In this document: in pieces, positions 1-64,000 of the stretch
Numbering within the stretch: position 1 is the first letter of the stretch
How the letters are laid out: each line of letters starts with the position of its first letter
Assembly: GCA_017642535.1 (NCBI GenBank)
Contig: JAGCOW010000096.1
Coordinates: forward strand, 15,428-79,427
Length of the DNA: 64,000 nt
Direction: 5' to 3'
DNA from: Bacteroidales bacterium
GTDB taxonomy: Bacteria; Bacteroidota; Bacteroidia; Bacteroidales; UBA1715
The notes under the pieces: generated by a model
Told to the model about the DNA's origin: nothing
The model's input: the letters and a program-made list of their open reading frames with translations, nothing else
The model's database searches: none
Made by a program: the position numbers and the translations under genes

Positions 1-860
1 GTTCCCGTAGGAGCAGCATAATCCACACCGTGGTGAGGTCTCACAATTTTCAATACCGGATGTTTACGTGCATTCGAGAAATATGACGAAATTCTTGAAT
101 ACTTAAGCGGTGCTTTTAAGAAAACCTTTCTCGTTGATTTTCCGTTTTGGTCAAAAAACTGCACAAATCCATCTTGTTCAAATGGAATGGCATAACAATC
201 GTCGCCCAAATGATTGAAAACGGCATATTTAATCTCCACATTGCCCGTAGGAACAGAGTCCAGATATTTTTCTTCATACACAACGTGAAAATTGTCACCC
301 TTCTGCAATCCGAAGAAATCTATCGACCAAGCATAAATTTCAGATAGGTTCATTGCCAAATTTGCACTCAGACCGTTGTCCATCATTGCATTCCACAACG
401 ACGACTTAATGGTTGCCTTTGCACGTTTCTCCACATACGTAACCTCTTTCTGCCCCTTATATGCACGAGGAACAGAATCTGTCAAGTCATACACCAGATA
501 ATTTTCGTCGGAATATTCATAAATCAAGTACAACAAGGTTGTATCAGAAAAAATCTTGGTATATGGTTTTTGCTTTAAACGACGGCGAATATTATATATA
601 CTGTCAGATTGGGATAACAAAGCATTACACGTTTTGATATCCACACCAGCATTCAGAAACAAAAGAGTAATATTCTCACCTCGTTTAACCGTATCATTGA
701 TAACGGTTAAATCATTCACCCGAATTTTATACAAATACACATCTTTTTCTACAGAATCAGCATTTGTCGTATCTTCGTTAACCGAAGAATCTCCGCCACT
801 ACAAGAACAAAATGCGAACGTCACAAAGAGAATACTCAATACTATACCTAACTTTTTCAT
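1..860 (-). CDS. M23/LytM family metallopeptidase lipoprotein; its C-terminal end runs off the window
   Basis: Absent from the ORF track because it has no stop codon in the window. The reverse-strand ATG at 860-858 gives MKKLGIVLSILFVTFAFCSCSG (signal peptide plus lipobox Cys). The frame stays open to position 3 and ends ...KIVRPHHGVDYAAPTG, which is the HxxxD zinc-site region of M23 peptidases. Confidence 0.75.
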   Translation of the reverse strand, partial: MKKLGIVLSILFVTFAFCSCSGGDSSVNEDTTNADSVEKDVYLYKIRVNDLTVINDTVKRGENITLLFLNAGVDIKTCNALLSQSDSIYNIRRRLKQKPYTKIFSDTTLLYLIYEYSDENYLVYDLTDSVPRAYKGQKEVTYVEKRAKATIKSSLWNAMMDNGLSANLAMNLSEIYAWSIDFFGLQKGDNFHVVYEEKYLDSVPTGNVEIKYAVFNHLGDDCYAIPFEQDGFVQFFDQNGKSTRKVFLKAPLKYSRISSYFSNARKHPVLKIVRPHHGVDYAAPTG

Positions 861-943
861 TGATTCAAATTTTCTGTGCAAATATAAAAAAAGAGGGTTC
901 ACCACACTTGATGAACCCTCTATAATTATCAACAGAATATTGT

Positions 944-1786
944 TTAATATTCCCACAAATCGTGTTCGAAGTTGAAAATGAATGTTTTAATTCTTTCTGC
1001 TTCGTACAATTGTTCGATACCGAATTTGTAAGAGTTTACTTCACGGTTATTGTACACGTTTGTTTCACGTGAGATGAAGCTACTGAAATAACGTCTTTGG
1101 AACAAATCATAGAATGATTTTTGGTCACCATCGCTATTTGGATTGAATGCTTCATTTCTTGCCAAGATAGGTTGAGCAGCTGGGAAATAAATCTTATAAG
1201 GCAAAGATTTACGAATTTCACCATCTTTTTCAAACTCACGCAAAGCAGTAATCCACATAATACGAGGATCCATCACAGAACGTTGTTTGTCGAATACCCA
1301 TTCCTCTTTCAAAATCAAGAATTTCACAGAACTTGGTTGCATAGTGTTTTCGATAGCTTTTGCACTTTCAGTACCATCTTCATTTTCGATGTAGATTGTA
1401 TCGATACTTGCACCCAATTTTGTCTTGAAATCATCAAATGTGATAGGAACTGCACCGTCACTCATTGGATCGTATGCAAACAAATAACCTTTTTCGATAG
1501 CATCGATTGTCAATGCCGTCAAACTATAACGTGAACCAATTTTTCCAGTCTCATTGTTTGGGAAATACAATGGGTGGTTCATTTTTTCACGTAGTGGCAA
1601 TGTTCTCTCAATTTGCTTAGACCACATTACGTCAGCGTAACGAATCTGTTGCATAGGAACAGGTTTTCTGTCGTTCATATGAGGTTTGTCATACGGACTG
1701 TCAGGATATTCACTCGCTTGAGCGAATAATGCTGAAGAAAACGCTACAGCAATAATAAATAATCCTAATTTTTTCATAACATTCAA
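944..1786 (-). CDS. gldN: T9SS/gliding motility protein GldN (PorN)
   Basis: 280 aa with a signal peptide (ALFAQA). It is the last gene of a gldK-L-M-N ordered operon, and its periplasmic-protein composition fits the GldN family. Confidence 0.8.
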   Translation of the reverse strand: MNVMKKLGLFIIAVAFSSALFAQASEYPDSPYDKPHMNDRKPVPMQQIRYADVMWSKQIERTLPLREKMNHPLYFPNNETGKIGSRYSLTALTIDAIEKGYLFAYDPMSDGAVPITFDDFKTKLGASIDTIYIENEDGTESAKAIENTMQPSSVKFLILKEEWVFDKQRSVMDPRIMWITALREFEKDGEIRKSLPYKIYFPAAQPILARNEAFNPNSDGDQKSFYDLFQRRYFSSFISRETNVYNNREVNSYKFGIEQLYEAERIKTFIFNFEHDLWEY

Positions 1787-1795
1787 TTTTAAGTT

Positions 1796-3469
1796 CTATT
1801 TAACGACAAATTTCAATACTCCTAGACTACGAGGCTTGCCATCAGGTCCGACTGCTTTGATATCCTCAAAATACACTTTTGAACCTTTAGAAACCTTACT
1901 AAAAATATTTTGTTTTACTTGTTGATTAATTCTATTACTCTTAACCGTTTCCGACAAGAAATAAGCGCCAACTTGAGCACTGACGGTGAATGACGTTACT
2001 TTGAATGACAAGTCGAAGTCGAAATCCTTCATCTTTGCATCAACTGTCTGAGCAGCTTGCAATCTTGCCTTGTCAATATCACCACCACTCATACCTAACA
2101 CTTCAGGAACAGGGTCAGGTACTCTCTTGATACGGAATTCCACACTACCCATATTTTGTTTCTTACCGTTAATGTCGGCAACAACGGAGATATTACATTT
2201 TCCAGCTTGTTTTACACGTACCGTATAACCGCCACCTGCATTTTTAGTAATAGAACCCTTATCACCAGGAGTCAAACTTGCAGAAATCTTATCTGCAGGA
2301 ACACCAGGAACAGAAATATCTACAGGGTTGTCAGGACCGATATAGAATACATTCATCTTAGTAGGAGACACAACCAAACTTGGTTTTGCAACTTGGTATT
2401 CTCCCGTAATAGTATAACTCAATGTATCTGATGAATTTGGTTTTGGCAACTTGATTACCGCATTATATTTTTGGGCACCAATACCACCACCCGTTACTTC
2501 GTACATTGGAAGACCACTTGCTGGGTCAATAGGCAACTTTCTACCATTTACATATACATCCAAAGCTTGCGTCGTATCGAATGCAGCCAAGAATATATGA
2601 GAAGAATACTTGTTACCTTGCATAATATAGGTACTTGGAGCTAAAATCACAGGTTCCAACTTATTAAACTTGAACGAAGTTGCATCCAACTGACCATACA
2701 TTAAATTCAACAAGTCACCTTCTACGTTACGTACGGCAGATTGCCATTGAGTAAGCACGGTGATAACACCCATCAAAGGCAAATGTTCAAATTGAGAACT
2801 TGCCCAAGGAATGATACCTGCTTCGTGACCACCACCAACAACATCGTCGGTACATAAAGCAGCCTTCACGTTGCTTGCCATTATAGAAGTAGAGTCAGAA
2901 CCATTCATAGCAGCAATGTCCAAAACCCACGAACGGAAACTATTAATAGATGCTTTCAATTTAGCACCACCGCAATTGTCACTTTGACCTTGGTCGTTAC
3001 CAACCATGATTTGAGCAGCAATATCCAAGTTATCCTTCGACTGACATTGTTCCTCCAATGACAACGTATCTATCTTATCGCCATTTTCTACTGCAACATA
3101 CAATCTTGTACTACCAGTTTCTGGACGAGTAAAACAAGTGCTTCTATCAATCTTATCCGCATAAAAAATGATAGTATCTTTATAATACTGCATTTCAGCA
3201 ACCAAACTATCAGCTTTTTGTTTCAACACCAATGACAAATCGTGTACTTTCTGCACTTTTTGTGGATTTGCCATATATGCTTTTTCAATAGCATCGTACG
3301 CAATTTGGTTCTTACTGATAAAGTTTTCGTTGGTAACGTTCAAAGAGTTATTGATTTTGATGAATGAATCAAGCACATCCTTCGAAACGTTCAACGCCAT
3401 CAAAGCAGTATAGAAAAGGTACATCATACCAATCATCTTCTGTCTAGGCGTTTCCTTTCCGTGTCCCAT
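1796..3469 (-). CDS. gldM: T9SS/gliding motility protein GldM (PorM)
   Basis: 557 aa. The N-terminus GKETPRQKMIGMMYLFYTALMALNVSKDVL is the hallmark GldM N-terminal transmembrane helix. It lies between gldL and gldN. Confidence 0.9.
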   Translation of the reverse strand: MGHGKETPRQKMIGMMYLFYTALMALNVSKDVLDSFIKINNSLNVTNENFISKNQIAYDAIEKAYMANPQKVQKVHDLSLVLKQKADSLVAEMQYYKDTIIFYADKIDRSTCFTRPETGSTRLYVAVENGDKIDTLSLEEQCQSKDNLDIAAQIMVGNDQGQSDNCGGAKLKASINSFRSWVLDIAAMNGSDSTSIMASNVKAALCTDDVVGGGHEAGIIPWASSQFEHLPLMGVITVLTQWQSAVRNVEGDLLNLMYGQLDATSFKFNKLEPVILAPSTYIMQGNKYSSHIFLAAFDTTQALDVYVNGRKLPIDPASGLPMYEVTGGGIGAQKYNAVIKLPKPNSSDTLSYTITGEYQVAKPSLVVSPTKMNVFYIGPDNPVDISVPGVPADKISASLTPGDKGSITKNAGGGYTVRVKQAGKCNISVVADINGKKQNMGSVEFRIKRVPDPVPEVLGMSGGDIDKARLQAAQTVDAKMKDFDFDLSFKVTSFTVSAQVGAYFLSETVKSNRINQQVKQNIFSKVSKGSKVYFEDIKAVGPDGKPRSLGVLKFVVK

Positions 3470-3512
3470 TATCTTAGTCTTTTAAATTTTTCTATACTTA
3501 ATTGAACAAATC

Positions 3513-4526
3513 TTATTTAATGCTCATAGCATTCAACATATTGCCATAAACAGTATTCAATGCTGACAAGTTCTGGCTCAACTTAGAAATTTCTGCCTTA
3601 TACTGAGCAACATCGTTTGCTGTAGATTTCAAATCAGACATGATAGAGTTGATACCTGAAGTAATTTCTTCGGTAGCAGTCAAGTTCTTATTTGAATTTT
3701 GTAATTGCATTTCATATACAGCATTCAATGCAGACAAATTCTTTGTCAAAGCTTCTTGTTGTTCTGCTTGAGCTTTTGTACTGTCTCCGATAGAAGAGAA
3801 GTTCGTGTTCAAACCTTCCAACAATTGTTGATAGCTTTGACCAGAAGTAGCAATGATATCAGCAGTTTTCTCAGCCGATGCAGAAATCAATTGTGATGAT
3901 TTGCTACCTGATTCAGCAATTGAATTTGCAGTTTGTTTTGCAGATTCAGCAATTGAATCAAATGCACCAGACATTGATGATACTGAATTGTTTGCATTAT
4001 TAATGTTTTCAACATATGAATTTGTTGCAACAGCAGCATTTGCTATATCAGACATACTAGAAACGTTGTTGTTCAATGCCTCCAAGTTGTTGCCTAAACG
4101 AACAAACATATCTTCGCCAAGTTTGCCTTTTTCCAACAATTCATCGAATTTTTCCAAAGCAGAACCACCTTCTTTTCCACCTGGTCCGCCAACACCACCT
4201 TCTATTTTACCAGAAAGTTTGTCTTTCAAGAATGTTGTCAAAGGAGTTGTATCTTGAACATCTTGAATACCTTCACCTTCTGGAGTTGGAATCAATTCAG
4301 GATATACCAATGTCCAGTCTATTTCAGCATGTACTGGTTCGAAAGCTGAGAAGAAGAAGATAACTGCTTCTGTCAACAAACCAACAACCAACATAGGTCC
4401 AGCACCCGGATAGTGTTGAATTTTAAACAATGCACCAACCATTACGACAGATGCTCCCCATCCATAAACTTTCGCCATAAACTTTTTCCAGCCGTCTGTT
4501 TCGACTAGTTCTGAAATACTCATCAT
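3513..4526 (-). CDS. gldL: T9SS/gliding motility motor protein GldL (PorL)
   Basis: 337 aa. Two N-terminal transmembrane helices (KVYGWGASVVMVGALFKIQHYPG..., TEAVIFFFSAFEP) are followed by a Ser/Ala/Asn-rich cytoplasmic tail, which is typical of GldL. Confidence 0.9.
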   Translation of the reverse strand: MMSISELVETDGWKKFMAKVYGWGASVVMVGALFKIQHYPGAGPMLVVGLLTEAVIFFFSAFEPVHAEIDWTLVYPELIPTPEGEGIQDVQDTTPLTTFLKDKLSGKIEGGVGGPGGKEGGSALEKFDELLEKGKLGEDMFVRLGNNLEALNNNVSSMSDIANAAVATNSYVENINNANNSVSSMSGAFDSIAESAKQTANSIAESGSKSSQLISASAEKTADIIATSGQSYQQLLEGLNTNFSSIGDSTKAQAEQQEALTKNLSALNAVYEMQLQNSNKNLTATEEITSGINSIMSDLKSTANDVAQYKAEISKLSQNLSALNTVYGNMLNAMSIK

Positions 4527-4577
4527 AACCTTTAAGAATTTTAATGTGTGTAATTTTTATTTTTTCTGTTTATCCTA

Positions 4578-5984
4578 TTAATATACTTGTGAATCACCTA
4601 CGCCATCAGCACCATATGCACGACCAAGATATGTTTGTACACATCTGAAACCGATATAACTTTTTGCTGAATCTTGATATTCGTAAGTTCTTGAGCTACA
4701 TTGCATATAGTAAGCAATATCCTTCCACGATCCACCACGAACAACTTTTCTCTTCATTACGATTGGATCGTCGTCCAATGCGCTATAGTAGTTGTCAGTG
4801 TTAACATCACCAGTGAAACTATATGCACTTTCATCGAATGCTGTTTGTGTCCACTCAGCCACGTTACCAGCCATATCATACAAACCCCATTCGTTTGGTT
4901 CATAGTGACCTACGACAACTGTTTGGATACCACCATCATCGGTGTAGTTACCACGCAATGGTTTAAAGTTAGCGATGAAACATCCTAAGTAGTTTCTTGT
5001 ATAGTTACCACCCCAAGGATATGGAGATGATTCCAAACCACCTCTTGCAGCATATTCCCATTCTGTTTCAGATGGCAAACGATAATCGTTAACTATTACT
5101 TTCTTTACACTACGCAAATATCCGTTCTTCAATTGAGTTCTCCATACACCGAAAGCAACTGCTTGTTTCCAAGAAACACCTACAACTGGATAATGATCAT
5201 ATGCAGGATGCCAGAAATACATAGCAGACATTGGGTCGTTATACGAATAAGTATAATCGCTAACCCAACACAATGTGTCTGGATAAATATTGATTTCTTC
5301 TTTTACAATATAAGAAGATCTATCTTTTATAGCTTGTCTTGTTCCATCAGCACGAAGCACGTCGCCTTCATATTTGCCCGTTTTGTAATTGTATGCACGA
5401 TTTTCCTTTCCATTTACTTTCTTCTTTTCAGCAGCTTGCTTGAAATCCATCCAGTAAAATACGAAATTCAAACGACGAACATCCAATTCGTGTTTCTTGT
5501 AGAAACGTTCATCACCTTGCAAGAAGAACGACAACAAAGCTTCACGATTTTCTGCCTCATTCCAGTCAATTGGTTTTGTCCAGTCAATGTACTGCTCATC
5601 ATCATCCAAATCTTCACCGAATTCATTTACAGTAACGAACAAATCTTCCTTACCTGCATCTTCCTTCAATGTAACGTATGCCAATGAATCGCGAACCCAA
5701 TCCACGAATTGACGATACTCATTGTTGGTGATTTCCGTCTCATCCATCCAGAATGCCTGAACAGACACCGTACGGTTTTGAGCTGTATTAGCCCATGCTA
5801 CATCTTGATCACTTGGTCCTACATTCAAACTTCCCTGTGGAATAAACAACATTCCGAATGGAACTTCATTACTCCAAGCTGGTCTTGTCTGTGTACCTGA
5901 CAACTCTCCACTTTGATAACTAGATGAACAACTTGCCATCAAAGCGATAATCGAACTAAAGAACAATAACTTTTTCATATGCAT
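4578..5984 (-). CDS. gldK: T9SS ring lipoprotein GldK (PorK), SUMF1/FGE-sulfatase fold
   Basis: 468 aa. It has a lipobox (LMASCSS) and the motifs FWMDETEITNNEY, YPVVGVSW, YRLPSETEWEYAARGG, AGNVAEW and GFRCV. Confidence 0.9.
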   Translation of the reverse strand: MHMKKLLFFSSIIALMASCSSSYQSGELSGTQTRPAWSNEVPFGMLFIPQGSLNVGPSDQDVAWANTAQNRTVSVQAFWMDETEITNNEYRQFVDWVRDSLAYVTLKEDAGKEDLFVTVNEFGEDLDDDEQYIDWTKPIDWNEAENREALLSFFLQGDERFYKKHELDVRRLNFVFYWMDFKQAAEKKKVNGKENRAYNYKTGKYEGDVLRADGTRQAIKDRSSYIVKEEINIYPDTLCWVSDYTYSYNDPMSAMYFWHPAYDHYPVVGVSWKQAVAFGVWRTQLKNGYLRSVKKVIVNDYRLPSETEWEYAARGGLESSPYPWGGNYTRNYLGCFIANFKPLRGNYTDDGGIQTVVVGHYEPNEWGLYDMAGNVAEWTQTAFDESAYSFTGDVNTDNYYSALDDDPIVMKRKVVRGGSWKDIAYYMQCSSRTYEYQDSAKSYIGFRCVQTYLGRAYGADGVGDSQVY

Positions 5985-6028
5985 TCATATTAAAATAATT
6001 CGCAAGTTAATACTATTTTCTAAATATC

Positions 6029-7009
6029 CTACAAAAATCTTACACTTTTATAAATTTTATTTTCTTTTTCTATAAACAAGTTGAAGTCATACGACAACAT
6101 AAACTCAAGATTACCAGCACTTTCGCCTCCTAATTTCGATGTTACAATATCATAAGAAAAAATTGCCTTCAAACCGTCTAATTTTGCTCCATCTTTGAAT
6201 TGAACACCGACATTTAAGGAAATATCTTGACTACTTGTGTATGAAATTCCAACGATTGCAAAGTTATTATAAATTGCTCTACAATCAAAACTTATTTGCA
6301 AATCTGATACTGTTGTTTTTAAAGTCATAGCCGGACATAACGTCCACTTCGGGCTCGATGTCTTATAATCATAACCGCAAGAAAGCCAATAATGACGCTT
6401 CAGATACTTCATTTTGCCTGAATCAAATTTCAAACTTGGTTCATTTAACTCCGTAACGGAAAATGCCGCATACAAACTACCGACTTGATAAAACGCCCCG
6501 AAGCCCAACAATAAATTTGAGAACTTCTCCTTTGAACCGATGGTCGATTCCAAATAACTATCGTTGGTACCATCAGGATACACAGCTTCACTCAAATCCC
6601 AGCCGACGGTATTCAATCCCGCACTCAACCCCAGACCCAAGCGTCCCGAACGGAGATTCAGATGATATGCATAATTCAATTTTGCGGAAACTCTTTTTTC
6701 AAATCCTTCCTTCGTCTGAGCCACCGACAAGCCTACTCCACTATTGACCGACTTGATCGGCATAGAGACGTTGAACCATGTTGATGCCGGTCCCGATTTG
6801 TCAACAAAGCCCATATATTGATTACGCACCACCAGACTCGCATTGCCGTAATCAAAAGCTCCACAAATAGCAGGATTGTACGAAGATTGATGGAACGCAT
6901 AGAGCGAGCTTCTTGGATTCAATTGTGCAAAAACGACAGAATCCATTGCAACGATACACACTATCGTCGTCCATAAAAACTTCAAAACGTACTTCAATCT
7001 CCTTTCCAT
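6029..7009 (-). CDS. porP: PorP/SprF family T9SS outer-membrane beta-barrel protein
   Basis: 326 aa with a signal peptide and beta-strand-rich alternating composition. Its position directly upstream of gldK matches the porP-porKLMN arrangement. Confidence 0.8.
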   Translation of the reverse strand: MERRLKYVLKFLWTTIVCIVAMDSVVFAQLNPRSSLYAFHQSSYNPAICGAFDYGNASLVVRNQYMGFVDKSGPASTWFNVSMPIKSVNSGVGLSVAQTKEGFEKRVSAKLNYAYHLNLRSGRLGLGLSAGLNTVGWDLSEAVYPDGTNDSYLESTIGSKEKFSNLLLGFGAFYQVGSLYAAFSVTELNEPSLKFDSGKMKYLKRHYWLSCGYDYKTSSPKWTLCPAMTLKTTVSDLQISFDCRAIYNNFAIVGISYTSSQDISLNVGVQFKDGAKLDGLKAIFSYDIVTSKLGGESAGNLEFMLSYDFNLFIEKENKIYKSVRFL

Positions 7010-7127
7010 TGTGGAAACCTAACTGAAAACAATGCGTAAATAAACTACATTTTTTTTATGATTGCAAACATTTGAATAAAATCATTGGTTTTTGAGGGGG
7101 GCTATACATTATAATAATGTATATATA

Positions 7128-7574
7128 TTATGCCAATAATTTTTTTACTATATCCGAAATTGTCTTGCCGTCGGCTACGCCTGCAAATTTTTTGCTTGCA
7201 ATTCCCATAACCTTCCCCATATCTTTCATAGAAGATGCTCCTGTAGTAGCCACAATCTCCTTGATGCCTGCCTCAAGTTCCTCAACCGAAAGTTGTTTTG
7301 GCAAATATACTGTCAACACGTCGGCTTCGGCATTTTCCTTGTCGGCCAAATCTTTTCTGTTGTTTGCCAGATATTCAGCCGCAGAATCACGACGTTGCTT
7401 AATAAGCTTTTGCACGATTTTCAACTCAGTTGCATCGTCCAAATCGTCGGCTCCAGTTTCTGCTTTTGCCAAAATAAACGCCGTTTTTAATGCACGAATA
7501 GCATCTAACTTTACTTTTTCCTGATTTTTCATTGCTGCCATTAAATCCAAGGCAACTTGTTTTGTAAGTTTCAT
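7128..7574 (-). CDS. GatB/YqeY domain protein
   Basis: 148 aa. The motifs DAIRALKTA..., IVQKLIKQRRDSAAEY and GKVMGIASKKFAGVADGK are typical of the YqeY family. Confidence 0.85.
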   Translation of the reverse strand: MKLTKQVALDLMAAMKNQEKVKLDAIRALKTAFILAKAETGADDLDDATELKIVQKLIKQRRDSAAEYLANNRKDLADKENAEADVLTVYLPKQLSVEELEAGIKEIVATTGASSMKDMGKVMGIASKKFAGVADGKTISDIVKKLLA

Positions 7575-9019
7575 ATTGATACTTTTTTATGTTTTTTTTC
7601 AATAATTTTCGACATAAATTGACTGACAAACGGTTTCAACGACGGCAATCCCTTGTCGTTCACTGCAAGATAAGTCAAATATACTCCTATTATTAATATG
7701 ATAACAATAGGATACCACATTCCTACCCACGCGCTGATAGTCGCCGCCTTCACACTCTTTTCGGCTATCATCGTGAGCACATAGTACATCAGATAAAACA
7801 AAAACGAAACGATTACGGGAACACCGAAACCGCCCTTTCTCACCAATGCTCCGAATGGTGCACCTACGAAAAACATTATCATACACACAAATCCCAACGT
7901 GAATTTTTTGTGCCATTCGATACGGAACTTATTCAGTCCTTGCTCTTGTGAGATTGTGGGTTCAACCGCCGACAACAAGAAAGATTCAGCTGTTCGAGCC
8001 GAATTCAGCGCCTTGGTAACAACAGCAAGTCTTGCTTCAGAACTCATTCCTGCATACAAAGTGTCTAAACCAACCATCACGCCAACGGAATCTTTGTTCG
8101 CCTTTGCCTTATATACATTATTAATAAAGAACTGCGTAAAACAGCGACTATTATGTCCTTTATAATTCAATCGCAAAGAATCTATCATATAATCCAGCTG
8201 CACGACATTCTGCATCTGCGAATTATGTTTGAACAATTCCACATTCGTCCGACTGAACGCATAATCTTCCAACTCGAACAAAACTTGTTGCTTGTCAAAT
8301 GAATACTGACGGAACGGACGTTTTTTGCGATACTCGTCAATACTACTTCTGTCAATCACATCTTCATACGATTCGCCTGAATACAAGGTAAGCACAAGAT
8401 ACCGCTTGTCGTCGGTAACTTTCATCGTGGCAGAATCGGCAATGATGACACTTGTATTACCAGCATTATTCCGATGATCATAAATCATCATATCGTACAT
8501 CATATTCGTTTCGGTATTTTTCGACGAAATCTTCAAACGAACTTGATCAATACCATCAAAGAATATACCTTCTTTTATATTCATTTCCGGTCGCTGGTTT
8601 CTTACATCAAACATCAACGACCAGAGCCGCAAATTAGAATACGGCAACACATTATTGGCATACACAAACGAAAATCCCATCAAGAATACATTGAATACAA
8701 TTAATGGGAGCATTATACGCGACAAGGAGACGCCCGCCGACTTTATCGCAATCAACTCGTTGGTGTCGCCCATACTACCATACGCAAATATTGACGAGCA
8801 CAACACCGCCAATGGCAACGACATTTGGAGCAATCCCATCGCCGCAAAAAAGAAGAGTTCTAATATTATCCGTAGTTCAAGTCCTTTGCCAACGAGATCG
8901 TCAATGTAACGCCACAAAAATTGCATGAGCAACAAAAAAGTCGTCACGAAAAAAATTATGACTAACGGTACCAGATATGATTTTAGAATAAATAAGTCTA
9001 ATTTCTTAATCCCCAACAT
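7571..9019 (-). CDS. LptF/LptG (YjgP/YjgQ) family LPS export permease
   Basis: 482 aa. The N-terminus KKLDLFILKSYLVPLVIIFFVTTFLLLMQFLWRYIDDLVGKG, a six-transmembrane layout and a central periplasmic domain fit this family. Confidence 0.85.
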   Translation of the reverse strand: MLGIKKLDLFILKSYLVPLVIIFFVTTFLLLMQFLWRYIDDLVGKGLELRIILELFFFAAMGLLQMSLPLAVLCSSIFAYGSMGDTNELIAIKSAGVSLSRIMLPLIVFNVFLMGFSFVYANNVLPYSNLRLWSLMFDVRNQRPEMNIKEGIFFDGIDQVRLKISSKNTETNMMYDMMIYDHRNNAGNTSVIIADSATMKVTDDKRYLVLTLYSGESYEDVIDRSSIDEYRKKRPFRQYSFDKQQVLFELEDYAFSRTNVELFKHNSQMQNVVQLDYMIDSLRLNYKGHNSRCFTQFFINNVYKAKANKDSVGVMVGLDTLYAGMSSEARLAVVTKALNSARTAESFLLSAVEPTISQEQGLNKFRIEWHKKFTLGFVCMIMFFVGAPFGALVRKGGFGVPVIVSFLFYLMYYVLTMIAEKSVKAATISAWVGMWYPIVIILIIGVYLTYLAVNDKGLPSLKPFVSQFMSKIIEKKHKKVSI

Positions 9020-9024
9020 AATAC

Positions 9025-9405
9025 CTAAGCGGCCAATAACCGTTTCAAATTATCAATTTGAAAATTCCACAATCGAACAACATCATCAGATTCTTCCTCT
9101 TCGGAAAAATCTATCACATGCAACACGTATGTCCCCGTCAGTTCTTGTCGTTCAATCCTAAACTCAAAATAATCTTCTTCATCGTCTTCCTCCCAACGAA
9201 AACGGATAAACACATTTTCGGCAGAGTCAAGAACAATAGCGCGAGAGATTTCCTTGTGCCATAAGAAAGAATACACTTTTCCGTCCTCGCTCGCGGCATC
9301 ATCGGCAAACCATTTTGCCAAACCGTCGGGAGTAGCGACATATTTATACAACACGCCAGGCATTGTATTCATCTCAAACTCCAAATCAATTTTTTGTTTC
9401 GACAT
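9025..9405 (-). CDS. START-like / SRPBCC (AHSA1-like) domain protein
   Basis: 126 aa. The motif LYKYVATPDGLAKWFADDA resembles Bacteroidota START-like domain proteins. It also has an acidic C-terminus. Confidence 0.5.
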   Translation of the reverse strand: MSKQKIDLEFEMNTMPGVLYKYVATPDGLAKWFADDAASEDGKVYSFLWHKEISRAIVLDSAENVFIRFRWEEDDEEDYFEFRIERQELTGTYVLHVIDFSEEEESDDVVRLWNFQIDNLKRLLAA

Positions 9406-9451
9406 ATTTATCGCATTACAAATGCAAGATACAATTTTTTCTATAAAAACG

Positions 9452-10150
9452 TCACAAAATAAGAAATATTGATGGTCGTTTTAGTAAATTTGGTTTCTCC
9501 TTACACCATTCTGCAATTGTTTTTGTCCGTATTTCTTCGGTCGGCAAGGTTATGTCCGTCGCAATACACAATTTTGTAGCTGGTCTGAGAACGGCAAGCA
9601 AATCCTCAAACAATTGCTGATTCCGATATGGCGTCTCCATAAAGATCTGTGTCTCTTTCGTCTGCATTGCCCTATTTTCCCACGACAAAAGCATTCGTTT
9701 CCGTTCGTCCTTTATTGGCACATATCCATGAAAGGCAAAACTTTGTCCGTTGAATCCAGATGCTATCAGTGCCATGATTATGGAATTCGGTCCGACAAGC
9801 GGAACAACCTGTATTCCCAATCGGTGGGCTTCGGCGACAAATATGTTTCCTGGGTCGGCAATGCAAGGCATACCCGCTTCGCTCATAATTCCAATATCGA
9901 AACCATTTTGCAACGGTGCCATTTTTTCTGCAACGTTCTCGGAAGGATTATGTTTGTTTATTTCAAAAAAAACAGTTTCCTCGATATTTTTCTCGGGACA
10001 AACCTTTTTCACAAACCTCCGAGCCGTTCGCGCATTTTCTACAATATAATAATGTAATGATTGAATGACACTGATATTATAGCGAGGAAACAACACTTCA
10101 GACGATTGTTCTCCCATTTCGGACGGAATTAGATAGATTTTACCTTTCAT
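9452..10150 (-). CDS. SAM-dependent methyltransferase, tetrapyrrole-methylase (RsmI-like) fold
   Basis: 232 aa. The motifs KIYLIPSEMGE, ENARTARRF, SEAGMPCIADPG and GPNSIIMAL match the RsmI/TP_methylase family. Confidence 0.7.
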   Translation of the reverse strand: MKGKIYLIPSEMGEQSSEVLFPRYNISVIQSLHYYIVENARTARRFVKKVCPEKNIEETVFFEINKHNPSENVAEKMAPLQNGFDIGIMSEAGMPCIADPGNIFVAEAHRLGIQVVPLVGPNSIIMALIASGFNGQSFAFHGYVPIKDERKRMLLSWENRAMQTKETQIFMETPYRNQQLFEDLLAVLRPATKLCIATDITLPTEEIRTKTIAEWCKEKPNLLKRPSIFLIL

Positions 10151-10217
10151 TTGAAAAAATTTCTTTTACTTTGTAAAAATAAAAATTAAATCGATTCGAA
10201 TCATAATGAATTAATTT

Positions 10218-10913
10218 ATGATACTACTTAACCTCATCCAATTCATACTTTTGGCTTTTTGGACATTATTCTACGTCTATGTAATAAGTCTGTTTTTACC
10301 TTCCAAAGCGACACTGTGGCTCACGGTACATTTATGGGCACCGGTAAATTCCTATATCATATTCAGCCCCATCAAGGCCGAAGGATTGGAGAATCTTGAT
10401 CCGAACAAGAATTATGTCTTTATGGCAAATCATTCCTCGTTTTACGACATTCCTTGTCTTTTCTGGGGTTCGAAACGAATGCTTCATTTTTTGGCGAAAG
10501 AAGAATTGAAGCACAACATTTTCACTGGGTTCGTCCTTCGAAAAATGCAAATGATTTTTATTGACAGAAAAAACGCTCAAAAATCGGTGTCGAGTATGCG
10601 ACAAGCCGTTGATTTGATTTCACAAGGAATGGACATCGCCATCTTTCCCGAAGGGACGAGAACAAAAACGGGAGAATTAAATCCGTTCAAGAAAGGAGGT
10701 TTCAAATTAGCCATCAATTCTCAAACCGACATTGTTCCCGTTACCATAAAAAATTCCGCAAAAGCGTGGTCGCGCTCTAATATTCGTTTTCGCCCGACAA
10801 AAGTAACCGTCTGTTTCGGGAAGCCCATCTCGGTGCAAGGATTACAAGAAAATGATGCTTCGCAAGTTGCAACTCAAGCATTCAACATTATAAGCGAGGA
10901 ATTGAAGAAATAA
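10218..10913 (+). CDS. plsC: 1-acyl-sn-glycerol-3-phosphate acyltransferase
   Basis: 231 aa. It carries the acyltransferase motifs NHSSFYD (HX4D) and FPEGTRT. Confidence 0.85.
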   Translation: MILLNLIQFILLAFWTLFYVYVISLFLPSKATLWLTVHLWAPVNSYIIFSPIKAEGLENLDPNKNYVFMANHSSFYDIPCLFWGSKRMLHFLAKEELKHNIFTGFVLRKMQMIFIDRKNAQKSVSSMRQAVDLISQGMDIAIFPEGTRTKTGELNPFKKGGFKLAINSQTDIVPVTIKNSAKAWSRSNIRFRPTKVTVCFGKPISVQGLQENDASQVATQAFNIISEELKK

Positions 10914-10914
10914 C

Positions 10915-11826
10915 TTACTTCCGATTGCTATATTTCATAAACGCAAGGGAAATATCTTCCTTGTAAGTATCTGTCACTGGTATCTCGACCATAGGTTGTG
11001 TATCCAATTCCAACACAAGTCCTACACCACCTTTACGAAGAGCAACGGCATGGTCAAAATTCACCATATATTTTCTATGGCAACGGAAAATCGTGGTATC
11101 TTTCAAATCATCAACCAAACGCTTGAGTGAGTTTCTCAAAAGATAATCCAACATTTTTCCCTGATTTTGATATTTTATATGGACGTAATTATCGTCAGAC
11201 TCAATCCAAATAACATTTTCCATCTTGACTGACAAACGAATCTCGCCCTTTTCATCCTTGAACTGTACCACCGTTGGCTGATTAACTGCCGAAACAGCAA
11301 TATCGCTTCCTTTATACTGATTCTCTAATTTCTGCAAGGCATTCTTTTTTTCCCAGAAAGCCAAATACAGCCACGACAACATTGTAGGAATCAATAACAC
11401 GAAGAAAATTGCAGAAAAGCAACTCCAAAAGAAATCAACCACCTGAGTTCCGTCCTTTAATCCCGCTGTCGCAGGCATTGCAAGCGTTGCTATACTGGTG
11501 TAAATGATCGACATAGCGGATATTTCCACTATAATCCAAACTACAAAAACCCAATAAAACATTCTATGACGCTTGGCATAAAAATATAATATGACACGAC
11601 TAATAACCAACACAAAAAAGCCGACAAACACAATCGCCATCGACCATAGAAGGTATTCCAACGTAGTAACGTCGCCACCACCCCATTGTGTAGAAGAGAA
11701 AGGTTTATAGATATTTATAAACAACAATGCAAATATCGTCGCAAACACGACAGAACTTGCAAGACCGGATTTTTGAGTCAAATATCCAGGAATTTCCTTT
11801 TGTTGCTTAAATTCTATTAGCTTCAT
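10915..11826 (-). CDS. Membrane protein with a C-terminal LytTR DNA-binding domain
   Basis: 303 aa with about four transmembrane helices. The C-terminus (VIWIESDDNYVHIKY...FRCHRKYMVN) is a LytTR pattern. Confidence 0.75.
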   Translation of the reverse strand: MKLIEFKQQKEIPGYLTQKSGLASSVVFATIFALLFINIYKPFSSTQWGGGDVTTLEYLLWSMAIVFVGFFVLVISRVILYFYAKRHRMFYWVFVVWIIVEISAMSIIYTSIATLAMPATAGLKDGTQVVDFFWSCFSAIFFVLLIPTMLSWLYLAFWEKKNALQKLENQYKGSDIAVSAVNQPTVVQFKDEKGEIRLSVKMENVIWIESDDNYVHIKYQNQGKMLDYLLRNSLKRLVDDLKDTTIFRCHRKYMVNFDHAVALRKGGVGLVLELDTQPMVEIPVTDTYKEDISLAFMKYSNRK

Positions 11827-11926
11827 ACCGAAATTTTGTGCAAAGGTAAAAAAAATCCTTTACACAAACAAGAATGAAAAATTCAAGGAAAAATAGTATA
11901 TTTGTAACGGATTAAAAACATAGAAG

Positions 11927-12529
11927 ATGATAAAGACAGATTTAGATAAAGCAAGTTATAGCTTGGGAATGAATATAGGAGCGAGTCTCAAAGGTGAAGG
12001 CGTGAGCCAAATCAATGCCGAAATGTTCGCGAAAGGTCTTTCAGATATGCTCAATGGAAGCAAACTTGAACTTTCGATGCAAGAGGCATACGAGACGATA
12101 CAAGATTTTTTGGCGAAAGCAAATGCTGCCAAATTTTCTAAAAACATTACCGAGGGTAAGAATTTTTTGGAAGAAAACGGGAAACGTCCTGGCGTTGTAA
12201 CGCTTCCAAGCGGTTTACAATATGAAATCATTACACAAGGGAACGGTCCTAAACCCAAAGCTACCGATACGGTAACCACACACTATCATGGTACTTTGAT
12301 TGACGGAACGGTATTCGACAGTTCTGTTCAACGCAATCAACCAGCATCATTCCCTGTAAACGGCGTAATTCAAGGATGGGTTGAAGCTCTTCAACTTATG
12401 CCTGTGGGCTCGAAATGGAAATTATATGTGCCATCAGAATTAGCGTATGGAGCAAATCCTCATCCTGGTGGACCGATAGAACCTCACATGACGCTTATTT
12501 TCGAGGTTGAATTATTGGCAATCAAATAA
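11927..12529 (+). CDS. FKBP-type peptidyl-prolyl cis-trans isomerase (FklB/Mip-like)
   Basis: 200 aa. The motifs VTTHYHGTLIDGTVFDSS, GVIQGW and LIFEVELL are FKBP-type. Confidence 0.9.
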   Translation: MIKTDLDKASYSLGMNIGASLKGEGVSQINAEMFAKGLSDMLNGSKLELSMQEAYETIQDFLAKANAAKFSKNITEGKNFLEENGKRPGVVTLPSGLQYEIITQGNGPKPKATDTVTTHYHGTLIDGTVFDSSVQRNQPASFPVNGVIQGWVEALQLMPVGSKWKLYVPSELAYGANPHPGGPIEPHMTLIFEVELLAIK

Positions 12530-12543
12530 AAACGTTCTGACCC

Positions 12544-14529
12544 ATGAAACGATTGTTGACACTTTTCATATCAGTTTTTCTTCTGGTTCACCTCTGTTTT
12601 AGCCAAAAGAATCTGCAGAAACGTGCCGACGATGCGTTGAAATCCAACGAATATACGTTTGCCATTAACAATTATAAAAGTTTATTCTCACAAACGGAAA
12701 ACGAAGACCCGAACAAGCCAGTTATTGCATACAAGATTGGATATTGCTATCGACATATTTCAAGTCCGCTTCACGCACAATTATGGTTCGAAAAAGCTAT
12801 TGACTTGAATTATCAAGACCCCATCGTATATCTTTATTGTGCCGATGCAATGCGAATGAACGAGAACTTTGACAAGGCAATTTCATATTACGAGAAATAT
12901 CATTCATTGGTGCCATCCGACAAAAAAGCAGATAAGGGCATTGAATCGTGTAAGAATGCGAAAAAATGGATTAAAAATCCGACAAATTATAAAGTTACCA
13001 ATCTTGCCTACGTCAATAGCGAGTTTTCGGATTATTCTCCGTTTTACCTTTTTGACGGGAAAGGTTCTTCGTTATACTTTTCTTCTTCCCGTTCAAATGC
13101 CGTTGGCGATATGATTCACGGTGGTAGCGGGCAACGATTCTGTGACATTTTCACTTCAAAAGAAGATGCCAAAGGTGCATGGTCGGCGGCAGTCTCAATT
13201 TCCGACCAAATCAATACGACGAACGAAGAAGGTGCGCCAAGCATTACGAAAGATGGTAAATTCCTATTTTATACTCAATGTGAATACGGAAACACAAAAT
13301 CATTCTGTAAGATATTGTCATCCAATAAAATAGGTTCATCTTGGGATAAACCTGTTGTTGTAAAATTTTCCGACACGAAAGATACGGTTGACTATGTACA
13401 TCCTTGCATTTCGGAAAGCGGACTTACTTTGTTTTTTGCATCAAACCGACAAGGTGGCTATGGAGGTTACGACATTTGGTACTGCACTCGTCAATCGGTT
13501 AATGAAAAATGGGGAAGACCCAAGAATGCCGGAGATATTATCAACACTGAAAATGATGAATTATTCCCGTATTTGCGTGCTGACAGTACATTCTATTTTG
13601 CGTCGAATGGTCACGTTGGCATGGGTGGATTGGACATTTTTAGGGTAAATCACGATGCGAAAGGGAAAGAATATATTCTTAACCTGATGAGTCCTATCAA
13701 CTCTCCGTCAGACGATTTTGGCATTTCGTTCAAGGATTCTTTGGAAGAAGGATTCTTCAGTTCCAACCGTCCTGGTGGGAAAGGGTACGATGACATTTAT
13801 CATTTTGCAATCGTAAAACTGCATTATTCCATTAAGGGAAGAGTTATCAACGAAATGACCAACGAGCCGATTCCGCAAGCGACAGTTAGTTTAATTGGTA
13901 GTGACGGAACCTCAATGGAAGTGGTTGCCGATAACGAGGGAAATTACACATTTCAACTGAACCCACAGACCAATTACGTGTTACTGGCTATGCACAATGA
14001 CTTTTTGAACTGCAAATACAAGGTTTCAACATATGGTCGCAAAGACGACAAGGATTTTGAAGTCAATCTCTATATGACGCAAGTGGATGCTGCGATAGAA
14101 GTGCCCAACGTATTGTACGACGTGAATCGTTGGGAACTACGACCAGAATCCATCGTTTCACTTAACAAATTATTTGAAACATTGGAGGACAACCCATCCA
14201 TCGCCATAGAATTAAGTTCACACACCGACTATCGTGTGGGAACCAAAATGACCAACGAGGAATTGTCACAATTACGTGCCCAATCTGTTGTGGATTTCCT
14301 TATATCGAAAGGTATCGACAAAAAAAGATTGACGGCGAAAGGATATGGTGCATCGGCACCCAAGAAGATTGACATGAAATATGCCGATTTGTATCCGTTC
14401 TTGAAAGTTGGCGACGTGTTGACACCCGAATTTATACAGAATTTAAGCGACAAATCTCAACAAGATATTTGTCATCAAATAAATCGTAGAACAGAGTTCC
14501 GTGTAACTTCAACAAATTATAAAAAGTAA
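12544..14529 (+). CDS. OmpA family protein with TPR, TolB-like beta-propeller and CarboxypepD_reg-like domains
   Basis: 661 aa with a signal peptide, PD40-like repeats (YSPFY, LFFASNR, DIW) and a C-terminal OmpA domain (SHTDYRVG...NEELSQLRAQSV...NRRTEFRV). Confidence 0.85.
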   Translation: MKRLLTLFISVFLLVHLCFSQKNLQKRADDALKSNEYTFAINNYKSLFSQTENEDPNKPVIAYKIGYCYRHISSPLHAQLWFEKAIDLNYQDPIVYLYCADAMRMNENFDKAISYYEKYHSLVPSDKKADKGIESCKNAKKWIKNPTNYKVTNLAYVNSEFSDYSPFYLFDGKGSSLYFSSSRSNAVGDMIHGGSGQRFCDIFTSKEDAKGAWSAAVSISDQINTTNEEGAPSITKDGKFLFYTQCEYGNTKSFCKILSSNKIGSSWDKPVVVKFSDTKDTVDYVHPCISESGLTLFFASNRQGGYGGYDIWYCTRQSVNEKWGRPKNAGDIINTENDELFPYLRADSTFYFASNGHVGMGGLDIFRVNHDAKGKEYILNLMSPINSPSDDFGISFKDSLEEGFFSSNRPGGKGYDDIYHFAIVKLHYSIKGRVINEMTNEPIPQATVSLIGSDGTSMEVVADNEGNYTFQLNPQTNYVLLAMHNDFLNCKYKVSTYGRKDDKDFEVNLYMTQVDAAIEVPNVLYDVNRWELRPESIVSLNKLFETLEDNPSIAIELSSHTDYRVGTKMTNEELSQLRAQSVVDFLISKGIDKKRLTAKGYGASAPKKIDMKYADLYPFLKVGDVLTPEFIQNLSDKSQQDICHQINRRTEFRVTSTNYKK

Positions 14530-15698
14530 TGGCAGTAGAATCTCGCTATATGCAACGTGGCGTTTCGGCAGGCAAGGAAGATGTGCACAACGCCATAAAA
14601 AACATTGACAAAGGATTATATCCACAAGCATTTTGTAAAATCATCCCCGATATTTTAGGGGGCGATCCTGAATATTGCAACATAATGCACGCCGACGGAG
14701 CTGGTACGAAATCATCGTTGGCATATCTTTATTGGAAAGAAACGGGAGATTTGTCGGTTTGGAAAGGCATTGCCCAAGATGCGCTGATTATGAACATCGA
14801 CGACCTTTTGTGCGTGGGTGCAGTTGACAATATCTTGGTTTCGTCAACAATAGGGAGAAACAAACTTCTTATTCCGGGTGAAGTTATTTCTGCCATCATC
14901 AATGGCACCGACGAACTCCTTGCTGAACTACGAGAGATGGGCGTCGGCGTATATGCCACTGGTGGCGAGACAGCCGATGTAGGCGATTTGGTACGAACTA
15001 TCATCGTTGACAGCACCGTAACATGCCGTATGAAACGGAGCGATGTAATCAACAATGCCAACATAAAAGCAGGCGACGTGATTGTGGGACTTGCTTCATA
15101 CGGAAAAGCAACATATGAAAAAGAATACAATGGCGGAATGGGTAGCAACGGATTAACTTCGGCACGCCACGACGTGTTTGGAAAATATCTTGCAAAGAAA
15201 TACCCAGAAAGTTACGATGCCGCCGTTCCCGACGACCTTGTGTATTCAGGAAATCTGAAACTTACTGATGCCGTTCAGGATTCTCCTCTTGATGCTGGAA
15301 AATTGGTTCTTTCACCAACAAGAACGTATGCTCCAGTAGTAAAAAAATTGTTAGATGCTATGCGTCCGCAAATACACGGAATGGTTCATTGTTCGGGCGG
15401 TGCACAGACTAAAATTTTGCATTTTATTGACAATCTTAAAGTTGTAAAAGACAATCTATTCCCTGTTCCTCCGCTTTTCAAAACTATCAAAGAACAATCG
15501 GGAACGGATTGGAAAGAAATGTACAAGGTATTCAATATGGGACATCGTTTGGAAGTGTATGTTTCGCCCGAAAATGCACAACAAGTAATTGAGATTTCCA
15601 AGTCGTTTAATATCGACGCACAAGTTGTGGGTAGAATTGAGGCATCCGACAAGAAAGAACTTGTCATAGAAAGTGAATTTGGCAGATTTGAATACTAA
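14529..15698 (+). CDS. purM: AIR synthase-related protein (Bacteroidota-type PurM-like)
   Basis: 389 aa. The motifs HADGAGTKS, an NIDDLLCVGA-type region and the overall PurM N/C domain pattern fit. The start overlaps the upstream stop codon. Confidence 0.7.
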   Translation: MAVESRYMQRGVSAGKEDVHNAIKNIDKGLYPQAFCKIIPDILGGDPEYCNIMHADGAGTKSSLAYLYWKETGDLSVWKGIAQDALIMNIDDLLCVGAVDNILVSSTIGRNKLLIPGEVISAIINGTDELLAELREMGVGVYATGGETADVGDLVRTIIVDSTVTCRMKRSDVINNANIKAGDVIVGLASYGKATYEKEYNGGMGSNGLTSARHDVFGKYLAKKYPESYDAAVPDDLVYSGNLKLTDAVQDSPLDAGKLVLSPTRTYAPVVKKLLDAMRPQIHGMVHCSGGAQTKILHFIDNLKVVKDNLFPVPPLFKTIKEQSGTDWKEMYKVFNMGHRLEVYVSPENAQQVIEISKSFNIDAQVVGRIEASDKKELVIESEFGRFEY

Positions 15699-15721
15699 TC
15701 TCAAACGTTCATTTCATCCGT

Positions 15722-17215
15722 ATGCAAGGGAAATACGACATAATCATTGTTGGTAGTGGTCTTGGAGGTTTAGTATGCGGATATATCCTTTCAAAAAAAG
15801 GATTCAAAGTTGCCATAGTCGAAAAAAATGCTCAAATCGGCGGTTGTTTGCAGTCATTCAGACGCAAGGGGGTGAATTTTGACACCGGAATGCACTACAT
15901 TGGCAGTATGGACGAAGGTCAAATCCTTTATCGCTTCTGGAAATATCTTGGCTTAACCGAAACGATTCCGCTCCAAAGACTGAACAACGACGGTTTTGAC
16001 ATCATTTCTCTCAACGGCACGCAATATAACATTGCTTCGGGCTACGACAATTTCATTCAATCTTTGTCACAAAAGTTTCCTAACAACGAAGATGACATTA
16101 AGAACTATGTAAAACGAGTGCAAGACATTGCCGACGCGTCGCCACTCTACAATCTGAAAAAAATACAAAACAACGTATTTTTAGAGCCGGATTACATAAA
16201 GACAAGTATTAACGACTTCATTGCTTCGACAACGCAAAATCCCGTCTTACAAAACGTACTAGCAGGCAATCTACCTCTCTATGCAGGAGTGAAAGACAAA
16301 ACGCCGACGTACATCCACGCTCTCATCACAAATTTCTATATTCAGAGTGCATTTAGAATCATTGGAGGAAGCAATCAGATTGCCGATTCACTTGCAAATT
16401 CAATAAAACACTTTGGCGGTGAGATATTTACCAATGCCGAGGTTGACAAATTCATTTGTGATTCCGAGAAAGCAACAGCAGTAATACTCACGAACGGAGA
16501 ACGCTTGGAAGCCAAAAGCTTCATTTCGAATGTACATCCACAAGTTACCATAAGTAAAATTGACTCTCCGATGATACGGAAAGCGTATCGGACACGTATC
16601 AACAGCTTGCAAAACACGATTTCGAATTTCACCGTATATATAAAATTCAAACCAAACACGACACCCTATCTTAATTATAATTACTACTATTACAAGAATG
16701 CCGACGTGTGGGCTGGCAACGACTACAATCCCGAAAAATGGCCTGAACAATTTCTGTTTATGCATCAATGCAAGGAAAAAGACCAGAAATTTGCCGAAAG
16801 TGCCGAACTCATCGCCTATATGAATTACGCCGAAGTAAAACAATGGGAAGGCACAACCGTAGGTCATCGTGGCGAGGATTACGAGCTTTTCAAGAAACAA
16901 AAGGCAGAACGAATGTTGCAAGAACTTGAGCTTTCGTTTCCGGGAATTCAGAATTGTATTGAGACATACTATACCTCAACGCCGTTGACGTATGAAAATT
17001 ACACCAAAACCAAGGACGGTTCAATGTACGGAATCATTCGCGACAAAAATTTTCCCACACAAACACTTGTGTCACAAAGAACAAAAATACCAAATCTGTT
17101 TATGACTGGGCAAAACATCAATTCCCACGGAATTTTAGGTGTTACCATCGGCTCTGTCATCACGTGTGCCGAATTTTTAGGACTGAACGAGGTGATTCAA
17201 GAATTTTACGAATAA
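15722..17215 (+). CDS. FAD/NAD(P)-dependent oxidoreductase, phytoene-desaturase (CrtI-like) family
   Basis: 497 aa. The N-terminal Rossmann motif is DIIIVGSGLGGLVCGYILSKKGFKVAIVEKNAQIGG. Confidence 0.75.
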   Translation: MQGKYDIIIVGSGLGGLVCGYILSKKGFKVAIVEKNAQIGGCLQSFRRKGVNFDTGMHYIGSMDEGQILYRFWKYLGLTETIPLQRLNNDGFDIISLNGTQYNIASGYDNFIQSLSQKFPNNEDDIKNYVKRVQDIADASPLYNLKKIQNNVFLEPDYIKTSINDFIASTTQNPVLQNVLAGNLPLYAGVKDKTPTYIHALITNFYIQSAFRIIGGSNQIADSLANSIKHFGGEIFTNAEVDKFICDSEKATAVILTNGERLEAKSFISNVHPQVTISKIDSPMIRKAYRTRINSLQNTISNFTVYIKFKPNTTPYLNYNYYYYKNADVWAGNDYNPEKWPEQFLFMHQCKEKDQKFAESAELIAYMNYAEVKQWEGTTVGHRGEDYELFKKQKAERMLQELELSFPGIQNCIETYYTSTPLTYENYTKTKDGSMYGIIRDKNFPTQTLVSQRTKIPNLFMTGQNINSHGILGVTIGSVITCAEFLGLNEVIQEFYE

Positions 17216-17217
17216 AC

Positions 17218-18579
17218 TCATTCAAATTTTGTCACGATTTTGTTGTAATTCAGGATCAGCAGCACGCCAGTAACTACCGTTGACACAAAATCAGAAATCG
17301 GAACGGAGAGCCAGATGCCTTTCAAGCCCATATACTGCGGCAAGATAATGAGTAACGGAACCAAGAAAATGACTTGCCTTGTGAGCGACAAAAAGATAGA
17401 TAACCGTGCACGACCAATTGACTGAAAGAAAATGGAAACAACAATTTGGAAACCCAATATGGGGAACGCCATAGTAAACAATTGCATTCCCGAACAAATC
17501 AGATCCGTCATCACCACATTTTGGGTAAAACACGCTGCCAATTGTTCTGGAAAAAGATTCATTACAGCATATCCCACAATAGTTATACCCACGCCTATCC
17601 AAATGGTCATCCACAATGTTTTGGTTACTCGTGTAGGTTGCGACGCGCCATAATTGTAACCGACAATAGGTTGCATTCCGTGCGACAAGCCAACCACGAA
17701 GACCGTCACCAAACTAACTATCGTGTTGATTATTCCGTATGCGCCAATGGCATAATCGCCAGCATATTTCCCTAATTGCCAGTTAAATAAAGCTACGACC
17801 ATACACGTACACAAATGCAACAAATAAGGCGATAAACCTATAGAAAACACGTGACGAATAATATTCCACCGCAAGCCGTAAATGTGTTTTTTGAAATGAA
17901 TATGCGAGTTTTCGTGACAGAAATGCCACATAACCCACGCAAAACCAGCCGTCTGTCCCCAAATAGTAGCCAATGCGGCACCATCAACGCCCAAATCCAA
18001 CAAATACACGAAAACATATACCATCAGCACGTTGACTACCATCGTGACAAGCACCGCCCACATCGCCTTCGACGGATAGCCCGAAGAACGAAGCACCGAA
18101 TTGAGATAAAAAAATGCTTGCGTTATAGGATTACCTATCAAAATGATACGCATAAAATTACGAGCATACGAAATGGTAAGTCCGCTTGCACCAAACAGAT
18201 ACAACAAATCATCTAAAAAATACAAGCCCACTGCCGACAGTAACACGCTAATCAACAGAGTGAGAATCATACCATTACCGAATGTTTGCTCGGCATCGTC
18301 ACGACGATTGGCACCAAGTCGGATAGAGATGATTGAAGCGGCACCCGTACTTACCAACATACCAAACGCGGTAGCAATATTCATCAACGGCATAGTGATC
18401 GTCACACCCGAAATTGCAAGTGCACCGATGACCTGCCCGATAAAAATCCTATCAATAAGATTATACAATGATGTGGCAACCGTTGCGACAATGGCAGGAA
18501 TGGAATATTGCAACAAAAGCCGTCCAATATTCTTTTGTCCTAAATCCGTATCAATCGTATGTTCCAGCGTTTGCATCAA
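17218..18579 (-). CDS. MATE family efflux transporter
   Basis: 453 aa with 12 predicted transmembrane segments. The N-terminal LLLQYSIPAIVATVATSLYNLIDRIFIGQ pattern is typical of the family. Confidence 0.85.
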   Translation of the reverse strand: MMQTLEHTIDTDLGQKNIGRLLLQYSIPAIVATVATSLYNLIDRIFIGQVIGALAISGVTITMPLMNIATAFGMLVSTGAASIISIRLGANRRDDAEQTFGNGMILTLLISVLLSAVGLYFLDDLLYLFGASGLTISYARNFMRIILIGNPITQAFFYLNSVLRSSGYPSKAMWAVLVTMVVNVLMVYVFVYLLDLGVDGAALATIWGQTAGFAWVMWHFCHENSHIHFKKHIYGLRWNIIRHVFSIGLSPYLLHLCTCMVVALFNWQLGKYAGDYAIGAYGIINTIVSLVTVFVVGLSHGMQPIVGYNYGASQPTRVTKTLWMTIWIGVGITIVGYAVMNLFPEQLAACFTQNVVMTDLICSGMQLFTMAFPILGFQIVVSIFFQSIGRARLSIFLSLTRQVIFLVPLLIILPQYMGLKGIWLSVPISDFVSTVVTGVLLILNYNKIVTKFE

Positions 18580-18588
18580 TGCGGATTT

Positions 18589-19443
18589 TTAATCACCCTC
18601 ATCAAAATCACTTTCATCATCATCATCGTCGTCGTCATCCTCATCGTAATCTTCATCCGACGCATCATCGTCAAGAGCCAAATATGGTGAAGAATCCACG
18701 GAATCAACGTCGAACAAATCATCTTCAACCATATTCCCGTGAGCAACAGCAAGAATTTCGTCAGAAGATAAAGCACGAACGTTGGTGACGATCAATTTTT
18801 CAGAAAGGAAATTGCCCATTTCCACACAACCGTCAACCACTTCTTTTATCACATTTGAAACAACGACATCTAACGGAATCAATACCGTAGCACGAAAAAT
18901 ACAGCCCGAAATCTCCAACGACTCCACCTCGCAACCATATGTATCCATTGCCGAATCAAACTCGCCACGAAGAATGCGAGTTTCAACTTCGTTAAACGCA
19001 ATCTCGTTTTTGTGTAAAAAGCCAATAAAATAACGAAGACTCGTACCTTTTCCGCCCATTCCTGTGGAAATCAAAATCTGATCTTCATCAAGTAAGGAAC
19101 TCTCCAACAACATTTTACATTCGCGATATGCCATAGCTGCCCAGAGTTTCAACTCGCCAACCGCATCGTTTCTGAACTTCTCAATAATACGAAACGATTC
19201 GGGATTGCCCAGCAAAGCAAGAAAAACCAATATGTCACGTTGTTCTTCCAAACGGGCATCAGGGTCGTATAACAAAGGAACTTTCTCTAAAATATCCTCA
19301 AACGTCACCACGTGTTTTTTCAACATTCCCGAACGTTTGAAATAGTTCATCTGGAGATTTAAATCAATCTGCTCCTCAATGATATTGAGCCCTTCGTAAT
19401 CGCCTTTTGCTATTTTTTCTTGTATATTTTTTGGTAATATCAT
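18589..19443 (-). CDS. Hypothetical protein with an extreme poly-Asp/Glu C-terminal tail
   Basis: 284 aa. I recognised no family motif. The tail reads DDDASDEDYDEDDDDDDDDESDFDEGD. Confidence 0.5.
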   Translation of the reverse strand: MILPKNIQEKIAKGDYEGLNIIEEQIDLNLQMNYFKRSGMLKKHVVTFEDILEKVPLLYDPDARLEEQRDILVFLALLGNPESFRIIEKFRNDAVGELKLWAAMAYRECKMLLESSLLDEDQILISTGMGGKGTSLRYFIGFLHKNEIAFNEVETRILRGEFDSAMDTYGCEVESLEISGCIFRATVLIPLDVVVSNVIKEVVDGCVEMGNFLSEKLIVTNVRALSSDEILAVAHGNMVEDDLFDVDSVDSSPYLALDDDASDEDYDEDDDDDDDDESDFDEGD

Positions 19444-19447
19444 ATCC

Positions 19448-22400
19448 TTATATTATTGCATCGTAAATCAAACGTTGGATTCGTGGTCGCAACGCTGAAT
19501 CGCCCAACATTGTGTTTTTCGCGTCGGGGGTGATTCGATTCACTCTGTTCGACAAAAATATATAAATTATTGATTCTTCGGGGTCAACCCAGAATAAAGT
19601 TCCTGTAAACCCCGTATGACCATAACTATCCAACGATGTACAATGACACGTTGGGTCAAGTTTCAAGCGATTTGGTTCTGGTTTATCAAAACCATAGCCC
19701 TTTCTATTTCCATTTTCGCAATTTGGACACGACGTGAACAATTTAATCGTTTGGGGATTCAAGAATTTTTCATTTCCATACGAACCTTCGTTCAACAGCA
19801 TTTGAAGCAATTTTGCCAAATCATACGCATCGGAAAACAAGCCAGCGTGACCGCTCACACCACCCAAAATCGCCGCTCCCCTATCATGCACGTAACCTTG
19901 CAACAACTGTTTTCGAAAAAACTCATCGTTTTCGGTCGGAGCAATTTGTGATTTCTCAAATTTCTTCAATGGCAAATAACCCAACGTTGACGCGCCAAGT
20001 TTCGCATAAAAGTTCTCATTGAGATACTCATCCAACGACTCGCCCGACAAGTTTTTTACCACATCGGTCATCAAGTAAAACCCCAAATCGCTATACACAA
20101 CTTCTTTATTCGGCAACAAAGGCGATTCCATTATCAAGCGAAAAACCGTATCACGGTAGCCATTGAACATATATCGATTCTCGCCAATCTCGATTTGATG
20201 AGTGTCATCTTTTTTGTCAGAAAACGCACCATCGACATACTGCATATCTTTCGTCATATACAACTGATAATCAAGCATGTATGGATAATCAACAGAACGA
20301 GTTTTCGACTTTTTTCCGCGTCCATAATAATCAACAATGAACGTCGGCAACGAAGAAACGCCTGATTTTAACTGTGCCTGATGCGTCAGCACGTCGGAAA
20401 CGAGCAACGTATCCTTGTTCGTTCCTTGCAAATACGGCAGATAATCGCCAAGAGTTTTTTTTAGCGAAAATTTTCCTTCATCATACAATCTCATCAATGC
20501 AACAGCCGTCGCCGCCGATTTTGTAACCGAAGCCAAGTCATAAATAGTTGTTTCTGTCACAGAATCAGCGGAATTGTACGAAAAACGCCCGAACGCCTTT
20601 TCATAAACCACTACCCCGTTGCGTGCAACCAAGACTTCACAGCCAGGCATTGCACCATAACCAATAAATGTATTGACAACTGAATCAATCTTTTGCAACT
20701 TTTTTTCGTCAAATCCCACTTCTATTGGTTCGCCCACACGCAAACGGTCAATTGAGCCGTAAGAGATGCCACTTCCAGCCATAAAGCCACCTGCCGACAC
20801 AGGTAAATGTCCGCTTGCCGGCAATGCACCAAACAACACTTCGGGAGTAATTTCCTGTACCATACGTTTGAAATCGTGCGACACTACAAGCGTTTCAACA
20901 TTTGGCAAAACCGTCTTGAAATAATCCAACGCATACGGATTGGCGTGAAGCACCATCACCACATTATTTTCTTTGGCGATACGACCGACAATATCAACCA
21001 TTGGTTGAGTTATTCCATACTTTTTGCTTGGATACGAACTCGAGCCTTGCACGTCGAGAATCACCACATCGTATGCTTTCAATTCCTGCAATGTTTTAGG
21101 CAACAATTCCTCAAGCGTTTTATAATCATTCGACGCAGGCACGACGAACTGTTTTACCGTCGTCTGTTTCTGCAATTTCTTTACGAAATACGACGTTTTA
21201 TCCGTCAGTGAAACAACGGCAAATTTCTTAGTGTCCAATTTCTTGAACGGCAGTTGTGACTTAGAGTCACGGACTACCGTAATTGAAGATTGCACAAGTT
21301 TTCTATTCAGATTTTTCGCTGAAGGCGTATTCAAATCCTCGTACAAATTCTGTAAATCAACGTGAGTGCGCTCAGGCACTTTCATCCACGATTTTGCGAT
21401 AAGAATTCTTCTACAATGTTCGTCAATGTCGGATTGTTTCACCCGACCGCTTGCAAGAGCCGCCTTTATTGCCGAAATGGCCTGCGGAACGTCCAAAGAG
21501 AACTCCAACACGTCGTTGCCGGCAAGCAAGGCACGAACCTCTACTTCGCCAGCGGGGAAAGCATTTGCCACCGCCTTCATATTGAGAGCGTCGGTGAAAA
21601 TCAAACCTTGGAAATTCAAGTCATCACGAAGTTTTTCCTTCACTATTTTTGGCGACAATGTTGACGGAAGATTTTTTGTCTTATCCATTGACGGCACATA
21701 CAAATGAGCAATCATTATTCCTGTCAAATCATTCTTTATCAATCGTTTGAAAGGATACAACTCAAAATTTTCAAGTTCTTCTTTTGTACCACTCACCAAC
21801 GGCAATGAATAATGCGAATCGCTTGTCACATTGCCGTGACCAGGAAAATGTTTTGCCGTAGTCAACACGTTTTGCGACTGCATTCCACGCATATACAACT
21901 CCCCTTTTTCCGCCACATTACGTTTTTCCTCGCCAAACGAGCGAGTGTTTATCACAGGATTGAGCGGATTATTATTGATATCAACCACAGGAGCGAAGTT
22001 GATATGAATGCCCATTCGCACGCATTGGCGACCAACTTCCACGCCCATCTCCTCAATCAGATGATGATTTTTCTCGTCAATGGCACCAAGTTGCAACTGA
22101 CGAGGGAACGAGATGGTACTATCTAAACGCATTCCCAAACCCCATTCTCCATCAATGGCAACCGACAAAGGGATTTTTGCCAATGACTGGAATTCGTTTG
22201 TCATCTTTGCCTGCAATACAGGCGAACCTTTGAAGAAAATCACGCCGCCAATGTGCTGCTCGGTAATCAATTTTTTGACAGCTTCAGTATTATTCTGTTT
22301 CGGGTCGGAATAAGCTGCCACCATAAATAGTTGACCTATTTTTTCATCTATCGACATTGAGTTGAAGACAGAATCCACCCAATGCATATCGGCACCCTGA

Positions 22401-22504
22401 AAAGGATACGACGCCTCTTTTGTCGATTCCGACGAATTTAAGAAACCGTAACTCAACAACAGAATTCCCAAAACCAATATCGTATTTCGTAACATTTTTA
22501 ACAT
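19448..22504 (-). CDS. Glycoside hydrolase family 3 (NagZ-like) fused to a class C beta-lactamase-like serine hydrolase
   Basis: The GH3 N-terminal domain has KHFPGHG and a GAI/DALNM-type region, and the C-terminal half has the SxxK motif (ASVTKSA). The track start at 22582 reads through a palindromic repeat (VETCHGASL). I prefer the ATG at 22504 (MLKMLRNTILVLGILLL, a signal peptide). Confidence 0.85.
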   Translation of the reverse strand: MLKMLRNTILVLGILLLSYGFLNSSESTKEASYPFQGADMHWVDSVFNSMSIDEKIGQLFMVAAYSDPKQNNTEAVKKLITEQHIGGVIFFKGSPVLQAKMTNEFQSLAKIPLSVAIDGEWGLGMRLDSTISFPRQLQLGAIDEKNHHLIEEMGVEVGRQCVRMGIHINFAPVVDINNNPLNPVINTRSFGEEKRNVAEKGELYMRGMQSQNVLTTAKHFPGHGNVTSDSHYSLPLVSGTKEELENFELYPFKRLIKNDLTGIMIAHLYVPSMDKTKNLPSTLSPKIVKEKLRDDLNFQGLIFTDALNMKAVANAFPAGEVEVRALLAGNDVLEFSLDVPQAISAIKAALASGRVKQSDIDEHCRRILIAKSWMKVPERTHVDLQNLYEDLNTPSAKNLNRKLVQSSITVVRDSKSQLPFKKLDTKKFAVVSLTDKTSYFVKKLQKQTTVKQFVVPASNDYKTLEELLPKTLQELKAYDVVILDVQGSSSYPSKKYGITQPMVDIVGRIAKENNVVMVLHANPYALDYFKTVLPNVETLVVSHDFKRMVQEITPEVLFGALPASGHLPVSAGGFMAGSGISYGSIDRLRVGEPIEVGFDEKKLQKIDSVVNTFIGYGAMPGCEVLVARNGVVVYEKAFGRFSYNSADSVTETTIYDLASVTKSAATAVALMRLYDEGKFSLKKTLGDYLPYLQGTNKDTLLVSDVLTHQAQLKSGVSSLPTFIVDYYGRGKKSKTRSVDYPYMLDYQLYMTKDMQYVDGAFSDKKDDTHQIEIGENRYMFNGYRDTVFRLIMESPLLPNKEVVYSDLGFYLMTDVVKNLSGESLDEYLNENFYAKLGASTLGYLPLKKFEKSQIAPTENDEFFRKQLLQGYVHDRGAAILGGVSGHAGLFSDAYDLAKLLQMLLNEGSYGNEKFLNPQTIKLFTSCPNCENGNRKGYGFDKPEPNRLKLDPTCHCTSLDSYGHTGFTGTLFWVDPEESIIYIFLSNRVNRITPDAKNTMLGDSALRPRIQRLIYDAII

Positions 22505-22521
22505 TTCTCTTCTTTTTTTCC

Positions 22522-22549
22522 GTAGAGACGCGCCATGGCACGTCTCTAC
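22522..22549. repeat. GTAGAGACG...CGTCTCTAC palindromic intergenic element, copy 1
   Basis: The sequence is GTAGAGACGCGCCATGGCACGTCTCTAC: 9-bp terminal arms plus an inner GCCATGGC palindrome. It lies just upstream of the GH3 fusion gene start. Confidence 0.85.
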
Positions 22550-22573
22550 ATATACATCTCGTTTAATTTTTAT

Positions 22574-22598
22574 GAGACGCAATGAATTGCGTCTCTAC
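22574..22598. repeat. Related palindromic element, copy 2 (truncated left arm)
   Basis: The sequence is GAGACGCAATGAATTGCGTCTCTAC: a 9-10 bp stem sharing the GAGACGC/GCGTCTCTAC arms with copy 1. It lies 25 nt away from copy 1. Confidence 0.75.
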
Positions 22599-22611
22599 AT
22601 AATTTTTAATT

Positions 22612-23532
22612 CTATAAATATTCCATCAACTCCTTGTATAACAAATACATAGAATCAATATCAGATTTACATATTTTCTCATTCGGCGTATGTGGAAATT
22701 CTTGTGGAGCCCCAACGAAACACCAATTTACGGCATACGGTATTTTCTGCAACGACGCTCCGTCGCTTCCGCCTGCCGTTTCCACCTCACGTTGCACCGC
22801 AATATTCTCACGTTTTGCAATATTCAAAATTTTATCGACATACGTCCTTCGTGGCAAATTCGTGTCTTTCATAGAAACCACGCAACCCTTGCCATACTCT
22901 ATTCCGTCGGTAATCCAAGTAATATCGGCAATCAACGCATTGTGAATGTGACACATTTTGTATAGATGTCGCCAACAAAATTTCACATTTCCCGCACCTG
23001 TCTCCTCGCCTGTCGTAAAGATAATGGCACCATTTTTCATTGTTTGCGCAAGTTTGAGGGCCACGTACACGCCAACACGGTTGTCAAGGAATGGCGATGT
23101 GATATATTCGTCATCTTCACGGAAATTCGGCTTATAAGTAAGCAATGTTCCTCGTTCCAATTCTTGTTCACATTCATACACCAGACCGTCTTCGGTGGAA
23201 CGGGCAATGCACGAGATTTCTTTCCCATCAAGAATGCCGACAAGTTCCGTGCCTGTTTCGCACCGTGGAGAACCGACAGGGATCAACGACTTATCGTATC
23301 CAACCATAAAACCAACACTGTCAATGTGTACGACTATGGCTGTTCGGGGCGTTCCAAAAACCAACATGACGCAATCTTGGTAATCCTCGCCTACAATCAT
23401 CTTTGGCCTATGACGAAACGAAAAACTGTTTTTTTCCACGTATCCAGCAATAAACATTGCCAACCGGCTTTCGTCGCTTGAGGGTGCAGAAATACTACAC
23501 AATTTTTCCAACAATCCGTATTCGCTACTCAT
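22612..23532 (-). CDS. M42-like (glutamyl aminopeptidase/CelM-like) metallopeptidase family protein
   Basis: 306 aa. HIDSVGFMV resembles the M42 HMDEIGFMV motif, and TTGEETGAGN resembles the metal-ligand region. It is shorter than typical members. Confidence 0.55.
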   Translation of the reverse strand: MSSEYGLLEKLCSISAPSSDESRLAMFIAGYVEKNSFSFRHRPKMIVGEDYQDCVMLVFGTPRTAIVVHIDSVGFMVGYDKSLIPVGSPRCETGTELVGILDGKEISCIARSTEDGLVYECEQELERGTLLTYKPNFREDDEYITSPFLDNRVGVYVALKLAQTMKNGAIIFTTGEETGAGNVKFCWRHLYKMCHIHNALIADITWITDGIEYGKGCVVSMKDTNLPRRTYVDKILNIAKRENIAVQREVETAGGSDGASLQKIPYAVNWCFVGAPQEFPHTPNEKICKSDIDSMYLLYKELMEYL

Positions 23533-24121
23533 TTTTTACCTCGACATTTAATTTTTGCAATGCATAACAACATTCTTCGGCGGAACTCTTTGCCACGGCG
23601 CAACGAAACGCACACGCTTCGTCAAATGTCTGTGACAAGATTTCACATTTATATCGCTTTAAAACATTCATCACTGCACTATTTTGTTCGTATGTAAAAT
23701 TCAATATGAAATATGCCATAATGACTTTTTCCACAATTTTTGCCTGTTGCAACGCATCTTTGGTTGCCTCCTTGTATGCCTGCATCAAACCTCCGACACC
23801 AAGCAAGATACCACCAAAATAGCGAACGACAATCACAACCACATTGGTAACACCAAACGCTTCCAACTGACCTAAAATCGGTTTTCCAGCCGAATTTGAC
23901 GGTTCACCGTCGTCGGAGCAACGAAACCGTTCGCCTTCGTTCCCCAACTTGTAGGCCCAACAATGATGTCGAGCCGCATGATGTTCCTTGCGCAACGCTT
24001 CAAGACGCATTTTTGCCTCATCTTCCGTCGTTACTGGATAGGCGAACGCCAAGAATTTGCTCCCCTTGTCCTTGTACAATCCCTCCGATGGTTGCTCTAT
24101 TGTCTTAAAAGTCTCCGCCAT
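23525..24121 (-). CDS. YigZ / IMPACT family (UPF0029) protein
   Basis: 198 aa. The motifs [34 protein letters not shown] and VVVVRYFGG are characteristic. Confidence 0.9.
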
Positions 24122-24279
24122 ATTCTAAAAACTCTCAAAATTACGAAAACACGGGGTTTGAGGAAATCTTCCGCACGCAAGTTATCAACCTATTGTACAC
24201 AATATTTTTAATATATAAAACGGATTATCAAGATGTATGTTTCCCCTTTTTGTTATTTTTGCAAAAAACGAATTGCGAT

Positions 24280-25284
24280 ATGAACTCACTCAAAGGGAAA
24301 AATTTCCTCAAATTATTGGATTTCACTCCTGAAGAAATCCGTTATTTTCTTGACTTGGCAAAGAAACTGAAAGCCGACAAAAAGAATGGTTGCGAAAAAC
24401 AGACAATGAAAGGTAAAAATATTGCCTTGATTTTTGAAAAAACTTCGACACGCACCCGCTGCTCGTTTGAAGTTGCCGCAGCCGACCAAGGTGCACACAC
24501 AACGTATCTTGGCCCAACTGGCTCACAAATTGGCGTGAAAGAATCTATGAAAGATACGGCGCGTGTTCTTGGTCAAATATACGATGCCATTGAATATCGT
24601 GGTTATGGTCAATCTATTGTGGAAGATTTGGCAAAATACTCAGGCGTGCCTGTTTGGAACGGTTTGACCAACGAGTTTCACCCAACACAGATTCTTGCCG
24701 ATTTTATGACTATGGAAGAACACAGTACAAAACCGTTGAACAAAATCAGTTACGCATATCTTGGCGATGCTCGTTTCAATATGGGTAACTCACTGATGGT
24801 TGGTGGCGCAAAAATAGGAATGGACGTTCGCATTGTTGCTCCCAAGGCTTTGCAACCAAGTGCAGAACTGATACAAACATGCCAAGAGATTGCAAAACAA
24901 ACAGGTGCTACGGTTACCGTAACCGACAATGTAATGGAAGGCGTGAAAGGATGTGATTTCCTTTACACCGACGTATGGGTTTCTATGGGCGAGCCTAAAG
25001 AAGTATGGGCAGAACGAATCACATTGCTGAAACCATACCAAGTCAATGCAGAGGTAATGATGTTGACGGGTAACCCGAACTGCAAATTTATGCACTGTCT
25101 GCCTGCATATCACAATCTTGAGACACAAGTTGGTCGCGAAGTTTTTGAAGAATTTGGCCTCGACGGCGTTGAAGTTACCGAAGAAGTGTTCGAATCACCT
25201 GCTTCCATCGTTTTTGACGAGGCAGGAAACCGTATGCACACAATCAAAGCCGTTATGGTTGCAACATTAGGCGAAGAGTGTTAG
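24280..25284 (+). CDS. argF: Ornithine carbamoyltransferase (classical OTCase type)
   Basis: The motifs [21 protein letters not shown] and HCLP are present. The track ORF begins at 24193, but the ATG at 24280 ([19 protein letters not shown]) gives a canonical 334-aa OTCase. Confidence 0.9.
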
Positions 25285-26189
25285 AACGTTTTTTTGAAAA
25301 AAGTCTTACGTATAGGATAGTAATCGGTTCTTTTGTAACCGTGTTGCTATCCTTATTTGTTTTCCTTATTGGCTACATATTCGCACCGAAATGCAATGGG
25401 CTGAACGGATTACAACTTTTGGCAAAATCAAATCTCGGCACAACCGAAATATGGTGTGTATTGTATATGCTCACCATTGAAACAATCTGCATTTTTCTGA
25501 TACCAGCATATTGTTTTTTTGTCTCGCTGTACAAAAATCCTCGTTTGATATTACGGCAACGACGTTACACGTGGAGGGAAATACTTCGTTCACCGCTCAT
25601 TTTGACCTTGGTTTTCATTACCCTGGCTAACATTCCAGGCATAAACCTTCTTTCACAACTCAACACCGACGGCATTTTATGCATTGTTGGCGAAGATTCA
25701 GACCTTTGGACCAATTACCAACGAATGAATGACTTTACGGAAATGCTTCTTGCAAACAGCAATTCTATGATTCTCAATATTGTATGTATGGCATTCGTGC
25801 CAGCAATCTGTGAAGAGATATTCTTTCGTGGTTTGTTACAAACCATAACGACAAACATCGTAAAAAACGTACACGTTGCCGTACTACTCGTTGCCGCCAT
25901 CTTCAGTTTTTTGCACGGTGACGTATTCAATTTTATTCCACGATTTGTTTTGGGAGTCTTTTTGGGTTACTTATTTATTTTCACACAAAACATTTTTTAC
26001 CCCATTCTTGCCCATTGCCTACACAATGCGAGCGTCGTACTGCTAAGCTCCGTTACGTCGTACAGCGAAGAATTGGAAACAATTGGCACAACCGACAACA
26101 AAGTGCTGCTCGGCATAGCAAGTTTGCTGATTTTGGCAGGATTCACGACAAGTCTTATCACTTCTCTATCACAAAATACTCAAAAGTAA
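25278..26189 (+). CDS. CPBP family intramembrane glutamic endopeptidase (CAAX protease-like)
   Basis: 303 aa, multi-pass membrane protein. It has the motifs [10 protein letters not shown] and FSFLHG. Confidence 0.85.
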
Positions 26190-26218
26190 TTTTTTCGTCA
26201 GCGGCGGAAGTAAAAAAT

Positions 26219-26246
26219 CCAACCTCTGCCCCGATATGGCACACCT
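26219..26246 (+). promoter_or_regulatory. Conserved 28-nt cassette-head element, copy 1
   Basis: The sequence is CCAACCTCTGCCCCGATATGGCACACCT. It ends 30 nt before the ATG at 26277 and aligns without gaps to the four other copies. Confidence 0.8.
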
Positions 26247-26276
26247 ACATTGTTTATTTGTCGAAAAAATAAAACA

Positions 26277-26861
26277 ATGGAAATAGAATTTTACGAAGAA
26301 AAAGACTTGACGGAAACGTACAAGCAGTTGAAAAAGATGATTGCCACTGTTTTGGGCGAAAACGAGTTTGAAACCATCACAAACGCTGAAGCGAAAGTTG
26401 TGGCGAATGGTATTTGGGAAAGTTGCTACAAAGTATCTTGGATATCTATTGATTACCTTGATGTAAAGCATTTTCTTGCTGGCGAAAATGGAGATGAAAC
26501 CACGTGCGAGAAGGCAATTTTTGCCTCGAGTGGTTATGGAAAAACGCTCAAAGAAGCGTACGAAAATGCGTTGAAACACCCTTTTATCAACGATTTTCAA
26601 CCGCAGTGTAAAGAAGATTTCAGCACATTGCAGTTTCCACATAGAATTATGATGCTTATTGCCGTTAACAACGTAGAAAACGAACCTACTACAGGGGAAC
26701 TTGAGGAAGTATTTTCGTATCTTCATAAGTCTCAAGATGATACCTATATTTTAAGGAATTATTTATTGGACGAATCAATGACGGAAGCTATACGAGTATG
26801 TTTGGTGGTAGTGAAAAACACCGAAATGGTAATGGCAAACAGAAATTTGAAAAACTCTTAA
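26277..26861 (+). CDS. FtsZ C-terminal-domain-like protein (H7 helix, T7-like loop and C-domain only)
   Basis: 194 aa from the ATG at 26277 (the track starts at 26250). Aligned by eye to FtsZ: ISIDYLDVKHFL vs NVDFADVKTVM; AIFASSGYGKTLKEAYENALKHPFI vs AMMGSGVASGEDRAEEAAEMAISSPLL; RIMMLIAVNN vs GVLVNITAG; LLDESMTEAIRVCLVVV vs LDPDMNDELRVTVVAT. There is no tubulin GTPase domain. Confidence 0.55.
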   Translation: MEIEFYEEKDLTETYKQLKKMIATVLGENEFETITNAEAKVVANGIWESCYKVSWISIDYLDVKHFLAGENGDETTCEKAIFASSGYGKTLKEAYENALKHPFINDFQPQCKEDFSTLQFPHRIMMLIAVNNVENEPTTGELEEVFSYLHKSQDDTYILRNYLLDESMTEAIRVCLVVVKNTEMVMANRNLKNS

Positions 26862-26965
26862 AAGAGTATTGGATAAAAAACGATAGTGATATTTCATAAC
26901 TAAAACAAATTCATCTATCAATGTAAATTTCATAAATATGTCAGACCATAAACAAAACATACTCC

Positions 26966-27697
26966 ATGTCTAATATATATTTGTCGCATATAGTTAACAC
27001 CCATACACCAAGAAAGGACGACAAATATCCGTTCAACATCCCAGCCATAAAGCGTTTGAATACGTTTGTATTTACCTCGAGTGTGACATATTTCATTGGC
27101 GAGAATGGAACTGGAAAATCAACATTGTTGGAAGCAATTGCCGTAAAAATGGGAATGAACGCAGAGGGAGGAGGACTGAATTTTAATTTCAGAACCAAAG
27201 AAACTCATTCAAAATTGTACGAAGAATTACGTTTTACGAGAACAAGTTATCGGTTGTCTGATAATTTTTTCTATCGTGCCGAAAGTTTTTATAATGCAAT
27301 CTCGTATCTCGATTCTCTTTGGTCTGATGGAAATCCTTTTTCTTCATATGGAGGTGAAAACCTTCACGAATTCAGCCATGGTGAAGGTATGGTCCGTTTT
27401 TTTGAAAATCGCTTGAAACAAGGTTTTTTCATTTTTGACGAACCAGAAGCAGCGTTGTCGTATCAGAACCAACTGAGATTTTTAGTTTGGTTGCATAGAG
27501 CGGTAGAGGCAGGCAGTCAAATTATTATTGGTACACATTCGCCTGTTATTCTTGCGTATCCCGATGCCAAGATTTATCTTTTGGACGAAATAGGTTACCA
27601 CGAAACGACCTACGAAGACAGCTATATTTACAATGACATGCGTTCGTTTGTCAACAATGTTTCGTTAATTCAGAAAGAATTGGGACTGACAAAATAA
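26966..27697 (+). CDS. Small ABC-type AAA ATPase (COG3910-like predicted ATPase)
   Basis: 243 aa. It has Walker A GENGTGKST, an SHGE signature-like motif, Walker B FIFDEPE and an H-loop GTHSP. Confidence 0.8.
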   Translation: MSNIYLSHIVNTHTPRKDDKYPFNIPAIKRLNTFVFTSSVTYFIGENGTGKSTLLEAIAVKMGMNAEGGGLNFNFRTKETHSKLYEELRFTRTSYRLSDNFFYRAESFYNAISYLDSLWSDGNPFSSYGGENLHEFSHGEGMVRFFENRLKQGFFIFDEPEAALSYQNQLRFLVWLHRAVEAGSQIIIGTHSPVILAYPDAKIYLLDEIGYHETTYEDSYIYNDMRSFVNNVSLIQKELGLTK

Positions 27698-27711
27698 AAA
27701 GTCACATTTTT

Positions 27712-27739
27712 CAAACCTCTGCCTTGATTTGGCATAGGT
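27712..27739 (+). promoter_or_regulatory. Conserved 28-nt cassette-head element, copy 2
   Basis: The sequence is CAAACCTCTGCCTTGATTTGGCATAGGT. It is followed 6 nt later by a perfect -7 box, TATGTTTG (27746-27753). Confidence 0.8.
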
Positions 27740-27798
27740 TGAGAATATGTTTGCGAAGTTTTTAATTTAAAAGTTGTGCCCGACACATATTAGGGATT

Positions 27799-28011
27799 AT
27801 GGATATGAACGATTATTATTTTTACGTTGCCCCAGACGAAGATGGTATGGGATGGGAATTTACGATTAGAGAGTTAATTGATATGGAATTCAAATCCAAT
27901 CCTGATAATTTTCCCGACAAAACCGCAAAAACAGAATTCTTAAAAAAGTTGATTGCCGATGTTGAGGAGTGTATCAAAAAAGTGGAAAACGATAGTGAAA
28001 TCAATAACTAA
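27799..28011 (+). CDS. Hypothetical small acidic protein (70 aa)
   Basis: The ORF starts 45 nt after the -7 box of element copy 2. I recognised no family. Confidence 0.5.
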   Translation: MDMNDYYFYVAPDEDGMGWEFTIRELIDMEFKSNPDNFPDKTAKTEFLKKLIADVEECIKKVENDSEINN

Positions 28012-28063
28012 ACGGAGATGCCGAAAGCCGTAAGTGGAGGCAAAAATTAAAAATATTAATAGT

Positions 28064-28201
28064 ATGTATCAATTAAATTTTCCGAACGGAAACGTTCAAA
28101 CGTACAGTTCACAAGGTGAATTGTTGAATGCGGCACGACTTTTAGGTGGCGAAGCAAAATTTATTAATGGTAAAATCTATGCTTTCGTGCCGAAAAAGTA
28201 G
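28064..28201 (+). CDS. Hypothetical mini-protein (45 aa, MYQLNFPNGNVQTYSSQGELLNAARLLGGEAKFINGKIYAFVPKK)
   Basis: Read by hand because it falls below the track's size cut-off. The ATG is at 28064 and the stop at 28199-28201, immediately followed by a hairpin terminator. Confidence 0.35.
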   Translation: MYQLNFPNGNVQTYSSQGELLNAARLLGGEAKFINGKIYAFVPKK

Positions 28202-28209
28202 GATTGTGG

Positions 28210-28241
28210 CGGCAAGATGATAAATTCGTCTTGCCGTTTTC
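28210..28241 (+). terminator. Intrinsic terminator closing the two-mini-ORF cassette
   Basis: The sequence is CGGCAAGA-tgataaattcg-TCTTGCCG followed by TTTT. It overlaps the track's extended start (28217) of the next ORF, which argues for the later ATG. Confidence 0.65.
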
Positions 28242-28267
28242 TGAAAAAAACAATATTTTTGAAAACA

Positions 28268-29245
28268 ATGAGTATGGATTTGTTATCAATTTGGAGAAAC
28301 GGAATGTTTGGCGTCATTGTTGGCGACGCTCTTGGATGTCCTGTAGAATTTGAGGAACGGGAAATACGCGACAACGACCCAGTTGAGGATATGCGAGAAT
28401 ATGGCTCTTTCAATCTGCCTCGTGGTAGTTGGACCGACGACAGCAGTATGGCTTTGGCGGAGATTGACAGTATCATTGAATGCAACGGGATTGATTTAAA
28501 ACACATAATGAACTGTTTCTCGCATTGGTATCACTCAGGCGAATATACACCTTTTGGAGATGCATTTGACATTGGCAATACTGTTCAACGTGCAATATCA
28601 AGATTTTCAAGGGAGGGAAATCCTTATACGTGTGGCGGTGTTAGCGACTATGACAACGGTAACGGTTCACTGATGCGTATTATGCCCATTTGCCTTTATT
28701 GCTATCAGAAGGGACTAAAAGGAGAAAAATGTGATGAAGCCATTCAACTTATTCATGCTGTATCAGGATTGACTCACAATCATTTGCGTTCTAAAATTGC
28801 TTGTGGACTTTATTATTTTATTGTCTGCGAAATACTTGACGGGGTAGGCACTCTGACAGATAGGCTACAAACAGGACTTGACAAAGGATTTGCCTACTAC
28901 GAGTTCAAAGATGGAACCGTTGAGGAGGAATTGCAATATTTCAATCGTATCTACAATGTAAAAGAATTTGCATTGACTCCCAAAGACGAAATTCAAAGCG
29001 GCGGTTACGTAATTGACTCTATCGAGGCTACGATTTGGTGCCTTGCCAATAGTTCCCAATACGATGAATGTACTTTGATGGCTGTTAATTTGGGCGACGA
29101 CACCGACACGACAGCAGCAATTGCAGGAGGATTGGCAGGACTTTATTACGGCACCGACGGCATGCCACAAGAATGGCTCAACTGCATTCAACGAAAAGAA
29201 TGGATCGAGGGGCTTTGTGAAAAGGTGGTTACAATTTTGTTGTAA
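28268..29245 (+). CDS. ADP-ribosylglycohydrolase (ARH/DraG family)
   Basis: The motifs are GVIVGDALGCPVEFE, SWTDDSSMAL and GDDTDTTAAIAGGLAGLYYG. A -7 box TATTTTTG (28254-28261) sits 6 nt before the ATG at 28268, implying a leaderless or short-leader mRNA. Confidence 0.9.
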   Translation: MSMDLLSIWRNGMFGVIVGDALGCPVEFEEREIRDNDPVEDMREYGSFNLPRGSWTDDSSMALAEIDSIIECNGIDLKHIMNCFSHWYHSGEYTPFGDAFDIGNTVQRAISRFSREGNPYTCGGVSDYDNGNGSLMRIMPICLYCYQKGLKGEKCDEAIQLIHAVSGLTHNHLRSKIACGLYYFIVCEILDGVGTLTDRLQTGLDKGFAYYEFKDGTVEEELQYFNRIYNVKEFALTPKDEIQSGGYVIDSIEATIWCLANSSQYDECTLMAVNLGDDTDTTAAIAGGLAGLYYGTDGMPQEWLNCIQRKEWIEGLCEKVVTILL

Positions 29246-29314
29246 TAAAGTGCTTTTGCATTGCTTTTATCTTGAAGAAATAATAAATTTGGTCAATAAT
29301 AAACAATTAATACA

Positions 29315-30192
29315 ATGAACTTGACATCCACCCCCAAAAAGAAGAATAAGGAAACGGTTAATCAACAACTGAATAAACTATTCAGCAAGTGGAAAGAAAA
29401 ACGTCATTATGACGAGTCTGTTTTTGTTAGTGATGGTTTGGTGTACAAGAATGCCCCTTGGAAAATGGAGAAAGAAGAAGAACTTGCTGGAACGAAAACT
29501 GATGTCAAAATTGACAAATTATGGAAAGAATCACCTTTGCGGATAGTATTTCTTCTTAAAGATACTCCGGATACTTGGGGAGACGATATTCGTCAATGGA
29601 TGATTTTAGATACTAAAGAAAGTACACAGTGTCGCAACTTGTCAGGTGGTCGAGTTGGTCGAACAGGATTCCTTCCCAACATTGCAAAAATATTATTTGG
29701 AATACGTTATATTAAAGAGTTGAAATACGATAATTTTGAGGATTTCAAAAAAAATATACAGAACGGATAGTGAAATCTTGGAACAAACTACCGTTTGCTT
29801 TTGTTGAAACAAAAAAAATTGCAGGAAACCCAAATGTGTCAATCAAAGAAATACAAGAGTTTTTGAAAAATGATGGTGAATTCCTTATGCAAGAGTTAGA
29901 TTACTTACAACCCAATGTGATAATTTGTACTTGTGACCCTCAATTTGATTTTATCACAACAAAATATCTTGCTAATGAGGTGATTGATGAAAGTGATAAA
30001 AAAGTATATAAGTATCCTTATGATCCGTATTTCGATTGTTGTTTATGGTACTATCACGAAAGGAATATTGCGGTTGTTAAATCGTATCATCCAACTAATC
30101 GAGGAAAGATCCAGTGGACTATTTTCGAACGTGTAGTAAGTCCGTTTAGGAAATTGTTGAAAGAGAATCCTCAATTCTTTGAAAAATTGTAA
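29315..30192 (+). pseudogene. Single gene split by a frameshift at an A8 tract (track ORFs 29315-29770 and 29770-30192); possible UDG-superfamily-like fold
   Basis: Frame 1 stops at 29768-29770. The second frame is open from 29740, so the two ORFs overlap across A8 (29747-29754). A 1-nt change would fuse them into a protein of roughly 290 aa. RIVFLLKDTP, NVIICTCD and SYHPTNRG are laid out like a UDG-like fold (weak evidence). Confidence 0.55.
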
Positions 30193-30330
30193 ATATAAAA
30201 TCTTATTTCAAGATTGACTAAGATAAAAATACGACACAAAGGGAATCCAAAGTTTTCGTCCACCCTGTTTTTCTCATAGCCTAATGAAAACAACTGAAAT
30301 AGAGTTTCAAAAAAAATGAAATAATAATAA

Positions 30331-30358
30331 TCTGCATCTGCCTTGATTTGACACACCT
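30331..30358 (+). promoter_or_regulatory. Conserved 28-nt cassette-head element, copy 3
   Basis: The sequence is TCTGCATCTGCCTTGATTTGACACACCT. It is followed by a TTTCTTTG near-consensus -7 box, and the ATG at 30388 lies 29 nt after the element. Confidence 0.75.
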
Positions 30359-30387
30359 ACTTATTTTCTTTGCAGAAAAAAATAGCT

Positions 30388-30690
30388 ATGGATGCAAAAA
30401 AGTTTTTAGCAAAAGTATCGGTATTGTGTGATAATGAACGATATTGCGAGTTAATTGATGAGATTGATGCCACTAATGTACGTATTGCAGAGTTGAAAAA
30501 AACATTTGAAGAGGAACGTTCAGCAATGATGATGAAGACGATTCCTCCCGAAATGACAGAGCGACATTTAATTTTTTTTGAAAAGTTGGAAAAGCTCGTA
30601 TTACAACGCTATGAAGACTATCACGACGAATTGCTCGAGGAAGTTTGTTCCATACAAACGCTTATTAGCCGACATGACCGACAGTGTTAA
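30388..30690 (+). CDS. Hypothetical small helical protein (100 aa)
   Basis: The ATG at 30388 is preferred over the TTG at 30370. It has coiled-coil-like composition and no recognised family. Confidence 0.5.
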   Translation: MDAKKFLAKVSVLCDNERYCELIDEIDATNVRIAELKKTFEEERSAMMMKTIPPEMTERHLIFFEKLEKLVLQRYEDYHDELLEEVCSIQTLISRHDRQC

Positions 30691-30748
30691 AGACATGCGA
30701 TTAATAGAAATTTTTATAAATTTGAAAATTTATTAAATCTTTGGTTAT

Positions 30749-31945
30749 ATGGATATTCAAAAAGAACTTGAACAATGGGCAAAAGAAACTGTCGAGAAAT
30801 ATCATAATATCGCGGTTCGTCCAGAGGTAAATACAGCTTACTATACTCAATCAGACCTATCTCGACTTATAGAAAAGCCAGAACTGATGATTATTGGCAT
30901 TAATCCAGGCAGTTATTCAACTTACAAAGAACAACGTGAAAACAAAAATTGGTCATATTTGTATAAAAACCCATATGACCAAAATCATCTGTTAAAAGGC
31001 AATTATTGTCATGAGGAAGGAAAACCTTCATCTTGGGATTGTCATAGAAAGTGGGGATATTGGAATCGCTTAAAATCGTGTTTGTCAAAGACAGACAGCC
31101 TATTAGATATTATTGACGATGACAGCAAGATAATAATCACTAATGCTTCTTTTTTTAGCACAAAAAAAGCTAATGAAATTTCTGAGTCATTGCTTATAGA
31201 AACAATTCCTTATACACTTAAATTGATAAGCAAAGCGGAACCAAAACATATAATTTTTCTTAGTGGTGAGAAATGTTTTGAAAGACTCTTCATTTTGTCA
31301 AAAAACTCAAAGGAGATTCAGTTTGAATATAAAAATGTTTGCGGAAATATATATGTGGGGCTTCTTAATGAGAGGTTATGTATTGGCATTCCACATCCAA
31401 CTTATAAAACAAAAGAAGAAATAAATCTTGTTGCTTCTGTCCTCCCTTATCTTATCAACGCTGAAAACTATAAAAGTATAGATGTTGCATCAATACAAAA
31501 AGAATGTGCTAATCAAATTAACGCTTTTTATGAAAAAGTGAGAAATGGTAATACCCATAATGCAAGTCGAGAACATATTCACATAAACAAAGAAAACATC
31601 GTAAAACAAGTAAATAATGAAATCGAACTTAGCTGTTATGAACCCAAAGGGAATACAAATAGGTATAAGTTAAATGACAAGTATGGAATAACTGTTACAA
31701 ATGTTGGCAAAGGATATATTGGAATCAGACATGTCAATTATACTTCTAATGGTTATGAAAATACCCAAGACAAAGAAGTGATTAAGTTGAAAGATTTTTT
31801 TAATAATTGCGGGTATAACATACACGAAAAAACCTGGATAGCCACAAAAACATTTAATCTATTTGGTCGTGATAACAATGAAATCGTGAAAAAAATTCTC
31901 GAAGAAGTAAGAAAACTGAAAGAACTTGAATTTTTTAAGAATTGA
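30749..31945 (+). CDS. Hypothetical protein with an N-terminal UDG-superfamily-like domain (GINPG motif)
   Basis: 398 aa. PELMIIGINPGS matches the MUG/TDG-type GINPG motif, and HIIFLSGEK and GIPHPTYK follow the UDG-fold order. The C-terminal half, about 150 aa, is unassigned. Confidence 0.45.
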   Translation: MDIQKELEQWAKETVEKYHNIAVRPEVNTAYYTQSDLSRLIEKPELMIIGINPGSYSTYKEQRENKNWSYLYKNPYDQNHLLKGNYCHEEGKPSSWDCHRKWGYWNRLKSCLSKTDSLLDIIDDDSKIIITNASFFSTKKANEISESLLIETIPYTLKLISKAEPKHIIFLSGEKCFERLFILSKNSKEIQFEYKNVCGNIYVGLLNERLCIGIPHPTYKTKEEINLVASVLPYLINAENYKSIDVASIQKECANQINAFYEKVRNGNTHNASREHIHINKENIVKQVNNEIELSCYEPKGNTNRYKLNDKYGITVTNVGKGYIGIRHVNYTSNGYENTQDKEVIKLKDFFNNCGYNIHEKTWIATKTFNLFGRDNNEIVKKILEEVRKLKELEFFKN

Positions 31946-32059
31946 TAGTTGCTTGACAAACTTAATTGTTTTATTGACAGCGTGTACAATGTTGAACATG
32001 TGTAACTTTTTCTATAAAAAGCTGTTAGAATTAAAAACCAAGAAAGTCCCTCTAATTTT

Positions 32060-32353
32060 ATGAACGTTGAAAAAAAATTATCGGAAATCAGCAAATTGAG
32101 TTTAGAAGAGCAGTATCAACGGCTTCAAGACGCCATTGACGAATTTGATGCAGATATGGAGAAGAAAATAGACCAAAAGTTTTCTCGTGAAAGACAATTC
32201 CAGCTTACAGCAAAGCAAAAAAGAGTGCTTGTACAGGGATTAATGACTCACGAGAATATCATTCCTAAAAAAATGGAAGATGACCGTAACAGATTGCTCA
32301 ATGCACTCTATTCCATATCCAAGGAACTTGAAAATGTAAAAACATCGTCGTAA
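32060..32353 (+). CDS. Hypothetical small helical protein (97 aa)
   Basis: A clean ORF with coiled-coil-like composition and no recognised family. Confidence 0.45.
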   Translation: MNVEKKLSEISKLSLEEQYQRLQDAIDEFDADMEKKIDQKFSRERQFQLTAKQKRVLVQGLMTHENIIPKKMEDDRNRLLNALYSISKELENVKTSS

Positions 32354-32415
32354 TGCCTATAAATGTCACATTTTTTTCTATAACCTTATAATCCAAACTT
32401 AATTTCTTCATTTTT

Positions 32416-32443
32416 CCATCCTCTGCCCTGATATGGCACACCT
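32416..32443 (+). promoter_or_regulatory. Conserved 28-nt cassette-head element, copy 4 (no adjacent ORF)
   Basis: The sequence is CCATCCTCTGCCCTGATATGGCACACCT. It is followed by TTCTTTTG, but only 2- to 12-codon ORFs occur before 32833. Confidence 0.75.
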
Positions 32444-32832
32444 TTGATTTTCTTTTGTAAAAAAAAATGGTATAAATATGCGACGAGATACTCAGTTTGT
32501 ACACGGATTTTTATAACTTGTTTCAATTAAGATTTAATTTTTTTAAATAAAGAGTTAATTAGATACTAACCTTGGCAACCGCATCAAAATATAACTAATT
32601 GACAATCATTCATGACCTTTTTATTTTCGGTACATAATGAAAGTCTGTAAGACTCAGAATCAGTTGTTTAACTATTTTTTTGTATGGTTATCGTAATTTC
32701 GTGTTTAGAAATTTCTATTTTTGTATAAATACTGAAAAAAATGTACCGACAGTATTTTTATAAATAAATTTTTAGTAAAAAAAATGTTTGTTTTACGCAC
32801 GCGATAGTGATGTGCTAGAAAAGGAGGCAAAA

Positions 32833-34314
32833 ATGAATTTAAACATGCAAATTTCAAAGATTAAAGCTATTGATGCATTAAGCTTATCATTACCTTTAGA
32901 TAAAGGATTATATGCTATAACCGGTGAGAATGGGTCTGGAAAAAGCACGGTTATTACATGTGCTTCTAGTTCTTTTTATAATATGAAGATGGTTGATTAT
33001 TTTGGAAAAACCGAAAATGATTCAAAAATATCATTTAAATTAGATACTGGAGAAAAATATTATGCAAAAGATACTTCTGGAAAGTGGTATTCAAGAATAA
33101 ATGGGAAATTTAAAATAAAAGGGTTTTATGAAGGAAGTGTAATATATGGCAATAGATTTAGAACTACAAATTATAATAATTTAAGAAAGCTAGAATACAT
33201 AAATAATGATGTGTTAACAAAAGCAGATGATTATATTCTTCATAATTTAGGTTATATTTTACATAACAACAGAAATTATTACAAAAAGATATTTAAAGCA
33301 TCTTCGAATGAATTAGCCAAAAAACATATTTTCATTAGTGGAGATTTGTTCTTTTATGAAAAAAATGGGAAAATAATTAGTCAATTTCATATGTCGACAG
33401 GTGAGAACCTTCTGATTAGTATCCTTAATTCTTTATTATTACGTAATACAGAAAGATCAGATTTTTCTGAACCATGCCTTATATTACTGGATGAGATAGA
33501 ATTGGCTTTGCATCCCTCTTCTTTAAAGCGATTAGTTGCATTTTTAAAAGATGAATCTGATAAATACAATTATGCAATATATTTTTCAACTCATTCAATA
33601 GAAATAATTGGAGCAATTAAGCCAGATAATATTTTTTTCCTAAATAGACATATAGACAATAGTCTTGAAGTAATAAATCCATGTTATCCTGCTTACGCTA
33701 CTAGAATTCTATATGATCAAGCTGGATATGATTATATAATACTTGTCGAAGATGATTTAGCTAGGGGCATTGTCAATCAAATATTAAGAAAATATTCTCT
33801 GCTTGGAAATAGATTAGTTCATGTGTTACCAGCAGGTGGATACCAAAATGTGATTGATTTGGGAAACGAAGTTGTTAATAGTAATCTAGTTGGAAAGATT
33901 GCAAAAATCATTATTATCCTAGATGGTGATGTAAAAGATGAAACAAGTAAATACATTTCTAAAAATCAAATAAGAAATAACATCCCTATCAATTTTTTGC
34001 CAATTGAAAGTCTAGAAAAATATTTTAAAAAGAATTTGGTGGATAATGTAAATAAGGAATTATTTCATTTTTTGAATGATTATATTTTTCAACAAAAAAG
34101 TTTGTCGGAGATAACACAAGAATATCAAAATTCTGGTGATTATGAAAATGACTCTAATGGGAAAAAATTCTACAAACTAATTGATAATGAGTTACGACAG
34201 CGAAATAAAACTCGTATTGAAATTATTGAACTTGTTGTTGATTTCTTAATGAAAGAAAACAGTAAAAACATTCAAGCTATAGTAAAATTTCTTCAAGAAA
34301 AAATGAAGAATTAA
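32833..34314 (+). CDS. ABC-type ATPase fused to a DUF4435/TOPRIM-like domain (OLD-family / fused PARIS AriA-AriB-like)
   Basis: 493 aa from the ATG at 32833, which is preceded by GGAGG 5 nt upstream. It has Walker A GENGSGKST, signature MSTGE, Walker B LILLDEIELALHP and H-loop STHS. The C-terminal YIILVEDDLARG...LPAGGYQNV...IIILDGD is laid out like TOPRIM/DUF4435. The gene is visibly more AT-rich than its flanks. Confidence 0.7.
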   Translation: MNLNMQISKIKAIDALSLSLPLDKGLYAITGENGSGKSTVITCASSSFYNMKMVDYFGKTENDSKISFKLDTGEKYYAKDTSGKWYSRINGKFKIKGFYEGSVIYGNRFRTTNYNNLRKLEYINNDVLTKADDYILHNLGYILHNNRNYYKKIFKASSNELAKKHIFISGDLFFYEKNGKIISQFHMSTGENLLISILNSLLLRNTERSDFSEPCLILLDEIELALHPSSLKRLVAFLKDESDKYNYAIYFSTHSIEIIGAIKPDNIFFLNRHIDNSLEVINPCYPAYATRILYDQAGYDYIILVEDDLARGIVNQILRKYSLLGNRLVHVLPAGGYQNVIDLGNEVVNSNLVGKIAKIIIILDGDVKDETSKYISKNQIRNNIPINFLPIESLEKYFKKNLVDNVNKELFHFLNDYIFQQKSLSEITQEYQNSGDYENDSNGKKFYKLIDNELRQRNKTRIEIIELVVDFLMKENSKNIQAIVKFLQEKMKN

Positions 34315-34449
34315 TAAATGTTTTACAAGTGATTCATAGCGGATTTTGTTCTGCAACGCCGTATACGCATATAGTTTTATGGGTGCTGTTTTAGTAGTAG
34401 AAAATCGTTTTTATACAATATCAATATTGAGGATATTTCTACCAACCAT

Positions 34450-34467
34450 TTGCCCCTAACGGGGCAA
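34450..34467 (+). other. GC-rich hairpin TTGCCCC-taac-GGGGCAA at the 3' edge of the AT-rich insert
   Basis: A perfect 7-bp stem. There is no clear U-tract, so its role as a terminator is uncertain. Confidence 0.35.
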
Positions 34468-34488
34468 GATTCAAAATCTCTTATTTTT

Positions 34489-34516
34489 CCAACCACTGCC
34501 CTGATATGGCATACCT
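34489..34516 (+). promoter_or_regulatory. Conserved 28-nt cassette-head element, copy 5
   Basis: The sequence is CCAACCACTGCCCTGATATGGCATACCT. It is followed 6 nt later by a perfect -7 box, TATGTTTG (34523-34530), and the ATG is at 34558. Confidence 0.8.
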
Positions 34517-34557
34517 CACGTTTATGTTTGCGCCAGAAAACATAAATAATAAACAAA

Positions 34558-35589
34558 ATGGAAAATGAAACTATACAAAATCCTGTTTCCGAAATCGCAT
34601 TCGATTTGGGAACGGTCAATTCAGTTGTCGTAGGTGGTGGAAACGTGCTTGTTGATGTGCCATCGTGGTTAGGTATTGAAATGGAAAGCAAAGGTCCCAA
34701 AGTTTGCTGCAAGTGGGACGAGGCAAGGAATATGAAAGGGCGGAACATTTCAACGCTTAAAATCATTCAACCAATGAAAAATGACAGTATGTTTTACAAC
34801 AGCGTTGAACTTTTGGTTTTGGAGTTGCTGTTGGAAGCAAAGAAAAAATGTTCCATATCGGCAGAAACGAAAATCGGAATAGGAATCCCTCTGGATTTCA
34901 CGTATGGCGACCGCCTTGTTTTTCGCGAAGCGTTCAAAAACCTTGGATGTAACAATGTGTATCTGATTCCTTCGATTTTTGCCGTTGCAATTGCCCAAGG
35001 ATTGAATGTGAATAATGTCTTGGGCAAAATGATAATTGAAATTGGTGGCGGAAAAACACAGATTGCGGTGATTTGTATGGGCGGAATTGTTGTGTGCGAA
35101 AGTATTCCTATTGGTGGCGAAGCCTTTACAGCGGCGATTCAGGAAGGATTGCGAATCAATCATAATATAAAAGTTAGTGAATGTACGGCGGAAGGAATAA
35201 AGAGAACGTCGGGAACGGCGCTTGTAGATATGGAAAATCCGCAAGCGTACTATGCTGTTTCTGGAGCGCACATAGTCACGGCTGAGCAAATCGAAGTAAA
35301 ACTTTCTCCGAACGAAATAGCCGAATGGCTGCACGAACCATTGACGAAGATTGAAAATGCCGTGTCAAACGTACTGGAACGTGTTCCCCCTGAATTGTTC
35401 AACGACTTTGCTGTTGACGGCATTTGGCTGTCGGGTGGAGGAGCGATGCTATATGGTTTAGCAGAACGTTTGAGCAGAAAAACTAAAATTAAAGTCAAAC
35501 TCGTTGACGAGACATTTTATTCCGTTGCACAAGGCGTTGAAATGGCACTGAAGAATTTAGAGGAAAATCAGTTTATTATAAAATTGTAA
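34558..35589 (+). CDS. Divergent MreB-like actin-fold ATPase
   Basis: 343 aa, collinear with MreB over its full length. IAFDLGTVNS (phosphate-1), IQPMKNDS, IEIGGGKTQIAV (phosphate-2), IPIGGEAF, AEGIKRTSG, LSGGGAML (adenosine) and VAQGVEMAL all appear in order. Confidence 0.8.
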   Translation: MENETIQNPVSEIAFDLGTVNSVVVGGGNVLVDVPSWLGIEMESKGPKVCCKWDEARNMKGRNISTLKIIQPMKNDSMFYNSVELLVLELLLEAKKKCSISAETKIGIGIPLDFTYGDRLVFREAFKNLGCNNVYLIPSIFAVAIAQGLNVNNVLGKMIIEIGGGKTQIAVICMGGIVVCESIPIGGEAFTAAIQEGLRINHNIKVSECTAEGIKRTSGTALVDMENPQAYYAVSGAHIVTAEQIEVKLSPNEIAEWLHEPLTKIENAVSNVLERVPPELFNDFAVDGIWLSGGGAMLYGLAERLSRKTKIKVKLVDETFYSVAQGVEMALKNLEENQFIIKL

Positions 35590-35594
35590 AAGAA

Positions 35595-36161
35595 ATGAAC
35601 GAGAATAACGTTTTACTGCTTGCCGTTGGCGACGGGGCAATCAACATAGTGGAACAAAACATGGAAAAACTTTCGAAACATTTTTCCGTGGCTACAATCC
35701 GCAAAGATGTTTATTTTGATTCCGCTGATGCTCAATGGCAATCAATGCTGAAGTTGGTTGTTCCCCAAAACGTGAAATATGTATGTTTGCTGAATTGTCT
35801 TGGTGGCGACGATGACTTGACAGTACTATCAATCATGAACGCTTGCGTTTCAAGAGATATTTTGGTGATTGGTGCATTGGTGTTCCCATTTTCGTTTGAA
35901 GGAAGTTCACGTTTTCAGTTGGCTGACAGTAAATTGTCGATTATGGAAAAAGGGATTCCTCAATTTGATTCAGTTGAATTTGACGAAGCATGTACAAAGT
36001 ACAACAGTTGTCATTGTATAATAAAATTTTTCAACGACGATATGTTTATACATTTTCCGAATGATTTGTTTTATAAGGCATTGCGGCACTTTAACGAGGA
36101 AATCTGCGATGGAATCATTGCTCACATGAAAGAACTTTCTTACATAATTCCATTCGATTGA
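35595..36161 (+). CDS. Degenerate FtsZ/tubulin N-terminal-domain-like protein
   Basis: 188 aa, starting 5 nt after the mreB-like stop codon. LLLAVGDGAINIV aligns with the VIGVGGGGGNAV T1 loop, and CLGGDDDLT replaces the GGGTGTG T4 loop. ILVIGALVFPFSFEGSSRFQLAD aligns with ILTVAVVTKPFNFEGKKRMAFAE, and HFPNDLF aligns with IPNDKLL. The protein ends at the N/C domain boundary. Confidence 0.55.
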   Translation: MNENNVLLLAVGDGAINIVEQNMEKLSKHFSVATIRKDVYFDSADAQWQSMLKLVVPQNVKYVCLLNCLGGDDDLTVLSIMNACVSRDILVIGALVFPFSFEGSSRFQLADSKLSIMEKGIPQFDSVEFDEACTKYNSCHCIIKFFNDDMFIHFPNDLFYKALRHFNEEICDGIIAHMKELSYIIPFD

Positions 36162-36222
36162 TGAGGATATGAACGTTGGCTTGTTCCGTAGGAACATTAA
36201 GTCGGTAATTTTTTTGCGAGAA

Positions 36223-37965
36223 TCACTTCTCCTTCCATTCACCGTTATCTTTTATCAACTGAATCAGTGCCTGTACTGCTTCGGCCTCGGGGATATTGCG
36301 ACAAACAAGCGTTTGTTTTTTATACAAATTAACCGTGCCTTTCCCTGCTCCCATGTAGCCATAATCGGCATCGCTCATTTCGCCGGGACCATTGACAATG
36401 CAGCCCATCACGGCTATTTTCAATCCTTTCAGATGCGACGTTTTCGCCTTCACCTCAGCCAAGGCTTTCTCTATGTCGTACAACGTTCTTCCACACGAAG
36501 GACACGAGATATATTCCGTTTTTTCGAATCGGGAACGAGAAGCCTGCAATATGGCAAACGACAAGTCAACTGACTGATTTTCTGCAAAATGCGAGGATTG
36601 AATCATTACACCGTTCAAGAAACCGTCGAGCAACAACGAGCCAAAGTCCATAGCGGCACGAATCTGCAAAGTCGCAAAATCGCTATAGTCATACTTTCGT
36701 GCCAACACAACGGGATTTCTTCTTCCTGCAAGCATTGCATAGAGTTTTCGGGTAAAATAGGTAACGTGAATGTCTTTGTTGTCAAACAAAATAATCGTAT
36801 TGCTTCCCAAATCCGTCGTTTTCAATGTGTCGAGTTCGGCCTCCGAAATCTGCAACACACAAGTTTCTGCTTTGTTATATTCATGCAACGAAACAACAGG
36901 AATCTTTAGAGCATCTTTTTGAATGTAATTTTCCTTCCAAACCCAATCTGCCTTTGTGTTTTCGGAACCAAAGACCATTGGGACGGAATCGCCTCCAATA
37001 CCAGAAACTGCCGTTGTATGATATGGCGAATACGTGTCAATCGCCTTACGAACATCTTCTATCGGCTCAAATTGCAACGGTGTGGCAAACACCTCGTTTC
37101 TATAGTCAACAATGAGTTTACACACTGGTATCTCACTTTCGGGAGCCTCGGTAAGCGAAACGCGAATGGTGTCGCCTATGCCGTCAAGCAACAACGAGCC
37201 GCTTCCCACGGCAGATTTTATACGTCCGTCCTCGCCTGCCCCTGCCTCGGTAACACCAAGATGTATGGGGAAACGACAATCCTCCTCTATCATTCGTTGC
37301 GCAAGCAGACGAGTCGCCTGAACCATAATACGAGTATTGCTTGCCTTTATGGAACACGCAACATTCTTGAAATCAGCATCTTTGCAAATATGAAGAAACT
37401 CCATCATACTCACCACCATGCCTTGTGGCGTGTCGCCATAACGAGAAACAATGCGTTGCGACAGCGAGCCATGATTCACTCCGATACGAATGGCAGTATT
37501 GTTTTGTTTGCACACGGCAAGCAAAGGCAATATATTCTCGCGAATTTTCTCCAATTCTGCCGTATATTCCTCGTCGGTATAGTCGGTTTTTCGCAAAGAA
37601 CCAATATAGACGTAATTTCCCGGATTGATTCTCACCTTCTCCACATATTTTGCAGCCACCAACGCCGCCTGCGGATTAAAGTGAATATCGGCAACCAATG
37701 GCTGTGTGTAACCACGTGCCACAAGTTGTTGCTTGATATTTTTCAGATTTTCAGCTTCCTTTACGCCTTGTGCCGTCAGACGAACATAATCGCCACCTGC
37801 ATCGAACACACGTATGCACTGCTCAACACTCGCCTCGGTATCGTTCGTATTGGTGTTGGTCATTGACTGCAACGCAATGGGATTGTCACCGCCTATTTTC
37901 ACCGTACCAATTTGAATTTCAGGTATTTGCAAACGTGTATATGCAGATTGAATCATTCGAGTCAT
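36223..37965 (-). CDS. ispG: 4-hydroxy-3-methylbut-2-en-1-yl diphosphate synthase (long Bacteroidota form)
   Basis: 580 aa. The N-terminus is IGTVKIGGDNPIALQSMTNT, and the C-terminal 4Fe-4S Cys motifs are SCPSCGRT and GCIVNGPGE. Confidence 0.92.
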   Translation of the reverse strand: MTRMIQSAYTRLQIPEIQIGTVKIGGDNPIALQSMTNTNTNDTEASVEQCIRVFDAGGDYVRLTAQGVKEAENLKNIKQQLVARGYTQPLVADIHFNPQAALVAAKYVEKVRINPGNYVYIGSLRKTDYTDEEYTAELEKIRENILPLLAVCKQNNTAIRIGVNHGSLSQRIVSRYGDTPQGMVVSMMEFLHICKDADFKNVACSIKASNTRIMVQATRLLAQRMIEEDCRFPIHLGVTEAGAGEDGRIKSAVGSGSLLLDGIGDTIRVSLTEAPESEIPVCKLIVDYRNEVFATPLQFEPIEDVRKAIDTYSPYHTTAVSGIGGDSVPMVFGSENTKADWVWKENYIQKDALKIPVVSLHEYNKAETCVLQISEAELDTLKTTDLGSNTIILFDNKDIHVTYFTRKLYAMLAGRRNPVVLARKYDYSDFATLQIRAAMDFGSLLLDGFLNGVMIQSSHFAENQSVDLSFAILQASRSRFEKTEYISCPSCGRTLYDIEKALAEVKAKTSHLKGLKIAVMGCIVNGPGEMSDADYGYMGAGKGTVNLYKKQTLVCRNIPEAEAVQALIQLIKDNGEWKEK

Positions 37966-37971
37966 GACAGG

Positions 37972-39966
37972 TTATTTTACCTTCTTGAACACAAGAACCG
38001 TGTGGTTTGGTATGTACATTTTCAGATAATGTTCTGCATACAGACCTTCTTCCACAGGAAGCGAAAAATACGTCAGTGTTTGGTCCACACGATTCAAGCC
38101 ACCGTATTTGGGAGCGTCGTTTGTCAGCACAATCTTATATTCTCCTGCCGGCATTGCAATGCCATAACCTTCAAACGACTGTGTTGGATTGAACGAAAAT
38201 ACGAAATACAATCCGTCACGTTCAAAAGCCAGAATCTGATCGTGATTATTATCGTGAATGAATCGTGGTCGTTCCTTGAAGAAATTCGGATGTTCGTTGA
38301 CCATGGCAATCATATCCTTGTCGAACAAGGCAAGGAATTTATATCGAAGATTCTCATCCGTCCGTAAATGCCACTGACGACGAGCATAATGGTATGACCA
38401 GCCATTCCCTTCACGTGGAAAATCAATCCATTCGGGATGCCCGAATTCATTTCCCATAAAGTTGAGATAGCCGTTTTGTGCCGTTGCAAGCGTCATCAGA
38501 CGAATCTCCTTGTGCAACGCCATACCGCGGTCAATCACCAAACTTGGAATTGCGACGTGCATACAAGTGTACATTTCCTTGTCCATCAAACGGAATGCAA
38601 TTGTCTTGTCGCCCACCAATGCCTGGTCGTGAGATTCTGCATAAGAAATAACTTTTTCGTCGGCACGAGCTTGAGTCAACTCGTAATACATATTTCCCAC
38701 TTGCCAATCTTCGTCACGCAAATCCTTCAACAATTTAATCCAATAATCGGGAACGCCCATCGACAAACGATAATCGAAACCATAACCTCCATTCTCAATT
38801 GGCATGGCAAGTCCTGGCAAACCGCTCATGTCTTCAGCAATGGTGATAGCCGACGGTTTCACCTCGTGAATCAGTTTATTTGCAAGACCAAGATAAGTCA
38901 ATGCGTCATCATCTTCGTTGCCGTCATAATAGCGTTCATAGCAATCAAATGCACGACCAAGACCATGATCCCAGTACATCATACTGGTAACGCCGTCGAA
39001 ACGGAAACCGTCAAAATTATATTCCGTCAACCAATATTTGCAGTTAGACAAAAGGAAGTGAATCACTTCGTTTTTTCCATAATTGAAACATTTTGAATCC
39101 CACGCTCCATGCGTACCTTTAGGTCCTTTATGGAAAAACTGATATTCAGTGCCGTCGTATTTTCCCAAGCCCTCTTCAGTATTCTTAACAGCATGAGAAT
39201 GAATCAAATCCATAATGACACGCATACCCATTCCGTGAGCTGTGTCAATCAACTCCTTCAACTCCTCAGGAGTACCGAAACGAGACGAAGCGGCAAAGAA
39301 ACTCGACACGTGATAGCCAAACGAGCCATAGTACGGATGTTCCTGAATGGCCATCAACTGTACGGTATTGTAACCTGCATCCTTAATGATAGGCAGAATA
39401 TTCTTTGTAAATTCCGCATAGGTGCCGACCTTATATTCCTCGGTTGCCATACCCACGTGTGCCTCGTAAATCAAAGGTGCCTGATTTATTTTTGGAAGAG
39501 GGTTTTTCCAAACGTATGGTTTGGGGTCCCAAATTTGAGCAGAGAAAATCTTTGTCTCCTCGTCCTGAACCACTCTCGTCGCCCACGCAGGAATACGAAA
39601 TCCGTGACCTCCGTTCCAATACATTGACAATTTATACAAATCGCCATGTTTTATACGATCCAATGGAACTTCAAGTTCCCAACAATGATCTTTCTCCTCA
39701 AAAACAAACTCAACGTGTTCCTCCCAATTAGAAAACGTCCCCACAAGACAAATGTTCGTCGCGTTCGGAGCCCATTCACGGAAAATCCAGCTTTTATCGG
39801 TTTTATGGCAACCAAAAAACAAATGTCCGTTAGCAAAGGATGCAAGTGACGAGTTATTGATAAGCAAATTCTTTTCTCTTTGCTTCCAATACTCCAAGCG
39901 ACCAACAATGGCAGGCGTGAAAGGTTTCAGCCAAGGGTCATTTTCAACATACGAAGGTGCATTCAT
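37972..39966 (-). CDS. glgB: 1,4-alpha-glucan branching enzyme (GH13)
   Basis: 664 aa. The GH13 regions DLIHSHA, GFRFDGVTSM and IAEDMSG are present, and the N-terminal region also looks branching-enzyme-like. Confidence 0.88.
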   Translation of the reverse strand: MNAPSYVENDPWLKPFTPAIVGRLEYWKQREKNLLINNSSLASFANGHLFFGCHKTDKSWIFREWAPNATNICLVGTFSNWEEHVEFVFEEKDHCWELEVPLDRIKHGDLYKLSMYWNGGHGFRIPAWATRVVQDEETKIFSAQIWDPKPYVWKNPLPKINQAPLIYEAHVGMATEEYKVGTYAEFTKNILPIIKDAGYNTVQLMAIQEHPYYGSFGYHVSSFFAASSRFGTPEELKELIDTAHGMGMRVIMDLIHSHAVKNTEEGLGKYDGTEYQFFHKGPKGTHGAWDSKCFNYGKNEVIHFLLSNCKYWLTEYNFDGFRFDGVTSMMYWDHGLGRAFDCYERYYDGNEDDDALTYLGLANKLIHEVKPSAITIAEDMSGLPGLAMPIENGGYGFDYRLSMGVPDYWIKLLKDLRDEDWQVGNMYYELTQARADEKVISYAESHDQALVGDKTIAFRLMDKEMYTCMHVAIPSLVIDRGMALHKEIRLMTLATAQNGYLNFMGNEFGHPEWIDFPREGNGWSYHYARRQWHLRTDENLRYKFLALFDKDMIAMVNEHPNFFKERPRFIHDNNHDQILAFERDGLYFVFSFNPTQSFEGYGIAMPAGEYKIVLTNDAPKYGGLNRVDQTLTYFSLPVEEGLYAEHYLKMYIPNHTVLVFKKVK

Positions 39967-40069
39967 ATATTTGAGAAATTACGCACCAAAAGTACGTTTT
40001 TCAATGAAAATAGAATAGTTTTTGACTATTTTTTTTGAAAACAGATTATTATTTTTGCAAAAAAAGGAA

Positions 40070-41515
40070 ATGGAAACCAATATTCAGATTCTGGTCGTAA
40101 TGATAGTATATGCCTTGTTCCTCTTTATGTGGGGACTATGGCAGGGACGCAAGGTGAAGAATTCACAGGATTTTGCCATTGCGGGCCGGTCGCTGTCGGG
40201 AGTGGTTGCTTCGCTTTCGGAACGAGCCACAGGAGAATCGTCGTGGGCATTGCTCGGTCTTCCTGGTGCGGCGTATGCCACAGGACTTTTGGAGATTTGG
40301 ACTGCCATTGGTTGCGTGGTGGGAATCATCCTCGCATGGACAATCCTTGCATGGAGAATCCAACGCGAGGCACAAAATCTTGATGCAACAACATTTACCG
40401 ACTTTATTGCAAAACAGCACGGTGACAAGGCACAACTTATCCGTATCACGGGAAGCATCACCATCGTGTTCTTTTTCTTCTTCTACATTGGAGCTCAATT
40501 CATTGGCGGTGCAAAAACGCTCAATAATCTGTTCGGATTAGACCCAACGTGGGGAATGATAGTGCTGGTGCTGCTTGTGATTCCTTACACCATATACGGC
40601 GGTTTCCGAAGTGTGGCGTACACCGACGTGATTCAAGCTATCGTAATGATTGTTACTCTGATAGTTACACCAATCGTGGGACTTATCTATATTGCCCACC
40701 AACCTGACGGTGCCATTTACGCACATTCCATCACCGACGCGTTGAGCAAGGCTGGACCGCAATTCACCGATTTAAGCGGTGGACTCGATGGTTTTGGTGC
40801 TGGGTGTCTTATCGGCGGCTCGCTTGCGTGGATGTTCGGTTATTTGGGCGGACTTCCGCAACTCACCACCCGATTCATTTCCATCCGCGATGTGAAACAA
40901 GCGAAAATAGGACGAAATGTCGGCATCGTGTGGACTATATTTGCATATATAGGAGCACTTTCCATAGGTTGGATAGGCATCGCCATTTTCGGTCCCGACG
41001 CCATTTCCGACCGCGAAAACATTATGCCTATCTTGCTTACAACATTGTTTCCACCAATAATTGTGGGCGTTTTGGTGACAGGCATTTTGGCAGCCGTCAT
41101 TTCCACAGCAAACTCCGTGCTGATTCTTTCGGCTACAGAACTTTCCGAAAACCTCATCAAACCATTACAAAAAAATCAAAATAACAGTCTCCGACTTTCA
41201 CGAATTGTTACTGCCATACTCTCTATTTTGGCACTGATAGTGGCATTCTTTTCTTCATCGGAATTTGTTTATACCATAGTGGGCTATGTATGGGCCGGCA
41301 TTGGTTGCACATTTTCGGTGATAATACTGCTCACGCTGTTTTGGAAACGATTCAGCGGCGGCGCGGCTGTGTTAACCATTGTTACGGGAATGCTCTTTAC
41401 CATTGTATGGATAACCACAGGAATGGACAAAATTGTAACCGTCAGACTTATGACATTCATCATTGCCTTCGTCGTTGCGGTTGCTGGAAGTTATATTTTT
41501 CCGAAAAAGAAATAA
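40070..41515 (+). CDS. Sodium:solute symporter (SSF) family transporter
   Basis: About 481 aa from the ATG at 40070 (the track uses the TTG at 40022), with roughly 13 transmembrane segments. The -7 box TATTTTTG is at 40050-40057. Confidence 0.8.
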   Translation: METNIQILVVMIVYALFLFMWGLWQGRKVKNSQDFAIAGRSLSGVVASLSERATGESSWALLGLPGAAYATGLLEIWTAIGCVVGIILAWTILAWRIQREAQNLDATTFTDFIAKQHGDKAQLIRITGSITIVFFFFFYIGAQFIGGAKTLNNLFGLDPTWGMIVLVLLVIPYTIYGGFRSVAYTDVIQAIVMIVTLIVTPIVGLIYIAHQPDGAIYAHSITDALSKAGPQFTDLSGGLDGFGAGCLIGGSLAWMFGYLGGLPQLTTRFISIRDVKQAKIGRNVGIVWTIFAYIGALSIGWIGIAIFGPDAISDRENIMPILLTTLFPPIIVGVLVTGILAAVISTANSVLILSATELSENLIKPLQKNQNNSLRLSRIVTAILSILALIVAFFSSSEFVYTIVGYVWAGIGCTFSVIILLTLFWKRFSGGAAVLTIVTGMLFTIVWITTGMDKIVTVRLMTFIIAFVVAVAGSYIFPKKK

Positions 41516-41520
41516 AAAAA

Positions 41521-41543
41521 CCTCTTGCGACAATCACAAGAGG
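41521..41543. terminator. Bidirectional hairpin terminator between the symporter gene and the tRNA
   Basis: The sequence is CCTCTTG-cgacaatca-CAAGAGG. An A6 run on the plus side gives a T-run on the minus strand after the tRNA. Confidence 0.6.
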
Positions 41544-41550
41544 TTCCTTA

Positions 41551-41625
41551 GGTAGCGGGAGCCAGACTCGAACTGACGACCTTTAGGTTATGAGCCTAAC
41601 GAGCTACCAACTGCTCTATCCCGCG
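41551..41625 (-). tRNA. tRNA-Met (CAT), initiator type
   Basis: The reverse complement is CGCGGGATAGAGCAGTTGGTAGCTCGTTAGGCTCATAACCTAAAGGTCGTCAGTTCGAGTCTGGCTCCCGCTACC, which is close to E. coli tRNA-fMet. It has a CAU anticodon loop (CTCATAA) and an unpaired 1:72 position (C:U). Only CC of the CCA end is encoded. Confidence 0.9.
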
Positions 41626-41761
41626 GTATATCTTTGTAAATGAACACTCGTTTTTCAACGGGGCAAAAGTACAAAATCTGCACAAAAAGTCAAGTGTTTT
41701 TATCATTATTTTTATTTATCTTTGTTTTTCTATTATCTTTGTGCCTATAATTCACAAAAAT

Positions 41762-42307
41762 ATGAGTGATACAAATCAAGAATTTGACGTGGTAAAAAAG
41801 ATGTGTTTCGACATCTTTGAGAAAAAATATGACGACTACGGAACGGCGTGGAGAATCATGCGTCCCGAGTCGTTGACCGACCAGATATTCATTAAGGCAA
41901 GCCGCATCCGCAGCATTGAGGAAAAAGGCATAGCCAAAGTTGGCGAAGGTATCATACCTGAATTTATCGCTATTGTCAATTATGGCATTATGGCGTTGAT
42001 TCAACTTGAACTAAAAGGCACCGACGCTCCCATCGACTTGCCCAAGGATATGGCTGTGGCTCTTTACAACAAGTATTACGATTCCACCAAAGAGCTTATG
42101 ACCAACAAAAACCACGACTACGGCGAGGCGTGGCGTTCAATGCGTGTAAGTTCGTTTACAGATGTAATCTTGCAAAAATTACACAGAACGAAGCAAATTG
42201 AAGACAATAAGGGAGTTACACAGATTTCCGAAGGCGTTGACGCCAATTATCAAGATATGATAAACTATTCCATTTTTGCATTAATCAAATTAGTTGTAGA
42301 AAAATAA
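41762..42307 (+). CDS. DUF1599 domain protein
   Basis: It has two repeats of the DYG.AWR.MR...TD pattern (DDYGTAWRIMRPESLTDQI and HDYGEAWRSMRVSSFTDVI). The ATG at 41762 is preferred over the GTG at 41741. Confidence 0.75.
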   Translation: MSDTNQEFDVVKKMCFDIFEKKYDDYGTAWRIMRPESLTDQIFIKASRIRSIEEKGIAKVGEGIIPEFIAIVNYGIMALIQLELKGTDAPIDLPKDMAVALYNKYYDSTKELMTNKNHDYGEAWRSMRVSSFTDVILQKLHRTKQIEDNKGVTQISEGVDANYQDMINYSIFALIKLVVEK

Positions 42308-42308
42308 C

Positions 42309-43670
42309 ATGGACAAAAGACGAATTTTATTCTTTATCGGTTTAATCGCAATGTTTGCGGCACTCTCGTTGTTTGCAAACTTTGGGACTTTTGAAGACGC
42401 TTCGTGGACAAAACTTTGGATGCTCGTTGCTATGATTTTTAGCGCTTCGGCTGGATTAGCCCTCGTTTTCAATCCTGAACAAATCTGGTTGAACATCTGC
42501 CGATATTTTTCGGGAATATTATTCGTTTTCTCCGGTTTCGTAAAAGCCGACGATCCACTTGGCTCAAAATACAAATTCATTGACTATTTCGAAGCGTGGG
42601 GAATCGATGACATATTTGCTCCAATGGCATTGACGCTTGGCATTATTCTAAGTACCATTGAACTGCTCGTTGGTTTGGCGTTGTTATTCAAACTATTCCC
42701 GAAATGGTCCTCGTTGGGAGCATTGATTTTTATGGTAATCTTTATTCCTATCACATTATATTTGGCATTACAGCAAAATATTTCGGGCAAGGAATTGGTA
42801 CATGACTGCGGTTGCTTCGGCGATGCGTTGGTATTGACCAATTGGCAGACATTCGTAAAGAATCTCGTCATTTTGATTCCTATCGTACTCACGTTTATAT
42901 TCCACAAACGGTTCACCGATTTGATTTCAAACAAAAAATCCATTGTAATCCTTTCGGTACTGACGGTGATGATTGTAGGTCTTTCCATTCATGCACTTCG
43001 CCACTTGCCACCGATTGACTTCCGTCCGTACAAAGTTGGCGTGACCCTGCTCGGCGAGAAATGTAGTGACATACAACAAGCAAGCAATGTGAAAACATAT
43101 CAATATGCCGATTTCAAAAATCTGCAAACTGGTGAACATCAAGAGTTTGACATAGTGAACAATTACCCCGACTACACCATTTGGGAATACAATCCCGATG
43201 TGCCTATTCGTATTGTGGAAGAAAAATTGGACGTTCCACAAAATGACAGTCTGCAAAACACCTATATCGTTGATAATATGATGTTTATGATTGGTAGTGA
43301 CGATGCTACCTGTGACATTATAACAGACACGTCTTACGTATTTCTCGCGATTCATTACGATTTAAATCAATCAAATCCTAAGAATCAGTCGAAAGTCAAT
43401 GCTGTATATGACTGGGCACAACAGAAAGGATTTGCATTTTATGGTGCAACGTCAAGTTTGGAAGACGTAATTGCAAAATATTCAGAAGATTACGGAGCAA
43501 TGTATTCGTATGTCTCGGCAGACGACATTCTTCTCAAAACGATTGTTCGTTCCAACCCTGGCTTGGTTTTGCTTAAAAACGGGAAAATCATAGAAAAATG
43601 GCATCACAACGACATTCCGTCGGCCGAAGAGTTTGAACGGATTTGCAAACAATCCATACATAAGAATTAA
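42309..43670 (+). CDS. DoxX/MauE-like membrane protein with a C-terminal soluble (thioredoxin-like?) domain
   Basis: 453 aa with about five N-terminal transmembrane helices and a CGCFG motif. Its position next to DUF1599 is common in Bacteroidota. Confidence 0.5.
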   Translation: MDKRRILFFIGLIAMFAALSLFANFGTFEDASWTKLWMLVAMIFSASAGLALVFNPEQIWLNICRYFSGILFVFSGFVKADDPLGSKYKFIDYFEAWGIDDIFAPMALTLGIILSTIELLVGLALLFKLFPKWSSLGALIFMVIFIPITLYLALQQNISGKELVHDCGCFGDALVLTNWQTFVKNLVILIPIVLTFIFHKRFTDLISNKKSIVILSVLTVMIVGLSIHALRHLPPIDFRPYKVGVTLLGEKCSDIQQASNVKTYQYADFKNLQTGEHQEFDIVNNYPDYTIWEYNPDVPIRIVEEKLDVPQNDSLQNTYIVDNMMFMIGSDDATCDIITDTSYVFLAIHYDLNQSNPKNQSKVNAVYDWAQQKGFAFYGATSSLEDVIAKYSEDYGAMYSYVSADDILLKTIVRSNPGLVLLKNGKIIEKWHHNDIPSAEEFERICKQSIHKN

Positions 43671-43728
43671 GAGTTAAAAATTAAGAATTTAGATTTTTGG
43701 CCGAGTTTGTCGAAGCCAAATTAAGATT
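43661..43728 (+). repeat. TTAAGAATT-flanked TGGC...GCCA hairpin repeat, copy 1
   Basis: The sequence is TAAGAATTAAGAGTTAAAAATTAAGAATTTAGATTTT-TGGCCGAGTTTGTCGAAGCCA-AATTAAGATT. It is followed (43729-43786) by an imperfect GTAGGG...CCCTAC multi-hairpin. Confidence 0.75.
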
Positions 43729-43819
43729 GTAGGGTGCCGTACTACGGTAGCCACAAAAATGGCTGCCACAATGTGACAGCCCTACGTGCAACCAAAATCG
43801 AACTAATGTGGTTAAAAAC

Positions 43820-45334
43820 TTATTCCTGTCGTTTTGCTTCAAGAACCTTTTCCAATTTGATTCTTTTTTCACGCAATTGCGACGCACGTTCATATTCCTG
43901 TTCCTTGCAAAGGTCGCAGATTTGTTGATTAAGTGTTTCGATTTCTTTTTCCAATTCATTGATACTCATTGAAGAGAACACTTTTTCGTCAAACCAAGAA
44001 ATAGCCACATCGTCATTAAAAGCAAACATGCCGACATTTGTGGATTTTGACAGAATGACCGACTTCAAATCCTCGCAATTCTTAAACGCATAGTCTCCGA
44101 TTTCTTCAACCGACGTTGGAATAATCACACTTGCGAGTTTTTCGCAATTCCAGAACGCACCTTCGCCAATTTTCGCAATTGAATTGGAAAGCGTCAGTTT
44201 ACTTAGTTTTTTGCAGTAATCAAACGCATAATTTTTGATTTCCACAACCGAATCAGCCATAGTCACGCTTGTCAAATTAGAACAACAGAGAAACGCGCAC
44301 TCGCCAATTTCCGTAACAGAATTAGGAATGTCAACGCTTGCGAGCGCTTCGCATCCTGCAAATGCCTCGGTGTCGATTTTGGTAACCGAATCTGGTATAG
44401 TTATGCTTGTCAGGTTTTTACAGCACGCAAACATTCTATTTCCAATTTCCGTCAATGAATTTGGCAAAACCACACTTGTAAGGTTTTCGCAGTTCATAAA
44501 CAACTGAATCCCATCAAGGTTAGTCACCGAATCGGGAATAGTTATACTTTTTAGATTTTTGCACCTCAAAAATGTAGCCCGTCCTATTTTCGTAACGGAA
44601 TTTGGTATCACCACGTTTGTTATTCCGCTATCATAAAACGCACCATCAATTTCCGTAACTGAATCAGGAATAGTAACAGTTGTAAGATTTTGGCAAAAAC
44701 CAAACGAACCAGGTCCAATTTTCTTTATCGAATTTGGAATTGTAACACTTGACAATTCCACACAGAAACTAAATACCCTTTTTCCAATTTCCGTAAGGGA
44801 ATGAGACAATGTCACACTTTTCAGCTTTTTACATTCGCAGAACGCACCTTCTTCTATTTCCGTTACGGAATCTGGGATTGCCACACTTGCTAAATTCTTA
44901 CAAAAGTAAAATGCTTCCTTTCCGATTTTCGTCACCGAATTCGGAATCGATACGCTTGTTAGGTTAGTGCAAAAGTAAAATACATGTACTTTGATTTCCG
45001 TAACGGATTCAGGAATTTTCAGTTCTATCAACCCTTCACACCATGAAAACGCACCATCCCTGATTGTCGTAACCGAATCAGGAATAACGAGGTCTGTTAA
45101 ATTTTTGCAACGATTAAACGCGTGTTCTCCAATTTCTGTCACAGAATCGGGAATGACAACATTTTTTATTCTTTTACAAGATTGAAATGCTTCCTTTCCG
45201 ATTTTCGTCACTCCCTTGGGGATTTCGTACGATTCAGGCACCAATGCACGAGTAGCACCGACCAATGTAATTCCATTTTCGTCTTGTTCAAATGATACGC
45301 CATGCGCATCTTTCCATTTTCTTGTTTCTACCAT
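43820..45334 (-). CDS. BspA-type leucine-rich repeat (LRR_5) protein with a C-terminal UVR motif and no signal peptide
   Basis: 504 aa with roughly 18 repeats of IP.SVT.IG..AF..C..L..V. The C-terminus EQEYERASQLREKRIKLEKVLE resembles a UvrB/C UVR motif. Confidence 0.8.
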   Translation of the reverse strand: MVETRKWKDAHGVSFEQDENGITLVGATRALVPESYEIPKGVTKIGKEAFQSCKRIKNVVIPDSVTEIGEHAFNRCKNLTDLVIPDSVTTIRDGAFSWCEGLIELKIPESVTEIKVHVFYFCTNLTSVSIPNSVTKIGKEAFYFCKNLASVAIPDSVTEIEEGAFCECKKLKSVTLSHSLTEIGKRVFSFCVELSSVTIPNSIKKIGPGSFGFCQNLTTVTIPDSVTEIDGAFYDSGITNVVIPNSVTKIGRATFLRCKNLKSITIPDSVTNLDGIQLFMNCENLTSVVLPNSLTEIGNRMFACCKNLTSITIPDSVTKIDTEAFAGCEALASVDIPNSVTEIGECAFLCCSNLTSVTMADSVVEIKNYAFDYCKKLSKLTLSNSIAKIGEGAFWNCEKLASVIIPTSVEEIGDYAFKNCEDLKSVILSKSTNVGMFAFNDDVAISWFDEKVFSSMSINELEKEIETLNQQICDLCKEQEYERASQLREKRIKLEKVLEAKRQE

Positions 45335-45360
45335 TTCTATTATTTTTAAAGATTATACAT

Positions 45361-46263
45361 TTATTCCACATCCTTCACCAAACGGACAAATAGTTGCTCG
45401 CAACGCTTGAAGCAAGTCATTGCAACATTGTCGCAGTATAAGCAATCACAACTTTCGTCGTAACTCAAGTAACCGCCATTTGCCTCGAATTCCATGGCAC
45501 ATGCATATTCTTCGTCGTAGCCCGACGTTGACCAATATCGTCCGTAGAACTCGGCGTTGAGCGTCTCGACAGGAAGAAACACGGCTCCTTTTTCCTCCAT
45601 TTTTGCCCACCCTTCGGGCGTGAACTCATTTTCAAAAAAATATGCAGCCCGCGGTGTAAACGACGAAGGAGGAAGTTTGGTAAGACCATCGCAAGGCGGC
45701 AACGCAATCAAGCGTTCCGCGTTTTCTTTCACGCGATAATCCGCTCTTGAACCTTTGAGGTAATAATCATCGGGCAACAAAATCAAACCGTTCACCTCGC
45801 CTACGCAACCTATTGAATAGAGACGTTCGGCATCATCACGCATAAAAATCAAATATTCCCATTCATTTCGCGTCAGCGTACGCCACATTCCTGGCTGGTT
45901 TCCACCGTTTGTGATTTTGTTATACACGCCCCAGTCGGCATTGGCAAACTCACCAACCAATTTGACTTTTCCCGAACCGCCAGGAAGATAGTCTTTGCAA
46001 TCTTCGCTATAACTATTTGGTTTATACGCCTTTGCACCACTGTTCCATCCCGACGTTCCCCAGCCAAACAAATCCATCCTACAATCGGTATCCTCCGCGG
46101 CCTCATAATTTTCATCGCCAAGCGCATCGTACTGATGTTCGGCAAAACGCCACAATCCCGTACCAACCTGATACTGCAAATTACCTTGCGAGAAATACAC
46201 TTTCTTGTCATAGGCGACCGAAAACACGCCATTTGTCAAAACTCCATCTTTTTTGTCCATCAC
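45361..46263 (-). CDS. Hypothetical protein (FISUMP/TIGR02145-like WRxLTxxEWEYL motif, no signal peptide)
   Basis: 300 aa. The motifs are YFSQGNLQY, FGWGTSGW and WRTLTRNEWEYL. The family assignment is tentative. Confidence 0.4.
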   Translation of the reverse strand: MMDKKDGVLTNGVFSVAYDKKVYFSQGNLQYQVGTGLWRFAEHQYDALGDENYEAAEDTDCRMDLFGWGTSGWNSGAKAYKPNSYSEDCKDYLPGGSGKVKLVGEFANADWGVYNKITNGGNQPGMWRTLTRNEWEYLIFMRDDAERLYSIGCVGEVNGLILLPDDYYLKGSRADYRVKENAERLIALPPCDGLTKLPPSSFTPRAAYFFENEFTPEGWAKMEEKGAVFLPVETLNAEFYGRYWSTSGYDEEYACAMEFEANGGYLSYDESCDCLYCDNVAMTCFKRCEQLFVRLVKDVE

Positions 46264-46323
46264 TCGTTTTTTTTATAGTAAACAACCTATTATTTTCTTT
46301 GAAACAAAGAAAGAGAACGAGTA

Positions 46324-46338
46324 TGCGAGATTTTCGCA
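46324..46338. promoter_or_regulatory. Dyad operator-like site TGCGAGATTTTCGCA (site 1)
   Basis: It lies 61-75 nt upstream of the minus-strand ATG at 46263. In gene orientation, TGCGAAAATCTCGCA is followed 15 nt later by TTTG. Confidence 0.6.
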
Positions 46339-46502
46339 GAATGAAGATTTTTTTGGGAAAAATTTTGAGGGGGAAAATAAAAAACTCCGTTTCAAATAAT
46401 TAAAACGGAGTTGCTATTAAGACCTCATACCCATAGTGTAAATATTTTTACATTTTGAGTATCAATATTTAAATGAATAAAAGAAGATAATTTCATTATT
46501 CT

Positions 46503-47834
46503 TTATGTAAAAATCAATTCAATATCTGGATCTTTTCCTTTTTTTATTTTGTCGCGATAAAAACCTATAATTAAATCAATATTTTTCCAACCCCATTGTG
46601 TATAGTACCAATACGTGATCCCTTTTATAGTTGTTTGTTTGAAGTTATGATCAAAATTATTTATTTTTTCTTTCTCATTCTCATCATCACATACAATTAC
46701 AACATTCTGTTTCAATAATTTTTTACTTTCGATTTCTATATTTTTCTCTATATCAATTTTATGATTCTTAAACGTCCAATCTTGTGTCTTATCAAATGAT
46801 TTCACATGTACAAGAAAATCATTCCATTTTTTATTGATTGTATTTGTATCTAACCTTTCTTCTTTTATACAATATTCCAATATAGCCTCAACAAGAGCAC
46901 CTTTCCCAGGATATGTATTACCATTGAATTTATAATGGGTCTTATCTTTTGCTTTACCTAATTTCTCTATAGCAGTTGATACAGATGTAGTGTCATAGTC
47001 TAGGGTATCATCGTCCTTAAGCGCAGATAACGATAAAGTAATCAGTTGTTCATTATTCGTCCAAAAGTCAACAAGTAGTTTTCGAAGTTCATCGTTCATA
47101 GCCATAATATTATTTTGTTGTGAGTAATTTATACTTAATGCTTTAATGTATTCTTTGATAATAAAATGTTTTCTCGGTTGTATAGATTCTTCATTGAGCA
47201 ACGGAGAGAGAATCTCATCTAATATGTCTTGGTAATTGATTTGAATAAAAGATTTGCATTCACACTCAGGTTCAAGTAAATCTTTTGAAGGACGTTGAGT
47301 GAGAAAAACGAAAATACAATTTTCAGCATTATATTTTTCCGTATAATATTCATAATATCTTTTTGTCTGACCAGTGTGCTCTTTTGAATTCACCTTATTC
47401 TCAACAATCACATACAATGGTTTTTCACTATTCCTATACTTAATAGTAATTAATATATCTGACCTGCCTTTTTTCTCCTTCGTTACAGCAGAATCCTCGA
47501 GTTTTGCTTCTACATGTTCAATGAAAAAGGAAGTTGTTAGCAAACGCTTTCTTACTTTATCAGTGAAACGAGTTTTTTTGTCCTTGTATTGTCCATCTCT
47601 TTTCAGTAATAAAAGCAACAAACTTTTTATAGAGATTTCACATAATTCTTGATCTGCAAAAATCCATTTTAGAAAATTAGAATGATAGTTTTCTTTTCTA
47701 TCAACCCGAAGGATATCTAAAAAAGAAAGTTCATTGTAATATTCGTTGAGCTTTTGTACCGTTGAAGATGAGTGGTACTTTCTCAACAACTCAAAAACCT
47801 CATCGTCAGACAATTCAACTTGTTCTTCTGCCAT
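46503..47834 (-). CDS. PD-(D/E)XK nuclease superfamily protein
   Basis: 443 aa. The motifs are an N-terminal NYHSNFLKWIF and a core GRSDILI...YVIVENKVNSKEHTGQTKRYYEY (D...ExK pattern). The gene is visibly more AT-rich than its neighbours. Confidence 0.65.
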   Translation of the reverse strand: MAEEQVELSDDEVFELLRKYHSSSTVQKLNEYYNELSFLDILRVDRKENYHSNFLKWIFADQELCEISIKSLLLLLLKRDGQYKDKKTRFTDKVRKRLLTTSFFIEHVEAKLEDSAVTKEKKGRSDILITIKYRNSEKPLYVIVENKVNSKEHTGQTKRYYEYYTEKYNAENCIFVFLTQRPSKDLLEPECECKSFIQINYQDILDEILSPLLNEESIQPRKHFIIKEYIKALSINYSQQNNIMAMNDELRKLLVDFWTNNEQLITLSLSALKDDDTLDYDTTSVSTAIEKLGKAKDKTHYKFNGNTYPGKGALVEAILEYCIKEERLDTNTINKKWNDFLVHVKSFDKTQDWTFKNHKIDIEKNIEIESKKLLKQNVVIVCDDENEKEKINNFDHNFKQTTIKGITYWYYTQWGWKNIDLIIGFYRDKIKKGKDPDIELIFT

Positions 47835-47999
47835 TGTTACAAATCACAAACGGACCTCTTTTTTACATTTTTCTCTCCAACTCTCCAAACCTTGCCGAAG
47901 TCCATATAACAAAATCCGAGAATTTGAATTGTGTAAAGTTACGAAATTTTTCGAAACTTGTTTTTGCAAAAAGCATTTTTTCCTACTAGCAATCGATCT

Positions 48000-48797
48000 T
48001 TAAATATGCACCTCCGTCTGTACTATAAACCTCTTAGGATCAAGCAAGAGACCATACTGAAACGGCATACAGCATTTTGAAAAAAGCACATACATCAAAT
48101 AACAGATGCGGTGGTCGTTGAACGAAGGCTGACAAAGTTCGTCAATGTTCCAACTCCATTCGTTCAAAGGGTCTTTGTCCATGTCGGGACGTGTGTTCCA
48201 AGCTGTTTTGAGTTTTTCATAGGCAAAATCAACGAGTTCATTTCCCAATGTGTTTTCTTCATCAACATAGAAATCATAGTAGATATACGTTTCAATGTCA
48301 GAGTTTATATAGTTCGTCTTACCGCTTGCACACAGGAATTTTATATCACGCTCTACTTCATCATGTTTCTTTCGTGCTTCATCCATCAGTTTTGCAAGTG
48401 TATCGTTAAGTACCAACAACTTACGCACGTTTTCCTCTGTCCAGACAAAGGTTTCGTTCATTTTGGTCTGGCGAAGCTGTAATTTTTCCCGTATTGTTTT
48501 AAGATTTTTTGCTCTGCTTTTGGCATTGCTACTTGATCTACGCGGCCAACCCGTAGTGGAATGACTTTCTTCCCTATCGATGTAATATTCGTTGTAATTA
48601 TTGCACTTAATACTGATGCCGAACGAATCGTAAATATCCTTAAGATGGTCACGGAATGTTCGTTCCGCATACGGTTTGCAGTCGCAATTGAGCGAACATT
48701 TATCCCATTTACCCTGAATTTCCTTAAACGTAATTGGTTCATAATCAGAGATTACCTCCATGAGCCACTGCAATCGTTGAATTTGAACTGATGACAT
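48000..48797 (-). CDS. Putative winged-HTH (HTH_11/YafY-like N-terminus) regulator
   Basis: 265 aa. The N-terminal pattern is QRLQWLMEVISDYEPITFKEIQ...ERTFRDHLKDIYDSFGISI. The C-terminal region of about 170 aa is unassigned. Confidence 0.4.
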   Translation of the reverse strand: MSSVQIQRLQWLMEVISDYEPITFKEIQGKWDKCSLNCDCKPYAERTFRDHLKDIYDSFGISIKCNNYNEYYIDREESHSTTGWPRRSSSNAKSRAKNLKTIREKLQLRQTKMNETFVWTEENVRKLLVLNDTLAKLMDEARKKHDEVERDIKFLCASGKTNYINSDIETYIYYDFYVDEENTLGNELVDFAYEKLKTAWNTRPDMDKDPLNEWSWNIDELCQPSFNDHRICYLMYVLFSKCCMPFQYGLLLDPKRFIVQTEVHI

Positions 48798-48855
48798 TTT
48801 CTTAGAATTTTAAAGTTTATTTTTCTTATTACAATGCAAATGTATATAATAGATG

Positions 48856-48870
48856 TGCGAAATCTTCGCA
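48856..48870. promoter_or_regulatory. Dyad operator-like site TGCGAAATCTTCGCA (site 2)
   Basis: It lies 59-73 nt upstream of the ATG at 48797. In gene orientation it is followed 15 nt later by TTTGCATTGTAA, where TACATTTG forms a perfect -7 box. Confidence 0.65.
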
Positions 48871-48878
48871 CAGTAAAT

Positions 48879-50435
48879 TTATTTTTTTACTGCATCCTTC
48901 AGTTTTTCCCAAACTTTCACCATTGCCAAGGTATCGAGTTTACAATATTCAAGCAACGCTTTTCGAGTCGCGTCCTGCTCTTCGGGCGGCATATCCTTTA
49001 TTTTCGGGAAAATATTCATCGCGTCGCCACCATTTTGCACCCGTTCGTCCAAATTGTGATAATTCAGACTCGGATCATCTGGGAACAAGGCAGGTAACAC
49101 GCTTTTAATTGAAAATGAACCGCCCATTTCTTTTACATAATAATTGCCTTTCTGAAACGGTATCAACAAATCAACAATATGCTCTTTTATGTTTAACAAA
49201 TGTTCCGACAAATCGGGAAACAACTCGGCCAGTTCCTTAATTCTCGAACATTCAAAAGTTTTATTATATGCAACAGTACAGACATTTTTAGGAATATCCT
49301 GACATAAGCGTTCGGCAATGTCGCGAAGTGGATTTTTACCAGACTCAGCAAGAAAATCCGTGTGTTTCAGTTCTCCGCCTTCGTGTTCAATATAGTACAG
49401 CGAATATTGAAACGGAATTTGCTGATATGGTCTTGTACCCACAATGTCGGGCACCGCCTGTTGCATCGTTTCGAAATCAAGAAAATAAAGCGGATAAGAC
49501 AATGTTTTCAAAAAATCGGAAATTCCGTCTTTATTTATAAAAGTTTTGTCATTCAACGCTCCTTCCATCTGCATAATATGTATCGGATTCTCAATACATT
49601 TTGACTTTTGCAAATCTTCGTACGAAATCAGTCCTTTTCTATAATATGCTATTTTTTTCGAAAAATGCACTCTGTATAAATCAAATACTGACGGATTTGG
49701 CACGTGTTTCGCACAATAGCCCCAAAACTCGCAACCGCAGCAGTTTTCGTCAATATCTTTTACCGGTTCTTCTTCATTTGCAACTATTTTTAATGCAGCA
49801 GGCAAAAGAGTGGGAACTTTTAGATATTCGTTTTCCATTCGTTCCGCAACATCTTCAACAACAAACAATTTGGCAACATCAAGCGTTCCATCAAAGACAT
49901 AAGAATTGTCAATGTGAACGATGTATGTTCCGGTAACCTTCACGCCACATTTTTCGAGAACATATTTTTGATATGCAATGTCCGTCAAATGATAATCTTT
50001 TACTTCAGTGGAACTTTTCACCTCATAAATGGCATATCCGCCTTTTTCTTTTCTAAGAATATCTACGGCACAATAACAGCCGTGGTAACTGAATGACGCC
50101 TCACAGATATTGTCGCAACCTTCATCCAAGCATTTCTGAGTATCCTCGAGCATTTTTTTGAGATTGAGCGAACCGTCATCATTCTTTGCCGTTACCTCTA
50201 CAAAATCGCCAAACAACTGCATGGCTAGGTCACCAACTTCGTTCCCTGTTTCCATCCGTGCCATCGATGCATCATCAACTACGGCAAGTTCCGATTTATA
50301 TACCCGTAACCATAACAATTTTTCGCACGAGCAAAACGCCACGTATTTTGACTTTGATAATCCCTTGTGTGCCATATTTTCCCTCAATTTATAGTTTTCA
50401 AAGATAGAAAAGAATGTTGATTTATCCTTTTGCAT
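48879..50435 (-). CDS. DUF2779 domain protein (RecB/Cas4-like PD-(D/E)XK fold)
   Basis: The N-terminus GLSKSKYVAFCSCEKLLWL is typical of DUF2779. The ATG at 50435 (MQKDKS) or the downstream MAHKG is preferred over the TTG at 50459, which lies inside the shared promoter block. Confidence 0.7.
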   Translation of the reverse strand: MQKDKSTFFSIFENYKLRENMAHKGLSKSKYVAFCSCEKLLWLRVYKSELAVVDDASMARMETGNEVGDLAMQLFGDFVEVTAKNDDGSLNLKKMLEDTQKCLDEGCDNICEASFSYHGCYCAVDILRKEKGGYAIYEVKSSTEVKDYHLTDIAYQKYVLEKCGVKVTGTYIVHIDNSYVFDGTLDVAKLFVVEDVAERMENEYLKVPTLLPAALKIVANEEEPVKDIDENCCGCEFWGYCAKHVPNPSVFDLYRVHFSKKIAYYRKGLISYEDLQKSKCIENPIHIMQMEGALNDKTFINKDGISDFLKTLSYPLYFLDFETMQQAVPDIVGTRPYQQIPFQYSLYYIEHEGGELKHTDFLAESGKNPLRDIAERLCQDIPKNVCTVAYNKTFECSRIKELAELFPDLSEHLLNIKEHIVDLLIPFQKGNYYVKEMGGSFSIKSVLPALFPDDPSLNYHNLDERVQNGGDAMNIFPKIKDMPPEEQDATRKALLEYCKLDTLAMVKVWEKLKDAVKK

Positions 50436-50475
50436 CGTTTTTTTTTGATTACAATGCAAAAAAATAAAATGACTG

Positions 50476-50490
50476 TGCGAAATCTTCGCA
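50476..50490. promoter_or_regulatory. Dyad operator-like site TGCGAAATCTTCGCA (site 3), between divergent genes
   Basis: It shares an identical 17-mer, TGTGCGAAATCTTCGCA, with site 2 and has the same 15-nt spacing to TTTGCATTGTAA on the minus strand. On the plus strand it lies 12 nt upstream of TATTTTTG (50503-50510), which serves the gene at 50549. Confidence 0.65.
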
Positions 50491-50548
50491 TAATAGCCTA
50501 TTATTTTTGTTCCAATTCTAATGATGTTTCACAAAGAAAAATATTCCT

Positions 50549-51889
50549 ATGAGAAAAAACTTTACAATCGATGATTTGCAGTATGAGCAAATAACGGATA
50601 ATACAGTACGAGTAGCATCTTGTAAAAATAAAAACCTTACTTCTATTGCAATCCCTAATCAAATTACCGTAAAAGGATTTTTAGGGTTCAACCCCAAAAC
50701 CTACAAGGTTACAGATATTAGTAGCTCGGCTTTTAAGGATTGTACAATTCTAAAAAAAGTCGTTCTGGCTGAAGGAATAACGGAAATTTCTTACTTTGCA
50801 TTCGAAGGTTGTACTGCATTAACAGAGGTTTCTCTTCCGTCATCGTTGACATATATTAGGGGAAATGCATTCAAAGACTGTAAAAATCTGACAAACATCA
50901 AAATACCCGAAACCACCCGACATATTGGGAAAAATGTCTTTGAGGGTGATGATACACTATTGTATTCCGAGAATAATTTGTTGTTGTACAAAGATGGCTC
51001 AATCTGCTTTGGGCTCGCCGACAAAAAAAATTGTCCTTCGGAGATTGTCATTCCCGATTCTGTAAAAATCATAGCTGCAGAAGCTTTTCTCAACTGCAAT
51101 AAGCTAAAAAAAGTTACGTTTTCAAAAATTCTCACAATAATCGGTGACGAAGCATTCCGCTATTGTGAGAATCTTACCGAACTCATTTGTCCGCCCCAAT
51201 TGGAAGAAATTGGCATGGCTGCATTTGAACAATGTTACGGACTTACAAAGGTTGTTTTTCCAGAAACGCTTATAACAATTGGGGAAGATGCTTTTTTCCG
51301 ATGCCCTAAAATTTCAGGGATACGATTGCCAGATTCTGTCGTTGACATTGGTTATTTTGGCCTTGACGAATGCAGTCCGTATTGTTCTTGGGAAGTACAT
51401 ATCAGCCCCAACCATCCTTTACGCGAGGAATTAGAATATTTGGACGACCGATTGGTTGTTGACGACGAGGAAGACGACTATGACTGGGACGACGAAGGTC
51501 TTGCGAAATTAAAGGCAAAAAGCGAACAAGGCGATGCCAAAGCCCAAGATGAATTAGGTTATTATTATTGGATGGAAGAAGACGATGCGGAACAGGCATT
51601 CTATTGGTACAAAAAAGCTGCCGAGCAAGAATATCCGCCAGCAATGGCCGATTTAGGAAGATGCTATACGGGAGCATACGACGACGCTCAAATTGATTAT
51701 TCCAAAGCCATTCAGCTTTTTACCAAGGCCGCAAATCTCGGTTGCGGCAATGGTTACTATGGCTTAAGCGAATGCTACGCAAACGGTTGGGGCGTTGAGA
51801 AAAATTTGGAAAAAGCAAAAGAATACTTCGCAAAAGCTATGGAGTTAGGTTGCGAAAGCGATGAACCACCATATGAGGAAGAAGATTAA
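50549..51889 (+). CDS. BspA-type LRR protein with C-terminal Sel1-like repeats and no signal peptide
   Basis: 446 aa. LRR_5 repeats are followed by an acidic linker and Sel1/SLR repeats (AEQGDAKAQDELGYYY, AAEQEYPPAMADLGRCY, GWGVEKNLEKAKEYFAKA). Confidence 0.8.
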   Translation: MRKNFTIDDLQYEQITDNTVRVASCKNKNLTSIAIPNQITVKGFLGFNPKTYKVTDISSSAFKDCTILKKVVLAEGITEISYFAFEGCTALTEVSLPSSLTYIRGNAFKDCKNLTNIKIPETTRHIGKNVFEGDDTLLYSENNLLLYKDGSICFGLADKKNCPSEIVIPDSVKIIAAEAFLNCNKLKKVTFSKILTIIGDEAFRYCENLTELICPPQLEEIGMAAFEQCYGLTKVVFPETLITIGEDAFFRCPKISGIRLPDSVVDIGYFGLDECSPYCSWEVHISPNHPLREELEYLDDRLVVDDEEDDYDWDDEGLAKLKAKSEQGDAKAQDELGYYYWMEEDDAEQAFYWYKKAAEQEYPPAMADLGRCYTGAYDDAQIDYSKAIQLFTKAANLGCGNGYYGLSECYANGWGVEKNLEKAKEYFAKAMELGCESDEPPYEEED

Positions 51890-51904
51890 ATTTGAGGCAG
51901 AGTT

Positions 51905-52951
51905 TCACTTCACCACAATCTCTCCCCCATTAGGCATTGCGCGGAACTGAATGTATGTGTCGGTTTGTTTGTCTATGGGAATTGCCGTACCGTTTTGCAC
52001 AACCGTCGTCCATTTTTTGTCGGTGTAAATTTTTATCGTCAACGGAACCATTAAACTTTGGGGAATCAAATCTCGAAATTCCAAATTTGTGATGGTGAGT
52101 TTTGCTTCTATAGAATCGTCTCGTTCTTGTACTCGAAGTTTTGCGCATCGTGCCTCGCGATGATACAGAAGCGCATTGCCAAACGTGGTAATCCATAGTT
52201 CGTTTTGATGTTTTTTAAGAAAGCGTAATTGTTCCTTCAACGAGTCAAGTTTTACTTGAGCATACCAAGTATCATGATAAGAATTCAGGTCATCATCGAC
52301 ACTATGATACAAAAACGTGAGCAAGCCGCCTCCTGCTATAACTGCCTCAACCTCAGCATTAAACTGCGAATTTTTCGTCCGTTCGTTCATACCATAACAA
52401 TGAATTCGGTAGTAATCATCATCTTCTTTTATAAAATTATAGGAATAATCCGACATTCCCCACACGCTCCGGGCGCCAACAAATCCTTTGGAACGAAGAA
52501 AATCAATGGAACGTTGGTCGTTTGCCCCCGCCCCGTATGGATATGCAAAGGAAATGACGGCATTGTTCGGAACATTTTTTTCTATCTGCGAAACGGGCTC
52601 CATCACCTCGTTTTGCAATTTCTCATCAGTCAATTTTGTGATATCGGGATGCGTAAGCGTATGATTTCCAAGTTCATTGCCATGTTTTGCCGTCGTCTGG
52701 GCAGCTTTCCAGCCAATGTCAGTTTTTTCAATATTACTCGTCAACGGGAAAAAAGTCGCCACCATCTTGAATTGCTTCAACGTTGGCACCACAAGCGGAT
52801 ACTGTCCTGGCGTCCAGTCGTCGAACGTAAGCACCACAGCAGCTTTTTTGTCATAATCCCAATGACAGATTTCGCCCGATGTTTTTTGACCAAATGCAAC
52901 ACCAATACTCATAATTCCAGACAGAAAAAGGATTCCATATTTTTTAATCAT
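51905..52951 (-). CDS. Polysaccharide deacetylase (NodB/CE4) family protein, secreted
   Basis: The motifs are LTFDDW and GNHTLTHP. The start at 52951 (MIKKYGILFLSGIMSIGVAFG, a signal peptide) is preferred, giving an ATGATTAA overlap with the upstream stop codon. Confidence 0.8.
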   Translation of the reverse strand: MIKKYGILFLSGIMSIGVAFGQKTSGEICHWDYDKKAAVVLTFDDWTPGQYPLVVPTLKQFKMVATFFPLTSNIEKTDIGWKAAQTTAKHGNELGNHTLTHPDITKLTDEKLQNEVMEPVSQIEKNVPNNAVISFAYPYGAGANDQRSIDFLRSKGFVGARSVWGMSDYSYNFIKEDDDYYRIHCYGMNERTKNSQFNAEVEAVIAGGGLLTFLYHSVDDDLNSYHDTWYAQVKLDSLKEQLRFLKKHQNELWITTFGNALLYHREARCAKLRVQERDDSIEAKLTITNLEFRDLIPQSLMVPLTIKIYTDKKWTTVVQNGTAIPIDKQTDTYIQFRAMPNGGEIVVK

Positions 52952-54056
52952 CGTAGTCGTCATAATCGTCATCATCATCGTCGTTGGATTTTGATTTTTT
53001 CGGAGCTTTTTCCTTTTTCGTCTTTTCAGGTTTTGACGATTTTGCCGGCTTTTCCGATTTATCAGCTTTTGACGACTTATCTTTCTTACCCGATTTCTTT
53101 GACTTTACCGAATCTTCGTCGTCTTCATCATCGTCATAACTTTCGTCCTCCTCATCATCGGCATTCTTTGCCTTTTGTTTTGACGAAGAATCATCGTTTG
53201 CCGCAACAGTCTCTGTTTCAGCTTGTTTTGCTGCTTCTTGGGAAACATCCGATTCTTCGTAATCTTCATCCTCGTCTTCCTCATCTTCGCCCTTCGACTT
53301 CTTTTTCTCTTTTTCCTTCGCTGCTGCTGCCGCCGCGGCTGCCGCACGTTCTTCCTCTATATCTTCGGGCCACTTGTCGTAATCGGCATATTTTCCCTCG
53401 GTGTCTTTCAGCAGATAATTGTCTAAATTCAGATACTCCATAGAGTTTTCCTTGTGTGTGGCAGGCGGAACCAAATCCTTATCGTCATCGCCCTTATACG
53501 AACGTTTTCTCACAAGCGTAGAGGGAATCATTCGTTTGGCACGAACTTTCGTCTCGTACACCGACCAGTCTTTCATATCTTTCCACACAGCATTACACCA
53601 TTCCTCCACTTCCATACATTTTCCCGACGGGACTTTCTCGTAAGCCATCAAACGTCCGAACGACATGGTTCCATACTCCGTAAAGCGAGCTTCGTGCGTA
53701 AAACCAGAGAACTTCGTTACAATGATGGAATCCTGAATGCTCACGTCAATGTTGAAAATTACGCTTCCCTTTGTTTTTTCGGCAGCATGCGACGACAAAT
53801 ACACATCGGGGATTTGAACATAATTTGCATACGGGAAATATCCTTTCCCCTTGAATTTCAACTCCTTCCAATTCTTTGCTATCAACTTCTGTCCCTTCTC
53901 TTTTTCAAACCATTTTTCTATGTTTCTATACAAACGAAGCTTGCTCGTCCCATGACGAATCGGGATAGTGTCATACACCACAAATGACTGACATACAGCA
54001 TTATATGCACAACCTAATAATAAAAACAACACTATGTAAAATCCCAATCTTCTCAT
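52944..54056 (-). CDS. DUF4468-like secreted protein with a long Lys/Asp/Glu low-complexity tail
   Basis: 370 aa with a signal peptide. The globular N-terminal half is about 200 aa. The tail contains an A8 run, EDEEDEDEDYEE, many KKxK stretches, and ends DDDDDDYDDYDD. Confidence 0.5.
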   Translation of the reverse strand: MRRLGFYIVLFLLLGCAYNAVCQSFVVYDTIPIRHGTSKLRLYRNIEKWFEKEKGQKLIAKNWKELKFKGKGYFPYANYVQIPDVYLSSHAAEKTKGSVIFNIDVSIQDSIIVTKFSGFTHEARFTEYGTMSFGRLMAYEKVPSGKCMEVEEWCNAVWKDMKDWSVYETKVRAKRMIPSTLVRKRSYKGDDDKDLVPPATHKENSMEYLNLDNYLLKDTEGKYADYDKWPEDIEEERAAAAAAAAAKEKEKKKSKGEDEEDEDEDYEESDVSQEAAKQAETETVAANDDSSSKQKAKNADDEEDESYDDDEDDEDSVKSKKSGKKDKSSKADKSEKPAKSSKPEKTKKEKAPKKSKSNDDDDDDYDDYDD

Positions 54057-54188
54057 ACGAATCAGTAACGTAAAATTCGCTATTTTTATTGAAATACTTT
54101 CTTCCTTCTTGAAAAAATCTTTTCATTTCGAGCGAAATGCCCATTTTTTCATCCATATAACTGTATGATTGCTTACTTTTGCACAGCA

Positions 54189-54250
54189 ATTAAAAATTAA
54201 GAATTAATAGATAAGAATTACGAGTGGCGGAGTTTTTCGAGGCCAATAAT
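54189..54250 (+). repeat. TTAAGAATT-flanked TGGC...GCCA hairpin repeat, copy 2
   Basis: The sequence is TTAAAAATTAAGAATTAATAGATAAGAATTACGAG-TGGCGGAGTTTTTCGAGGCCA-ATAAT. The track's GTG start at 54224 lies inside it. Confidence 0.75.
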
Positions 54251-54265
54251 TTGTTTATAATACAA

Positions 54266-55258
54266 ATGAAAAATATTCTGACATTGTTTCTTTTCCTACT
54301 TTCGTTGGAGGCACTTGCTCAAAACGACACGATTAAGCAGAAATTTCTGTTTAGGGATTCTTCTCGTTTTGATTGGGAAAAAGTTGCCGTTGACTGGGAT
54401 GACATCACGTGGGACGAGACCATCAATCTTTTCTACGACCCGGGATACATCACCATTACACAAGGATTGGGGAATATGGAGCCATTGCTGTTCGAAGCAA
54501 ACATAATCCCCTATTACAGAATCGGCATCAATGCCATTGAAAAATGGGCGTTCATACTCTCGCCTCAAATCATTCTCCGTATGTACAACGAATATTCATA
54601 TCCAGTGAAAACGCCGTCGTACAAGCCCAGAATCACCTTGGTACACCAATCATCGAAACATACGCGGGAATATCACGACTGGTTTCAATATATCTCGCTG
54701 TTTCACCACTCCAACGGACAAGACGGCTATTTCTACACCGATTCCACCAATACGGTCATAAACACTCGCAACGGAAGCTTCTCGACCAACTGGGTCGAAG
54801 CGGGCGTATTTGAATCAAGGGCACATAGCAGCCGCCAATACTACGCAAAACTCTATGCACAGTATTGTTATCAGCAAGACACTATGCTGAACGGCATCTA
54901 TGGTCGATGGAGATTCAATCTCGATGTGAAATTTGAATGGGATATTGCCAAAACGTTGAGCAAATTGAATTTTAAGCATTTCGACAACAAAGAGACCATC
55001 ATAGCAAACACGTTCAAATTCGGCGTCATTTGCGGGAATATGAAACATCGCGACAACATTGACTGGAAACGAGGCATCATTGACTATACAATCTCATTCC
55101 GACCAAGTTTCTTGCAAGATGTGTGCTTATTCGTTCAATATTATTGTGGCGAGGATTACTACAACATATATTTTAACAGGATAATGCAGTGCGTCCGCAT
55201 AGGACTTACCGCCCAGAGTAGGTTCTTCACACGTGAAAGTGTCATAAAAGCTGACTAA
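54266..55258 (+). CDS. Outer-membrane phospholipase A (OMPLA/PldA-like)
   Basis: The ATG at 54266 gives MKNILTLFLFLLSLEALAQ (a signal peptide). The LFHHSNGQDG motif resembles the OMPLA HxSNG catalytic region, and the composition is beta-barrel-like. Confidence 0.6.
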   Translation: MKNILTLFLFLLSLEALAQNDTIKQKFLFRDSSRFDWEKVAVDWDDITWDETINLFYDPGYITITQGLGNMEPLLFEANIIPYYRIGINAIEKWAFILSPQIILRMYNEYSYPVKTPSYKPRITLVHQSSKHTREYHDWFQYISLFHHSNGQDGYFYTDSTNTVINTRNGSFSTNWVEAGVFESRAHSSRQYYAKLYAQYCYQQDTMLNGIYGRWRFNLDVKFEWDIAKTLSKLNFKHFDNKETIIANTFKFGVICGNMKHRDNIDWKRGIIDYTISFRPSFLQDVCLFVQYYCGEDYYNIYFNRIMQCVRIGLTAQSRFFTRESVIKAD

Positions 55259-57162
55259 CTATTCCATTGCAGACGAGCCCCGCTCGCATACACGATTTTT
55301 TCCTTATCCAACAGATATTTTATTACCTCTCGAACCTCACGTTCGCTATGTTGAGGCAGTTTTGCAATAACATCGGAAATACTCATTGGCTCGGTGCGTA
55401 ACATTTTCTTCAAATCATCCACAATGTAGTCAAACGTGAGAGCATTCACATCAATCTCGTTACGCGACAGACACGCGTCACAATTGCCACAACGAGCAAC
55501 AGCCTTTTCACCAAAATATTCCAATAGCAACACACTACGACAATGATTTTTGTTGGTAACATATTTAATCATTGCCTCCAAACGCACTTGTTGTCGAGCT
55601 TTTCGTTCCAAAATCCGTTTCTCATTCAACCTTAACGAATCCTTCTCTTTTCTATCACGTAAAAACACCACTACGGGCGTCTGTTTTGCAGGATGATAAA
55701 GAATCAGATCCATTTTTTGCAAATACGATAAATAGTTGCTAATCACCTCGGGGGCACAATTCGCCTTACGAGCCATTTCAACCTCGTTCACGTAAGTCAA
55801 TTCATTAAACAAGCCCGTATAGTTGCGTAACAAGAATTTTACAAAACTATCTAAATTACTGTTACTCACTTGATAACGATACAATTCCGTACGATTTACC
55901 AATATCTGCACTTTCGACTGTGTTTCTTCAGGATCCGATGTAAGAATGAGCCCTTCCTCCTCCAGAATTTTTATGCTATTCATAGTTTCTAACGGACTCA
56001 ATTTGAACTTCTTACAAAAATCCATCAAATCGTAGTCGGCACTGACACCCTCGCCTTCACCTACGCCAATGGAACAATAATTCGCCAACGAGTCATATAC
56101 CTGACGGATATAGTCAAACGGAGGATATTTTCGTTCAAAATTCAGTTTAATTTTCTGTATATCTTGCTCATTATAAAACAAATACGCCTGTGATTCCTTC
56201 TCATCACGTCCAGCTCTCCCCGCCTCTTGAAAATATGCCTCGAGCGATTCGGGGATATTCAAATGAACGACAAAACGAACGTCAGGTTTGTCAATTCCCA
56301 TTCCAAACGCATTGGTTGACACCATAATCTCGTTCGGCGTGTGCATCCACGTTTCTTGCTTCTTCGTACGTGTTTTCGCATCCAAACCTCCGTGATAGAA
56401 ATCTGCAACAAAGCCATTCTGTTGCAAAGTGTAAGCTACCTCAATCGTTTCCTTCCTTGTCCCCACATACACGATGCCCGTACCTTTGTTCTTACTACAG
56501 ATTTGCAATAAGGCACCTATTTTGTCGTTTTTCTCAAACACATTATACGTGAGATTCTTTCGCTCGAAACTTTTTGAAAAGACGTTCTTTTCCTTGAAAT
56601 TGAGCTTTTCCTGAATGTCGTCAACCACATCGGGCGTTGCCGTCGCCGTAAGAGCCAAAACAGGCACCTTGGGCAACAATTCACGTACATTTGCAATCTC
56701 AAGATACGAAGGTCTGAAATCGTAACCCCACTGCGAAATACAATGCGATTCGTCGATTGCCAACAAGTTGACCTTCATTTTCGTGACAAAGTCAATAAAC
56801 AACTGCGTCTTGAGTCGTTCCGGCGAAATGTATAAAAACTTGTAATCTCCTAATATACAGTTATTAAACGCGAGCTCAATCTCATCTCGCGACATTCCCG
56901 AATAAATGGCAACAGCCCGAATGCCGCGTCGTTTCAAATTATCGACCTGATCTTTCATCAACGCAATCAAAGGCGTTACCACAATACAAATTCCTGGTTT
57001 TGAAAGAGCTGCAACCTGAAACGTGATAGATTTTCCTCCACCAGTAGGCATCAAGCCCAACGTGTCACGCCCTTGGCAGACACTTTCAATAATTTCCTGC
57101 TGTAAAGCACGAAACTTTGGATATCCCCAGTATTGTTGCAATATTTTTTCGTATTCTGTCAC
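55255..57162 (-). CDS. recQ: ATP-dependent DNA helicase RecQ
   Basis: 635 aa. The motifs are MPTGGGKS, DESHCISQWGYDFRPSY, FGMGIDKPDVRFV and QEAGRAGRD, plus a zinc-binding cysteine cluster. Confidence 0.92.
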   Translation of the reverse strand: MTEYEKILQQYWGYPKFRALQQEIIESVCQGRDTLGLMPTGGGKSITFQVAALSKPGICIVVTPLIALMKDQVDNLKRRGIRAVAIYSGMSRDEIELAFNNCILGDYKFLYISPERLKTQLFIDFVTKMKVNLLAIDESHCISQWGYDFRPSYLEIANVRELLPKVPVLALTATATPDVVDDIQEKLNFKEKNVFSKSFERKNLTYNVFEKNDKIGALLQICSKNKGTGIVYVGTRKETIEVAYTLQQNGFVADFYHGGLDAKTRTKKQETWMHTPNEIMVSTNAFGMGIDKPDVRFVVHLNIPESLEAYFQEAGRAGRDEKESQAYLFYNEQDIQKIKLNFERKYPPFDYIRQVYDSLANYCSIGVGEGEGVSADYDLMDFCKKFKLSPLETMNSIKILEEEGLILTSDPEETQSKVQILVNRTELYRYQVSNSNLDSFVKFLLRNYTGLFNELTYVNEVEMARKANCAPEVISNYLSYLQKMDLILYHPAKQTPVVVFLRDRKEKDSLRLNEKRILERKARQQVRLEAMIKYVTNKNHCRSVLLLEYFGEKAVARCGNCDACLSRNEIDVNALTFDYIVDDLKKMLRTEPMSISDVIAKLPQHSEREVREVIKYLLDKEKIVYASGARLQWNS

Positions 57163-57284
57163 GAGCTTCCGTTTTTACAAAAGTAAAAAATAGTGTCAAG
57201 AAAAAAAATAAAGACAAGAAAATGTATTCTTGTCTTTATTCTACATTACAAAATGAATAGGATACCCTATTTATTTCAACAATC

Positions 57285-57908
57285 TTAATTCTTAGCTTTT
57301 TTCTCGTAAGCGATTGTCTTATCCTGCACGCTCAACAGATAATCAATATCATCGAGAGCATTTACAAGACAATGTTTCTTGTAGCCGTTGATTTCAAATT
57401 TCTCGCTATGTCCTGTTGCCTCGTTCGTAACGGTTTGATTAGGAACGTCAACTGTCACAATTGCTTGCGGATTTTTAGCGATAGTATCGAACAATTCTTG
57501 TTGAAACGCTGGAGTAACAATCACAGGCAAAACGAAGCAGTTCAGCAAGTTATTTCTGTGAATATCAGCGAAACTTGATGAAATCACGACACGAACGCCA
57601 TAACCTGCAATAGCCCAAGCAGCATGTTCGCGACTTGAACCAGAACCCCAGTTTTGACCGCCAACAATAATTTCGTGGACTCCTTCGCGTGGTGCTTCCG
57701 AAAATTCAGGTTTGTTCATCACAAAATCAGCGATAGGCTTTCCGTTAGCATCGTAACGCAAATCGTGCATAAACGCATCACCGAAGAACTTCGGGTCGCG
57801 TGTGGTGCTTGCCAAATAGCGAGCGGGAATAATTAAGTCGGTATTACAGTTGTCGATTGCAACAGGAATACACGTTGATTTGATTATATTGAATTTTTGT
57901 TTTGCCAT
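57285..57908 (-). CDS. leuD: 3-isopropylmalate dehydratase small subunit
   Basis: 207 aa with GQNWGSGSSREHA. It lies directly downstream of leuC. Confidence 0.85.
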   Translation of the reverse strand: MAKQKFNIIKSTCIPVAIDNCNTDLIIPARYLASTTRDPKFFGDAFMHDLRYDANGKPIADFVMNKPEFSEAPREGVHEIIVGGQNWGSGSSREHAAWAIAGYGVRVVISSSFADIHRNNLLNCFVLPVIVTPAFQQELFDTIAKNPQAIVTVDVPNQTVTNEATGHSEKFEINGYKKHCLVNALDDIDYLLSVQDKTIAYEKKAKN

Positions 57909-57912
57909 AATC

Positions 57913-59304
57913 TTAAATTTTACGAGGGTCAGTAATTACACCAGTGATTGCACTTGCGGCAACAACGAGTGGAGAAGCCAAAACAGTTCTTGCACCCGGT
58001 CCTTGACGACCAACGAAGTTACGATTTGATGTCGAGATTGATAGTTTTCCTGCAGGAACTTTGTCTGGATTCATTGCCAAACACGATGAGCAAGAGGGCA
58101 AACGAAGTTCAAAACCTGCTTCTTCCAAAATTTTGTCAATGCCTTCGTCAATGATTTGCTTACGAACTAACCAAGAGCCAGGAACAAGCCATGCAACAAC
58201 ATTCGGTGATTTTTTCTTTCCTTTCACAATCGAAGCGAATGCACGGAAATCCTCAATACGGCCATTGGTACAAGCACCCAAGAAACAATAATCTACAGGG
58301 GTTCCCTCCAACTTTTGTCCAGGTTTGAACTGCATATAGTCAAGTTGAGCAGTCAATTGTGCTTTTTCAGCATCGCTCAAGCCGTCAAGCGTAGGTACAG
58401 TCTCATCAATAGCGATTCCTGCACCAGGATTAGTTCCATACGTAATACGTGGCTTAATGTCTTCGGCACGATACGTTACTTCCTTGTCGAACACCGCATC
58501 GTCGTCGGTTTTAAGCGTTTTCCAATAAGCAACTGCCTTGTCCCAATCGGCACCTTTCGGAGCATATTCACGACCTTTCAAGTATTCAAACGTGGTTTCA
58601 TCAGGAGCTATAATTCCCGCACGAGAGCCCATTTCAATTGAAAGGTTCGACAAGGTAAGACGACCTTCCATAGAAAGGTTACGGATTGTAGAACCTGCAT
58701 ATTCAACCACATAGCCAGTTGCGCCCGAAGTCGTCATCTGAGCCATAATGTACAAAGCTATATCCTTTGCCGTCACGCCTTTTTGCAATGTACCTTCAAT
58801 GTTTATTCTCATTGATTTCGGTTTCCCTTGCAAAATACATTGACTTGCAAGCACTTCGGCAACTTCGCTCGTACCAATACCCATTGCAAGAGCACCTACG
58901 GCACCATGAGTAGAAGTGTGCGAGTCACCGCAGACGATAGTCATTCCTGGCAACGACAATGCTTTTTCCGGACCAACAACGTGAATGATTCCGTTGTCCT
59001 TCGTTCCCATAGCAAAATGTTTGATGCCAAACTCGGCACAGTTTTTTGCTAATGTTTCCACTTGTTTGCGACCTACGGGGTCGTTAATCACTTCCTGTTG
59101 ATCGGAAGGAGTATTATGGTCTGGCATAGCCACCACTTGTTCAGGACGGAACACCTTAATTCCTTTGTCACGAAGCGTGTCGAATGCTTGAGGAGAAGTT
59201 ACCTCGTGGGCGTACAAACGATCGATGTACAACTGTGTAGGTCCGTCAGGGATAACCTGCACCACGTGAGCGTCCCAAATCTTTTCAAATAATGTTTTTC
59301 CCAT
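57913..59304 (-). CDS. leuC: 3-isopropylmalate dehydratase large subunit
   Basis: 463 aa. The aconitase-family motifs are [14 protein letters not shown] and GDSHT, and the cluster cysteines are GACTNGR and CSSC. Confidence 0.9.
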
Positions 59305-59403
59305 TGATATATCCTATTACGTGCATACTTAATTTGCGGGTGTAAAGGTAACTTTTTTTCGGTTAACGCAAACGAAAAAACGAGCGGAATAGTTGATATA
59401 AAT

Positions 59404-59437
59404 AAAAAAAACGCCTCTCGTTTTTGAGAGGCGTTTC
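59404..59437 (-). terminator. Intrinsic terminator downstream of gldJ
   Basis: The minus strand reads AACGCCTCTC-aaaaac-GAGAGGCGTT followed by T8. It starts about 20 nt after the stop codon at 59458. Confidence 0.8.
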
Positions 59438-59457
59438 TAAATTAATCTTTTCGGATA

Positions 59458-60972
59458 TTAGTAACCAACAGGACTTCCGACACGTGTCATTGCACAACGG
59501 AAACCGATATCGTCAGTTGATTTAGATTCGTCCAAGAAACGACGTGAGCCAGGAGCCAAGTAATAAGCTCTATCTCTCCAGCTACCACCTTTATATACAC
59601 GAGAGTGATCGTTTACCAATGTGTACCATCCTGTTTCTGAATACAAATCCTCATCTGACAAGTTCTTTTGTTGATACATCAAGTTTGAACCATATAATCT
59701 TAATGAATCAGTAGGATCAACTTCTTCATTGAAATCAATACTTGACATTTGGTCACCATCAAGATAGTTGATGTTGTCAGCTTGACGATAGTTCATTCTT
59801 CCGTATGCATCAGCAACAGTAACATCTTCTTTAACCATACGACCTAATGAGTCACGTTCTACATAAACGCCTTGTTCCTCTTCAGTGTATTTTTGGAATA
59901 CGTTACCACGGAAAGGTCTGAATTCATCAACATCGGCTAAAGAATTAGCACGATATACGTCAAGTACCCATTCGTTTACGTTACCAGCCATACAGTACAA
60001 ACCGTAATCATTTGGCCAGTAAGACAATACTGGAGCAGTGATGTCAGCCATATCGTTCAAACGACCAGCAACACCCATTTGATCACCACGAGCACGTGTG
60101 TAGTTAGCCATCATCTGACCACGATCATTTACACTTGCATTACGCATTTGGTGACCGTTCCATGGGAAAATTCTTCTTTCATAAATACGTTCGTCAACAG
60201 AGTTACCGATTGTTGCCAATGCAGCGAATTCCCATTCAGCTTCTGTCGGGAGACGATATTTAGGAAGAATGATACCATCTTCCTCACGAACTATACGAGT
60301 TCCATCACCATTCGATGGATTATAGTCATGCAAGTTTTGGTTTACAGAACCTTCATACAAGTGGTTCATATAAGACTCAACATTGAAGTTGTCTTCACCA
60401 ACTTGGTCTGGGTTTTCATTAAGAATACCTTCACGAATCAAGATTCTTTCGTTCACACGGTCAGTACGCCAAACGCAATAGTCGTTTGCTTGCAACCAGC
60501 TAACACCAACAACTGGGTAGTTTTGGAATGCAGGGTGACGCAAATAGTGTTGAACATATGGTTCGTTGTAGCTCATCTTGCTTCTCCAAACCAACGTATC
60601 AGGCAATGCAGACCAATAAACGTATGGATTATCAGCGAATACACGAGTAGTCCAATACAAGTATTCACGATAGTCAAGGTTACGAACCTCGGTTTCATCC
60701 ATATAGAATGAAGAAACACTCACTTTACGTGCCACATTGTTCCAATCATACATTACATCTTGTTGAACGGTACCCATTGTAAAAGAACCACCTTCAACCA
60801 AGACTAAACCTGGACCAGTTTCTTGTTCGTAGAAATCATCATACTTTTGGAAACCTCCATTCTTTGAATCATTGTAGTTCCAACCAGTTGTGGTAGAAAC
60901 CTCATCAGCACAAGAACTCATCAAGAACATTCCTGCAATCGCTGAAAACATCAGAAGATTCTTAATATTCAT
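59458..60972 (-). CDS. gldJ: Gliding motility/T9SS lipoprotein GldJ (GldK paralog, SUMF1 fold)
   Basis: 504 aa. It has a lipobox (LMSSCAD) and TGWNYNDSKNGGFQ, as I recall from the GldJ N-terminus. The motifs FYMDETEVRNLDY, YPVVGVSW, YRLPTEAEWEFAA, AGNVNEW and GFRCA are also present. Confidence 0.8.
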   Translation of the reverse strand: MNIKNLLMFSAIAGMFLMSSCADEVSTTTGWNYNDSKNGGFQKYDDFYEQETGPGLVLVEGGSFTMGTVQQDVMYDWNNVARKVSVSSFYMDETEVRNLDYREYLYWTTRVFADNPYVYWSALPDTLVWRSKMSYNEPYVQHYLRHPAFQNYPVVGVSWLQANDYCVWRTDRVNERILIREGILNENPDQVGEDNFNVESYMNHLYEGSVNQNLHDYNPSNGDGTRIVREEDGIILPKYRLPTEAEWEFAALATIGNSVDERIYERRIFPWNGHQMRNASVNDRGQMMANYTRARGDQMGVAGRLNDMADITAPVLSYWPNDYGLYCMAGNVNEWVLDVYRANSLADVDEFRPFRGNVFQKYTEEEQGVYVERDSLGRMVKEDVTVADAYGRMNYRQADNINYLDGDQMSSIDFNEEVDPTDSLRLYGSNLMYQQKNLSDEDLYSETGWYTLVNDHSRVYKGGSWRDRAYYLAPGSRRFLDESKSTDDIGFRCAMTRVGSPVGY

Positions 60973-61002
60973 AACTTTCTTTTTTTAGTTTCACTTCTAT
61001 AT

Positions 61003-61998
61003 TTAAAATGTCGGCGCTTTAACCGCCTCGAATTTTTTCTTTTTTTCTCGACAATCGAACTGATAACTCAAGGAAACCTCATGTGTATCGATTCTTTTTA
61101 CCGAGTTTATTGTCATATCACAATTGTAGGCAAATCTAAACCTTTTTTCAACAATACCAACAAAAAATGACAAAGAATTTGCATTACAAGGAAAATTTTG
61201 TCGAAAAGCACTCCCCATTTGCACCATCCATTTTTGCAAAATCAGCCCCATTTGTGCATACGACGAAGTTCCCCCGAACACCATATTTATATGGGGATAG
61301 AACTGAATTAGGTACTGTTGGGTATATGCCCTCGTCCACGAAAATTTTGCCAATCCATGAAAGGAAAAAATTCTTGGAAATAAATTTTCATTTTTATTCA
61401 TTTCGGTCACATTTCCTTGCAAATTTTTAATAGTCATACCTGCAAAAAACCGTTCATTGTACACCAAAACTCCCATTTCTGAGTTAAAATCGTGCTTGGA
61501 ATAACGTTCCAAATCCTCTCCCGTCGCAGTATAATTTTCCTGAAATACATTCAACATATCAGAAAAAACAAGTCCGTCGTAGTTCGTCACTCTATGCGAA
61601 TAACCGGCTGCCAATGACGCACGCAGATACAGATATTTTTGTATTTGAAACGTGTGTGCATATATCGCCAACAAATCGGAAGTGCGAAAAATCTTTTCCT
61701 GAAAATCTTGTAGAAAAGAAAAACCAATGCTACTATTGGACTTTTGCATCTCCATATCGTACGAAATATACGCTGAATTGTAACCTCCTTGCGACAGATA
61801 TTTCGTCCGAAACGATGTGAACGCATGCGGACACGACGTAGTTCCGACAAATGCAGGATTGAGATATACATAATTATTATATATCTGCGAAAAATCGGCA
61901 TATTGTGCAAAACAATCCGTCGTACATATTATATATGTAAAAATGAATGCAAAAAACCTATATATGAACAAGTGCTTCTTCGTCACCTCAAAGACCAC
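61003..61998 (-). CDS. PorP/SprF family T9SS membrane protein (second copy)
   Basis: 331 aa. The post-signal motif DFSQIYNNYVYLNPAFVG matches the PorP/SprF pattern (QY..N....NPA..G), and it has a beta-barrel C-terminus. Confidence 0.75.
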   Translation of the reverse strand: MVFEVTKKHLFIYRFFAFIFTYIICTTDCFAQYADFSQIYNNYVYLNPAFVGTTSCPHAFTSFRTKYLSQGGYNSAYISYDMEMQKSNSSIGFSFLQDFQEKIFRTSDLLAIYAHTFQIQKYLYLRASLAAGYSHRVTNYDGLVFSDMLNVFQENYTATGEDLERYSKHDFNSEMGVLVYNERFFAGMTIKNLQGNVTEMNKNENLFPRIFSFHGLAKFSWTRAYTQQYLIQFYPHINMVFGGTSSYAQMGLILQKWMVQMGSAFRQNFPCNANSLSFFVGIVEKRFRFAYNCDMTINSVKRIDTHEVSLSYQFDCREKKKKFEAVKAPTF

Positions 61999-62000
61999 AA

Positions 62001-62085
62001 TTAAGAATTTGTTTTAATTTTATAAATCTGTGGCTTCGACAGTTCAGCCACCAAAATCCTTAATTCTTAATTTTTAATTCTTAAC
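62001..62085 (-). repeat. TTAAGAATT-flanked TGGC...GCCA hairpin repeat, copy 3 (inverted orientation)
   Basis: The core is TGGCTTCGACAGTTCAGCCA (62031-62050), whose reverse complement is TGGCTGAACTGTCGAAGCCA. TTAAGAATT and AATTCTTAA blocks flank it. Confidence 0.75.
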
Positions 62086-62803
62086 TATTAATTTTACTAA
62101 TCTCCTGTAACGTGATTTTTCCCTCGTATATTGCCTTACCCGTAATAACTCCGTCAATATTTTTGTCATTCAAGGCAAAAATGTCATTCATTGACGAAAT
62201 CCCGCCACTTGCAATCACAAACAATTTCGGGAACTGCTGCTTGATTTTTACGTACAAATTCACGTTTGATCCTTGCAACATACCGTCTTTGCTAATGTCG
62301 GTACAGATAATTTTTGAAACGCCTTTTGCCGTATAATCACGCAAAAAATCAAACATATTCAGTTCCGTGCCTTCCTGCCAGCCACTAACGGCGATATTTT
62401 CATTTTTAACATCGGCACCGAGAATGATTTTTTCGCTACCAAACTTTTGCAACCACGACAAAAACACCGACGGATTTTTTACCGCTATGCTTCCGCCCGT
62501 CACCATACTTGCCCCCGATTCAAAGGCAATGCGTAAATCTTCGTCGGTTTTCAGGCCTCCACCAAAATCAATCGTCAGATTTGTGTGGGTGGCAATGTTT
62601 TCCAATACTTTATAATTGACTATGCGACTGCTTTTTGCACCATCCAAATCAACCAAGTGAAGACGTTTTATGCCGTTCGCCTCAAATTCTTTGGCAACTT
62701 CTAACGGATTTTCGTTGTAGATTTTTTTTTGTGCATAATCGCCTTGCGAAAGACGTACGCATTTTGCGTCGATTATGTCTATTGCGGGAATTATTTCTAT
62801 CAT
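62081..62803 (-). CDS. hisA: 1-(5-phosphoribosyl)-5-[(5-phosphoribosylamino)methylideneamino]imidazole-4-carboxamide isomerase
   Basis: 240 aa. The motifs are [24 protein letters not shown] and GGGI-type phosphate-binding regions. Confidence 0.9.
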
Positions 62804-62822
62804 TCTTTTCTATGTATCTGTT

Positions 62823-62850
62823 GTAGAGACGTTGCGCGCAACGTCTCTAC
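62823..62850. repeat. GTAGAGACG...CGTCTCTAC palindromic intergenic element, copy 3 (perfect 28-nt palindrome)
   Basis: The sequence is GTAGAGACGTTGCGCGCAACGTCTCTAC. It lies between the stop codon of the T9SS cargo gene (62860) and the hisA start (62803), so it probably acts as a terminator hairpin. Confidence 0.85.
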
Positions 62851-62859
62851 GAAATCACA

Positions 62860-64000
62860 TTATTTTACAATTACTTGTTGCACAACAACATCGTTTCCTG
62901 CCGTCATCTTCACTGCATACACACCAGAGCGCAATGCCTGCGTGAACGTGTATGAGCCACTTTCACCCGAAGTAATTGCCTTTGCCACCGTATGACCGTT
63001 CATATCAACAACGTCAAATGAAACAGATGTTGCATCAGTCTCGAATGTAACGTAAATTAACGAAGCAACGCTGTATGCCTGCATTGTCGAGGAAATAGCA
63101 CTGATTGTTGGCACTGCAACTTCTTCTTTTTTCGTAACGCCAAGAATATCAATGTAATCAAATGACATCCATTTCCACGACGCCTTGATTTGCACAGTAT
63201 TTTCTCCTTCCTTCAGCGGAATCTTTGTGGTATAAACACCCCAAATTGTCGATTCAAACATCATCGTCTCAATTTGTTTTCCGTTTACAATCAAATCTTG
63301 TCCCTTCGGAGCTTGGTAATTACACATATAACCGACGAACATATCGTATGTGCCAGCTTTCGGTGCAATGATACCATTAAACGTAACTGTTTCAAATTCA
63401 GTAACATCAAGATATTTTCCGTTACTGCACGTTTTGTCTTTCACAACACCGCCAGCACCTACCAATACGGCATCTTCGGCCTCCAAACGAAGGCGTGAAA
63501 GATTCGTGACCGTAACAACGAAATCTTCTGATTGCGTGTATTCGCCATCGACATACACGCGGGCAAAGAACGTATATTCGCCTTCTTCGTCTGGTACCGT
63601 CCAATCATAAACAACCGATGTTTCGGTAAACTCGGCAATCGGCTCGTCAGTATTTTTTAGATATAAATCTATCTTTTCCAACGATTTGCCTTCTGGTACA
63701 GTGGCATTTACATTAATCTTGAACACGGTTTTCGGCTCGGCGAAATTTCCAACCTCGGAACTTAGCTCCCCCAGTGCTCGTTCCTCCACACCGAGAATGT
63801 CAATATAGTCGAACGACATCCATTTCCACGACGCACCAATAGTGATAGTATTCATACCTTGTTGCAACGGCAACGTCATTTTATACGTATCCCAGTCTTC
63901 CGAAGTAAATTCAATCTCGCCTTTGCTTACGCCATTCACCGAAATGCTTTGACGTTTAGGTGCTTCGTAGTTACACATATATTGGATATACACCGGATAA
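62860..64000 (-). CDS. Secreted protein with tandem CBM-like domains and a T9SS C-terminal sorting domain; N-terminus lies off the window
   Basis: There are two copies of ...YMCNY.APK....VNG......F.S..W.......PL..G.NT..I.ASWKWMSFDYIDILGV. The C-terminal ~80 aa end in YAVKMTAGNDVVVQQVIVK, typical of a Por_Secre_tail. The frame is probably open beyond 63993. Confidence 0.75.
   Translation of the reverse strand, partial: YPVYIQYMCNYEAPKRQSISVNGVSKGEIEFTSEDWDTYKMTLPLQQGMNTITIGASWKWMSFDYIDILGVEERALGELSSEVGNFAEPKTVFKINVNATVPEGKSLEKIDLYLKNTDEPIAEFTETSVVYDWTVPDEEGEYTFFARVYVDGEYTQSEDFVVTVTNLSRLRLEAEDAVLVGAGGVVKDKTCSNGKYLDVTEFETVTFNGIIAPKAGTYDMFVGYMCNYQAPKGQDLIVNGKQIETMMFESTIWGVYTTKIPLKEGENTVQIKASWKWMSFDYIDILGVTKKEEVAVPTISAISSTMQAYSVASLIYVTFETDATSVSFDVVDMNGHTVAKAITSGESGSYTFTQALRSGVYAVKMTAGNDVVVQQVIVK

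Follow-up and report, generated by a model that had tools for sequence, protein, structure and literature searches.

The 64-kb window (the whole stretch of DNA that was analysed, from an uncultured rumen Bacteroidales bacterium) carries an island that is a strain-variable set of phage-defence-like and FtsZ/MreB-like genes, arranged as five gene blocks with the same promoter. The module at the head of these blocks probably combines a promoter and the operator of a WYL-family regulator comparable to BrxR, CapW, DriD, or PafBC, and would place the blocks in a co-regulated defence or DNA-damage regulon. The dyad of the module also fronts a conserved WYL sensor-regulator gene in relatives; a co-regulated regulon is therefore the most likely explanation, rather than an integron-like array.

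Architecture of the promoter module

The five copies of the 28-nt element (26219, 27712, 30331, 32416, and 34489) align without gaps and are all on the + strand, and every coordinate given in the original prediction was confirmed. When as many as three mismatches were allowed, a degenerate 24-nt consensus matched the 64-kb window exactly five times, and no chance match was obtained in 100 dinucleotide shuffles of the window. The dyad core TGCCNNGATNTGRCA recovered the same five sites together with a single one-mismatch chance match at 43764. With a profile built from the 72-nt module, nhmmer detected no sixth copy in the window, so that both the consensus scan and the profile bear out the view that the element occurs nowhere else in the 64 kb. 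The five copies are confined to a 10-kb island, versus none in the remaining 54 kb of housekeeping genes.

Homology without gaps reaches past the 28-mer to about 52–60 nt, giving a module of ~60 nt in which the 28-mer covers about −47 to −20. The modules span 26207..26272, 27702..27758, 30325..30385, 32408..32469, and 34481..34546 (all +). Their −7 boxes, of the TAnnTTTG type, are TTTATTTG (26253–26260), TATGTTTG (27746–27753), TTTCTTTG (30365–30372), TTCTTTTG (32450–32457), and again TATGTTTG (34523–34530). The box starts exactly 6 nt past the 28-mer in 5/5 copies; this spacing is invariant and does not range over 6–15 nt, as had been proposed. A weak −33 element (cTTG/cCTG) is located 19 nt 5' of the −7 box, and an A-rich leader of ~15–45 nt follows the box, usually leading to an ATG. 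In 31 of the 34 copies checked, the module is followed by an ORF that starts with ATG and is 30 aa or longer; with one exception, this ORF lies no more than ~40 nt from the end of the module. From these features each copy is predicted to be a complete sigma-A-type Bacteroidetes promoter. The 28-mer seems to be a putative operator laid over the −33 element and the spacer, with the ideal form AACCTCTGCC-N7-GGCAGAGGTT and the core TGCC-N7-GGCA; its earlier placement over the −33 region is supported. The T-run said to precede each copy is present before copies 2, 4, and 5, whereas copy 1 is preceded by an A-run and copy 3 by AATAATAAT.

The best palindrome among the five copies is the nearly perfect one of copy 2, AACCTCTGCC-N7-GGCATAGGTT, with arms of 10 nt (9/10). 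The TGCC-N7-GGCA dyad described originally is present as the core but is too short for this copy. Most window copies are poor palindromes (5–7/10), and their right arm is CACACC, not CAGAGG. The arms of copy 1 are at 26221–26230 and 26238–26247. Copy 3 is diverged (left arm TGCATCTGCC, right arm GACACACC), and diverged copies do not always retain the left TGCC. The 10-N7-10 palindrome score of 48 unique copies was 6.4/10 on average versus 2.6 at random positions.

An element acting at the level of RNA or single-stranded DNA (a hairpin terminator, an attenuator, or a single-strand promoter), or a sigma-54 promoter, is very improbable. Folding gave a hairpin in copy 2 (−14.7 kcal/mol, z = −4.3), which would suit the former, but the other four copies do not fold stably (z > −1), and the element has no match in Rfam. 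Conservation is at the level of sequence, not structure. The TGGCAC motif looks like the −24 box of sigma-54; however, the GG-to-GC spacing is variable and 1–2 nt too short, there is no conserved TTGC, and the canonical sigma-A −7 box is fixed downstream of the 28-mer. With one fold in five copies and the wrong spacing, these readings are disfavoured.

Genes of the island and of related arrays

Copy 1 heads geneA (26277..26861, +; ATG at 26277), which encodes a 194-aa protein of no known family; the FtsZ_C-like assignment made before could not be confirmed. Most arrays seen over their full length contain geneA or a 44%-identical relative. It is followed by the gene of a 243-aa AAA_21/AAA_15 ABC-type ATPase, which is AriA/GajA/PtuA-like (26966..27697, +). 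Copy 2 heads a 70-aa ORF (27799..28011, +) and a 45-aa ORF (28064..28201, +), both kept in relatives, with the former missing from L034. Downstream of these are a 325-aa ADP-ribosylglycohydrolase (28268..29245, +), assigned at the DraG/Tri1 family level and scoring under the equivalog cut-offs, and ORFs of 151 aa and 140 aa (29315–29770 and 29770–30192, +).

Copy 3 heads the genes of a 100-aa predicted helical protein of no family (30388..30690, +; ATG at 30388), a 398-aa protein (30749..31945, +), and a 97-aa ORF of no family (32060..32353, +), which is conserved in L021 and L022. The 398-aa protein, previously called UDG-like, shows weak similarity to the UDG superfamily at the level of a sub-threshold Pfam match; L036 and L041 have a homolog in their WYL-adjacent arrays. 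Copy 4 had been thought to head nothing; 390 nt of AT-rich non-coding DNA separate it from the gene of a 493-aa ATPase-Toprim (OLD-like) defence candidate (32833..34314, +; GC 27%; ATPase-Toprim_I-B match at 7.5e-39). Copy 5 has the conserved leader CAGAAAACATAAA and heads a divergent MreB paralog of 343 aa (34558..35589, +; 235 bits vs the MreB cut-off of 293), whose presence varies among relatives, and a 188-aa FtsZ N-domain-like protein (35595..36161, +). In the latter the PFSFEG motif is kept and the glycine loop is degenerate (GGDDD); its FtsZ_N-like nature was confirmed by fold, and none of the arrays seen over their full length lacks it. The earlier gene list was incomplete, having left out the AAA_21 ATPase, the ADP-ribosylglycohydrolase, the 151-, 140-, and 97-aa ORFs, and the ATPase-Toprim candidate.

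In all, 48 distinct module copies were gathered at several array loci, all on rumen/gut Bacteroidales metagenome contigs. These copies head genes for AAA ATPases, PD-(D/E)XK nucleases, FtsZ-/MreB-like paralogs, and an FtsK-like protein, as well as a MoxR/VWA operon. A PDC-S26 nuclease is among the array cargo, and sister arrays carry McrBC, GmrSD, and PLD. Only 4 of 185,579 species genomes, all of them rumen Bacteroidales MAG species, contained the strict core pattern, which was absent from Bacteroides and Parabacteroides. Apart from chance matches without the flanking features, strict-pattern scans returned rumen/gut Bacteroidales contigs only.

Exchange of gene blocks at module edges

Close relatives differ by entire gene blocks, with junctions at module edges; the comparison of strains proposed with the prediction thus revealed gain, loss, and movement of blocks. 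The AAA_21 block (26816–27707) is missing in L007, L031, and L003. Its left junction is inside the 3' end of geneA (26816–26861), which is replaced in comparison with relatives. In L034 the AAA_21 gene occupies a different position in the array than in the window, and in both cases the block ends at a module 5' edge. The variable block 29273..30329 (+), which includes the 151- and 140-aa ORFs, is missing in L021; its right junction coincides exactly with the start of module copy 3 on the 5' side, and its left side shows a 4-nt microhomology, ATCT. L021 and L022 lack the DNA between copies 4 and 5, including the ATPase-Toprim gene, and have one hybrid module instead. A recurrent junction lies at 34542–34546 in copy 5. 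In addition, a second insert is located between duplicated modules at L011:483 and L003:7118, compared with the single one at L033:6854.

Several of these features would be expected if a dedicated tyrosine recombinase, possibly encoded in trans, recombined at the 28-mer and captured promoter-bearing cassettes, as in an integron- or rAID-1-like array: two inserts between duplicated modules where relatives have one, the mobile position of the AAA_21 gene, and further junctions exactly at module edges. The GC content of the island (0.345 vs 0.404 in the rest of the window) and the dyad with a 7-nt spacer, laid out like a recombinase core site, also agree with such an array. Nevertheless, it is distinctly unlikely. 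No recombinase, of the tyrosine type or otherwise, was found in the ~40 window ORFs scanned or in the gene lists returned for related loci, as the original prediction had noted for the array, and the events at the AAA_21 and 151/140-aa blocks are one-sided. There are no attC-like structures and no promoterless cassettes, and T6SS-immunity families were not detected. A lone dyad is moreover present at the WYL promoters of L037, L038, and L039, which have no array. The rAID-1 option is hence not upheld, there being no recognisable immunity genes, no tyrosine recombinase in the ORFs and loci scanned, and no strict core pattern in the Bacteroides and Parabacteroides genomes; of the proposed cassette-capture site, the exchange of blocks at module edges stands.

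The one-sided junctions and the lack of a recombinase in the loci scanned favour general homology-driven recombination over dedicated site-specific capture. The repeated module, over ~35–60 nt, would provide the homology for such recombination, by which gene blocks may be gained, lost, and moved at module edges.

Relation to the WYL regulator operon

A wHTH-WYL-WCX gene with 2962 homologs, which in most cases forms a pair with an RNase_T/DEDDh exonuclease gene, carries the dyad before it in the same promoter register in eight lineages (L036, L037, L038, L039, L040, L041, L044, and L045). The nhmmer model derived from the window detects these promoters with E = 1e-7 to 2e-3. The WYL promoter of L038, TTTTTTCAAACCTCTGCCTTG...GCAGAGGTTT, has a perfect 10-bp inverted repeat and over 21 nt does not differ from the window consensus. 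Directly 3' of the WYL operon, L036, L040, L041, and L044 have a variable array, with three, six, three, and one module copies heading array genes, respectively; it is for these related lineages that the arrays and the WYL gene are shown to occur together in one genome, and the 64-kb window has no WYL gene. The outer arms vary by lineage with palindromy kept (CCTCTG/CAGAGG, CCTGTG/CACAGG, CATGTG/CACATG, and GAAGTTATGCC/GGCATAACTTC), and L040 and L043, which are on one contig, carry both half-site variants. Such change of the arms with palindromy and register retained is the signature of a protein-binding site.

It should be mentioned that the whole 60 nt is conserved, which exceeds the needs of an operator alone, and that the similarity among copies is in part due to common descent of a duplicated promoter. 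This conservation, the imperfect palindromes of most copies, and recombination of the copies among themselves are consistent with a strong constitutive promoter spread by duplication and recombination in a variable island, with an incidental dyad and no dedicated regulator. This explanation is rather unlikely, because the most conserved columns (CCTCTGCC and TGGCA) fall outside the canonical −33/−7 contacts, distant lineages keep palindromy and register, and the site is consistently found where the gene of a DNA-binding regulator has its promoter.

The operator might instead belong to another transcription factor, either a small array protein or the 265-aa wHTH protein without a WYL domain encoded at 48000..48797 (−), with the WYL operon a mere member of the regulon. 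The N-terminal ~75 aa of this protein are a wHTH homologous to the Bacteroidales WYL regulator in its DNA-binding domain (hhalign 93.5%, E = 2e-7), and its gene is the only one of its kind in the window. The promoter of the gene has a diverged dyad, cTGTGC-N9-GCACAt (48853..48873, −), followed by the −7 box TACATTTG (48844–48837) in the register of the five modules. The protein could thus be a local regulator or a paralog. As the owner of the operator it is an unlikely candidate, since its dyad lacks the outer AACC...GGTT arms common to the five copies and the WYL promoters, the palindrome extends inwards (TGTGCGAA/TTCGCACA), and no relative of the protein is found in other loci, except for the N-termini of WYL genes.

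A regulon under one DNA-binding factor, an option of the original prediction, is therefore favoured: sequence, geometry, and promoter register are common to the module and the dyad of the WYL-gene promoter. In the PDB, the WYL profile has matches to PafBC (5.5e-10) and to further solved regulators with WYL domains. The wHTH-WYL-WCX repressor CapW is released by ssDNA (PMC11662680), BrxR is a defence-island repressor acting through two inverted-repeat boxes (PMC9122601), and DriD controls its own expression and induces a division inhibitor (PMC9186387). On the model of CapW and BrxR, a dimeric wHTH-WYL-WCX regulator, orthologous to that of the conserved WYL and DEDDh (RNase_T-like) exonuclease operon, would bind the operator, occlude the −33 element, and keep the transcription units of the island off. 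However, PafBC and DriD, which among the solved structures are the closest relatives, are both activators, and a PafBC-like activator acting at −33 would give the other direction of control. In the repressor model, the regulator would let go on sensing single-stranded DNA arising from DNA damage or phage attack. Its release would turn on the ATPase-Toprim and AAA_21 defence candidates, together with the ADP-ribosylglycohydrolase and UDG-like genes and the FtsZ/MreB paralogs, which may target cell division.

Anatomy and distribution of the promoter module

The five copies of the 28-nt element were found exactly where the original prediction had placed them, on the forward strand at 26219, 27712, 30331, 32416, and 34489 (copies 1 to 5). 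A degenerate 24-nt consensus, with up to three mismatches allowed, matches only these five positions, in agreement with the claim that the element occurs nowhere else in the 64 kb. The same consensus gave no match in 100 dinucleotide-preserving shuffles, and an nhmmer profile of the extended repeat detected no sixth copy in the window. The ungapped similarity among the copies extends beyond the 28 nt, to 52-60 nt, and the unit of about 60 nt is referred to here as the module. Its consensus, derived from 48 distinct copies in the window and related contigs, is TTTT-nAAACCTCTGCC-YTGATWT-GGCAYACCT-N6-(T/A)TnnTTTG-N3-A-run.

The -7 box of the module is of the Bacteroidetes TAnnTTTG type. It begins exactly 6 nt past the 28-mer in all five copies, rather than at a distance of about 6-15 nt as had been described, and it is perfect in copies 2 and 5, as had been noticed earlier. 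The T-run that was thought to precede each copy is found only before copies 2, 4, and 5. A weak -33 element (cTTG or cCTG) lies at the center of the dyad spacer, 19 nt upstream of the -7 box, which supports the assignment of the element to the -33 region of a Bacteroidota promoter. Judging from the positions of the boxes, the 28-mer would span roughly -47 to -20. In Bacteroidetes sigma-A promoters, the -33 element lies about 19-21 nt upstream of the -7 box and a short leader precedes the ATG; the consensus is TTTG at -33 and TAnnTTTG at -7, with a spacing reportedly given by Bayley et al. 2000. The corresponding features are all present here, namely the fixed -7 box, the -33-like sequence, and a downstream ORF. 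An ATG-initiated ORF of at least 30 aa follows the module in 31 of the 34 copies checked, for all but one of them at a distance of up to about 40 nt from the module end. The exceptions in the lineage of the window are copy 4 and its near-identical counterpart in the related contig L026: between copy 4 and the next gene, of 493 aa, lie 390 nt of AT-rich DNA.

The TGCC-N7-GGCA dyad recurs in most lineages, as far as its core is concerned. In copy 2, the dyad is longer than had been described, with 10-nt arms that are palindromic at nine of the ten positions; most copies in the window are palindromic at five to seven of ten. Copy 2 is also the only one with a fold (-14.7 kcal/mol), whether as single-stranded DNA or as RNA; the remaining four cannot be told apart from shuffled sequences. 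This means that what is conserved is the double-stranded sequence, that is, a promoter with an extra conserved site. The conservation over the whole 60-nt module reflects common promoter descent as well as any binding constraint.

Several other identities were rejected. An RNA hairpin or terminator does not agree with the folding of copy 2 alone, and Rfam gave no match in the island; the sole Rfam match of the window is a tRNA gene (41553-41625, minus strand). A sigma-54 promoter (GG-N10-GC, TGGCAC-N5-TTGC) does not agree in spacing: the TTGC is either missing or lies 1-2 nt closer than it should, it is not kept among the copies, and a -12 box is lacking. A repeat search found no terminal inverted repeats beyond the module, as a MITE or transposon would have. 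The sigma-70 and terminator scanner, which is ill-suited to this phylum, gave signals at background level only. The non-canonical LexA SOS boxes of Bacteroidetes, GGA-N5-TCC and CTAA-N5-TTAG (PMC8565304), are both absent from the element.

When a strict core pattern was scanned over one genome per species (185,579 species), four rumen/gut Bacteroidales MAGs were matched, and none of the Bacteroides or Parabacteroides representatives. About 11 genome matches and two metagenome matches in unrelated phyla were discarded: they have no T-run, -7 box, or leader, and their number fits chance. The pattern had no match in IMG/VR, and a phage origin was therefore rejected. Eleven further genuine contigs carrying the module were found in JGI metagenomes. 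The same MAGs carry a second module-headed array (loci L012, L015, L023, and L027), in which an AAA ATPase gene is followed by a MoxR-type AAA_5/YgjP-peptidase/DUF2201-VWA operon and then by an FtsK-like gene. In L009 and L018, the module heads single genes without known function. In the related contigs L036, L040, L041, and L044, it heads genes in arrays with McrBC, GmrSD, PLD, PD-(D/E)XK (PDC-S26), and UDG-like genes. All arrays seen end to end contain a member of the FtsZ-N-like family, and most contain geneA, the gene headed by copy 1, or a relative of it. It should be mentioned that in L003 (MAG RGIG7965) a second dyad, CCTCTG-N11-CACAGC (4067-4030, minus strand), lies 37 nt upstream of a copy-5-type module, so that the sites are in tandem.

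Gene content and turnover of the island

The island is bordered by a CPBP/Rce1-like protease gene (25278-26189) and ispG (36223-37965, minus strand), and all of its genes are on the forward strand. Its GC content is 0.345, against 0.404 in the rest of the window. The gene list of the original prediction left out several island genes. Copy 1 heads geneA (26277-26861; 194 aa, no family), and an AAA_21 ABC-type ATPase gene (26966-27697) lies between geneA and copy 2. The reading of geneA as FtsZ_C-like found no support: AlphaFold gave a model too poor for use (pLDDT 41), and no PDB sequence matched. Copy 2 heads ORFs of 70 aa (27799-28011) and 45 aa (28064-28201), with an ADP-ribosylglycohydrolase gene (28268-29245) in the same block; the similarity of the latter to Tri1 is at family level only (188 bits against a cut-off of 490). 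Upstream of copy 3 are ORFs of 151 aa (29315-29770) and 140 aa (29770-30192), neither with a family match. They overlap by 1 nt, the TAG stop and the GTG start sharing position 29770, and may be one gene split by a frameshift. Copy 3 heads a gene for a 100-aa helical protein (30388-30690), followed by a 398-aa protein with a sub-threshold UDG match (30749-31945) and, upstream of copy 4, a 97-aa ORF (32060-32353). Copy 4 precedes an ATPase-Toprim (OLD-like) defence candidate (32833-34314; PADLOC 7.5e-39; GC 27%). Copy 5 heads a divergent MreB paralog (34558-35589; 235 bits against the MreB cut-off of 293), and after it comes the gene for the 188-aa protein (35595-36161). The predicted structure of this protein (pLDDT 72) matches FtsZ alone among the top 50 PDB matches, as expected from its earlier description as FtsZ_N-like. 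The FtsZ motif PFSFEG is kept, and the glycine loop is degenerate.

A second short repeat, TTTGCCCCTAACGGGGCAAGATTCAAAAT, a GC-rich hairpin, is located just upstream of copy 5 (34449-34476). It is also present in L012 (4975-5006 and 5624-5666), L015 (696-736), L023 (4169-4200 and 4818-4860), and L024 (993-1107), in the last case just upstream of the module copy of that contig. This repeat may be of the terminator or REP type.

Related contigs with 92-97% identity to the window in their housekeeping flanks differ from it by whole gene blocks. Where the window has copy 4, the AT-rich leader, and the ATPase-Toprim gene (about 2 kb in total), followed by copy 5, the contigs L021 and L022 have a single hybrid module consisting of the copy 4 left flank and the copy 5 body. 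In L033, one module precedes geneA, and RGIG7965 has there a 1.36-kb insert between two modules; the duplicated segment comprises the T-run and the 28-mer, about 35 nt. The AAA_21 genes of the window and L034 are 92% identical and differ in position, being located before copy 2 in the former and before a copy-5-type module in the latter; in both, the gene ends with ...ACAAAATAAAAAGyCaCATTTTT directly before the module. The left end of this block in the window falls within the 3' end of geneA and not at a module. The block with the 151- and 140-aa ORFs is missing from L021. Its right junction is the exact 5' edge of copy 3, and its left junction shows just 4-nt microhomology. The junction after the copy-5 module is constant (34542-34546 in the window), and the genes that follow differ. 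The window has the MreB-like and 188-aa genes, L003 has a 206-aa FtsZ-like gene (Tubulin Pfam 32.7 bits against a cut-off of 33) before the MreB-like and 188-aa genes, and L021, L024, L033, and L034 have the 188-aa gene alone. In the second array, homology between contigs likewise begins at module 5' edges. The FtsZ-N-like proteins of the window (35595-36161) and L034 (10001-10582) are 61% identical, with 96.6% amino-acid identity in the ispG/amylase flank. Such a divergence suggests that a core array gene was replaced by another allele or has diversified strongly.

Thus, the comparison of strains proposed earlier revealed blocks that vary, with junctions at module edges though not in every case, and the cassette-like turnover at these edges is real. 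The idea of a cassette-capture site holds as far as this turnover is concerned; its other part, dedicated site-specific capture, agrees less well with the data than homology-driven recombination does, since several junctions are one-sided and no recombinase was found in the loci scanned. In the window, about 40 ORFs were scanned without finding a recombinase or transposase (the original prediction had likewise seen no recombinase in the array), and a Pfam scan of the island, its flanks, and about 20 further ORFs gave no integrase. The tyrosine recombinase sought beside homologous arrays is absent from the Pfam lists of L033, L034, L036, L040, L041, L043, and L044. The non-module junctions, together with the lack of a recombinase in the window and related loci, favor RecA-type recombination between modules and homology-facilitated illegitimate recombination over a dedicated site-specific system.

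Membership in rAID-1, the recombinase-associated orphan-immunity arrays of Bacteroidales, or in integrons is not supported. The island resembles rAID-1 in being a same-strand Bacteroidales array with repetitive intergenic sequences, lower GC content, and strain-variable content; with five repeats and the GC difference, this is a generic resemblance. However, a rAID-1 array has to contain immunity-gene homologs and a XerD-family recombinase at one end (Ross et al., bioRxiv 10.1101/471110), and neither turned up in the scans. No immunity family was found in the window by Pfam, NCBIfam, or PADLOC, T6SS-immunity homologs included, and a single sub-threshold Tli3 match was seen in L036. Furthermore, the repeat is tied to the promoter of a transcription factor, and its pattern is absent from the genomes of Bacteroides and Parabacteroides species. 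As in integrons, ordered same-strand blocks are separated by a repeated imperfect dyad at which strains vary. In contrast to integrons, there is no IntI, attI, or Pc, promoterless cassettes are lacking, the repeat is located 5' of the genes and is itself a promoter, the folded-strand structure of attC is missing (four of the five copies do not fold), and some junctions involve a module on one side only. It is conceivable, though unlikely, that the module is the exchange point of a cassette system without a dedicated recombinase or with one in trans, in which blocks recombined at the 28-mer would be inserted and placed under WYL control in one step, so that the rumen lineage assembles and shares a co-regulated plug-in regulon. 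If true, the array would be functionally integron-like, with a regulated promoter as the repeated site instead of attC, and a rumen Bacteroidales lineage would assemble, shuffle, and share defence and FtsZ/MreB-paralog genes under one control.

Probable link to a WYL-family regulator

In L036, a contig with a 53%-identical homolog of the 188-aa protein, a module copy heads a wHTH-WYL-WCX gene followed by an RNase_T/DEDDh exonuclease gene. This WYL protein has 2962 homologs at E <= 1e-10, mostly of about 300 aa and 55-60% identical, in Bacteroidales. The gene is paired with the exonuclease gene in the seven chromosomal contexts examined, with neighbors that vary by lineage. The family profile matches PafBC and other solved WYL-domain regulators, with the similarity confined to the WYL-WCX part. 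A description of the WYL-DEDDh operon was not found in the searchable literature.

The dyad is found in eight WYL promoters, where its register relative to the -7 box is that of the window copies. In L038, it is a perfect repeat, AAACCTCTGC-N9-GCAGAGGTTT, whose left arm together with the T-run agrees with the window consensus over 21 nt without a mismatch; L038 and the window have the same GC content (0.404), which proves nothing about a common species. The dyads are AACCTGTG-N11-CACAGGTT in L037, AACATGTG-N11-CACATGTT in L039, and AACCTGTG-N11-CACATGTC in L044. In L036, L040, and L041, it is (A/T)(A/T)CCTGTG-N11-CACACCA, with the same right arm as most window copies, and GGCACACC is common to these three promoters and the window copies. 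L040 and L043, which are parts of one contig, contain both half-site variants, CCTGTGC...GCACACC and CCTCTGT...GCACAGG. The outer arms vary by lineage yet stay palindromic, as expected of an operator that co-evolves with its protein. No array is nearby in L037, L038, and L039, where the site occurs alone, and this indicates that it belongs to the WYL promoter itself. The putative operator at the regulator's own promoters thus matches those at the target promoters, as would be expected of a WYL regulon.

The WYL operon adjoins sister arrays in L036, L040, L041, and L044. Directly downstream of it in these four contigs is a hypervariable defence island, with variously McrBC, GmrSD, PLD, a PDC-S26 nuclease, AAA_14/DUF4143, and a GyrB-like HATPase. 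In L036, L040, and L041, the island lies between the operon and aspS, which are adjacent in L037. Upstream of the operon in L044 (1263-4013) is a gene for a 916-aa Tubulin_2-family protein, a further tubulin-superfamily gene near the WYL regulator, followed by genes for a large C1 peptidase and an Endonuclease_NS. A prophage WYL homolog (L045-L047), 58% identical to the L036 protein, has tail, amidase, and UmuD/UmuC-like genes nearby. At about 12519-12554 in these contigs, a perfect GAAGTTATGCC-N7-GGCATAACTTC with 11-bp arms and a -7 box behind it heads a gene of 94 aa whose product matches ZapA faintly.

A WYL gene was not found within the 64-kb window, whereas a 265-aa wHTH protein is encoded there (48000-48797, minus strand). 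Its N-terminal wHTH is homologous to the DNA-binding domain of the WYL regulator (hhalign 93.5%, E = 2e-7), and it has no WYL domain. Its promoter contains cTGTGC-N9-GCACAt and a perfect TACATTTG -7 box in the register of the five modules. The full palindrome there is a perfect TGTGCGAA-gat-TTCGCACA (48870-48852, minus strand), and the gene lies between a DUF2779/Cas4-like gene upstream (48879-50459) and a PDDEXK_4 gene downstream (46503-47834). This protein may itself be the true regulator, or it may be a second one that acts on related sites. The WYL reading is weakened by this paralog, by the lack of a WYL gene in the window, by the poor palindromy of most copies, and by the conservation over 60 nt. 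Nevertheless, of the options in the original prediction, a regulon under one DNA-binding factor is the best supported, with a dyad common to the promoters of WYL regulators. Probably, the module combines a promoter with a WYL-family operator, and the regulon that it defines is specific to the lineage and variable among strains.

Comparison with known WYL systems

The nearest known kind is the WYL-regulated defence island or regulon. The WYL regulators described so far act as dimers and bind palindromes both at their own promoters and at those of their targets. BrxR represses the mosaic defence island of pEFER through R-BOX operators (Picton et al. 2022, PMC9122601; Luyten et al. 2022, PMC9122589). 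There are two boxes, and the second is a poor palindrome with one good half-site (PMC9122601), as are most window copies. BrxR is also similar in being an autoregulated WYL-family dimer on inverted repeats with arms of about 10-11 bp, and in having more than one box in its island. However, the BrxR spacer is 5 bp and the box is downstream of the promoter, whereas the module has a 7-nt spacer straddling -33. In addition, there are five to six boxes here, each fused to a complete promoter heading its own gene block, no regulator gene lies in the island of the window, and the phylum and promoter type are different.

CapW, a CBASS-associated WYL repressor released by ssDNA (PMC9122588, PMC11662680), shares its domain architecture with the Bacteroidales protein (about 300 aa, with the Pfam domains WYL and WCX); also common to both are a promoter with a palindromic operator and a proposed induction by DNA damage or phage. 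It controls a single adjacent operon, and the Bacteroidales system is predicted from sequence. DriD of Caulobacter and PafBC of Actinobacteria, WYL proteins of the DNA-damage response, are the best PDB sequence relatives of the Bacteroidales family, and are autoregulated with dispersed regulons. DriD is an ssDNA-stimulated, autoregulated activator, and one of the genes that it induces encodes a cell-division inhibitor (PMC9186387). FtsZ-N-like, FtsZ-like, and MreB-like genes are present in the arrays here, and the prophage version heads the ZapA-like gene. Unlike the putative repressor, both proteins are activators (PMC9186387, PMC10853764), with the DriD site 17 nt upstream of -35, and their regulons consist of DNA-repair genes, whereas the cargo here is mostly defence-like or of no known function.

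The location of the -33 TTG at the dyad center favors repression by occlusion: the putative WYL regulator would occlude -33 and leave it when DNA is damaged or a phage attacks. The PafBC site is reported to overlap -35 or to take its place. On a rough estimate, repression by occlusion seems somewhat preferable to a PafBC-like activation at -33.

The system differs from the known WYL-regulated defence islands in the number of modules, one per transcription unit across several arrays, in their fusion to a complete Bacteroidetes promoter with -33 inside the dyad, in the coincidence of modules and junctions, in the FtsZ/MreB-like cargo, and in the conserved WYL-DEDDh operon. To our knowledge, the regulation of defence islands is poorly known, and the few studied cases (BrxR, CapW) have one or two operators beside the regulator gene; here, one operator-promoter appears to be reused before each transcription unit of several hypervariable arrays. 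The coincidence of module edges with strain-to-strain gene gain and loss provides a simple model for how new genes might join the regulon. We know of no LexA-type SOS system in Bacteroidales, and this makes the WYL-DEDDh operon a candidate DNA-damage or phage-alarm regulator. The operon is widespread (about 3000 homologs), and the sequences themselves show its candidate binding site. The truncated or degenerate FtsZ paralogs and the divergent MreB, if under WYL control, would be a lead to damage- or phage-induced control of cell division.

Follow-up and report, generated by a model that had tools for sequence, protein, structure and literature searches.

A stand-alone ADP-ribosylglycohydrolase in a cassette island of a rumen Bacteroidales: a candidate orphan eraser of foreign ADP-ribosylation

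What would an enzyme predicted to remove ADP-ribose be doing in a chromosomal island that also carries relatives of cytoskeletal genes? One connection between the two is already known. The toxin Tre1 ADP-ribosylates FtsZ at Arg174, and the ADP-ribosylglycohydrolase (ARH) domain of its immunity protein, Tri1, reverses the activity of Tre1 (PMC8120803). A first-pass annotation of the 64,000 nucleotides analysed here (the window) had described an ARH gene embedded among FtsZ-like and MreB-like genes, and had suggested that it encodes a Tri1-type immunity or reversal enzyme. Here, we ask which parts of that suggestion survive once the protein, its island, and the relatives of both are compared.

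The family assignment is secure. The protein matches Pfam PF03747 (ADP_ribosyl_GH) with an E value of 2.5e-70 and 238 bits, where the gathering cut-off is 26.2, and the alignment pairs its residues 12-302 with positions 2-287 of a model that has 287, which is the full length of the domain. The characteristic motifs are GDALG (residues 19-23), WTDDSS (55-60), FDIGNT (100-105), NGNGSLMR (130-137), and GDDTDT (276-281). The residues of the binuclear metal site and of catalysis (the glutamate of GDALGxPVEFE, the T-D-D, the aspartate of FDIG, and the D-x-D-T) are all there. Nearly all of the motif residues are invariant or at least 90% conserved across 26 homologues, and the metal and catalytic motifs align to those of Tri1 and of Lmo0067. 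This is a real and apparently active enzyme with all of its motifs intact, in agreement with the first-pass annotation.

The start of the gene proposed from the first reading is borne out as well, and its separate expression is predicted. The reading frame that ends at 29245 has its earliest ATG at 28217. Since that ATG lies inside a strong hairpin, and since the homologues begin with MDLL, the start is placed at 28268 (or 28274). A TAnnTTTG-type box, TATTTTTG, has its 3' end 9 nt upstream of the ATG, and the hairpin at 28208-28243 sets the ARH gene apart from the small open reading frames (ORFs) upstream of it. Box and hairpin are consistent with the gene having its own predicted promoter. 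A scan for sigma-70 promoters is not informative in Bacteroidota.

The relation to Tri1 is less direct. Among NCBIfam models, the one that scores best with the protein is indeed that of Tri1 (NF041672), but the score is 188.4 bits and the cut-off is 490. The alignment begins at position 73 of the model and at residue 12 of the protein; some 11 residues precede the ARH domain, and the N-terminal extension of Tri1 is absent. The model of DraG (TIGR02662) gives 141.2 bits in two stretches (E 3.7e-41), with a cut-off of 337. Among solved structures, Lmo0067 leads with 225 bits, followed by Tri1 with 141 bits; the match to Lmo0067 runs over the full length, with 38% identity over 298 aligned positions. 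By these scores the enzyme is neither a member of the Tri1 family nor a DraG. It is set outside the Tri1 family because its score falls far under the cut-off, because the extension that plugs the toxin is absent, and because no Tre1 or type VI secretion (T6SS) context is present. Its nearest solved or characterised relatives, judged by sequence, are nevertheless the ARHs linked to toxins (Lmo0067 and Tri1), and not DraG.

The gene stands in an island of 10 kb (26.2-36.2 kb) in the chromosome of a rumen Bacteroidales, downstream of genes for an OTCase and an Rce1-like protease. All 14 ORFs of the island are on the forward strand, and its GC content is 0.29-0.38, compared with 0.41-0.44 in the flanks. 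Five copies of a promoter-like repeat element, a TGCC-N7-GGCA palindrome with a TAnnTTTG box, lie in the window, all of them inside the island, where 0.05 would be expected by chance (Table 1). These repeats split the island into units, and the gain and loss of cassettes breaks at them. The element was considered as an RNA and rejected: Rfam returned nothing, and its structure is confined to an invariant palindrome of 4 bp, with no covariation. A recombinase gene was looked for inside the island and at its flanks in the window, L091, and L102, and none was found; the island of the window has no mobility genes either.

Table 1. Features of the island, in window positions
Feature	Position	Strand	Remarks
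Repeat copy 1	26218..26269	+	Left end of island
X, 194 aa	26277..26861	+	Weak FtsZ-like fold signal; co-occurs with FtsZ-like gene in islands
AAA_21/AAA_15 ATPase, 243 aa	26966..27697	+	AriA/PtuA/GajA-like P-loop
Repeat copy 2	27696..27755	+	Heads ARH-containing unit
p70, 70-aa ORF	27799..28011	+	First gene of ARH unit; no family match
p45, 45-aa small ORF	28065..28202	+	tblastn, blastn
Terminator-like hairpin and U-run	~28208..28243	+	Between p45 and ARH; -21.9 kcal/mol, z -5.4
ADP-ribosylglycohydrolase (ARH)	28268..29245	+	325 aa; stand-alone domain; catalytic site intact
270-aa-family gene	29315..30192	+	Split into two ORFs (29315-29770, 29770-30192); optional ARH neighbour
Repeat copy 3	30330..30381	+	Breakpoint relative to L102
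Three-ORF unit	30388..32353	+	100 aa, 398 aa, 97 aa
Repeat copy 4	32415..32466	+	
Candidate ATPase-Toprim (OLD-like) defence protein, 508 aa	32788..34314	+	Pfam AAA_21
Repeat copy 5	34473..34539	+	
MreB-like actin-fold protein, 343 aa	34558..35589	+	Divergent; Pfam MreB_Mbl E 7e-68
FtsZ GTPase-domain-fold protein, 188 aa	35595..36161	+	Right island end; AF2 and Foldseek

Within its unit, the ARH gene comes last, in the order repeat element with predicted promoter, p70, p45, terminator, the gene's own predicted promoter, and ARH. The small ORFs travel with it to some extent. The first, p70, accompanies ARH in the loci L001, L005, and L102. The second, p45, lies 5' of an ARH of the same clade (clade A) in the window, L102, L010, and L006, and 5' of a PDDEXK_4 gene in L091; a 45-aa gene is called at its position in L006 and L091. 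Hairpins equivalent to that at 28208-28243, differing in sequence, stand 3' of p45 in L091, L010, L006, and L102.

Larger neighbours were considered as partners of the enzyme and rejected. Both halves of the split gene that follows ARH match an intact 270-aa protein of L006. An identical split is found in L001-L004, and the gene is missing from L102 and L005. A gene that carries a frameshift here and that two related loci lack is not an obligate partner. Likewise, the AAA_21 ATPase upstream is missing from L102, and in L091 it adjoins an FtsZ-like gene with no ARH present.

Is the enzyme, then, simply a housekeeping hydrolase of the DraG kind, one that resets an endogenous ADP-ribosylation switch? 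Its match to the DraG model has, after all, a very small E value, and many bacteria have more ARH genes than transferase genes (PMC8120803). The score, however, is 141 bits of the 337 required, and neither draT nor a nif context is present. Close relatives speak more directly. At the same site in L091, between OTCase/Rce1 and ispG and with flanks 92% identical, ARH is absent, whereas a housekeeping gene would have been conserved there in all relatives. In L102, whose flanks are also 92% identical, the ARH cassette is 98.5% identical in DNA to that of the window, and every indel breakpoint between the two falls at a repeat element. The gene lies in low-GC DNA whose cassettes are exchanged, and its nearest homologues come from another phylum: among the best 80 genome matches, 79 are Bacillota or unclassified rumen metagenome-assembled genomes, and L010 is the sole Bacteroidota. 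ARH is an accessory, horizontally exchanged gene, and the housekeeping reading is largely refuted; we give it almost no weight.

Selection appears to have acted on the activity. ARHs occur in 3 independent variants of about 13 in the island family, and they belong to two unrelated clades, the ARH of L094 being only 22% identical to that of the window. That the island family took up ARHs from a further clade, unrelated to the first, makes the activity itself look selected.

What kind of activity would be worth carrying in this way? One indication comes from the company that the gene keeps, here and elsewhere. The clade is highly abundant in the bacteria of the rumen, with more than 7,500 clusters of homologous sequences. 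In a set of 132 genes that immediately adjoin homologues, Macro (11), vWA (6), PHP and metallophosphatase families (5, 4, and 3), and HTH genes recur, and Macro-HTH occurs in 21 of 70 homologue loci. ADP-ribosyltransferase (ART) families are not among the 25 commonest families in those 132 neighbours. Nor was an ADP-ribosyltransferase or any T6SS family found among the ORFs of the island and the ORFs scanned in 41.7-55.3 kb, so that the cognate toxin that a Tri1-type pair would bring is wanting over that range. None of the PADLOC models matches the enzyme. Because no transferase lies beside the gene or recurs beside its homologues, the description "orphan reversal enzyme" fits; this half of the original suggestion stands, even as membership in the Tri1 family falls.

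We consider it about an even chance that the enzyme is an orphan eraser of foreign ADP-ribosylation, held as cassette cargo of a variable island. A foreign ADP-ribosyltransferase, either a takeover enzyme of a phage or a Tre1-like toxin delivered by contact, would modify macromolecules of the cell; the enzyme would then hydrolyse mono-ADP-ribose from the cell's own modified macromolecules, and protection would come from catalysis alone, with the toxin not being bound. The linkage is most probably to arginine, and the targets most probably proteins, by homology to Tri1 and DraG. We infer all three: the kind of linkage, the origin of the modification, and the role in protection.

The defence-type company of the gene is consistent with this eraser reading. 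In the island of the window, this includes the AAA_21 ATPase and the 508-aa protein, which PADLOC matches to ATPase-Toprim_I-B (E 8e-39) and to HEC-04 (E 7.5e-29). In sister islands, the cargo includes McrBC, GmrSD, PDDEXK_4, and WYL, together with RNase_T. The same cargo also counts against it, since most of it targets nucleic acids, and DNA or RNA would suit such company as a substrate no less than a protein would.

This objection becomes an alternative in its own right. The enzyme might act on ADP-ribosylated nucleic acid, either in the manner of DarG3 against adducts made by DarT or CmdT, or in a defence based on DNA modification together with a putative glycosylase. The ARH fold is not restricted to arginine: ARH-fold enzymes also cleave serine-linked ADP-ribose and O-acetyl-ADP-ribose, and the DarG3 antitoxin of DarHTG has the fold and probably acts on DNA adducts (PMC13069673). 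The cargo is mainly made up of nucleic-acid enzymes (ATPase-Toprim, PDDEXK_4, McrBC, GmrSD, and RNase_T), and the gene directly 3' of ARH, both here and in L006, is of a family that shows a weak signal of uracil-DNA glycosylase (UDG). The best structural match of that 270-aa family is a family-4 UDG, at an E value of 0.027 that lies below significance; the family possibly belongs to the UDG superfamily. The 398-aa ORF of the three-ORF unit, which is 62% identical to a 478-aa gene of L093, also gives a sub-threshold UDG match. Against this stand the dispensability of the 270-aa neighbour and the affinity in sequence of the enzyme to Tri1 and DraG, which act on arginine-linked ADP-ribose of proteins. 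The partners that a DarG3-like enzyme would have, DarT and a helicase, have no Pfam match in the island and are not among the 25 commonest families in the 132 neighbours of homologues. We regard action on nucleic acid as improbable.

The loci of homologues raise a further alternative, in which the substrate is not a macromolecule at all. Here, the enzyme would degrade a soluble signal or toxic metabolite derived from ADP-ribose, either as a regulator of defence or as a counter-defence of mobile DNA. Genes near the homologues (Macro, Nudix, and phosphatase) are of kinds that process derivatives of ADP-ribose. In Firmicutes, some of the homologues form part of long arrays, all in one direction, that also include a relaxase gene or Nmad3, HIRAN, and RNase_T genes, as is typical of the cargo of mobile elements, and three IMG/VR viral contigs carry copies 43-50% identical. 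Where a relaxase lies within such an array (3 of 70 Firmicutes loci), the homologue would serve the mobile element against host defences, and this too argues against the eraser reading. However, ARG domains have been argued to prefer macromolecular conjugates (PMC9503650), no TIR, SIR2, or cyclase gene that would produce a signal is present in the island of the window, and mobility genes are absent from it. A soluble substrate is, we think, quite improbable. As for the source of the gene, a phage origin is unsupported: in reference phages, copies are found only in jumbo phages and at about 34% identity, and plasmid copies reach 48% at most.

There remain the cytoskeletal look-alikes, which gave the first-pass annotation its most striking proposal. 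The 188-aa protein has no Pfam match (a Tubulin domain was looked for), and by sequence alone its matches to FtsZ are marginal. Its AF2 model (pLDDT 70.6, pTM 0.74), however, finds FtsZ in 12 of its 13 best PDB matches in Foldseek (E 2.7e-5, TM about 0.6). The nucleotide-binding loop reads GGDDDLT where that of FtsZ reads GGGTGTG, and GGDDDLT is conserved in the family, which has 53 clusters, the named ones from Bacteroidales. As modelled, the protein is an FtsZ fold whose GTP site is degenerate, and an FtsZ-like protein is present as claimed. Its gene begins 5 nt downstream of the MreB-like gene, a pairing repeated in L103, L106, and L107; the MreB-like protein scores 235 bits with the NCBIfam MreB model, below the cut-off of 293. 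Both are among the recurrent genes of the island. PADLOC leaves the MreB-like protein, the FtsZ-like protein, and the small ORFs unmatched.

The third look-alike, X, is harder to place. It is a rare family of 11 clusters, with 12 representatives and no FtsZ among them in 1.84 billion proteins searched by HMMER. Its AF2 model is poor (pLDDT 47.5), the top Foldseek matches are FtsZ at E values of 0.015 or higher, and it resembles FtsZ weakly. The idea that X might be the C-terminal domain of FtsZ was not borne out, a PDB profile search and an hhalign comparison with E. coli FtsZ (an approximate query) both being negative.

If these genes were coupled to ARH, the FtsZ fold (and perhaps X and the MreB-like protein) would serve as decoy or sensor, and ARH would strip ADP-ribose from the real FtsZ or from the decoy. 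The precedent of Tre1 and Tri1 makes such a link possible, the FtsZ-fold genes are genuine, and L010 has a gene with a clear FtsZ GTPase domain one small ORF upstream of an ARH that is 80% identical to that of the window. The repeated recruitment of ARH, non-homologous clade included, points the same way. Yet most islands with FtsZ-like genes have no ARH (L090, L091, L093, L096, L098, L104, L106, L107, L110, and L113), and some 70 Firmicutes loci have the ARH family with no FtsZ-like genes. Nor are the genes neighbours. The MreB-like and FtsZ-fold genes lie 5.3 kb downstream of ARH and X lies 1.4 kb upstream, in separate units delimited by repeats, and ARH has its own terminator and predicted promoter; "embedded" is thus correct for the island as a whole and not for the immediate surroundings of ARH, where none of them is adjacent. 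Finally, ARH shares the island with at least 10 other interchangeable cargo types, so that co-residence with FtsZ-like genes would be expected with no coupling at all. Coupling to the cytoskeletal look-alikes is, in our judgement, unlikely.

A bolder form of the idea takes the whole island family as an undescribed cassette carrier of rumen Bacteroidales that works with no recombinase, in which disabled copies of cytoskeletal proteins (an FtsZ fold that has lost the GTP loop, X as a possible counterpart of the FtsZ C-terminus, and often an MreB-like protein) act as decoys and the ARHs strip FtsZ. We hold this to be quite unlikely. Were it true, immunity would combine target mimicry with enzymatic reversal, the decoys would be baits for factors of phages or toxins that attack the divisome, and ARH cassettes from two unrelated clades would have been recruited repeatedly against FtsZ modification of the Tre1 type. 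Our literature search found no precedent for such a mix, in which degenerate relatives of FtsZ and MreB stand among defence genes of the restriction type.

Apart from the homologues of Tri1, we know of almost no orphan eraser of ADP-ribose that has been characterised by experiment. Such erasers are nevertheless predicted to be a general answer of bacteria to the ADP-ribosyltransferases of invaders. This clade of ARH moves across phyla and strains as a compact cassette, which makes it a tractable candidate for immunity by catalysis only. The island may in the end matter more than the enzyme, as a case of integron-like turnover of cassettes at a common promoter or operator repeat, with no visible recombinase.

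How, then, does the orphan eraser compare with systems already named? With Tri1, a T6SS immunity protein of Serratia proteamaculans (PDB 6DRE), it has in common the ARH fold, the metal and catalytic motifs, and the proposed mode, which is enzymatic reversal of foreign ADP-ribosylation. [quoted passage not shown]

Lmo0067 of Listeria monocytogenes (PDB 8ZA7) is the closest solved relative, a single-domain ARH equal in size to that of the window. Its gene carries the locus tag next after lmo0066, the position expected of an immunity gene, and we take lmo0066 to encode an ADP-ribosyltransferase domain. An EsaD-like type VII secretion (T7SS) toxin gene, lmo0066 sits in a hypervariable hotspot (PMC5417603). 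Thus Lmo0067 apparently has a toxin gene alongside, which the enzyme of the window does not. A search of the literature for the function of Lmo0067 or 8ZA7 found no paper.

DraG (PDB 2WOC, 3G9D) has the fold and catalytic residues in common with the enzyme, and its chemistry, that of an arginine-specific mono-ADP-ribosylhydrolase, is the default expectation. DraG is a conserved regulator in a draT/nif setting; the enzyme of the window is an accessory gene among island cargo, with no context of draT or nitrogenase. DarG3 resembles it in having an ARH-type fold that reverses ADP-ribosylation in an anti-phage setting, as is proposed here. The gene of DarG3, however, has genes for a DarT toxin and a helicase as companions, and no match to either stands in the island or among the 25 commonest neighbour families of the homologues.

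The island, for its part, recalls rAID-1, the recombinase-associated arrays of orphan immunity genes in gut Bacteroidales (Ross et al., bioRxiv 10.1101/471110). Like those arrays, it has at least two co-directional genes, a GC content no higher than 41%, repeats between its genes, a Bacteroidales host, and turnover of cassettes between strains. At the 5' end, however, rAID-1 has a gene for a XerD-like tyrosine recombinase where the island has OTCase and an Rce1-like protease, and the cargo of rAID-1 is T6SS immunity genes, while that of the island looks mostly anti-phage.

For the enzyme itself, a further parallel is with the ARG-centric conflict systems that lack an ART, predicted by Iyer, Burroughs, Aravind et al. 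from actinobacteria, planctomycetes, and proteobacteria, which would strip off the ADP-ribose that extrinsic enzymes have attached (PMC9503650, section 3.8). The lack of a transferase among the ORFs scanned around the gene and among the recurrent neighbours of its homologues matches that prediction. In both cases a transferase-less ARH lies in a fast-varying neighbourhood, and the proposed role is identical. In the ARG-centric systems, the operon of the ARH also encodes phosphatases and a Nudix or WYL regulator (PMC9503650), and the gene of the window is a lone one with none of these; its Firmicutes homologues, for their part, keep company with phosphatase, Macro, Nudix, and HTH genes, and the sister island L010 carries a WYL regulator.

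The product of the ADP-ribosylglycohydrolase (ARH) gene is covered end to end by Pfam ADP_ribosyl_GH (E 2.5e-70). It carries the complete set of motifs expected of such an enzyme (GDALGCPVEFE, WTDDSS, FDIGNT, NGNGSLMR and GDDTDT), whose residues are nearly all invariant or at least 90% conserved among 26 homologues of 53-83% identity. The ARH assignment with intact motifs made in the first-pass annotation is thus borne out. The first ATG of the reading frame, at 28217, lies within a strong hairpin, and the homologues begin MDLL...; 28268 is therefore the sensible start.

Among NCBI's curated models, the nearest is Tri1, the immunity ARH directed against the T6SS toxin Tre1 (188 bits, with the cut-off set at 490; the alignment begins at model position 73). 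The regulatory enzyme DraG comes second (141 bits against 337). Among solved structures, Listeria Lmo0067 (8ZA7) ranks first, with 225 bits over its full length at 38% identity, followed by Tri1 (6DRE) with 141 bits, a Thermus ARH with 119, DraG with 95 and ARH3 with 38. Judged from these scores, the window ARH is a member of the DraG-like branch whose best-known bacterial relatives are toxin-linked, and by the same measure it is an orthologue of neither Tri1 nor DraG. The gene for Lmo0067, on which a literature search found no paper, adjoins lmo0066 going by locus-tag order; lmo0066, which sits in a hypervariable hotspot, encodes an EsaD-like type VII toxin (PMC5417603). Tri1 plugs Tre1 with an N-terminal extension (PMC8120803) that is missing from the window ARH. 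Of the Tri1-type identity first proposed as possible, the nearness to the Tri1 model stands; the score below cut-off and the missing extension speak against the rest.

The ARH lies in an island (26.2-36.2 kb) with a GC content of 0.29-0.38, against 0.41-0.44 outside, and with all genes on the plus strand. Here, a repeat element of ~50 bp (consensus ATTTTTCCAACCTCTGCCYTGATWTGGCAYACCT, then a TAnnTTTG-like box) occurs five times, where 0.05 copies would be expected by chance, and not once in the rest of the 64 kb. Each copy heads one of five gene units. An RNA was considered and rejected, because the TGCC-N7-GGCA palindrome at the core is invariant, shows no covariation and has no Rfam match; with these features the element looks like a shared promoter and operator.

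Features of the island, in window coordinates
Feature	Position	Strand	Description
Repeat copy 1	26226; element about 26218-26269	 	Unit 1: X + AAA_21 ATPase
Repeat copy 2	27719; element about 27696-27755	 	Unit 2: 70-aa ORF (p70), 45-aa ORF (p45), ARH, split 270-aa gene
ARH	28268-29245	+	325 aa; Pfam ADP_ribosyl_GH
Split gene	29315-30192	 	ORFs of 151 and 140 aa that overlap
Repeat copy 3	30338; element about 30330-30381	 	Unit 3: ORFs of 100, 398 and 97 aa
Repeat copy 4	32423; element about 32415-32466	 	Unit 4: 508-aa ATPase-Toprim protein (PADLOC ATPase-Toprim_I-B E 8e-39; HEC-04 E 7.5e-29)
Repeat copy 5	34496; element about 34473-34539	 	Unit 5: MreB-like + FtsZ-like genes
MreB-like and FtsZ-like pair	34558-36161	 	

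Within unit 2, a terminator-like hairpin of high stability (-21.9 kcal/mol, z -5.4) stands directly 3' of p45, and a TATTTTTG box ends 9 nt upstream of the ARH start. Together, these suggest that the ARH is probably its own transcription unit, in keeping with the separate promoter first proposed for it. Hairpins of other sequence occupy the equivalent position after p45 in the related loci L091, L010, L006 and L102, and in L091 the p45 leader precedes PDDEXK_4 in place of the ARH. The split gene that follows has a single intact 270-aa homologue in L006. Since four metagenome contigs share the split, it is a genuine frameshift; L102 and L005 lack the gene altogether.

The chromosomal site of the island is bounded by OTCase and an Rce1-like protease on one side and by ispG on the other. 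Four rumen metagenome contigs (L001-L004) have identical ARH copies and share the island. At the same site L091 and L092, with flanks 90-92% identical, have a shorter island without the ARH, and L005 has yet another arrangement. In L102, also at this site, four other window genes are missing and the ARH cassette is 98.5% identical in DNA (window 27708-29272 against L102 6432-7997), where the flanking core genes reach only ~92%, which implies that the cassette was exchanged horizontally, and recently. All four indel breakpoints between the window and L102 (27708, 30330, 32443 and 34475) fall at repeat elements, which are thus places of cassette gain and loss, with no recombinase gene for this turnover in sight.

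The ARH family is large (>7,500 homologous sequence clusters). Of the 80 best genome matches, a single one, at 80% identity, is a Bacteroidota (Salinivirgaceae) MAG; the other 79, at 50-60%, come from Bacillota (Lachnospiraceae, Butyrivibrio, further Clostridia and groups related to these) or from unclassified rumen MAGs. This distribution points to movement of the gene between phyla inside the rumen. Because its presence varies at one site and its relatives cross phyla, the ARH is accessory rather than part of a housekeeping clade kept by all relatives at this site; such a clade is what the first-pass annotation had named as counting against its proposal. A housekeeping, DraG-like role is accordingly given hardly any weight.

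That proposal also tied the ARH to the FtsZ- and MreB-like genes near it. Taken across the island family as a whole, the association is genuine, since three of the roughly 13 variants independently carry an ARH. FtsZ-like islands come as type I (X, cargo, FtsZ-like gene, X being in the window a 194-aa ORF at 26277-26861) or type II (WYL, RNase_T, p398-like gene, FtsZ-like, p113, McrBC or GmrSD, DUF4143, X). Besides the window lineage, L010 has an 80%-identical ARH that follows, after one small ORF, a gene clearly encoding an FtsZ GTPase domain (PDB E 1e-19), and L094 and L095 have the order ARH, PDDEXK_4, FtsZ-like. The L094 ARH (7762-8661; 299 aa, motifs intact), first gene of a three-gene island, is from an unrelated clade (22% identity). 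About 5.7 kb upstream of it, on the opposite strand, a DUF3990 gene with a faint ART-PolyVal match is paired with DUF3791.

Independent recruitment of two ARH clades into such islands is suggestive. Functional coupling of the ARH to the cytoskeletal look-alikes is unlikely, however, as the majority of FtsZ-like islands lack an ARH, no FtsZ-like gene is present at about 70 ARH loci of Firmicutes, and the ARH is just one of at least 10 interchangeable cargo types.

The ARH itself is of a known kind; more unusual are the layout of the island and the degenerate genes in it that resemble FtsZ and MreB. The divergent MreB-like gene has a solid Pfam MreB match (E 7e-68), scores below NCBI's MreB cut-off, and ends 5 nt upstream of the gene for the 188-aa FtsZ-like protein at 35595-36161. 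By sequence that protein matches FtsZ marginally; its AlphaFold model (pLDDT 70.6, pTM 0.74) has top PDB hits that are essentially all FtsZ (E 2.7e-5, TM about 0.6). Throughout its family (53 clusters, those with a named source being Bacteroidales) GGDDDLT stands where FtsZ has its glycine-rich GTP loop. The pair recurs amid restriction-type cargo in L103, L106 and L107, and no defence model, nor any paper in the literature searched, covers such a pair. X and the 188-aa family occur together in every long variant of the two island types, and X and the FtsZ-fold gene flank variable cargo in either order (L090, L091, L093, L096, L098, L110 and L113). The X family is tiny (12 representatives in 1.84 billion proteins), and its low-confidence model gives consistent but weak FtsZ-fold hits. 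Two very large proteins, P0189 (1972 aa) and P0193 (2712 aa), contain repeated X-like stretches.

No ADP-ribosyltransferase (ART) or T6SS family matched the island ORFs or the ORFs scanned in a further variable region of the window (41.7-55.3 kb). Another variable patch of low GC at 46503-50435 (minus strand), flanked by BspA-type LRR proteins, encodes two nucleases, one of the PDDEXK_4 type (443 aa) and one DUF2779/Cas4-like (518 aa), besides an unassigned 265-aa ORF. Elsewhere, four co-directional genes (944-5984, minus strand) resemble, by eye, a gliding-motility/T9SS gldK-N cluster, consistent with a Bacteroidota host.

A Pfam survey of 132 immediate neighbours of ARH homologues, at about 70 genome loci, showed as recurrent families Macro (11), vWA (6), PHP-type CpsB/CapC phosphatase (5), HTH (5) and metallophosphatases (4 and 3), with no ART family among the 25 commonest. 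By BLAST clustering, 21 of the 70 loci have a Macro-HTH protein and 15 a small vWA protein; a second ARH is present at 9 of 77. In rumen Firmicutes a ~360-aa protein, Macro at its N terminus and HTH-like at its C terminus, is commonly upstream of the ARH (L007 6524-9005; L008 6806-8963), so that two different ADP-ribose erasers are adjacent; SIMPL-domain or vWA genes often lie downstream. Homologues are also fused to KaiC/DnaB_C/AAA_25-type ATPases, a PHP CpsB/CapC phosphatase or a 4Fe-4S domain (P0039, P0046, P0102, P0103, P0085). A stand-alone KaiC/RecA-like ATPase is found in the ARH-bearing island L010 (15160-16005).

The best-supported reading, to which we give an even chance, is that the ARH is an orphan that travels as a mobile cassette within an island of defence type. 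It would act as an eraser, removing by catalysis alone the ADP-ribose that foreign enzymes have attached. Action on a nucleic-acid substrate is improbable, and slightly more so is action on a soluble ADP-ribose-derived substrate, or counter-defence on behalf of mobile DNA.

The island invites comparison with the rAID-1 orphan-immunity arrays of gut Bacteroidales, in which the genes all run one way, GC is low and integron-like repeats lie between the genes (bioRxiv 10.1101/471110). It resembles them in gene direction, GC and intergenic repeats, and cassette exchange at those repeats is similar to integron or rAID turnover. It lacks, however, the 5' XerD-like recombinase that defines rAID-1, and its identifiable cargo is anti-phage in character. 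For the eraser reading, a parallel lies in the ART-less, ARG-centred conflict systems, for which the prediction is that they take off ADP-ribose put on by an extrinsic enzyme (PMC9503650); the finding of no ART in the island or among the commonest neighbour families of the homologues, and the families that do recur there, follow the pattern described for these systems.

Follow-up and report, generated by a model that had tools for sequence, protein, structure and literature searches.

Organization of the locus

The window, by which we mean the whole 64-kb stretch of DNA analysed, contains the dyad TGCGA-N5-TCGCA at 46324, 48856 and 50476 (pattern scan), in each case between genes, and these three sites head the transcription units listed in the first part of Table 1. 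The 504-aa protein behind site 1 had also been labelled 'UVR' in a preliminary description of this DNA, a label that Pfam did not recover. No dyad of its own was found in the window scan for the PD-(D/E)XK cargo gene, and the identity of the cargo gene varies among close relatives. Site 1 itself is kept in the related loci L001, L011, L020 and L043/L051. We prefer ATG 50375 as the start of the DUF2779 gene because the listed start, TTG 50459, overlaps the -7 box; ATG 50375 is likely the true start, and the orthologue in locus L098 begins M-A-H.

Table 1. Positions of dyads, promoter elements and genes in the window
Feature	Position	Strand	Remarks
Site 1, 19-bp dyad, core TGCGAAAATCTCGCA at 46324-46338	46322-46340	-	Promoter of the 300-aa/504-aa LRR gene pair
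Site 1 -7 TTTG	46305-46308	-	15 nt past the 15-mer core, 48 nt before ATG 46260
300-aa protein, matching no known family	45361-46260	-	First gene after site 1
504-aa BspA-type LRR protein	43820-45334	-	Second gene after site 1; holds coding dyad matches 44132 and 44339
PD-(D/E)XK (PDDEXK_4/PADLOC PDC-S26) cargo gene	46503-47834	-	Variable slot
265-aa regulator candidate	48000-48797	-	Residues 1-84: wHTH common with wHTH-WYL-WCX proteins
Site 2, perfect 8+3+8 palindrome TGTGCGAAGATTTCGCACA	48854-48872	-	Promoter of the 265-aa wHTH gene
Site 2 TTTGCATTGTAA (-7 TTTG and start region)	48829-48840	-	TTTG to ATG 48797, 43 nt
Site 3, 19-bp dyad	50474-50492	.	Centre of divergent promoter pair: DUF2779 (minus), LRR-Sel1 (plus)
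DUF2779 promoter TTTGCATTGTAA	50449-50460	-	15 nt from site 3 dyad core
LRR-Sel1 -7 TTTG, within TATTTTTG	50506-50509	+	Also 15 nt from site 3 core (50476-50509)
DUF2779/Cas4-like PD-(D/E)XK nuclease gene	48879-50375	-	
LRR_5 and Sel1 protein gene	50549-51889	+	Driven from site 3 plus side
Class-2 site TGCCCCGATATGGCA + 15 nt + TTTG	26227-26260	+	Before 194-aa gene, AAA_21/AAA_15 ATPase operon
Class-2 site TGCCTTGATTTGGCA + 15 nt + TTTG	27720-27753	+	Before 70-aa gene, ADP-ribosylglycohydrolase operon
Class-2 site TGCCCTGATATGGCA + 15 nt + TTTG	32424-32457	+	Upstream of SMC_N/AAA_21 508-aa gene
Class-2 site TGCCCTGATATGGCA + 15 nt + TTTG	34497-34530	+	Before MreB/Hsp70-like 343-aa gene

A 19-bp dyad at a constant distance from the -7 box

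The pattern TGCGANNNNNTCGCA occurs in exact form five times in the window, where 0.11 occurrences would be expected. Two of the five, at 44132 and 44339, fall within the 504-aa LRR reading frame, where they are a product of repeated C-E-x-L-A codons, and we rejected them as regulatory sites. Comparison of 13 non-redundant sites revealed a conserved unit of 19 bp, T-n-TGC-N9-GCA-n-A, whose outer T(-2) and A(+17) are invariant. This frame followed by 15 nt and TTTG occurs eight times in the window (0.25 expected) and six times in 83 kb of sequence chosen by protein homology without use of the pattern (0.86 expected), the relaxed search patterns having been drawn up in part after early instances were known. 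All eight window occurrences are confined to two accessory islands, and the window scan found none at the housekeeping promoters. The three dyads originally described are borne out more strongly than was first claimed. An element at 47941-47955, described as a degenerate variant, is not a member: it lacks the TGC/GCA invariants, has no TTTG closer than 27 nt and is part of a different repeated element.

The preliminary description had read from the sequence that all three intergenic dyads, taken in minus-strand orientation, are separated from a downstream TTTG by exactly 15 nt, and that sites 2 and 3 have TGTGCGAAATCTTCGCA and TTTGCATTGTAA in common. Both readings hold; the 15-nt spacing is common to four promoters, since site 3 counts on both strands, and the 12-mer TTTGCATTGTAA of site 2 is identical at site 3 and at position 8921 of locus L104. 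When spacings from 8 to 23 nt were scanned over 147 kb, we found 17 matches at exactly 15 nt and one match each at 10, 12, 13 and 22 nt, all four being reverse-strand readings of dyads already counted. The 17 gene-oriented sites with this identical distance span several genera and two half-site classes.

The dyads lie in promoters, as had been proposed, with start codons 43-85 nt downstream; in the wider site set, a start codon follows every site in the correct orientation at 25-107 nt. With transcription starts taken from consensus only, we infer that the dyad occupies the place of the Bacteroidetes -33 element, at about -38 to -24 if the start is a few bases past TTTG. The missing -33 TTTG is uninformative, because ordinary TAnnTTTG promoters of the window also lack it.

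The sites of the preliminary description lie at 46-50 kb. The system extends further: four additional sites of the form TGCC-N7-GGCA (26227, 27720, 32424 and 34497) stand in front of operons in a second accessory island. The window would hold two specificity classes, TGCGAA-N3-TTCGCA in the 44-52 kb island (class 1) and TGCC-N7-GGCA in the 26-36 kb island (class 2). Half-sites change symmetrically between them (TGCGA/TCGCA versus TGCCA/TGGCA), with no change in spacing. Of 21 sites, 17 have complementary bases at positions 4 and 12 (C-G in nine, G-C in seven, A-T in one), and together with the invariant T(-2)/A(+17) this pattern suggests the signature of a dimer.

A winged-helix protein with an exchanged C-terminal domain

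The island with class-1 sites (44-52 kb) is the one that encodes the 265-aa protein. The winged helix assigned to the N-terminus of this protein is well supported: it shares 67-75% identity with the N-termini of wHTH-WYL-WCX proteins, and the AF2 model has an H-b-H-H-b-b topology with pLDDT 75-88. The WYL and WCX domains are absent and a different domain stands in their place, with residues ~105-265 forming a helical hairpin and a small α/β domain that is uncharacterised and also occurs as stand-alone proteins. The protein is probably a derivative that kept the wHTH and had its WYL-WCX sensor swapped for another domain, rather than a canonical family member.

We confirmed the dyad in the promoter of the 265-aa gene itself, and observed it likewise in the locus of a 61%-identical homologue (L011), where it is kept while its flanks have diverged. 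At the regulator promoter of a 68% homologue (L001) the dyad has decayed, and in L020 and L043 one half-site of site 2 reads TGCAA. Among proteins linked to class-1 sites, four of five carry the recognition helix RTFxDH, the fifth (P0014) having RTFHDN; two class-2-linked proteins have RSFHHH or RTFNNW.

Among seven other Bacteroidales locus types, five have dyads of this frame beside their genes for wHTH-WYL-WCX regulators. In L098 a site is present at the promoter that heads the AAA-WYL-DUF2779 operon, in L007 at the AAA-WYL promoter (with 16-nt spacing), and in L101 both at a divergent AAA/WYL promoter and at that of a second WYL gene itself. In L104 one site lies in the sigma-SbcDC promoter divergent from WYL and another serves an RmuC operon, while five sites surround the WYL gene of L110. 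The site scan found none in the WYL loci L096 and L103. Judging from the sequences compared, the dyads are part of a wider conserved promoter design of gut Bacteroidales, in which a palindrome, 15 bases and TTTG occur near WYL-type regulator genes.

Alternative explanations and mode of regulation

Sites 2 and 3 share 17 and 12 identical bases, and the element at site 1, a ~115-bp repeat, travels with cargo genes, as would be expected if the dyads were functionless relics of promoter duplication inside one island. We consider this highly improbable, given that the 13-nt spacer between the identical blocks agrees at just six positions, and that unrelated promoters, both in other genera and in the second island of the window, show the frame and spacing again with different sequence. 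We also hold it very unlikely that the dyad works through hairpin formation in nucleic acid, be it as a terminator, as an attenuator or as a site of single-strand recombination for cargo swaps, and not as a protein operator. Its folding does beat shuffled sequences (z -2.6 to -4.5), further nested inverted repeats occur in Type-A promoters, the DUF2779 stop immediately precedes site 2, which the terminator scan flagged, and L020 and L043 carry the site 1 element twice, around a cargo gene, cargo being variable in close relatives. The stems, however, are just 5-8 bp and lack a U-run; no co-oriented gene lies upstream of sites 1 and 3, and a real terminator (46383-46412) precedes site 1. Most related sites are non-complementary at positions 5-11, so that many would form no hairpin, an Rfam search matched no family, and the constant TTTG distance ahead of start codons is a promoter feature.

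A constant spacing to the downstream box could also reflect an alternative sigma factor, reading a dyad half as a -35-like element and TTTG as a -10-like one, and the site at 5758 of L104 precedes a sigma-70-family gene in the SbcDC operon, where sigma autoregulation is possible. Yet sigma reads a single strand-specific element, whereas here both halves are conserved and co-vary symmetrically with an invariant outer T/A, and the dyad of site 3 serves both directions. By what is established for sigma-70 promoters, the 11-15 nt from the right half to the -7 box are too short for a -35/-10 pair of that type. A sigma gene was found neither in the islands of the window nor at loci L098, L101 and L110, and we regard this explanation as very unlikely. 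Considerably more plausible, if still doubtful, is the classic autorepressor of the preliminary description, in which the 265-aa protein would bind the dyad, block sigma at -33 and repress itself and its neighbours until a signal arrives, much as CapW and BrxR do. The palindrome overlaps promoters that include the regulator's own and the divergent pair at site 3, nuclease or defence-like genes adjoin, and CapW and BrxR are wHTH-WYL-WCX repressors on ~20-bp palindromes at defence-system promoters (PMC11662680). An operator, however, needs mere promoter overlap, while 17 sites keep one and the same distance to the -7 box, which suggests a positional contact with polymerase; CapW is released through a WYL sensor, which the 265-aa protein does not have; and the TA of TAnnTTTG is missing from several -7 boxes, which fits activator-dependent promoters. 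What stands of the autorepressor proposal are the promoter dyads, the wHTH, the dyad at the regulator's own promoter and the family linkage; repression cannot be deduced from position.

We favour, as the reading somewhat better than even, that dimeric winged-helix proteins of one Bacteroidales family (canonically wHTH-WYL-WCX) bind DNA at the dyad, and that it is more than a local repressor operator. Class-1 dyads, including that of the 265-aa gene, would be bound by a dimer of the 265-aa protein, by a canonical WYL paralogue from another part of the genome, or by both; the class-1 binder here could be such a paralogue encoded beyond the window. The bound regulator would contact RNA polymerase at fixed geometry, making these promoters dependent on it, and the WYL-less 265-aa protein might place these promoters under another input or else serve as a competitor. 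We stress that this explanation is weakest on the sign of regulation. Position does not imply a repressor. A fixed -7 distance across unrelated promoters, genera and half-site classes matches the WYL activators DriD and PafBC (PMC13004042, PMC8635444), which the geometry resembles more closely than it does a classic repressor. By this analogy we rank an activation-type geometry slightly ahead of simple repression; it counts against this ranking that the defence-island-linked family members CapW and BrxR are repressors.

Comparison with known systems

The non-canonical LexA SOS boxes of Bacteroidetes (GGA-N5-TCC and CTAA-N5-TTAG; PMC8565304) are likewise dyads with an N5 spacer in DNA-repair promoters of the same phylum. 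They differ in sequence and in their regulators, which are S24 peptidases with a CI-like domain; both LexA groups are reported absent from Bacteroidales (PMC8565304), and the island showed no S24-type gene.

Homodimeric CapW and BrxR bind, as wHTH-WYL-WCX dimers do, ~20-bp palindromes, located in their own and neighbouring accessory or defence promoters (PMC11662680). The likeness extends to a bidirectional promoter in the case of CapW (compare site 3) and to variable neighbouring cargo. They are repressors released by single-stranded DNA, unlike the 265-aa protein in having WYL and WCX. To our knowledge, a strict fixed distance to the core promoter is not a described feature of CapW or BrxR.

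The 'sigma adaptation' promoters of mycobacterial PafBC (PMC8635444, PMC11804915) are hybrids in which a fixed, regulator-specific upstream element replaces the -35 and the normal downstream element is kept; a WYL-family regulator and a DNA-damage regulon are further likenesses. The PafBC motif is asymmetric (tGTCgg-N10-tA-N3-T) and read by a heterodimer, in contrast to the symmetric 19-bp dyad described here, which would suit a homodimer. Finally, the WYL activator DriD of Caulobacter crescentus (PMC13004042, PMC10853764) shares the N-terminal wHTH, DNA-damage and repair genes in its regulon, and target sites that lie over the upstream promoter element (-35) at an equal distance from the downstream one (-10) in every regulated promoter. 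Motif, phylum and promoter grammar differ (-33/-7 here, -35/-10 for DriD), as does the lack of a WYL domain in the local 265-aa protein. Contact with polymerase at a fixed geometry, as proposed for the Bacteroidales promoters, is the mode known for DriD and PafBC, both of which activate in response to single-stranded DNA.

A palindromic site at a fixed distance from the -7 box

A symmetric 19-bp site stands at a fixed place before the -7 box, lies in front of genes, is linked to one family of regulators and changes its half-sites symmetrically. The 44-52 kb island encodes an LRR protein, a 300-aa protein without family, a PD-(D/E)XK nuclease, a 265-aa protein, a DUF2779/Cas4-like nuclease and an LRR-Sel1 protein. 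The class-1 pattern of this island, TGCGA-N5-TCGCA, has 5 matches in the window against 0.11 expected. The preliminary description had placed such dyads at three promoters with a common spacing, and we find both as described: on the minus strand, each of the three intergenic dyads is followed by 15 nt and then by TTTG. Sites 2 and 3 have in common one 17-mer plus TTTGCATTGTAA, and site 2 is a perfect 8+3+8 palindrome. The reported proximity of site 3 to the plus-strand -7 box of the LRR-Sel1 gene proves to be the same arrangement, with 15 nt and TTTG also on the plus strand, within TATTTTTG, so that a single dyad serves two divergent promoters. Site 2 precedes the gene for the 265-aa protein, our candidate regulator, and sites 1 and 3 precede its neighbours; the class-1 TTTG boxes lie 43-85 nt upstream of the start codons.

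Two exact matches fall within the 504-aa BspA-type LRR gene, where they stem from codons of repeated C-E-x-L-A motifs in the BspA-type repeats; such coding matches inflate naive motif counts. The "degenerate variant" at 47941 could not be retained as a member: the invariant TGC/GCA is absent, and the closest TTTG stands at a distance of 27 nt. This variant is instead part of another repeated element, present twice in a close relative. This conserved element of about 55 bp, GTTTCGAAAAATTTCGTAACTTTACACAATTCAAATTCTYGGATTTTGTTATATG, lies upstream of the PD-(D/E)XK gene and of two other cargo genes in that relative (L020), and it resembles a portable cassette that supplies promoters to cargo genes.

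At the DUF2779 gene, the mechanical ORF start (TTG 50459) overlaps the -7 box, and the orthologue in the related locus L098 begins M-A-H, which corresponds to the window ATG at 50375. There is another TATCTTTG box 31 nt upstream of this ATG, and the gene may thus have a proximal promoter in addition to the dyad promoter; a two-promoter layout is also seen at the topoisomerase III genes of three related loci (L031, L045 and L056).

Site 1 and the topoisomerase III promoters, which we term type A, carry nested inverted repeats immediately 3' of the dyad, with fold z-scores of -3.1 and -5.3. The outer stem (ACTCGTT...AACGAGT in the window, ACTAAGT...ACTTAGT in L031) has a common start position, and the inner stem, TTTCTTTG-N3-5-CAAAGAAA, includes the -7 TTTG. 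The duplicated copy of this promoter before the cargo gene of L020 and of the related locus L043 is without the outer stem. The repeats might serve as a second operator or as a leader structure, or have some other role.

Positions of the dyads and associated features in the window and in related loci
Feature	Locus	Position	Remark
Site 1	window	46324	class 1
Site 2	window	48856	class 1
Site 3	window	50476	class 1
TTTGCA boxes	window	48835-48840; 50455-50460	
Dyad matches in LRR gene	window	44132-44146; 44339-44353	coding
Class-2 sites	window	26227; 27720; 32424; 34497	TGCC-N7-GGCA
265-aa protein gene	window	48000-48797	minus strand
DUF2779 start region	window	50375-50459	
55-bp element	window	47896-47960	
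55-bp element	L020	6130-6184; ~6804-6870	
Type-A promoter	window	46255-46345	minus strand
Type-A promoter	L031	7345-7420	
Slot cargo	window	46274-47999	PD-(D/E)XK
Slot cargo	L020	4066-6899	three other genes
Slot cargo	GCA_016648615 contig		two genes
Slot cargo	L001	7803-8854	one gene
Slot cargo	L011	1269-1414	none
Island boundary	window	43814	end of L020 similarity
tRNA-Met	window	41551-41625	
DUF1599 (Nmad1) gene	window	41741-42307	
Stretch without convincing ORF	window	32458-32787	
PyrG-leader match	window	46374-46448	below threshold
Site of AAA-WYL-DUF2779 operon	L098		upstream; TGCATAAATTTCGCA-15-TTTGCATGGTA
Site of AAA-WYL genes	L007		upstream; 16-nt spacing; SbcCD and RecQ adjoin
14-bp palindrome	L007	9912-9925	TGCAAAATTTTGCA; also in L092-L094
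Sites of L104	L104		before sigma-SbcD-SbcC operon (divergent from WYL); before RmuC operon
Sites of L101	L101		AAA/WYL divergent promoter; second WYL gene's own promoter; S-AdoMet-lyase cluster
Five sites around WYL gene	L110		TGCCA-N5-TGGCA; before AAA, RecA-like/PLD, Nmad2/3, others
Class-2 promoter with Nmad2 and Nmad3 genes behind	L110	3117-4558	
Site of topoisomerase III gene	L031, L045, L056		separate lineage; upstream; TGCGAAAATTTCGCA-15-TTTG
Tandem ATAATTG, 8 copies	L096	~7880-7940	

The island and its variable slot

The same island occurs in a sheep-rectum Bacteroidales MAG (L020, 96% identical) and in several metagenome contigs. The regulator gene and the 300-aa gene are separated by a slot whose cargo differs from one close relative to the next and mostly defies annotation. 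The site 1 element, about 115 bp, is duplicated upstream of the cargo gene in L020 and L043, at the cassette borders, and this suggests that slot cassettes are gained and lost through recombination between repeated promoter elements. L011, with a protein of only 61% identity, keeps the regulator-promoter dyad intact; L020 and L043 show a single substitution in it (TGCAAA), and in L001 it has decayed.

PADLOC found no complete known anti-phage defence system; it returned only a PDC-S26 candidate for the PD-(D/E)XK gene, Cas4-like matches for DUF2779 and weak IetA-like matches for the AAA partner of WYL genes in related loci. Megablast gave no match pointing to a phage or plasmid origin of the island, and viral contig scans yielded no related sequence. 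Just to the left of the island boundary lie a tRNA-Met gene and a DUF1599 (Nmad1) gene.

A wider family of sites

Further loci were fetched through WYL paralogues, that is, selected by protein and not by motif. In four of them (L098, L101, L104 and L110) a palindrome again precedes the regulator and adjacent accessory genes. In these protein-anchored loci (83 kb), a relaxed pattern occurs 6 times, where 0.86 would be expected; none of 200 shuffles had more than 4. Alignment of 13 non-redundant sites gives the consensus T-n-TGC(G/a)AA(R)ATT(Y)CGCA-(Y)-A, in which the outer T and A are invariant. Over spacings of 8-23 nt, the 19-bp frame has 17 matches at 15 nt; the single matches at 10, 12, 13 and 22 nt each represent an already counted dyad read on the reverse strand, and the sole exception is the 16-nt spacing in L007. 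The distance from the regulator site to the downstream core element is therefore constant in the sense that applies to DriD and PafBC. Across all sites, 25-107 nt separate the promoter box from the start codon.

Within the window, the general frame TGC-N9-GCA plus 15 nt plus TTTG has 8 matches against 0.25 expected: the four already known and four class-2 sites, TGCC-N7-GGCA, at the head of operons in a second accessory island (26-36 kb), which encodes ABC-type ATPases, an ADP-ribosylglycohydrolase and an MreB/Hsp70-like protein. The frame was found at no housekeeping promoter in the window. These broad patterns were refined during inspection of the data and cover about 200 kb of Bacteroidales sequence, and the genome and metagenome scans used the strict pattern. 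Between one class-2 promoter (32424) and the gene for a 508-aa SMC_N/AAA_21 protein lie about 330 nt without a convincing ORF, perhaps representing a long leader or else a small RNA.

The strict pattern TGCGAARATYTCGCA-N15-TTTG was found in 31 stretches among 185,579 species genomes and in 49 among the JGI metagenomes, mostly in unrelated taxa and roughly at the estimated chance rate, which makes the exact class-1 core a narrow one. The related stretches are only the island relatives (L020, L043/L051) and the topoisomerase III upstream region (L031, L045, L056), and a filter on the 19-bp flank retains exactly these two groups; the wider family was recovered only via the protein-anchored loci.

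In 17 of 21 sites the bases at positions 4 and 12 complement each other (C-G in 9, G-C in 7, A-T in 1). The recognition helix reads RTFxDH in regulators next to G-C sites, except in the regulator P0014 (RTFHDN), and RSFHHH or RTFNNW in the two regulators next to C-G sites. That helix residues track the half-site class is only suggestive, because the sample is small.

Several features accompany the WYL genes. The palindrome TGCAAAATTTTGCA, perfect over 14 bp, lies upstream of the WYL paralogue by SbcCD/RecQ; its half-sites are TGCAAA, the half-site produced by the point mutation at site 2 of L020 and L043, and its spacer is one base shorter than that of the 15-mer core. A gene for a 577-607-aa AAA+ ATPase, with weak IetA/CDC48-like matches, is the constant neighbour of the WYL gene in L007, L098, L101 and L110, co-oriented upstream or divergent and with a dyad in its own promoter; the window island is without it. 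In L096, a locus without the dyad, the tandem ATAATTG repeats lie directly upstream of the WYL gene.

The 265-aa candidate regulator

The first 84 residues of the 265-aa protein are 67-75% identical to the N-terminus of Bacteroidales WYL + WCX proteins (PF13280+PF25583), and AF2 predicts the order H-b-H-H-b-b there (pLDDT 75-88). Foldseek gave weak matches (E>0.3) to winged helices throughout, and the protein thus has the N-terminal wHTH found in wHTH-WYL-WCX proteins. The protein matches no Pfam family as a whole; neither Pfam, NCBIfam nor PADLOC detects a WYL domain (PF13280), which the paralogues P0006 and P0004 do match, and a WCX domain (PF25583) is likewise not matched. Alignment to the WYL paralogues fails beyond about residue 84. 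The C-terminal 160 aa are confidently predicted (pLDDT 85) as a helical hairpin and a small a/b domain, which matches no Pfam family and no PDB fold; it also exists as stand-alone proteins of 150-210 aa, and none of the loci fetched encodes such a protein. No match came from searching PDB sequences with the family profile, and the 84-aa wHTH as sole query found one fragment and nothing more. With a DNA-binding head shared with WYL regulators, ending at about residue 84, and a different tail, the protein is a chimera. The symmetric 19-bp site and the predicted long hairpin are compatible with a homodimer of this protein on a palindrome of about 20 bp. The window encodes no second member of the wHTH family; the genes for the class-2 regulator and for any canonical class-1 paralogue must be located elsewhere in the genome.

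Mode of action and alternative explanations

Dimers of wHTH-WYL-WCX proteins bind palindromes of about 20 bp, and repression by CapW and BrxR lasts until they are released by single-stranded DNA (PMC11662680). In the activation mode of DriD and PafBC, transcription calls for a regulator bound to single-stranded DNA. From the sequences, we infer that a dimer of the wHTH family would bind the 19-bp site, which spans about -38 to -24 at inferred positions. The invariance of the spacing across unrelated promoters, genera and two half-site classes appears a better match to the activation mode of DriD (PMC13004042) and PafBC (PMC8635444) than to that of CapW/BrxR. For this reason, and because about half of the -7 boxes are without TA (the TA of TAnnTTTG is present in 2 of 4 class-1 promoters in the window and in about half of all sites), a site that contacts polymerase is favoured, though only slightly, over plain repression. 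The TTTG itself was imposed by the search pattern and carries no evidential weight, and we rejected the missing -33 TTTG as an argument for activation, since ordinary TAnnTTTG promoters of the window lack it too. The 265-aa protein, without WYL and WCX, would couple the class-1 promoters to another signal via its novel tail; alternatively, it might be a competitor of a canonical paralogue. The -7 box is TTTGCA in 10 of 21 sites, including some in L098, L101, L104 and L110; this is equal to the right half-site TTYGCA and 21 bp, or two helical turns, past the dyad's right half; this could be a third half-site or a simple start-site preference.

That the dyad block is the recognition sequence of an alternative sigma factor is unlikely, given that both dyad halves are conserved and covary and that one dyad, site 3, serves both directions. 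A hairpin is about as unlikely an explanation: the stems are short, the inner positions are unable to pair in many related sites, and the dyads have no Rfam match, a tRNA alone passing the gathering threshold and the PyrG-leader match falling below it. A relic of promoter duplication is excluded, as the design recurs elsewhere with different sequence.

Comparison with known systems

The non-canonical LexA SOS boxes of Bacteroidetes (GGA-N5-TCC and CTAA-N5-TTAG, with an S24-peptidase regulator) were considered and set aside; the motif differs, and both regulator groups are reported absent from Bacteroidales (PMC8565304). Palindromic operators of WYL regulators and fixed-geometry promoters of WYL activators are already known. 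In the literature searched, we did not find descriptions of the 19-bp motif and its pairing with the Bacteroidetes -7 box, of two specificity classes in one genome, of a WYL-less chimera, or of a linkage of the motif to SbcCD, RmuC, DUF2779 and variable islands; that literature reports the order to be without SOS regulators and describes no damage-responsive or defence-island regulator for Bacteroidales.

We tentatively put forward, as a possibility we consider rather doubtful in its entirety, that Bacteroidales, without LexA and the non-canonical LexA of other Bacteroidetes, run a DNA-damage or phage-alarm response via wHTH-WYL-WCX regulators bound to a dyad of 19 bp in place of the -33 element, 15 nt from the -7 box. 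The regulon would comprise repair genes (SbcCD, RmuC, the DUF2779/Cas4-like nuclease and the topoisomerase III region) and variable defence-like islands; TGCGA and TGCCA half-sites would define separate circuits within one genome, and a new input domain would come with WYL-less derivatives, the 265-aa protein among them. The analysis yields a 19-bp motif that is precise and has a fixed promoter geometry, together with a candidate regulator family and a list of target operons, all directly testable in cultivable gut Bacteroides relatives, and in gut metagenomes the motif could help to predict which accessory and defence genes are inducible.

The system resembles CapW/BrxR in having a palindromic operator at the promoters of the regulator and of adjacent accessory genes. 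If the fixed geometry does signify activation, the promoter reprogramming of DriD and PafBC would extend to a phylum whose sigma factor and promoter grammar both differ.
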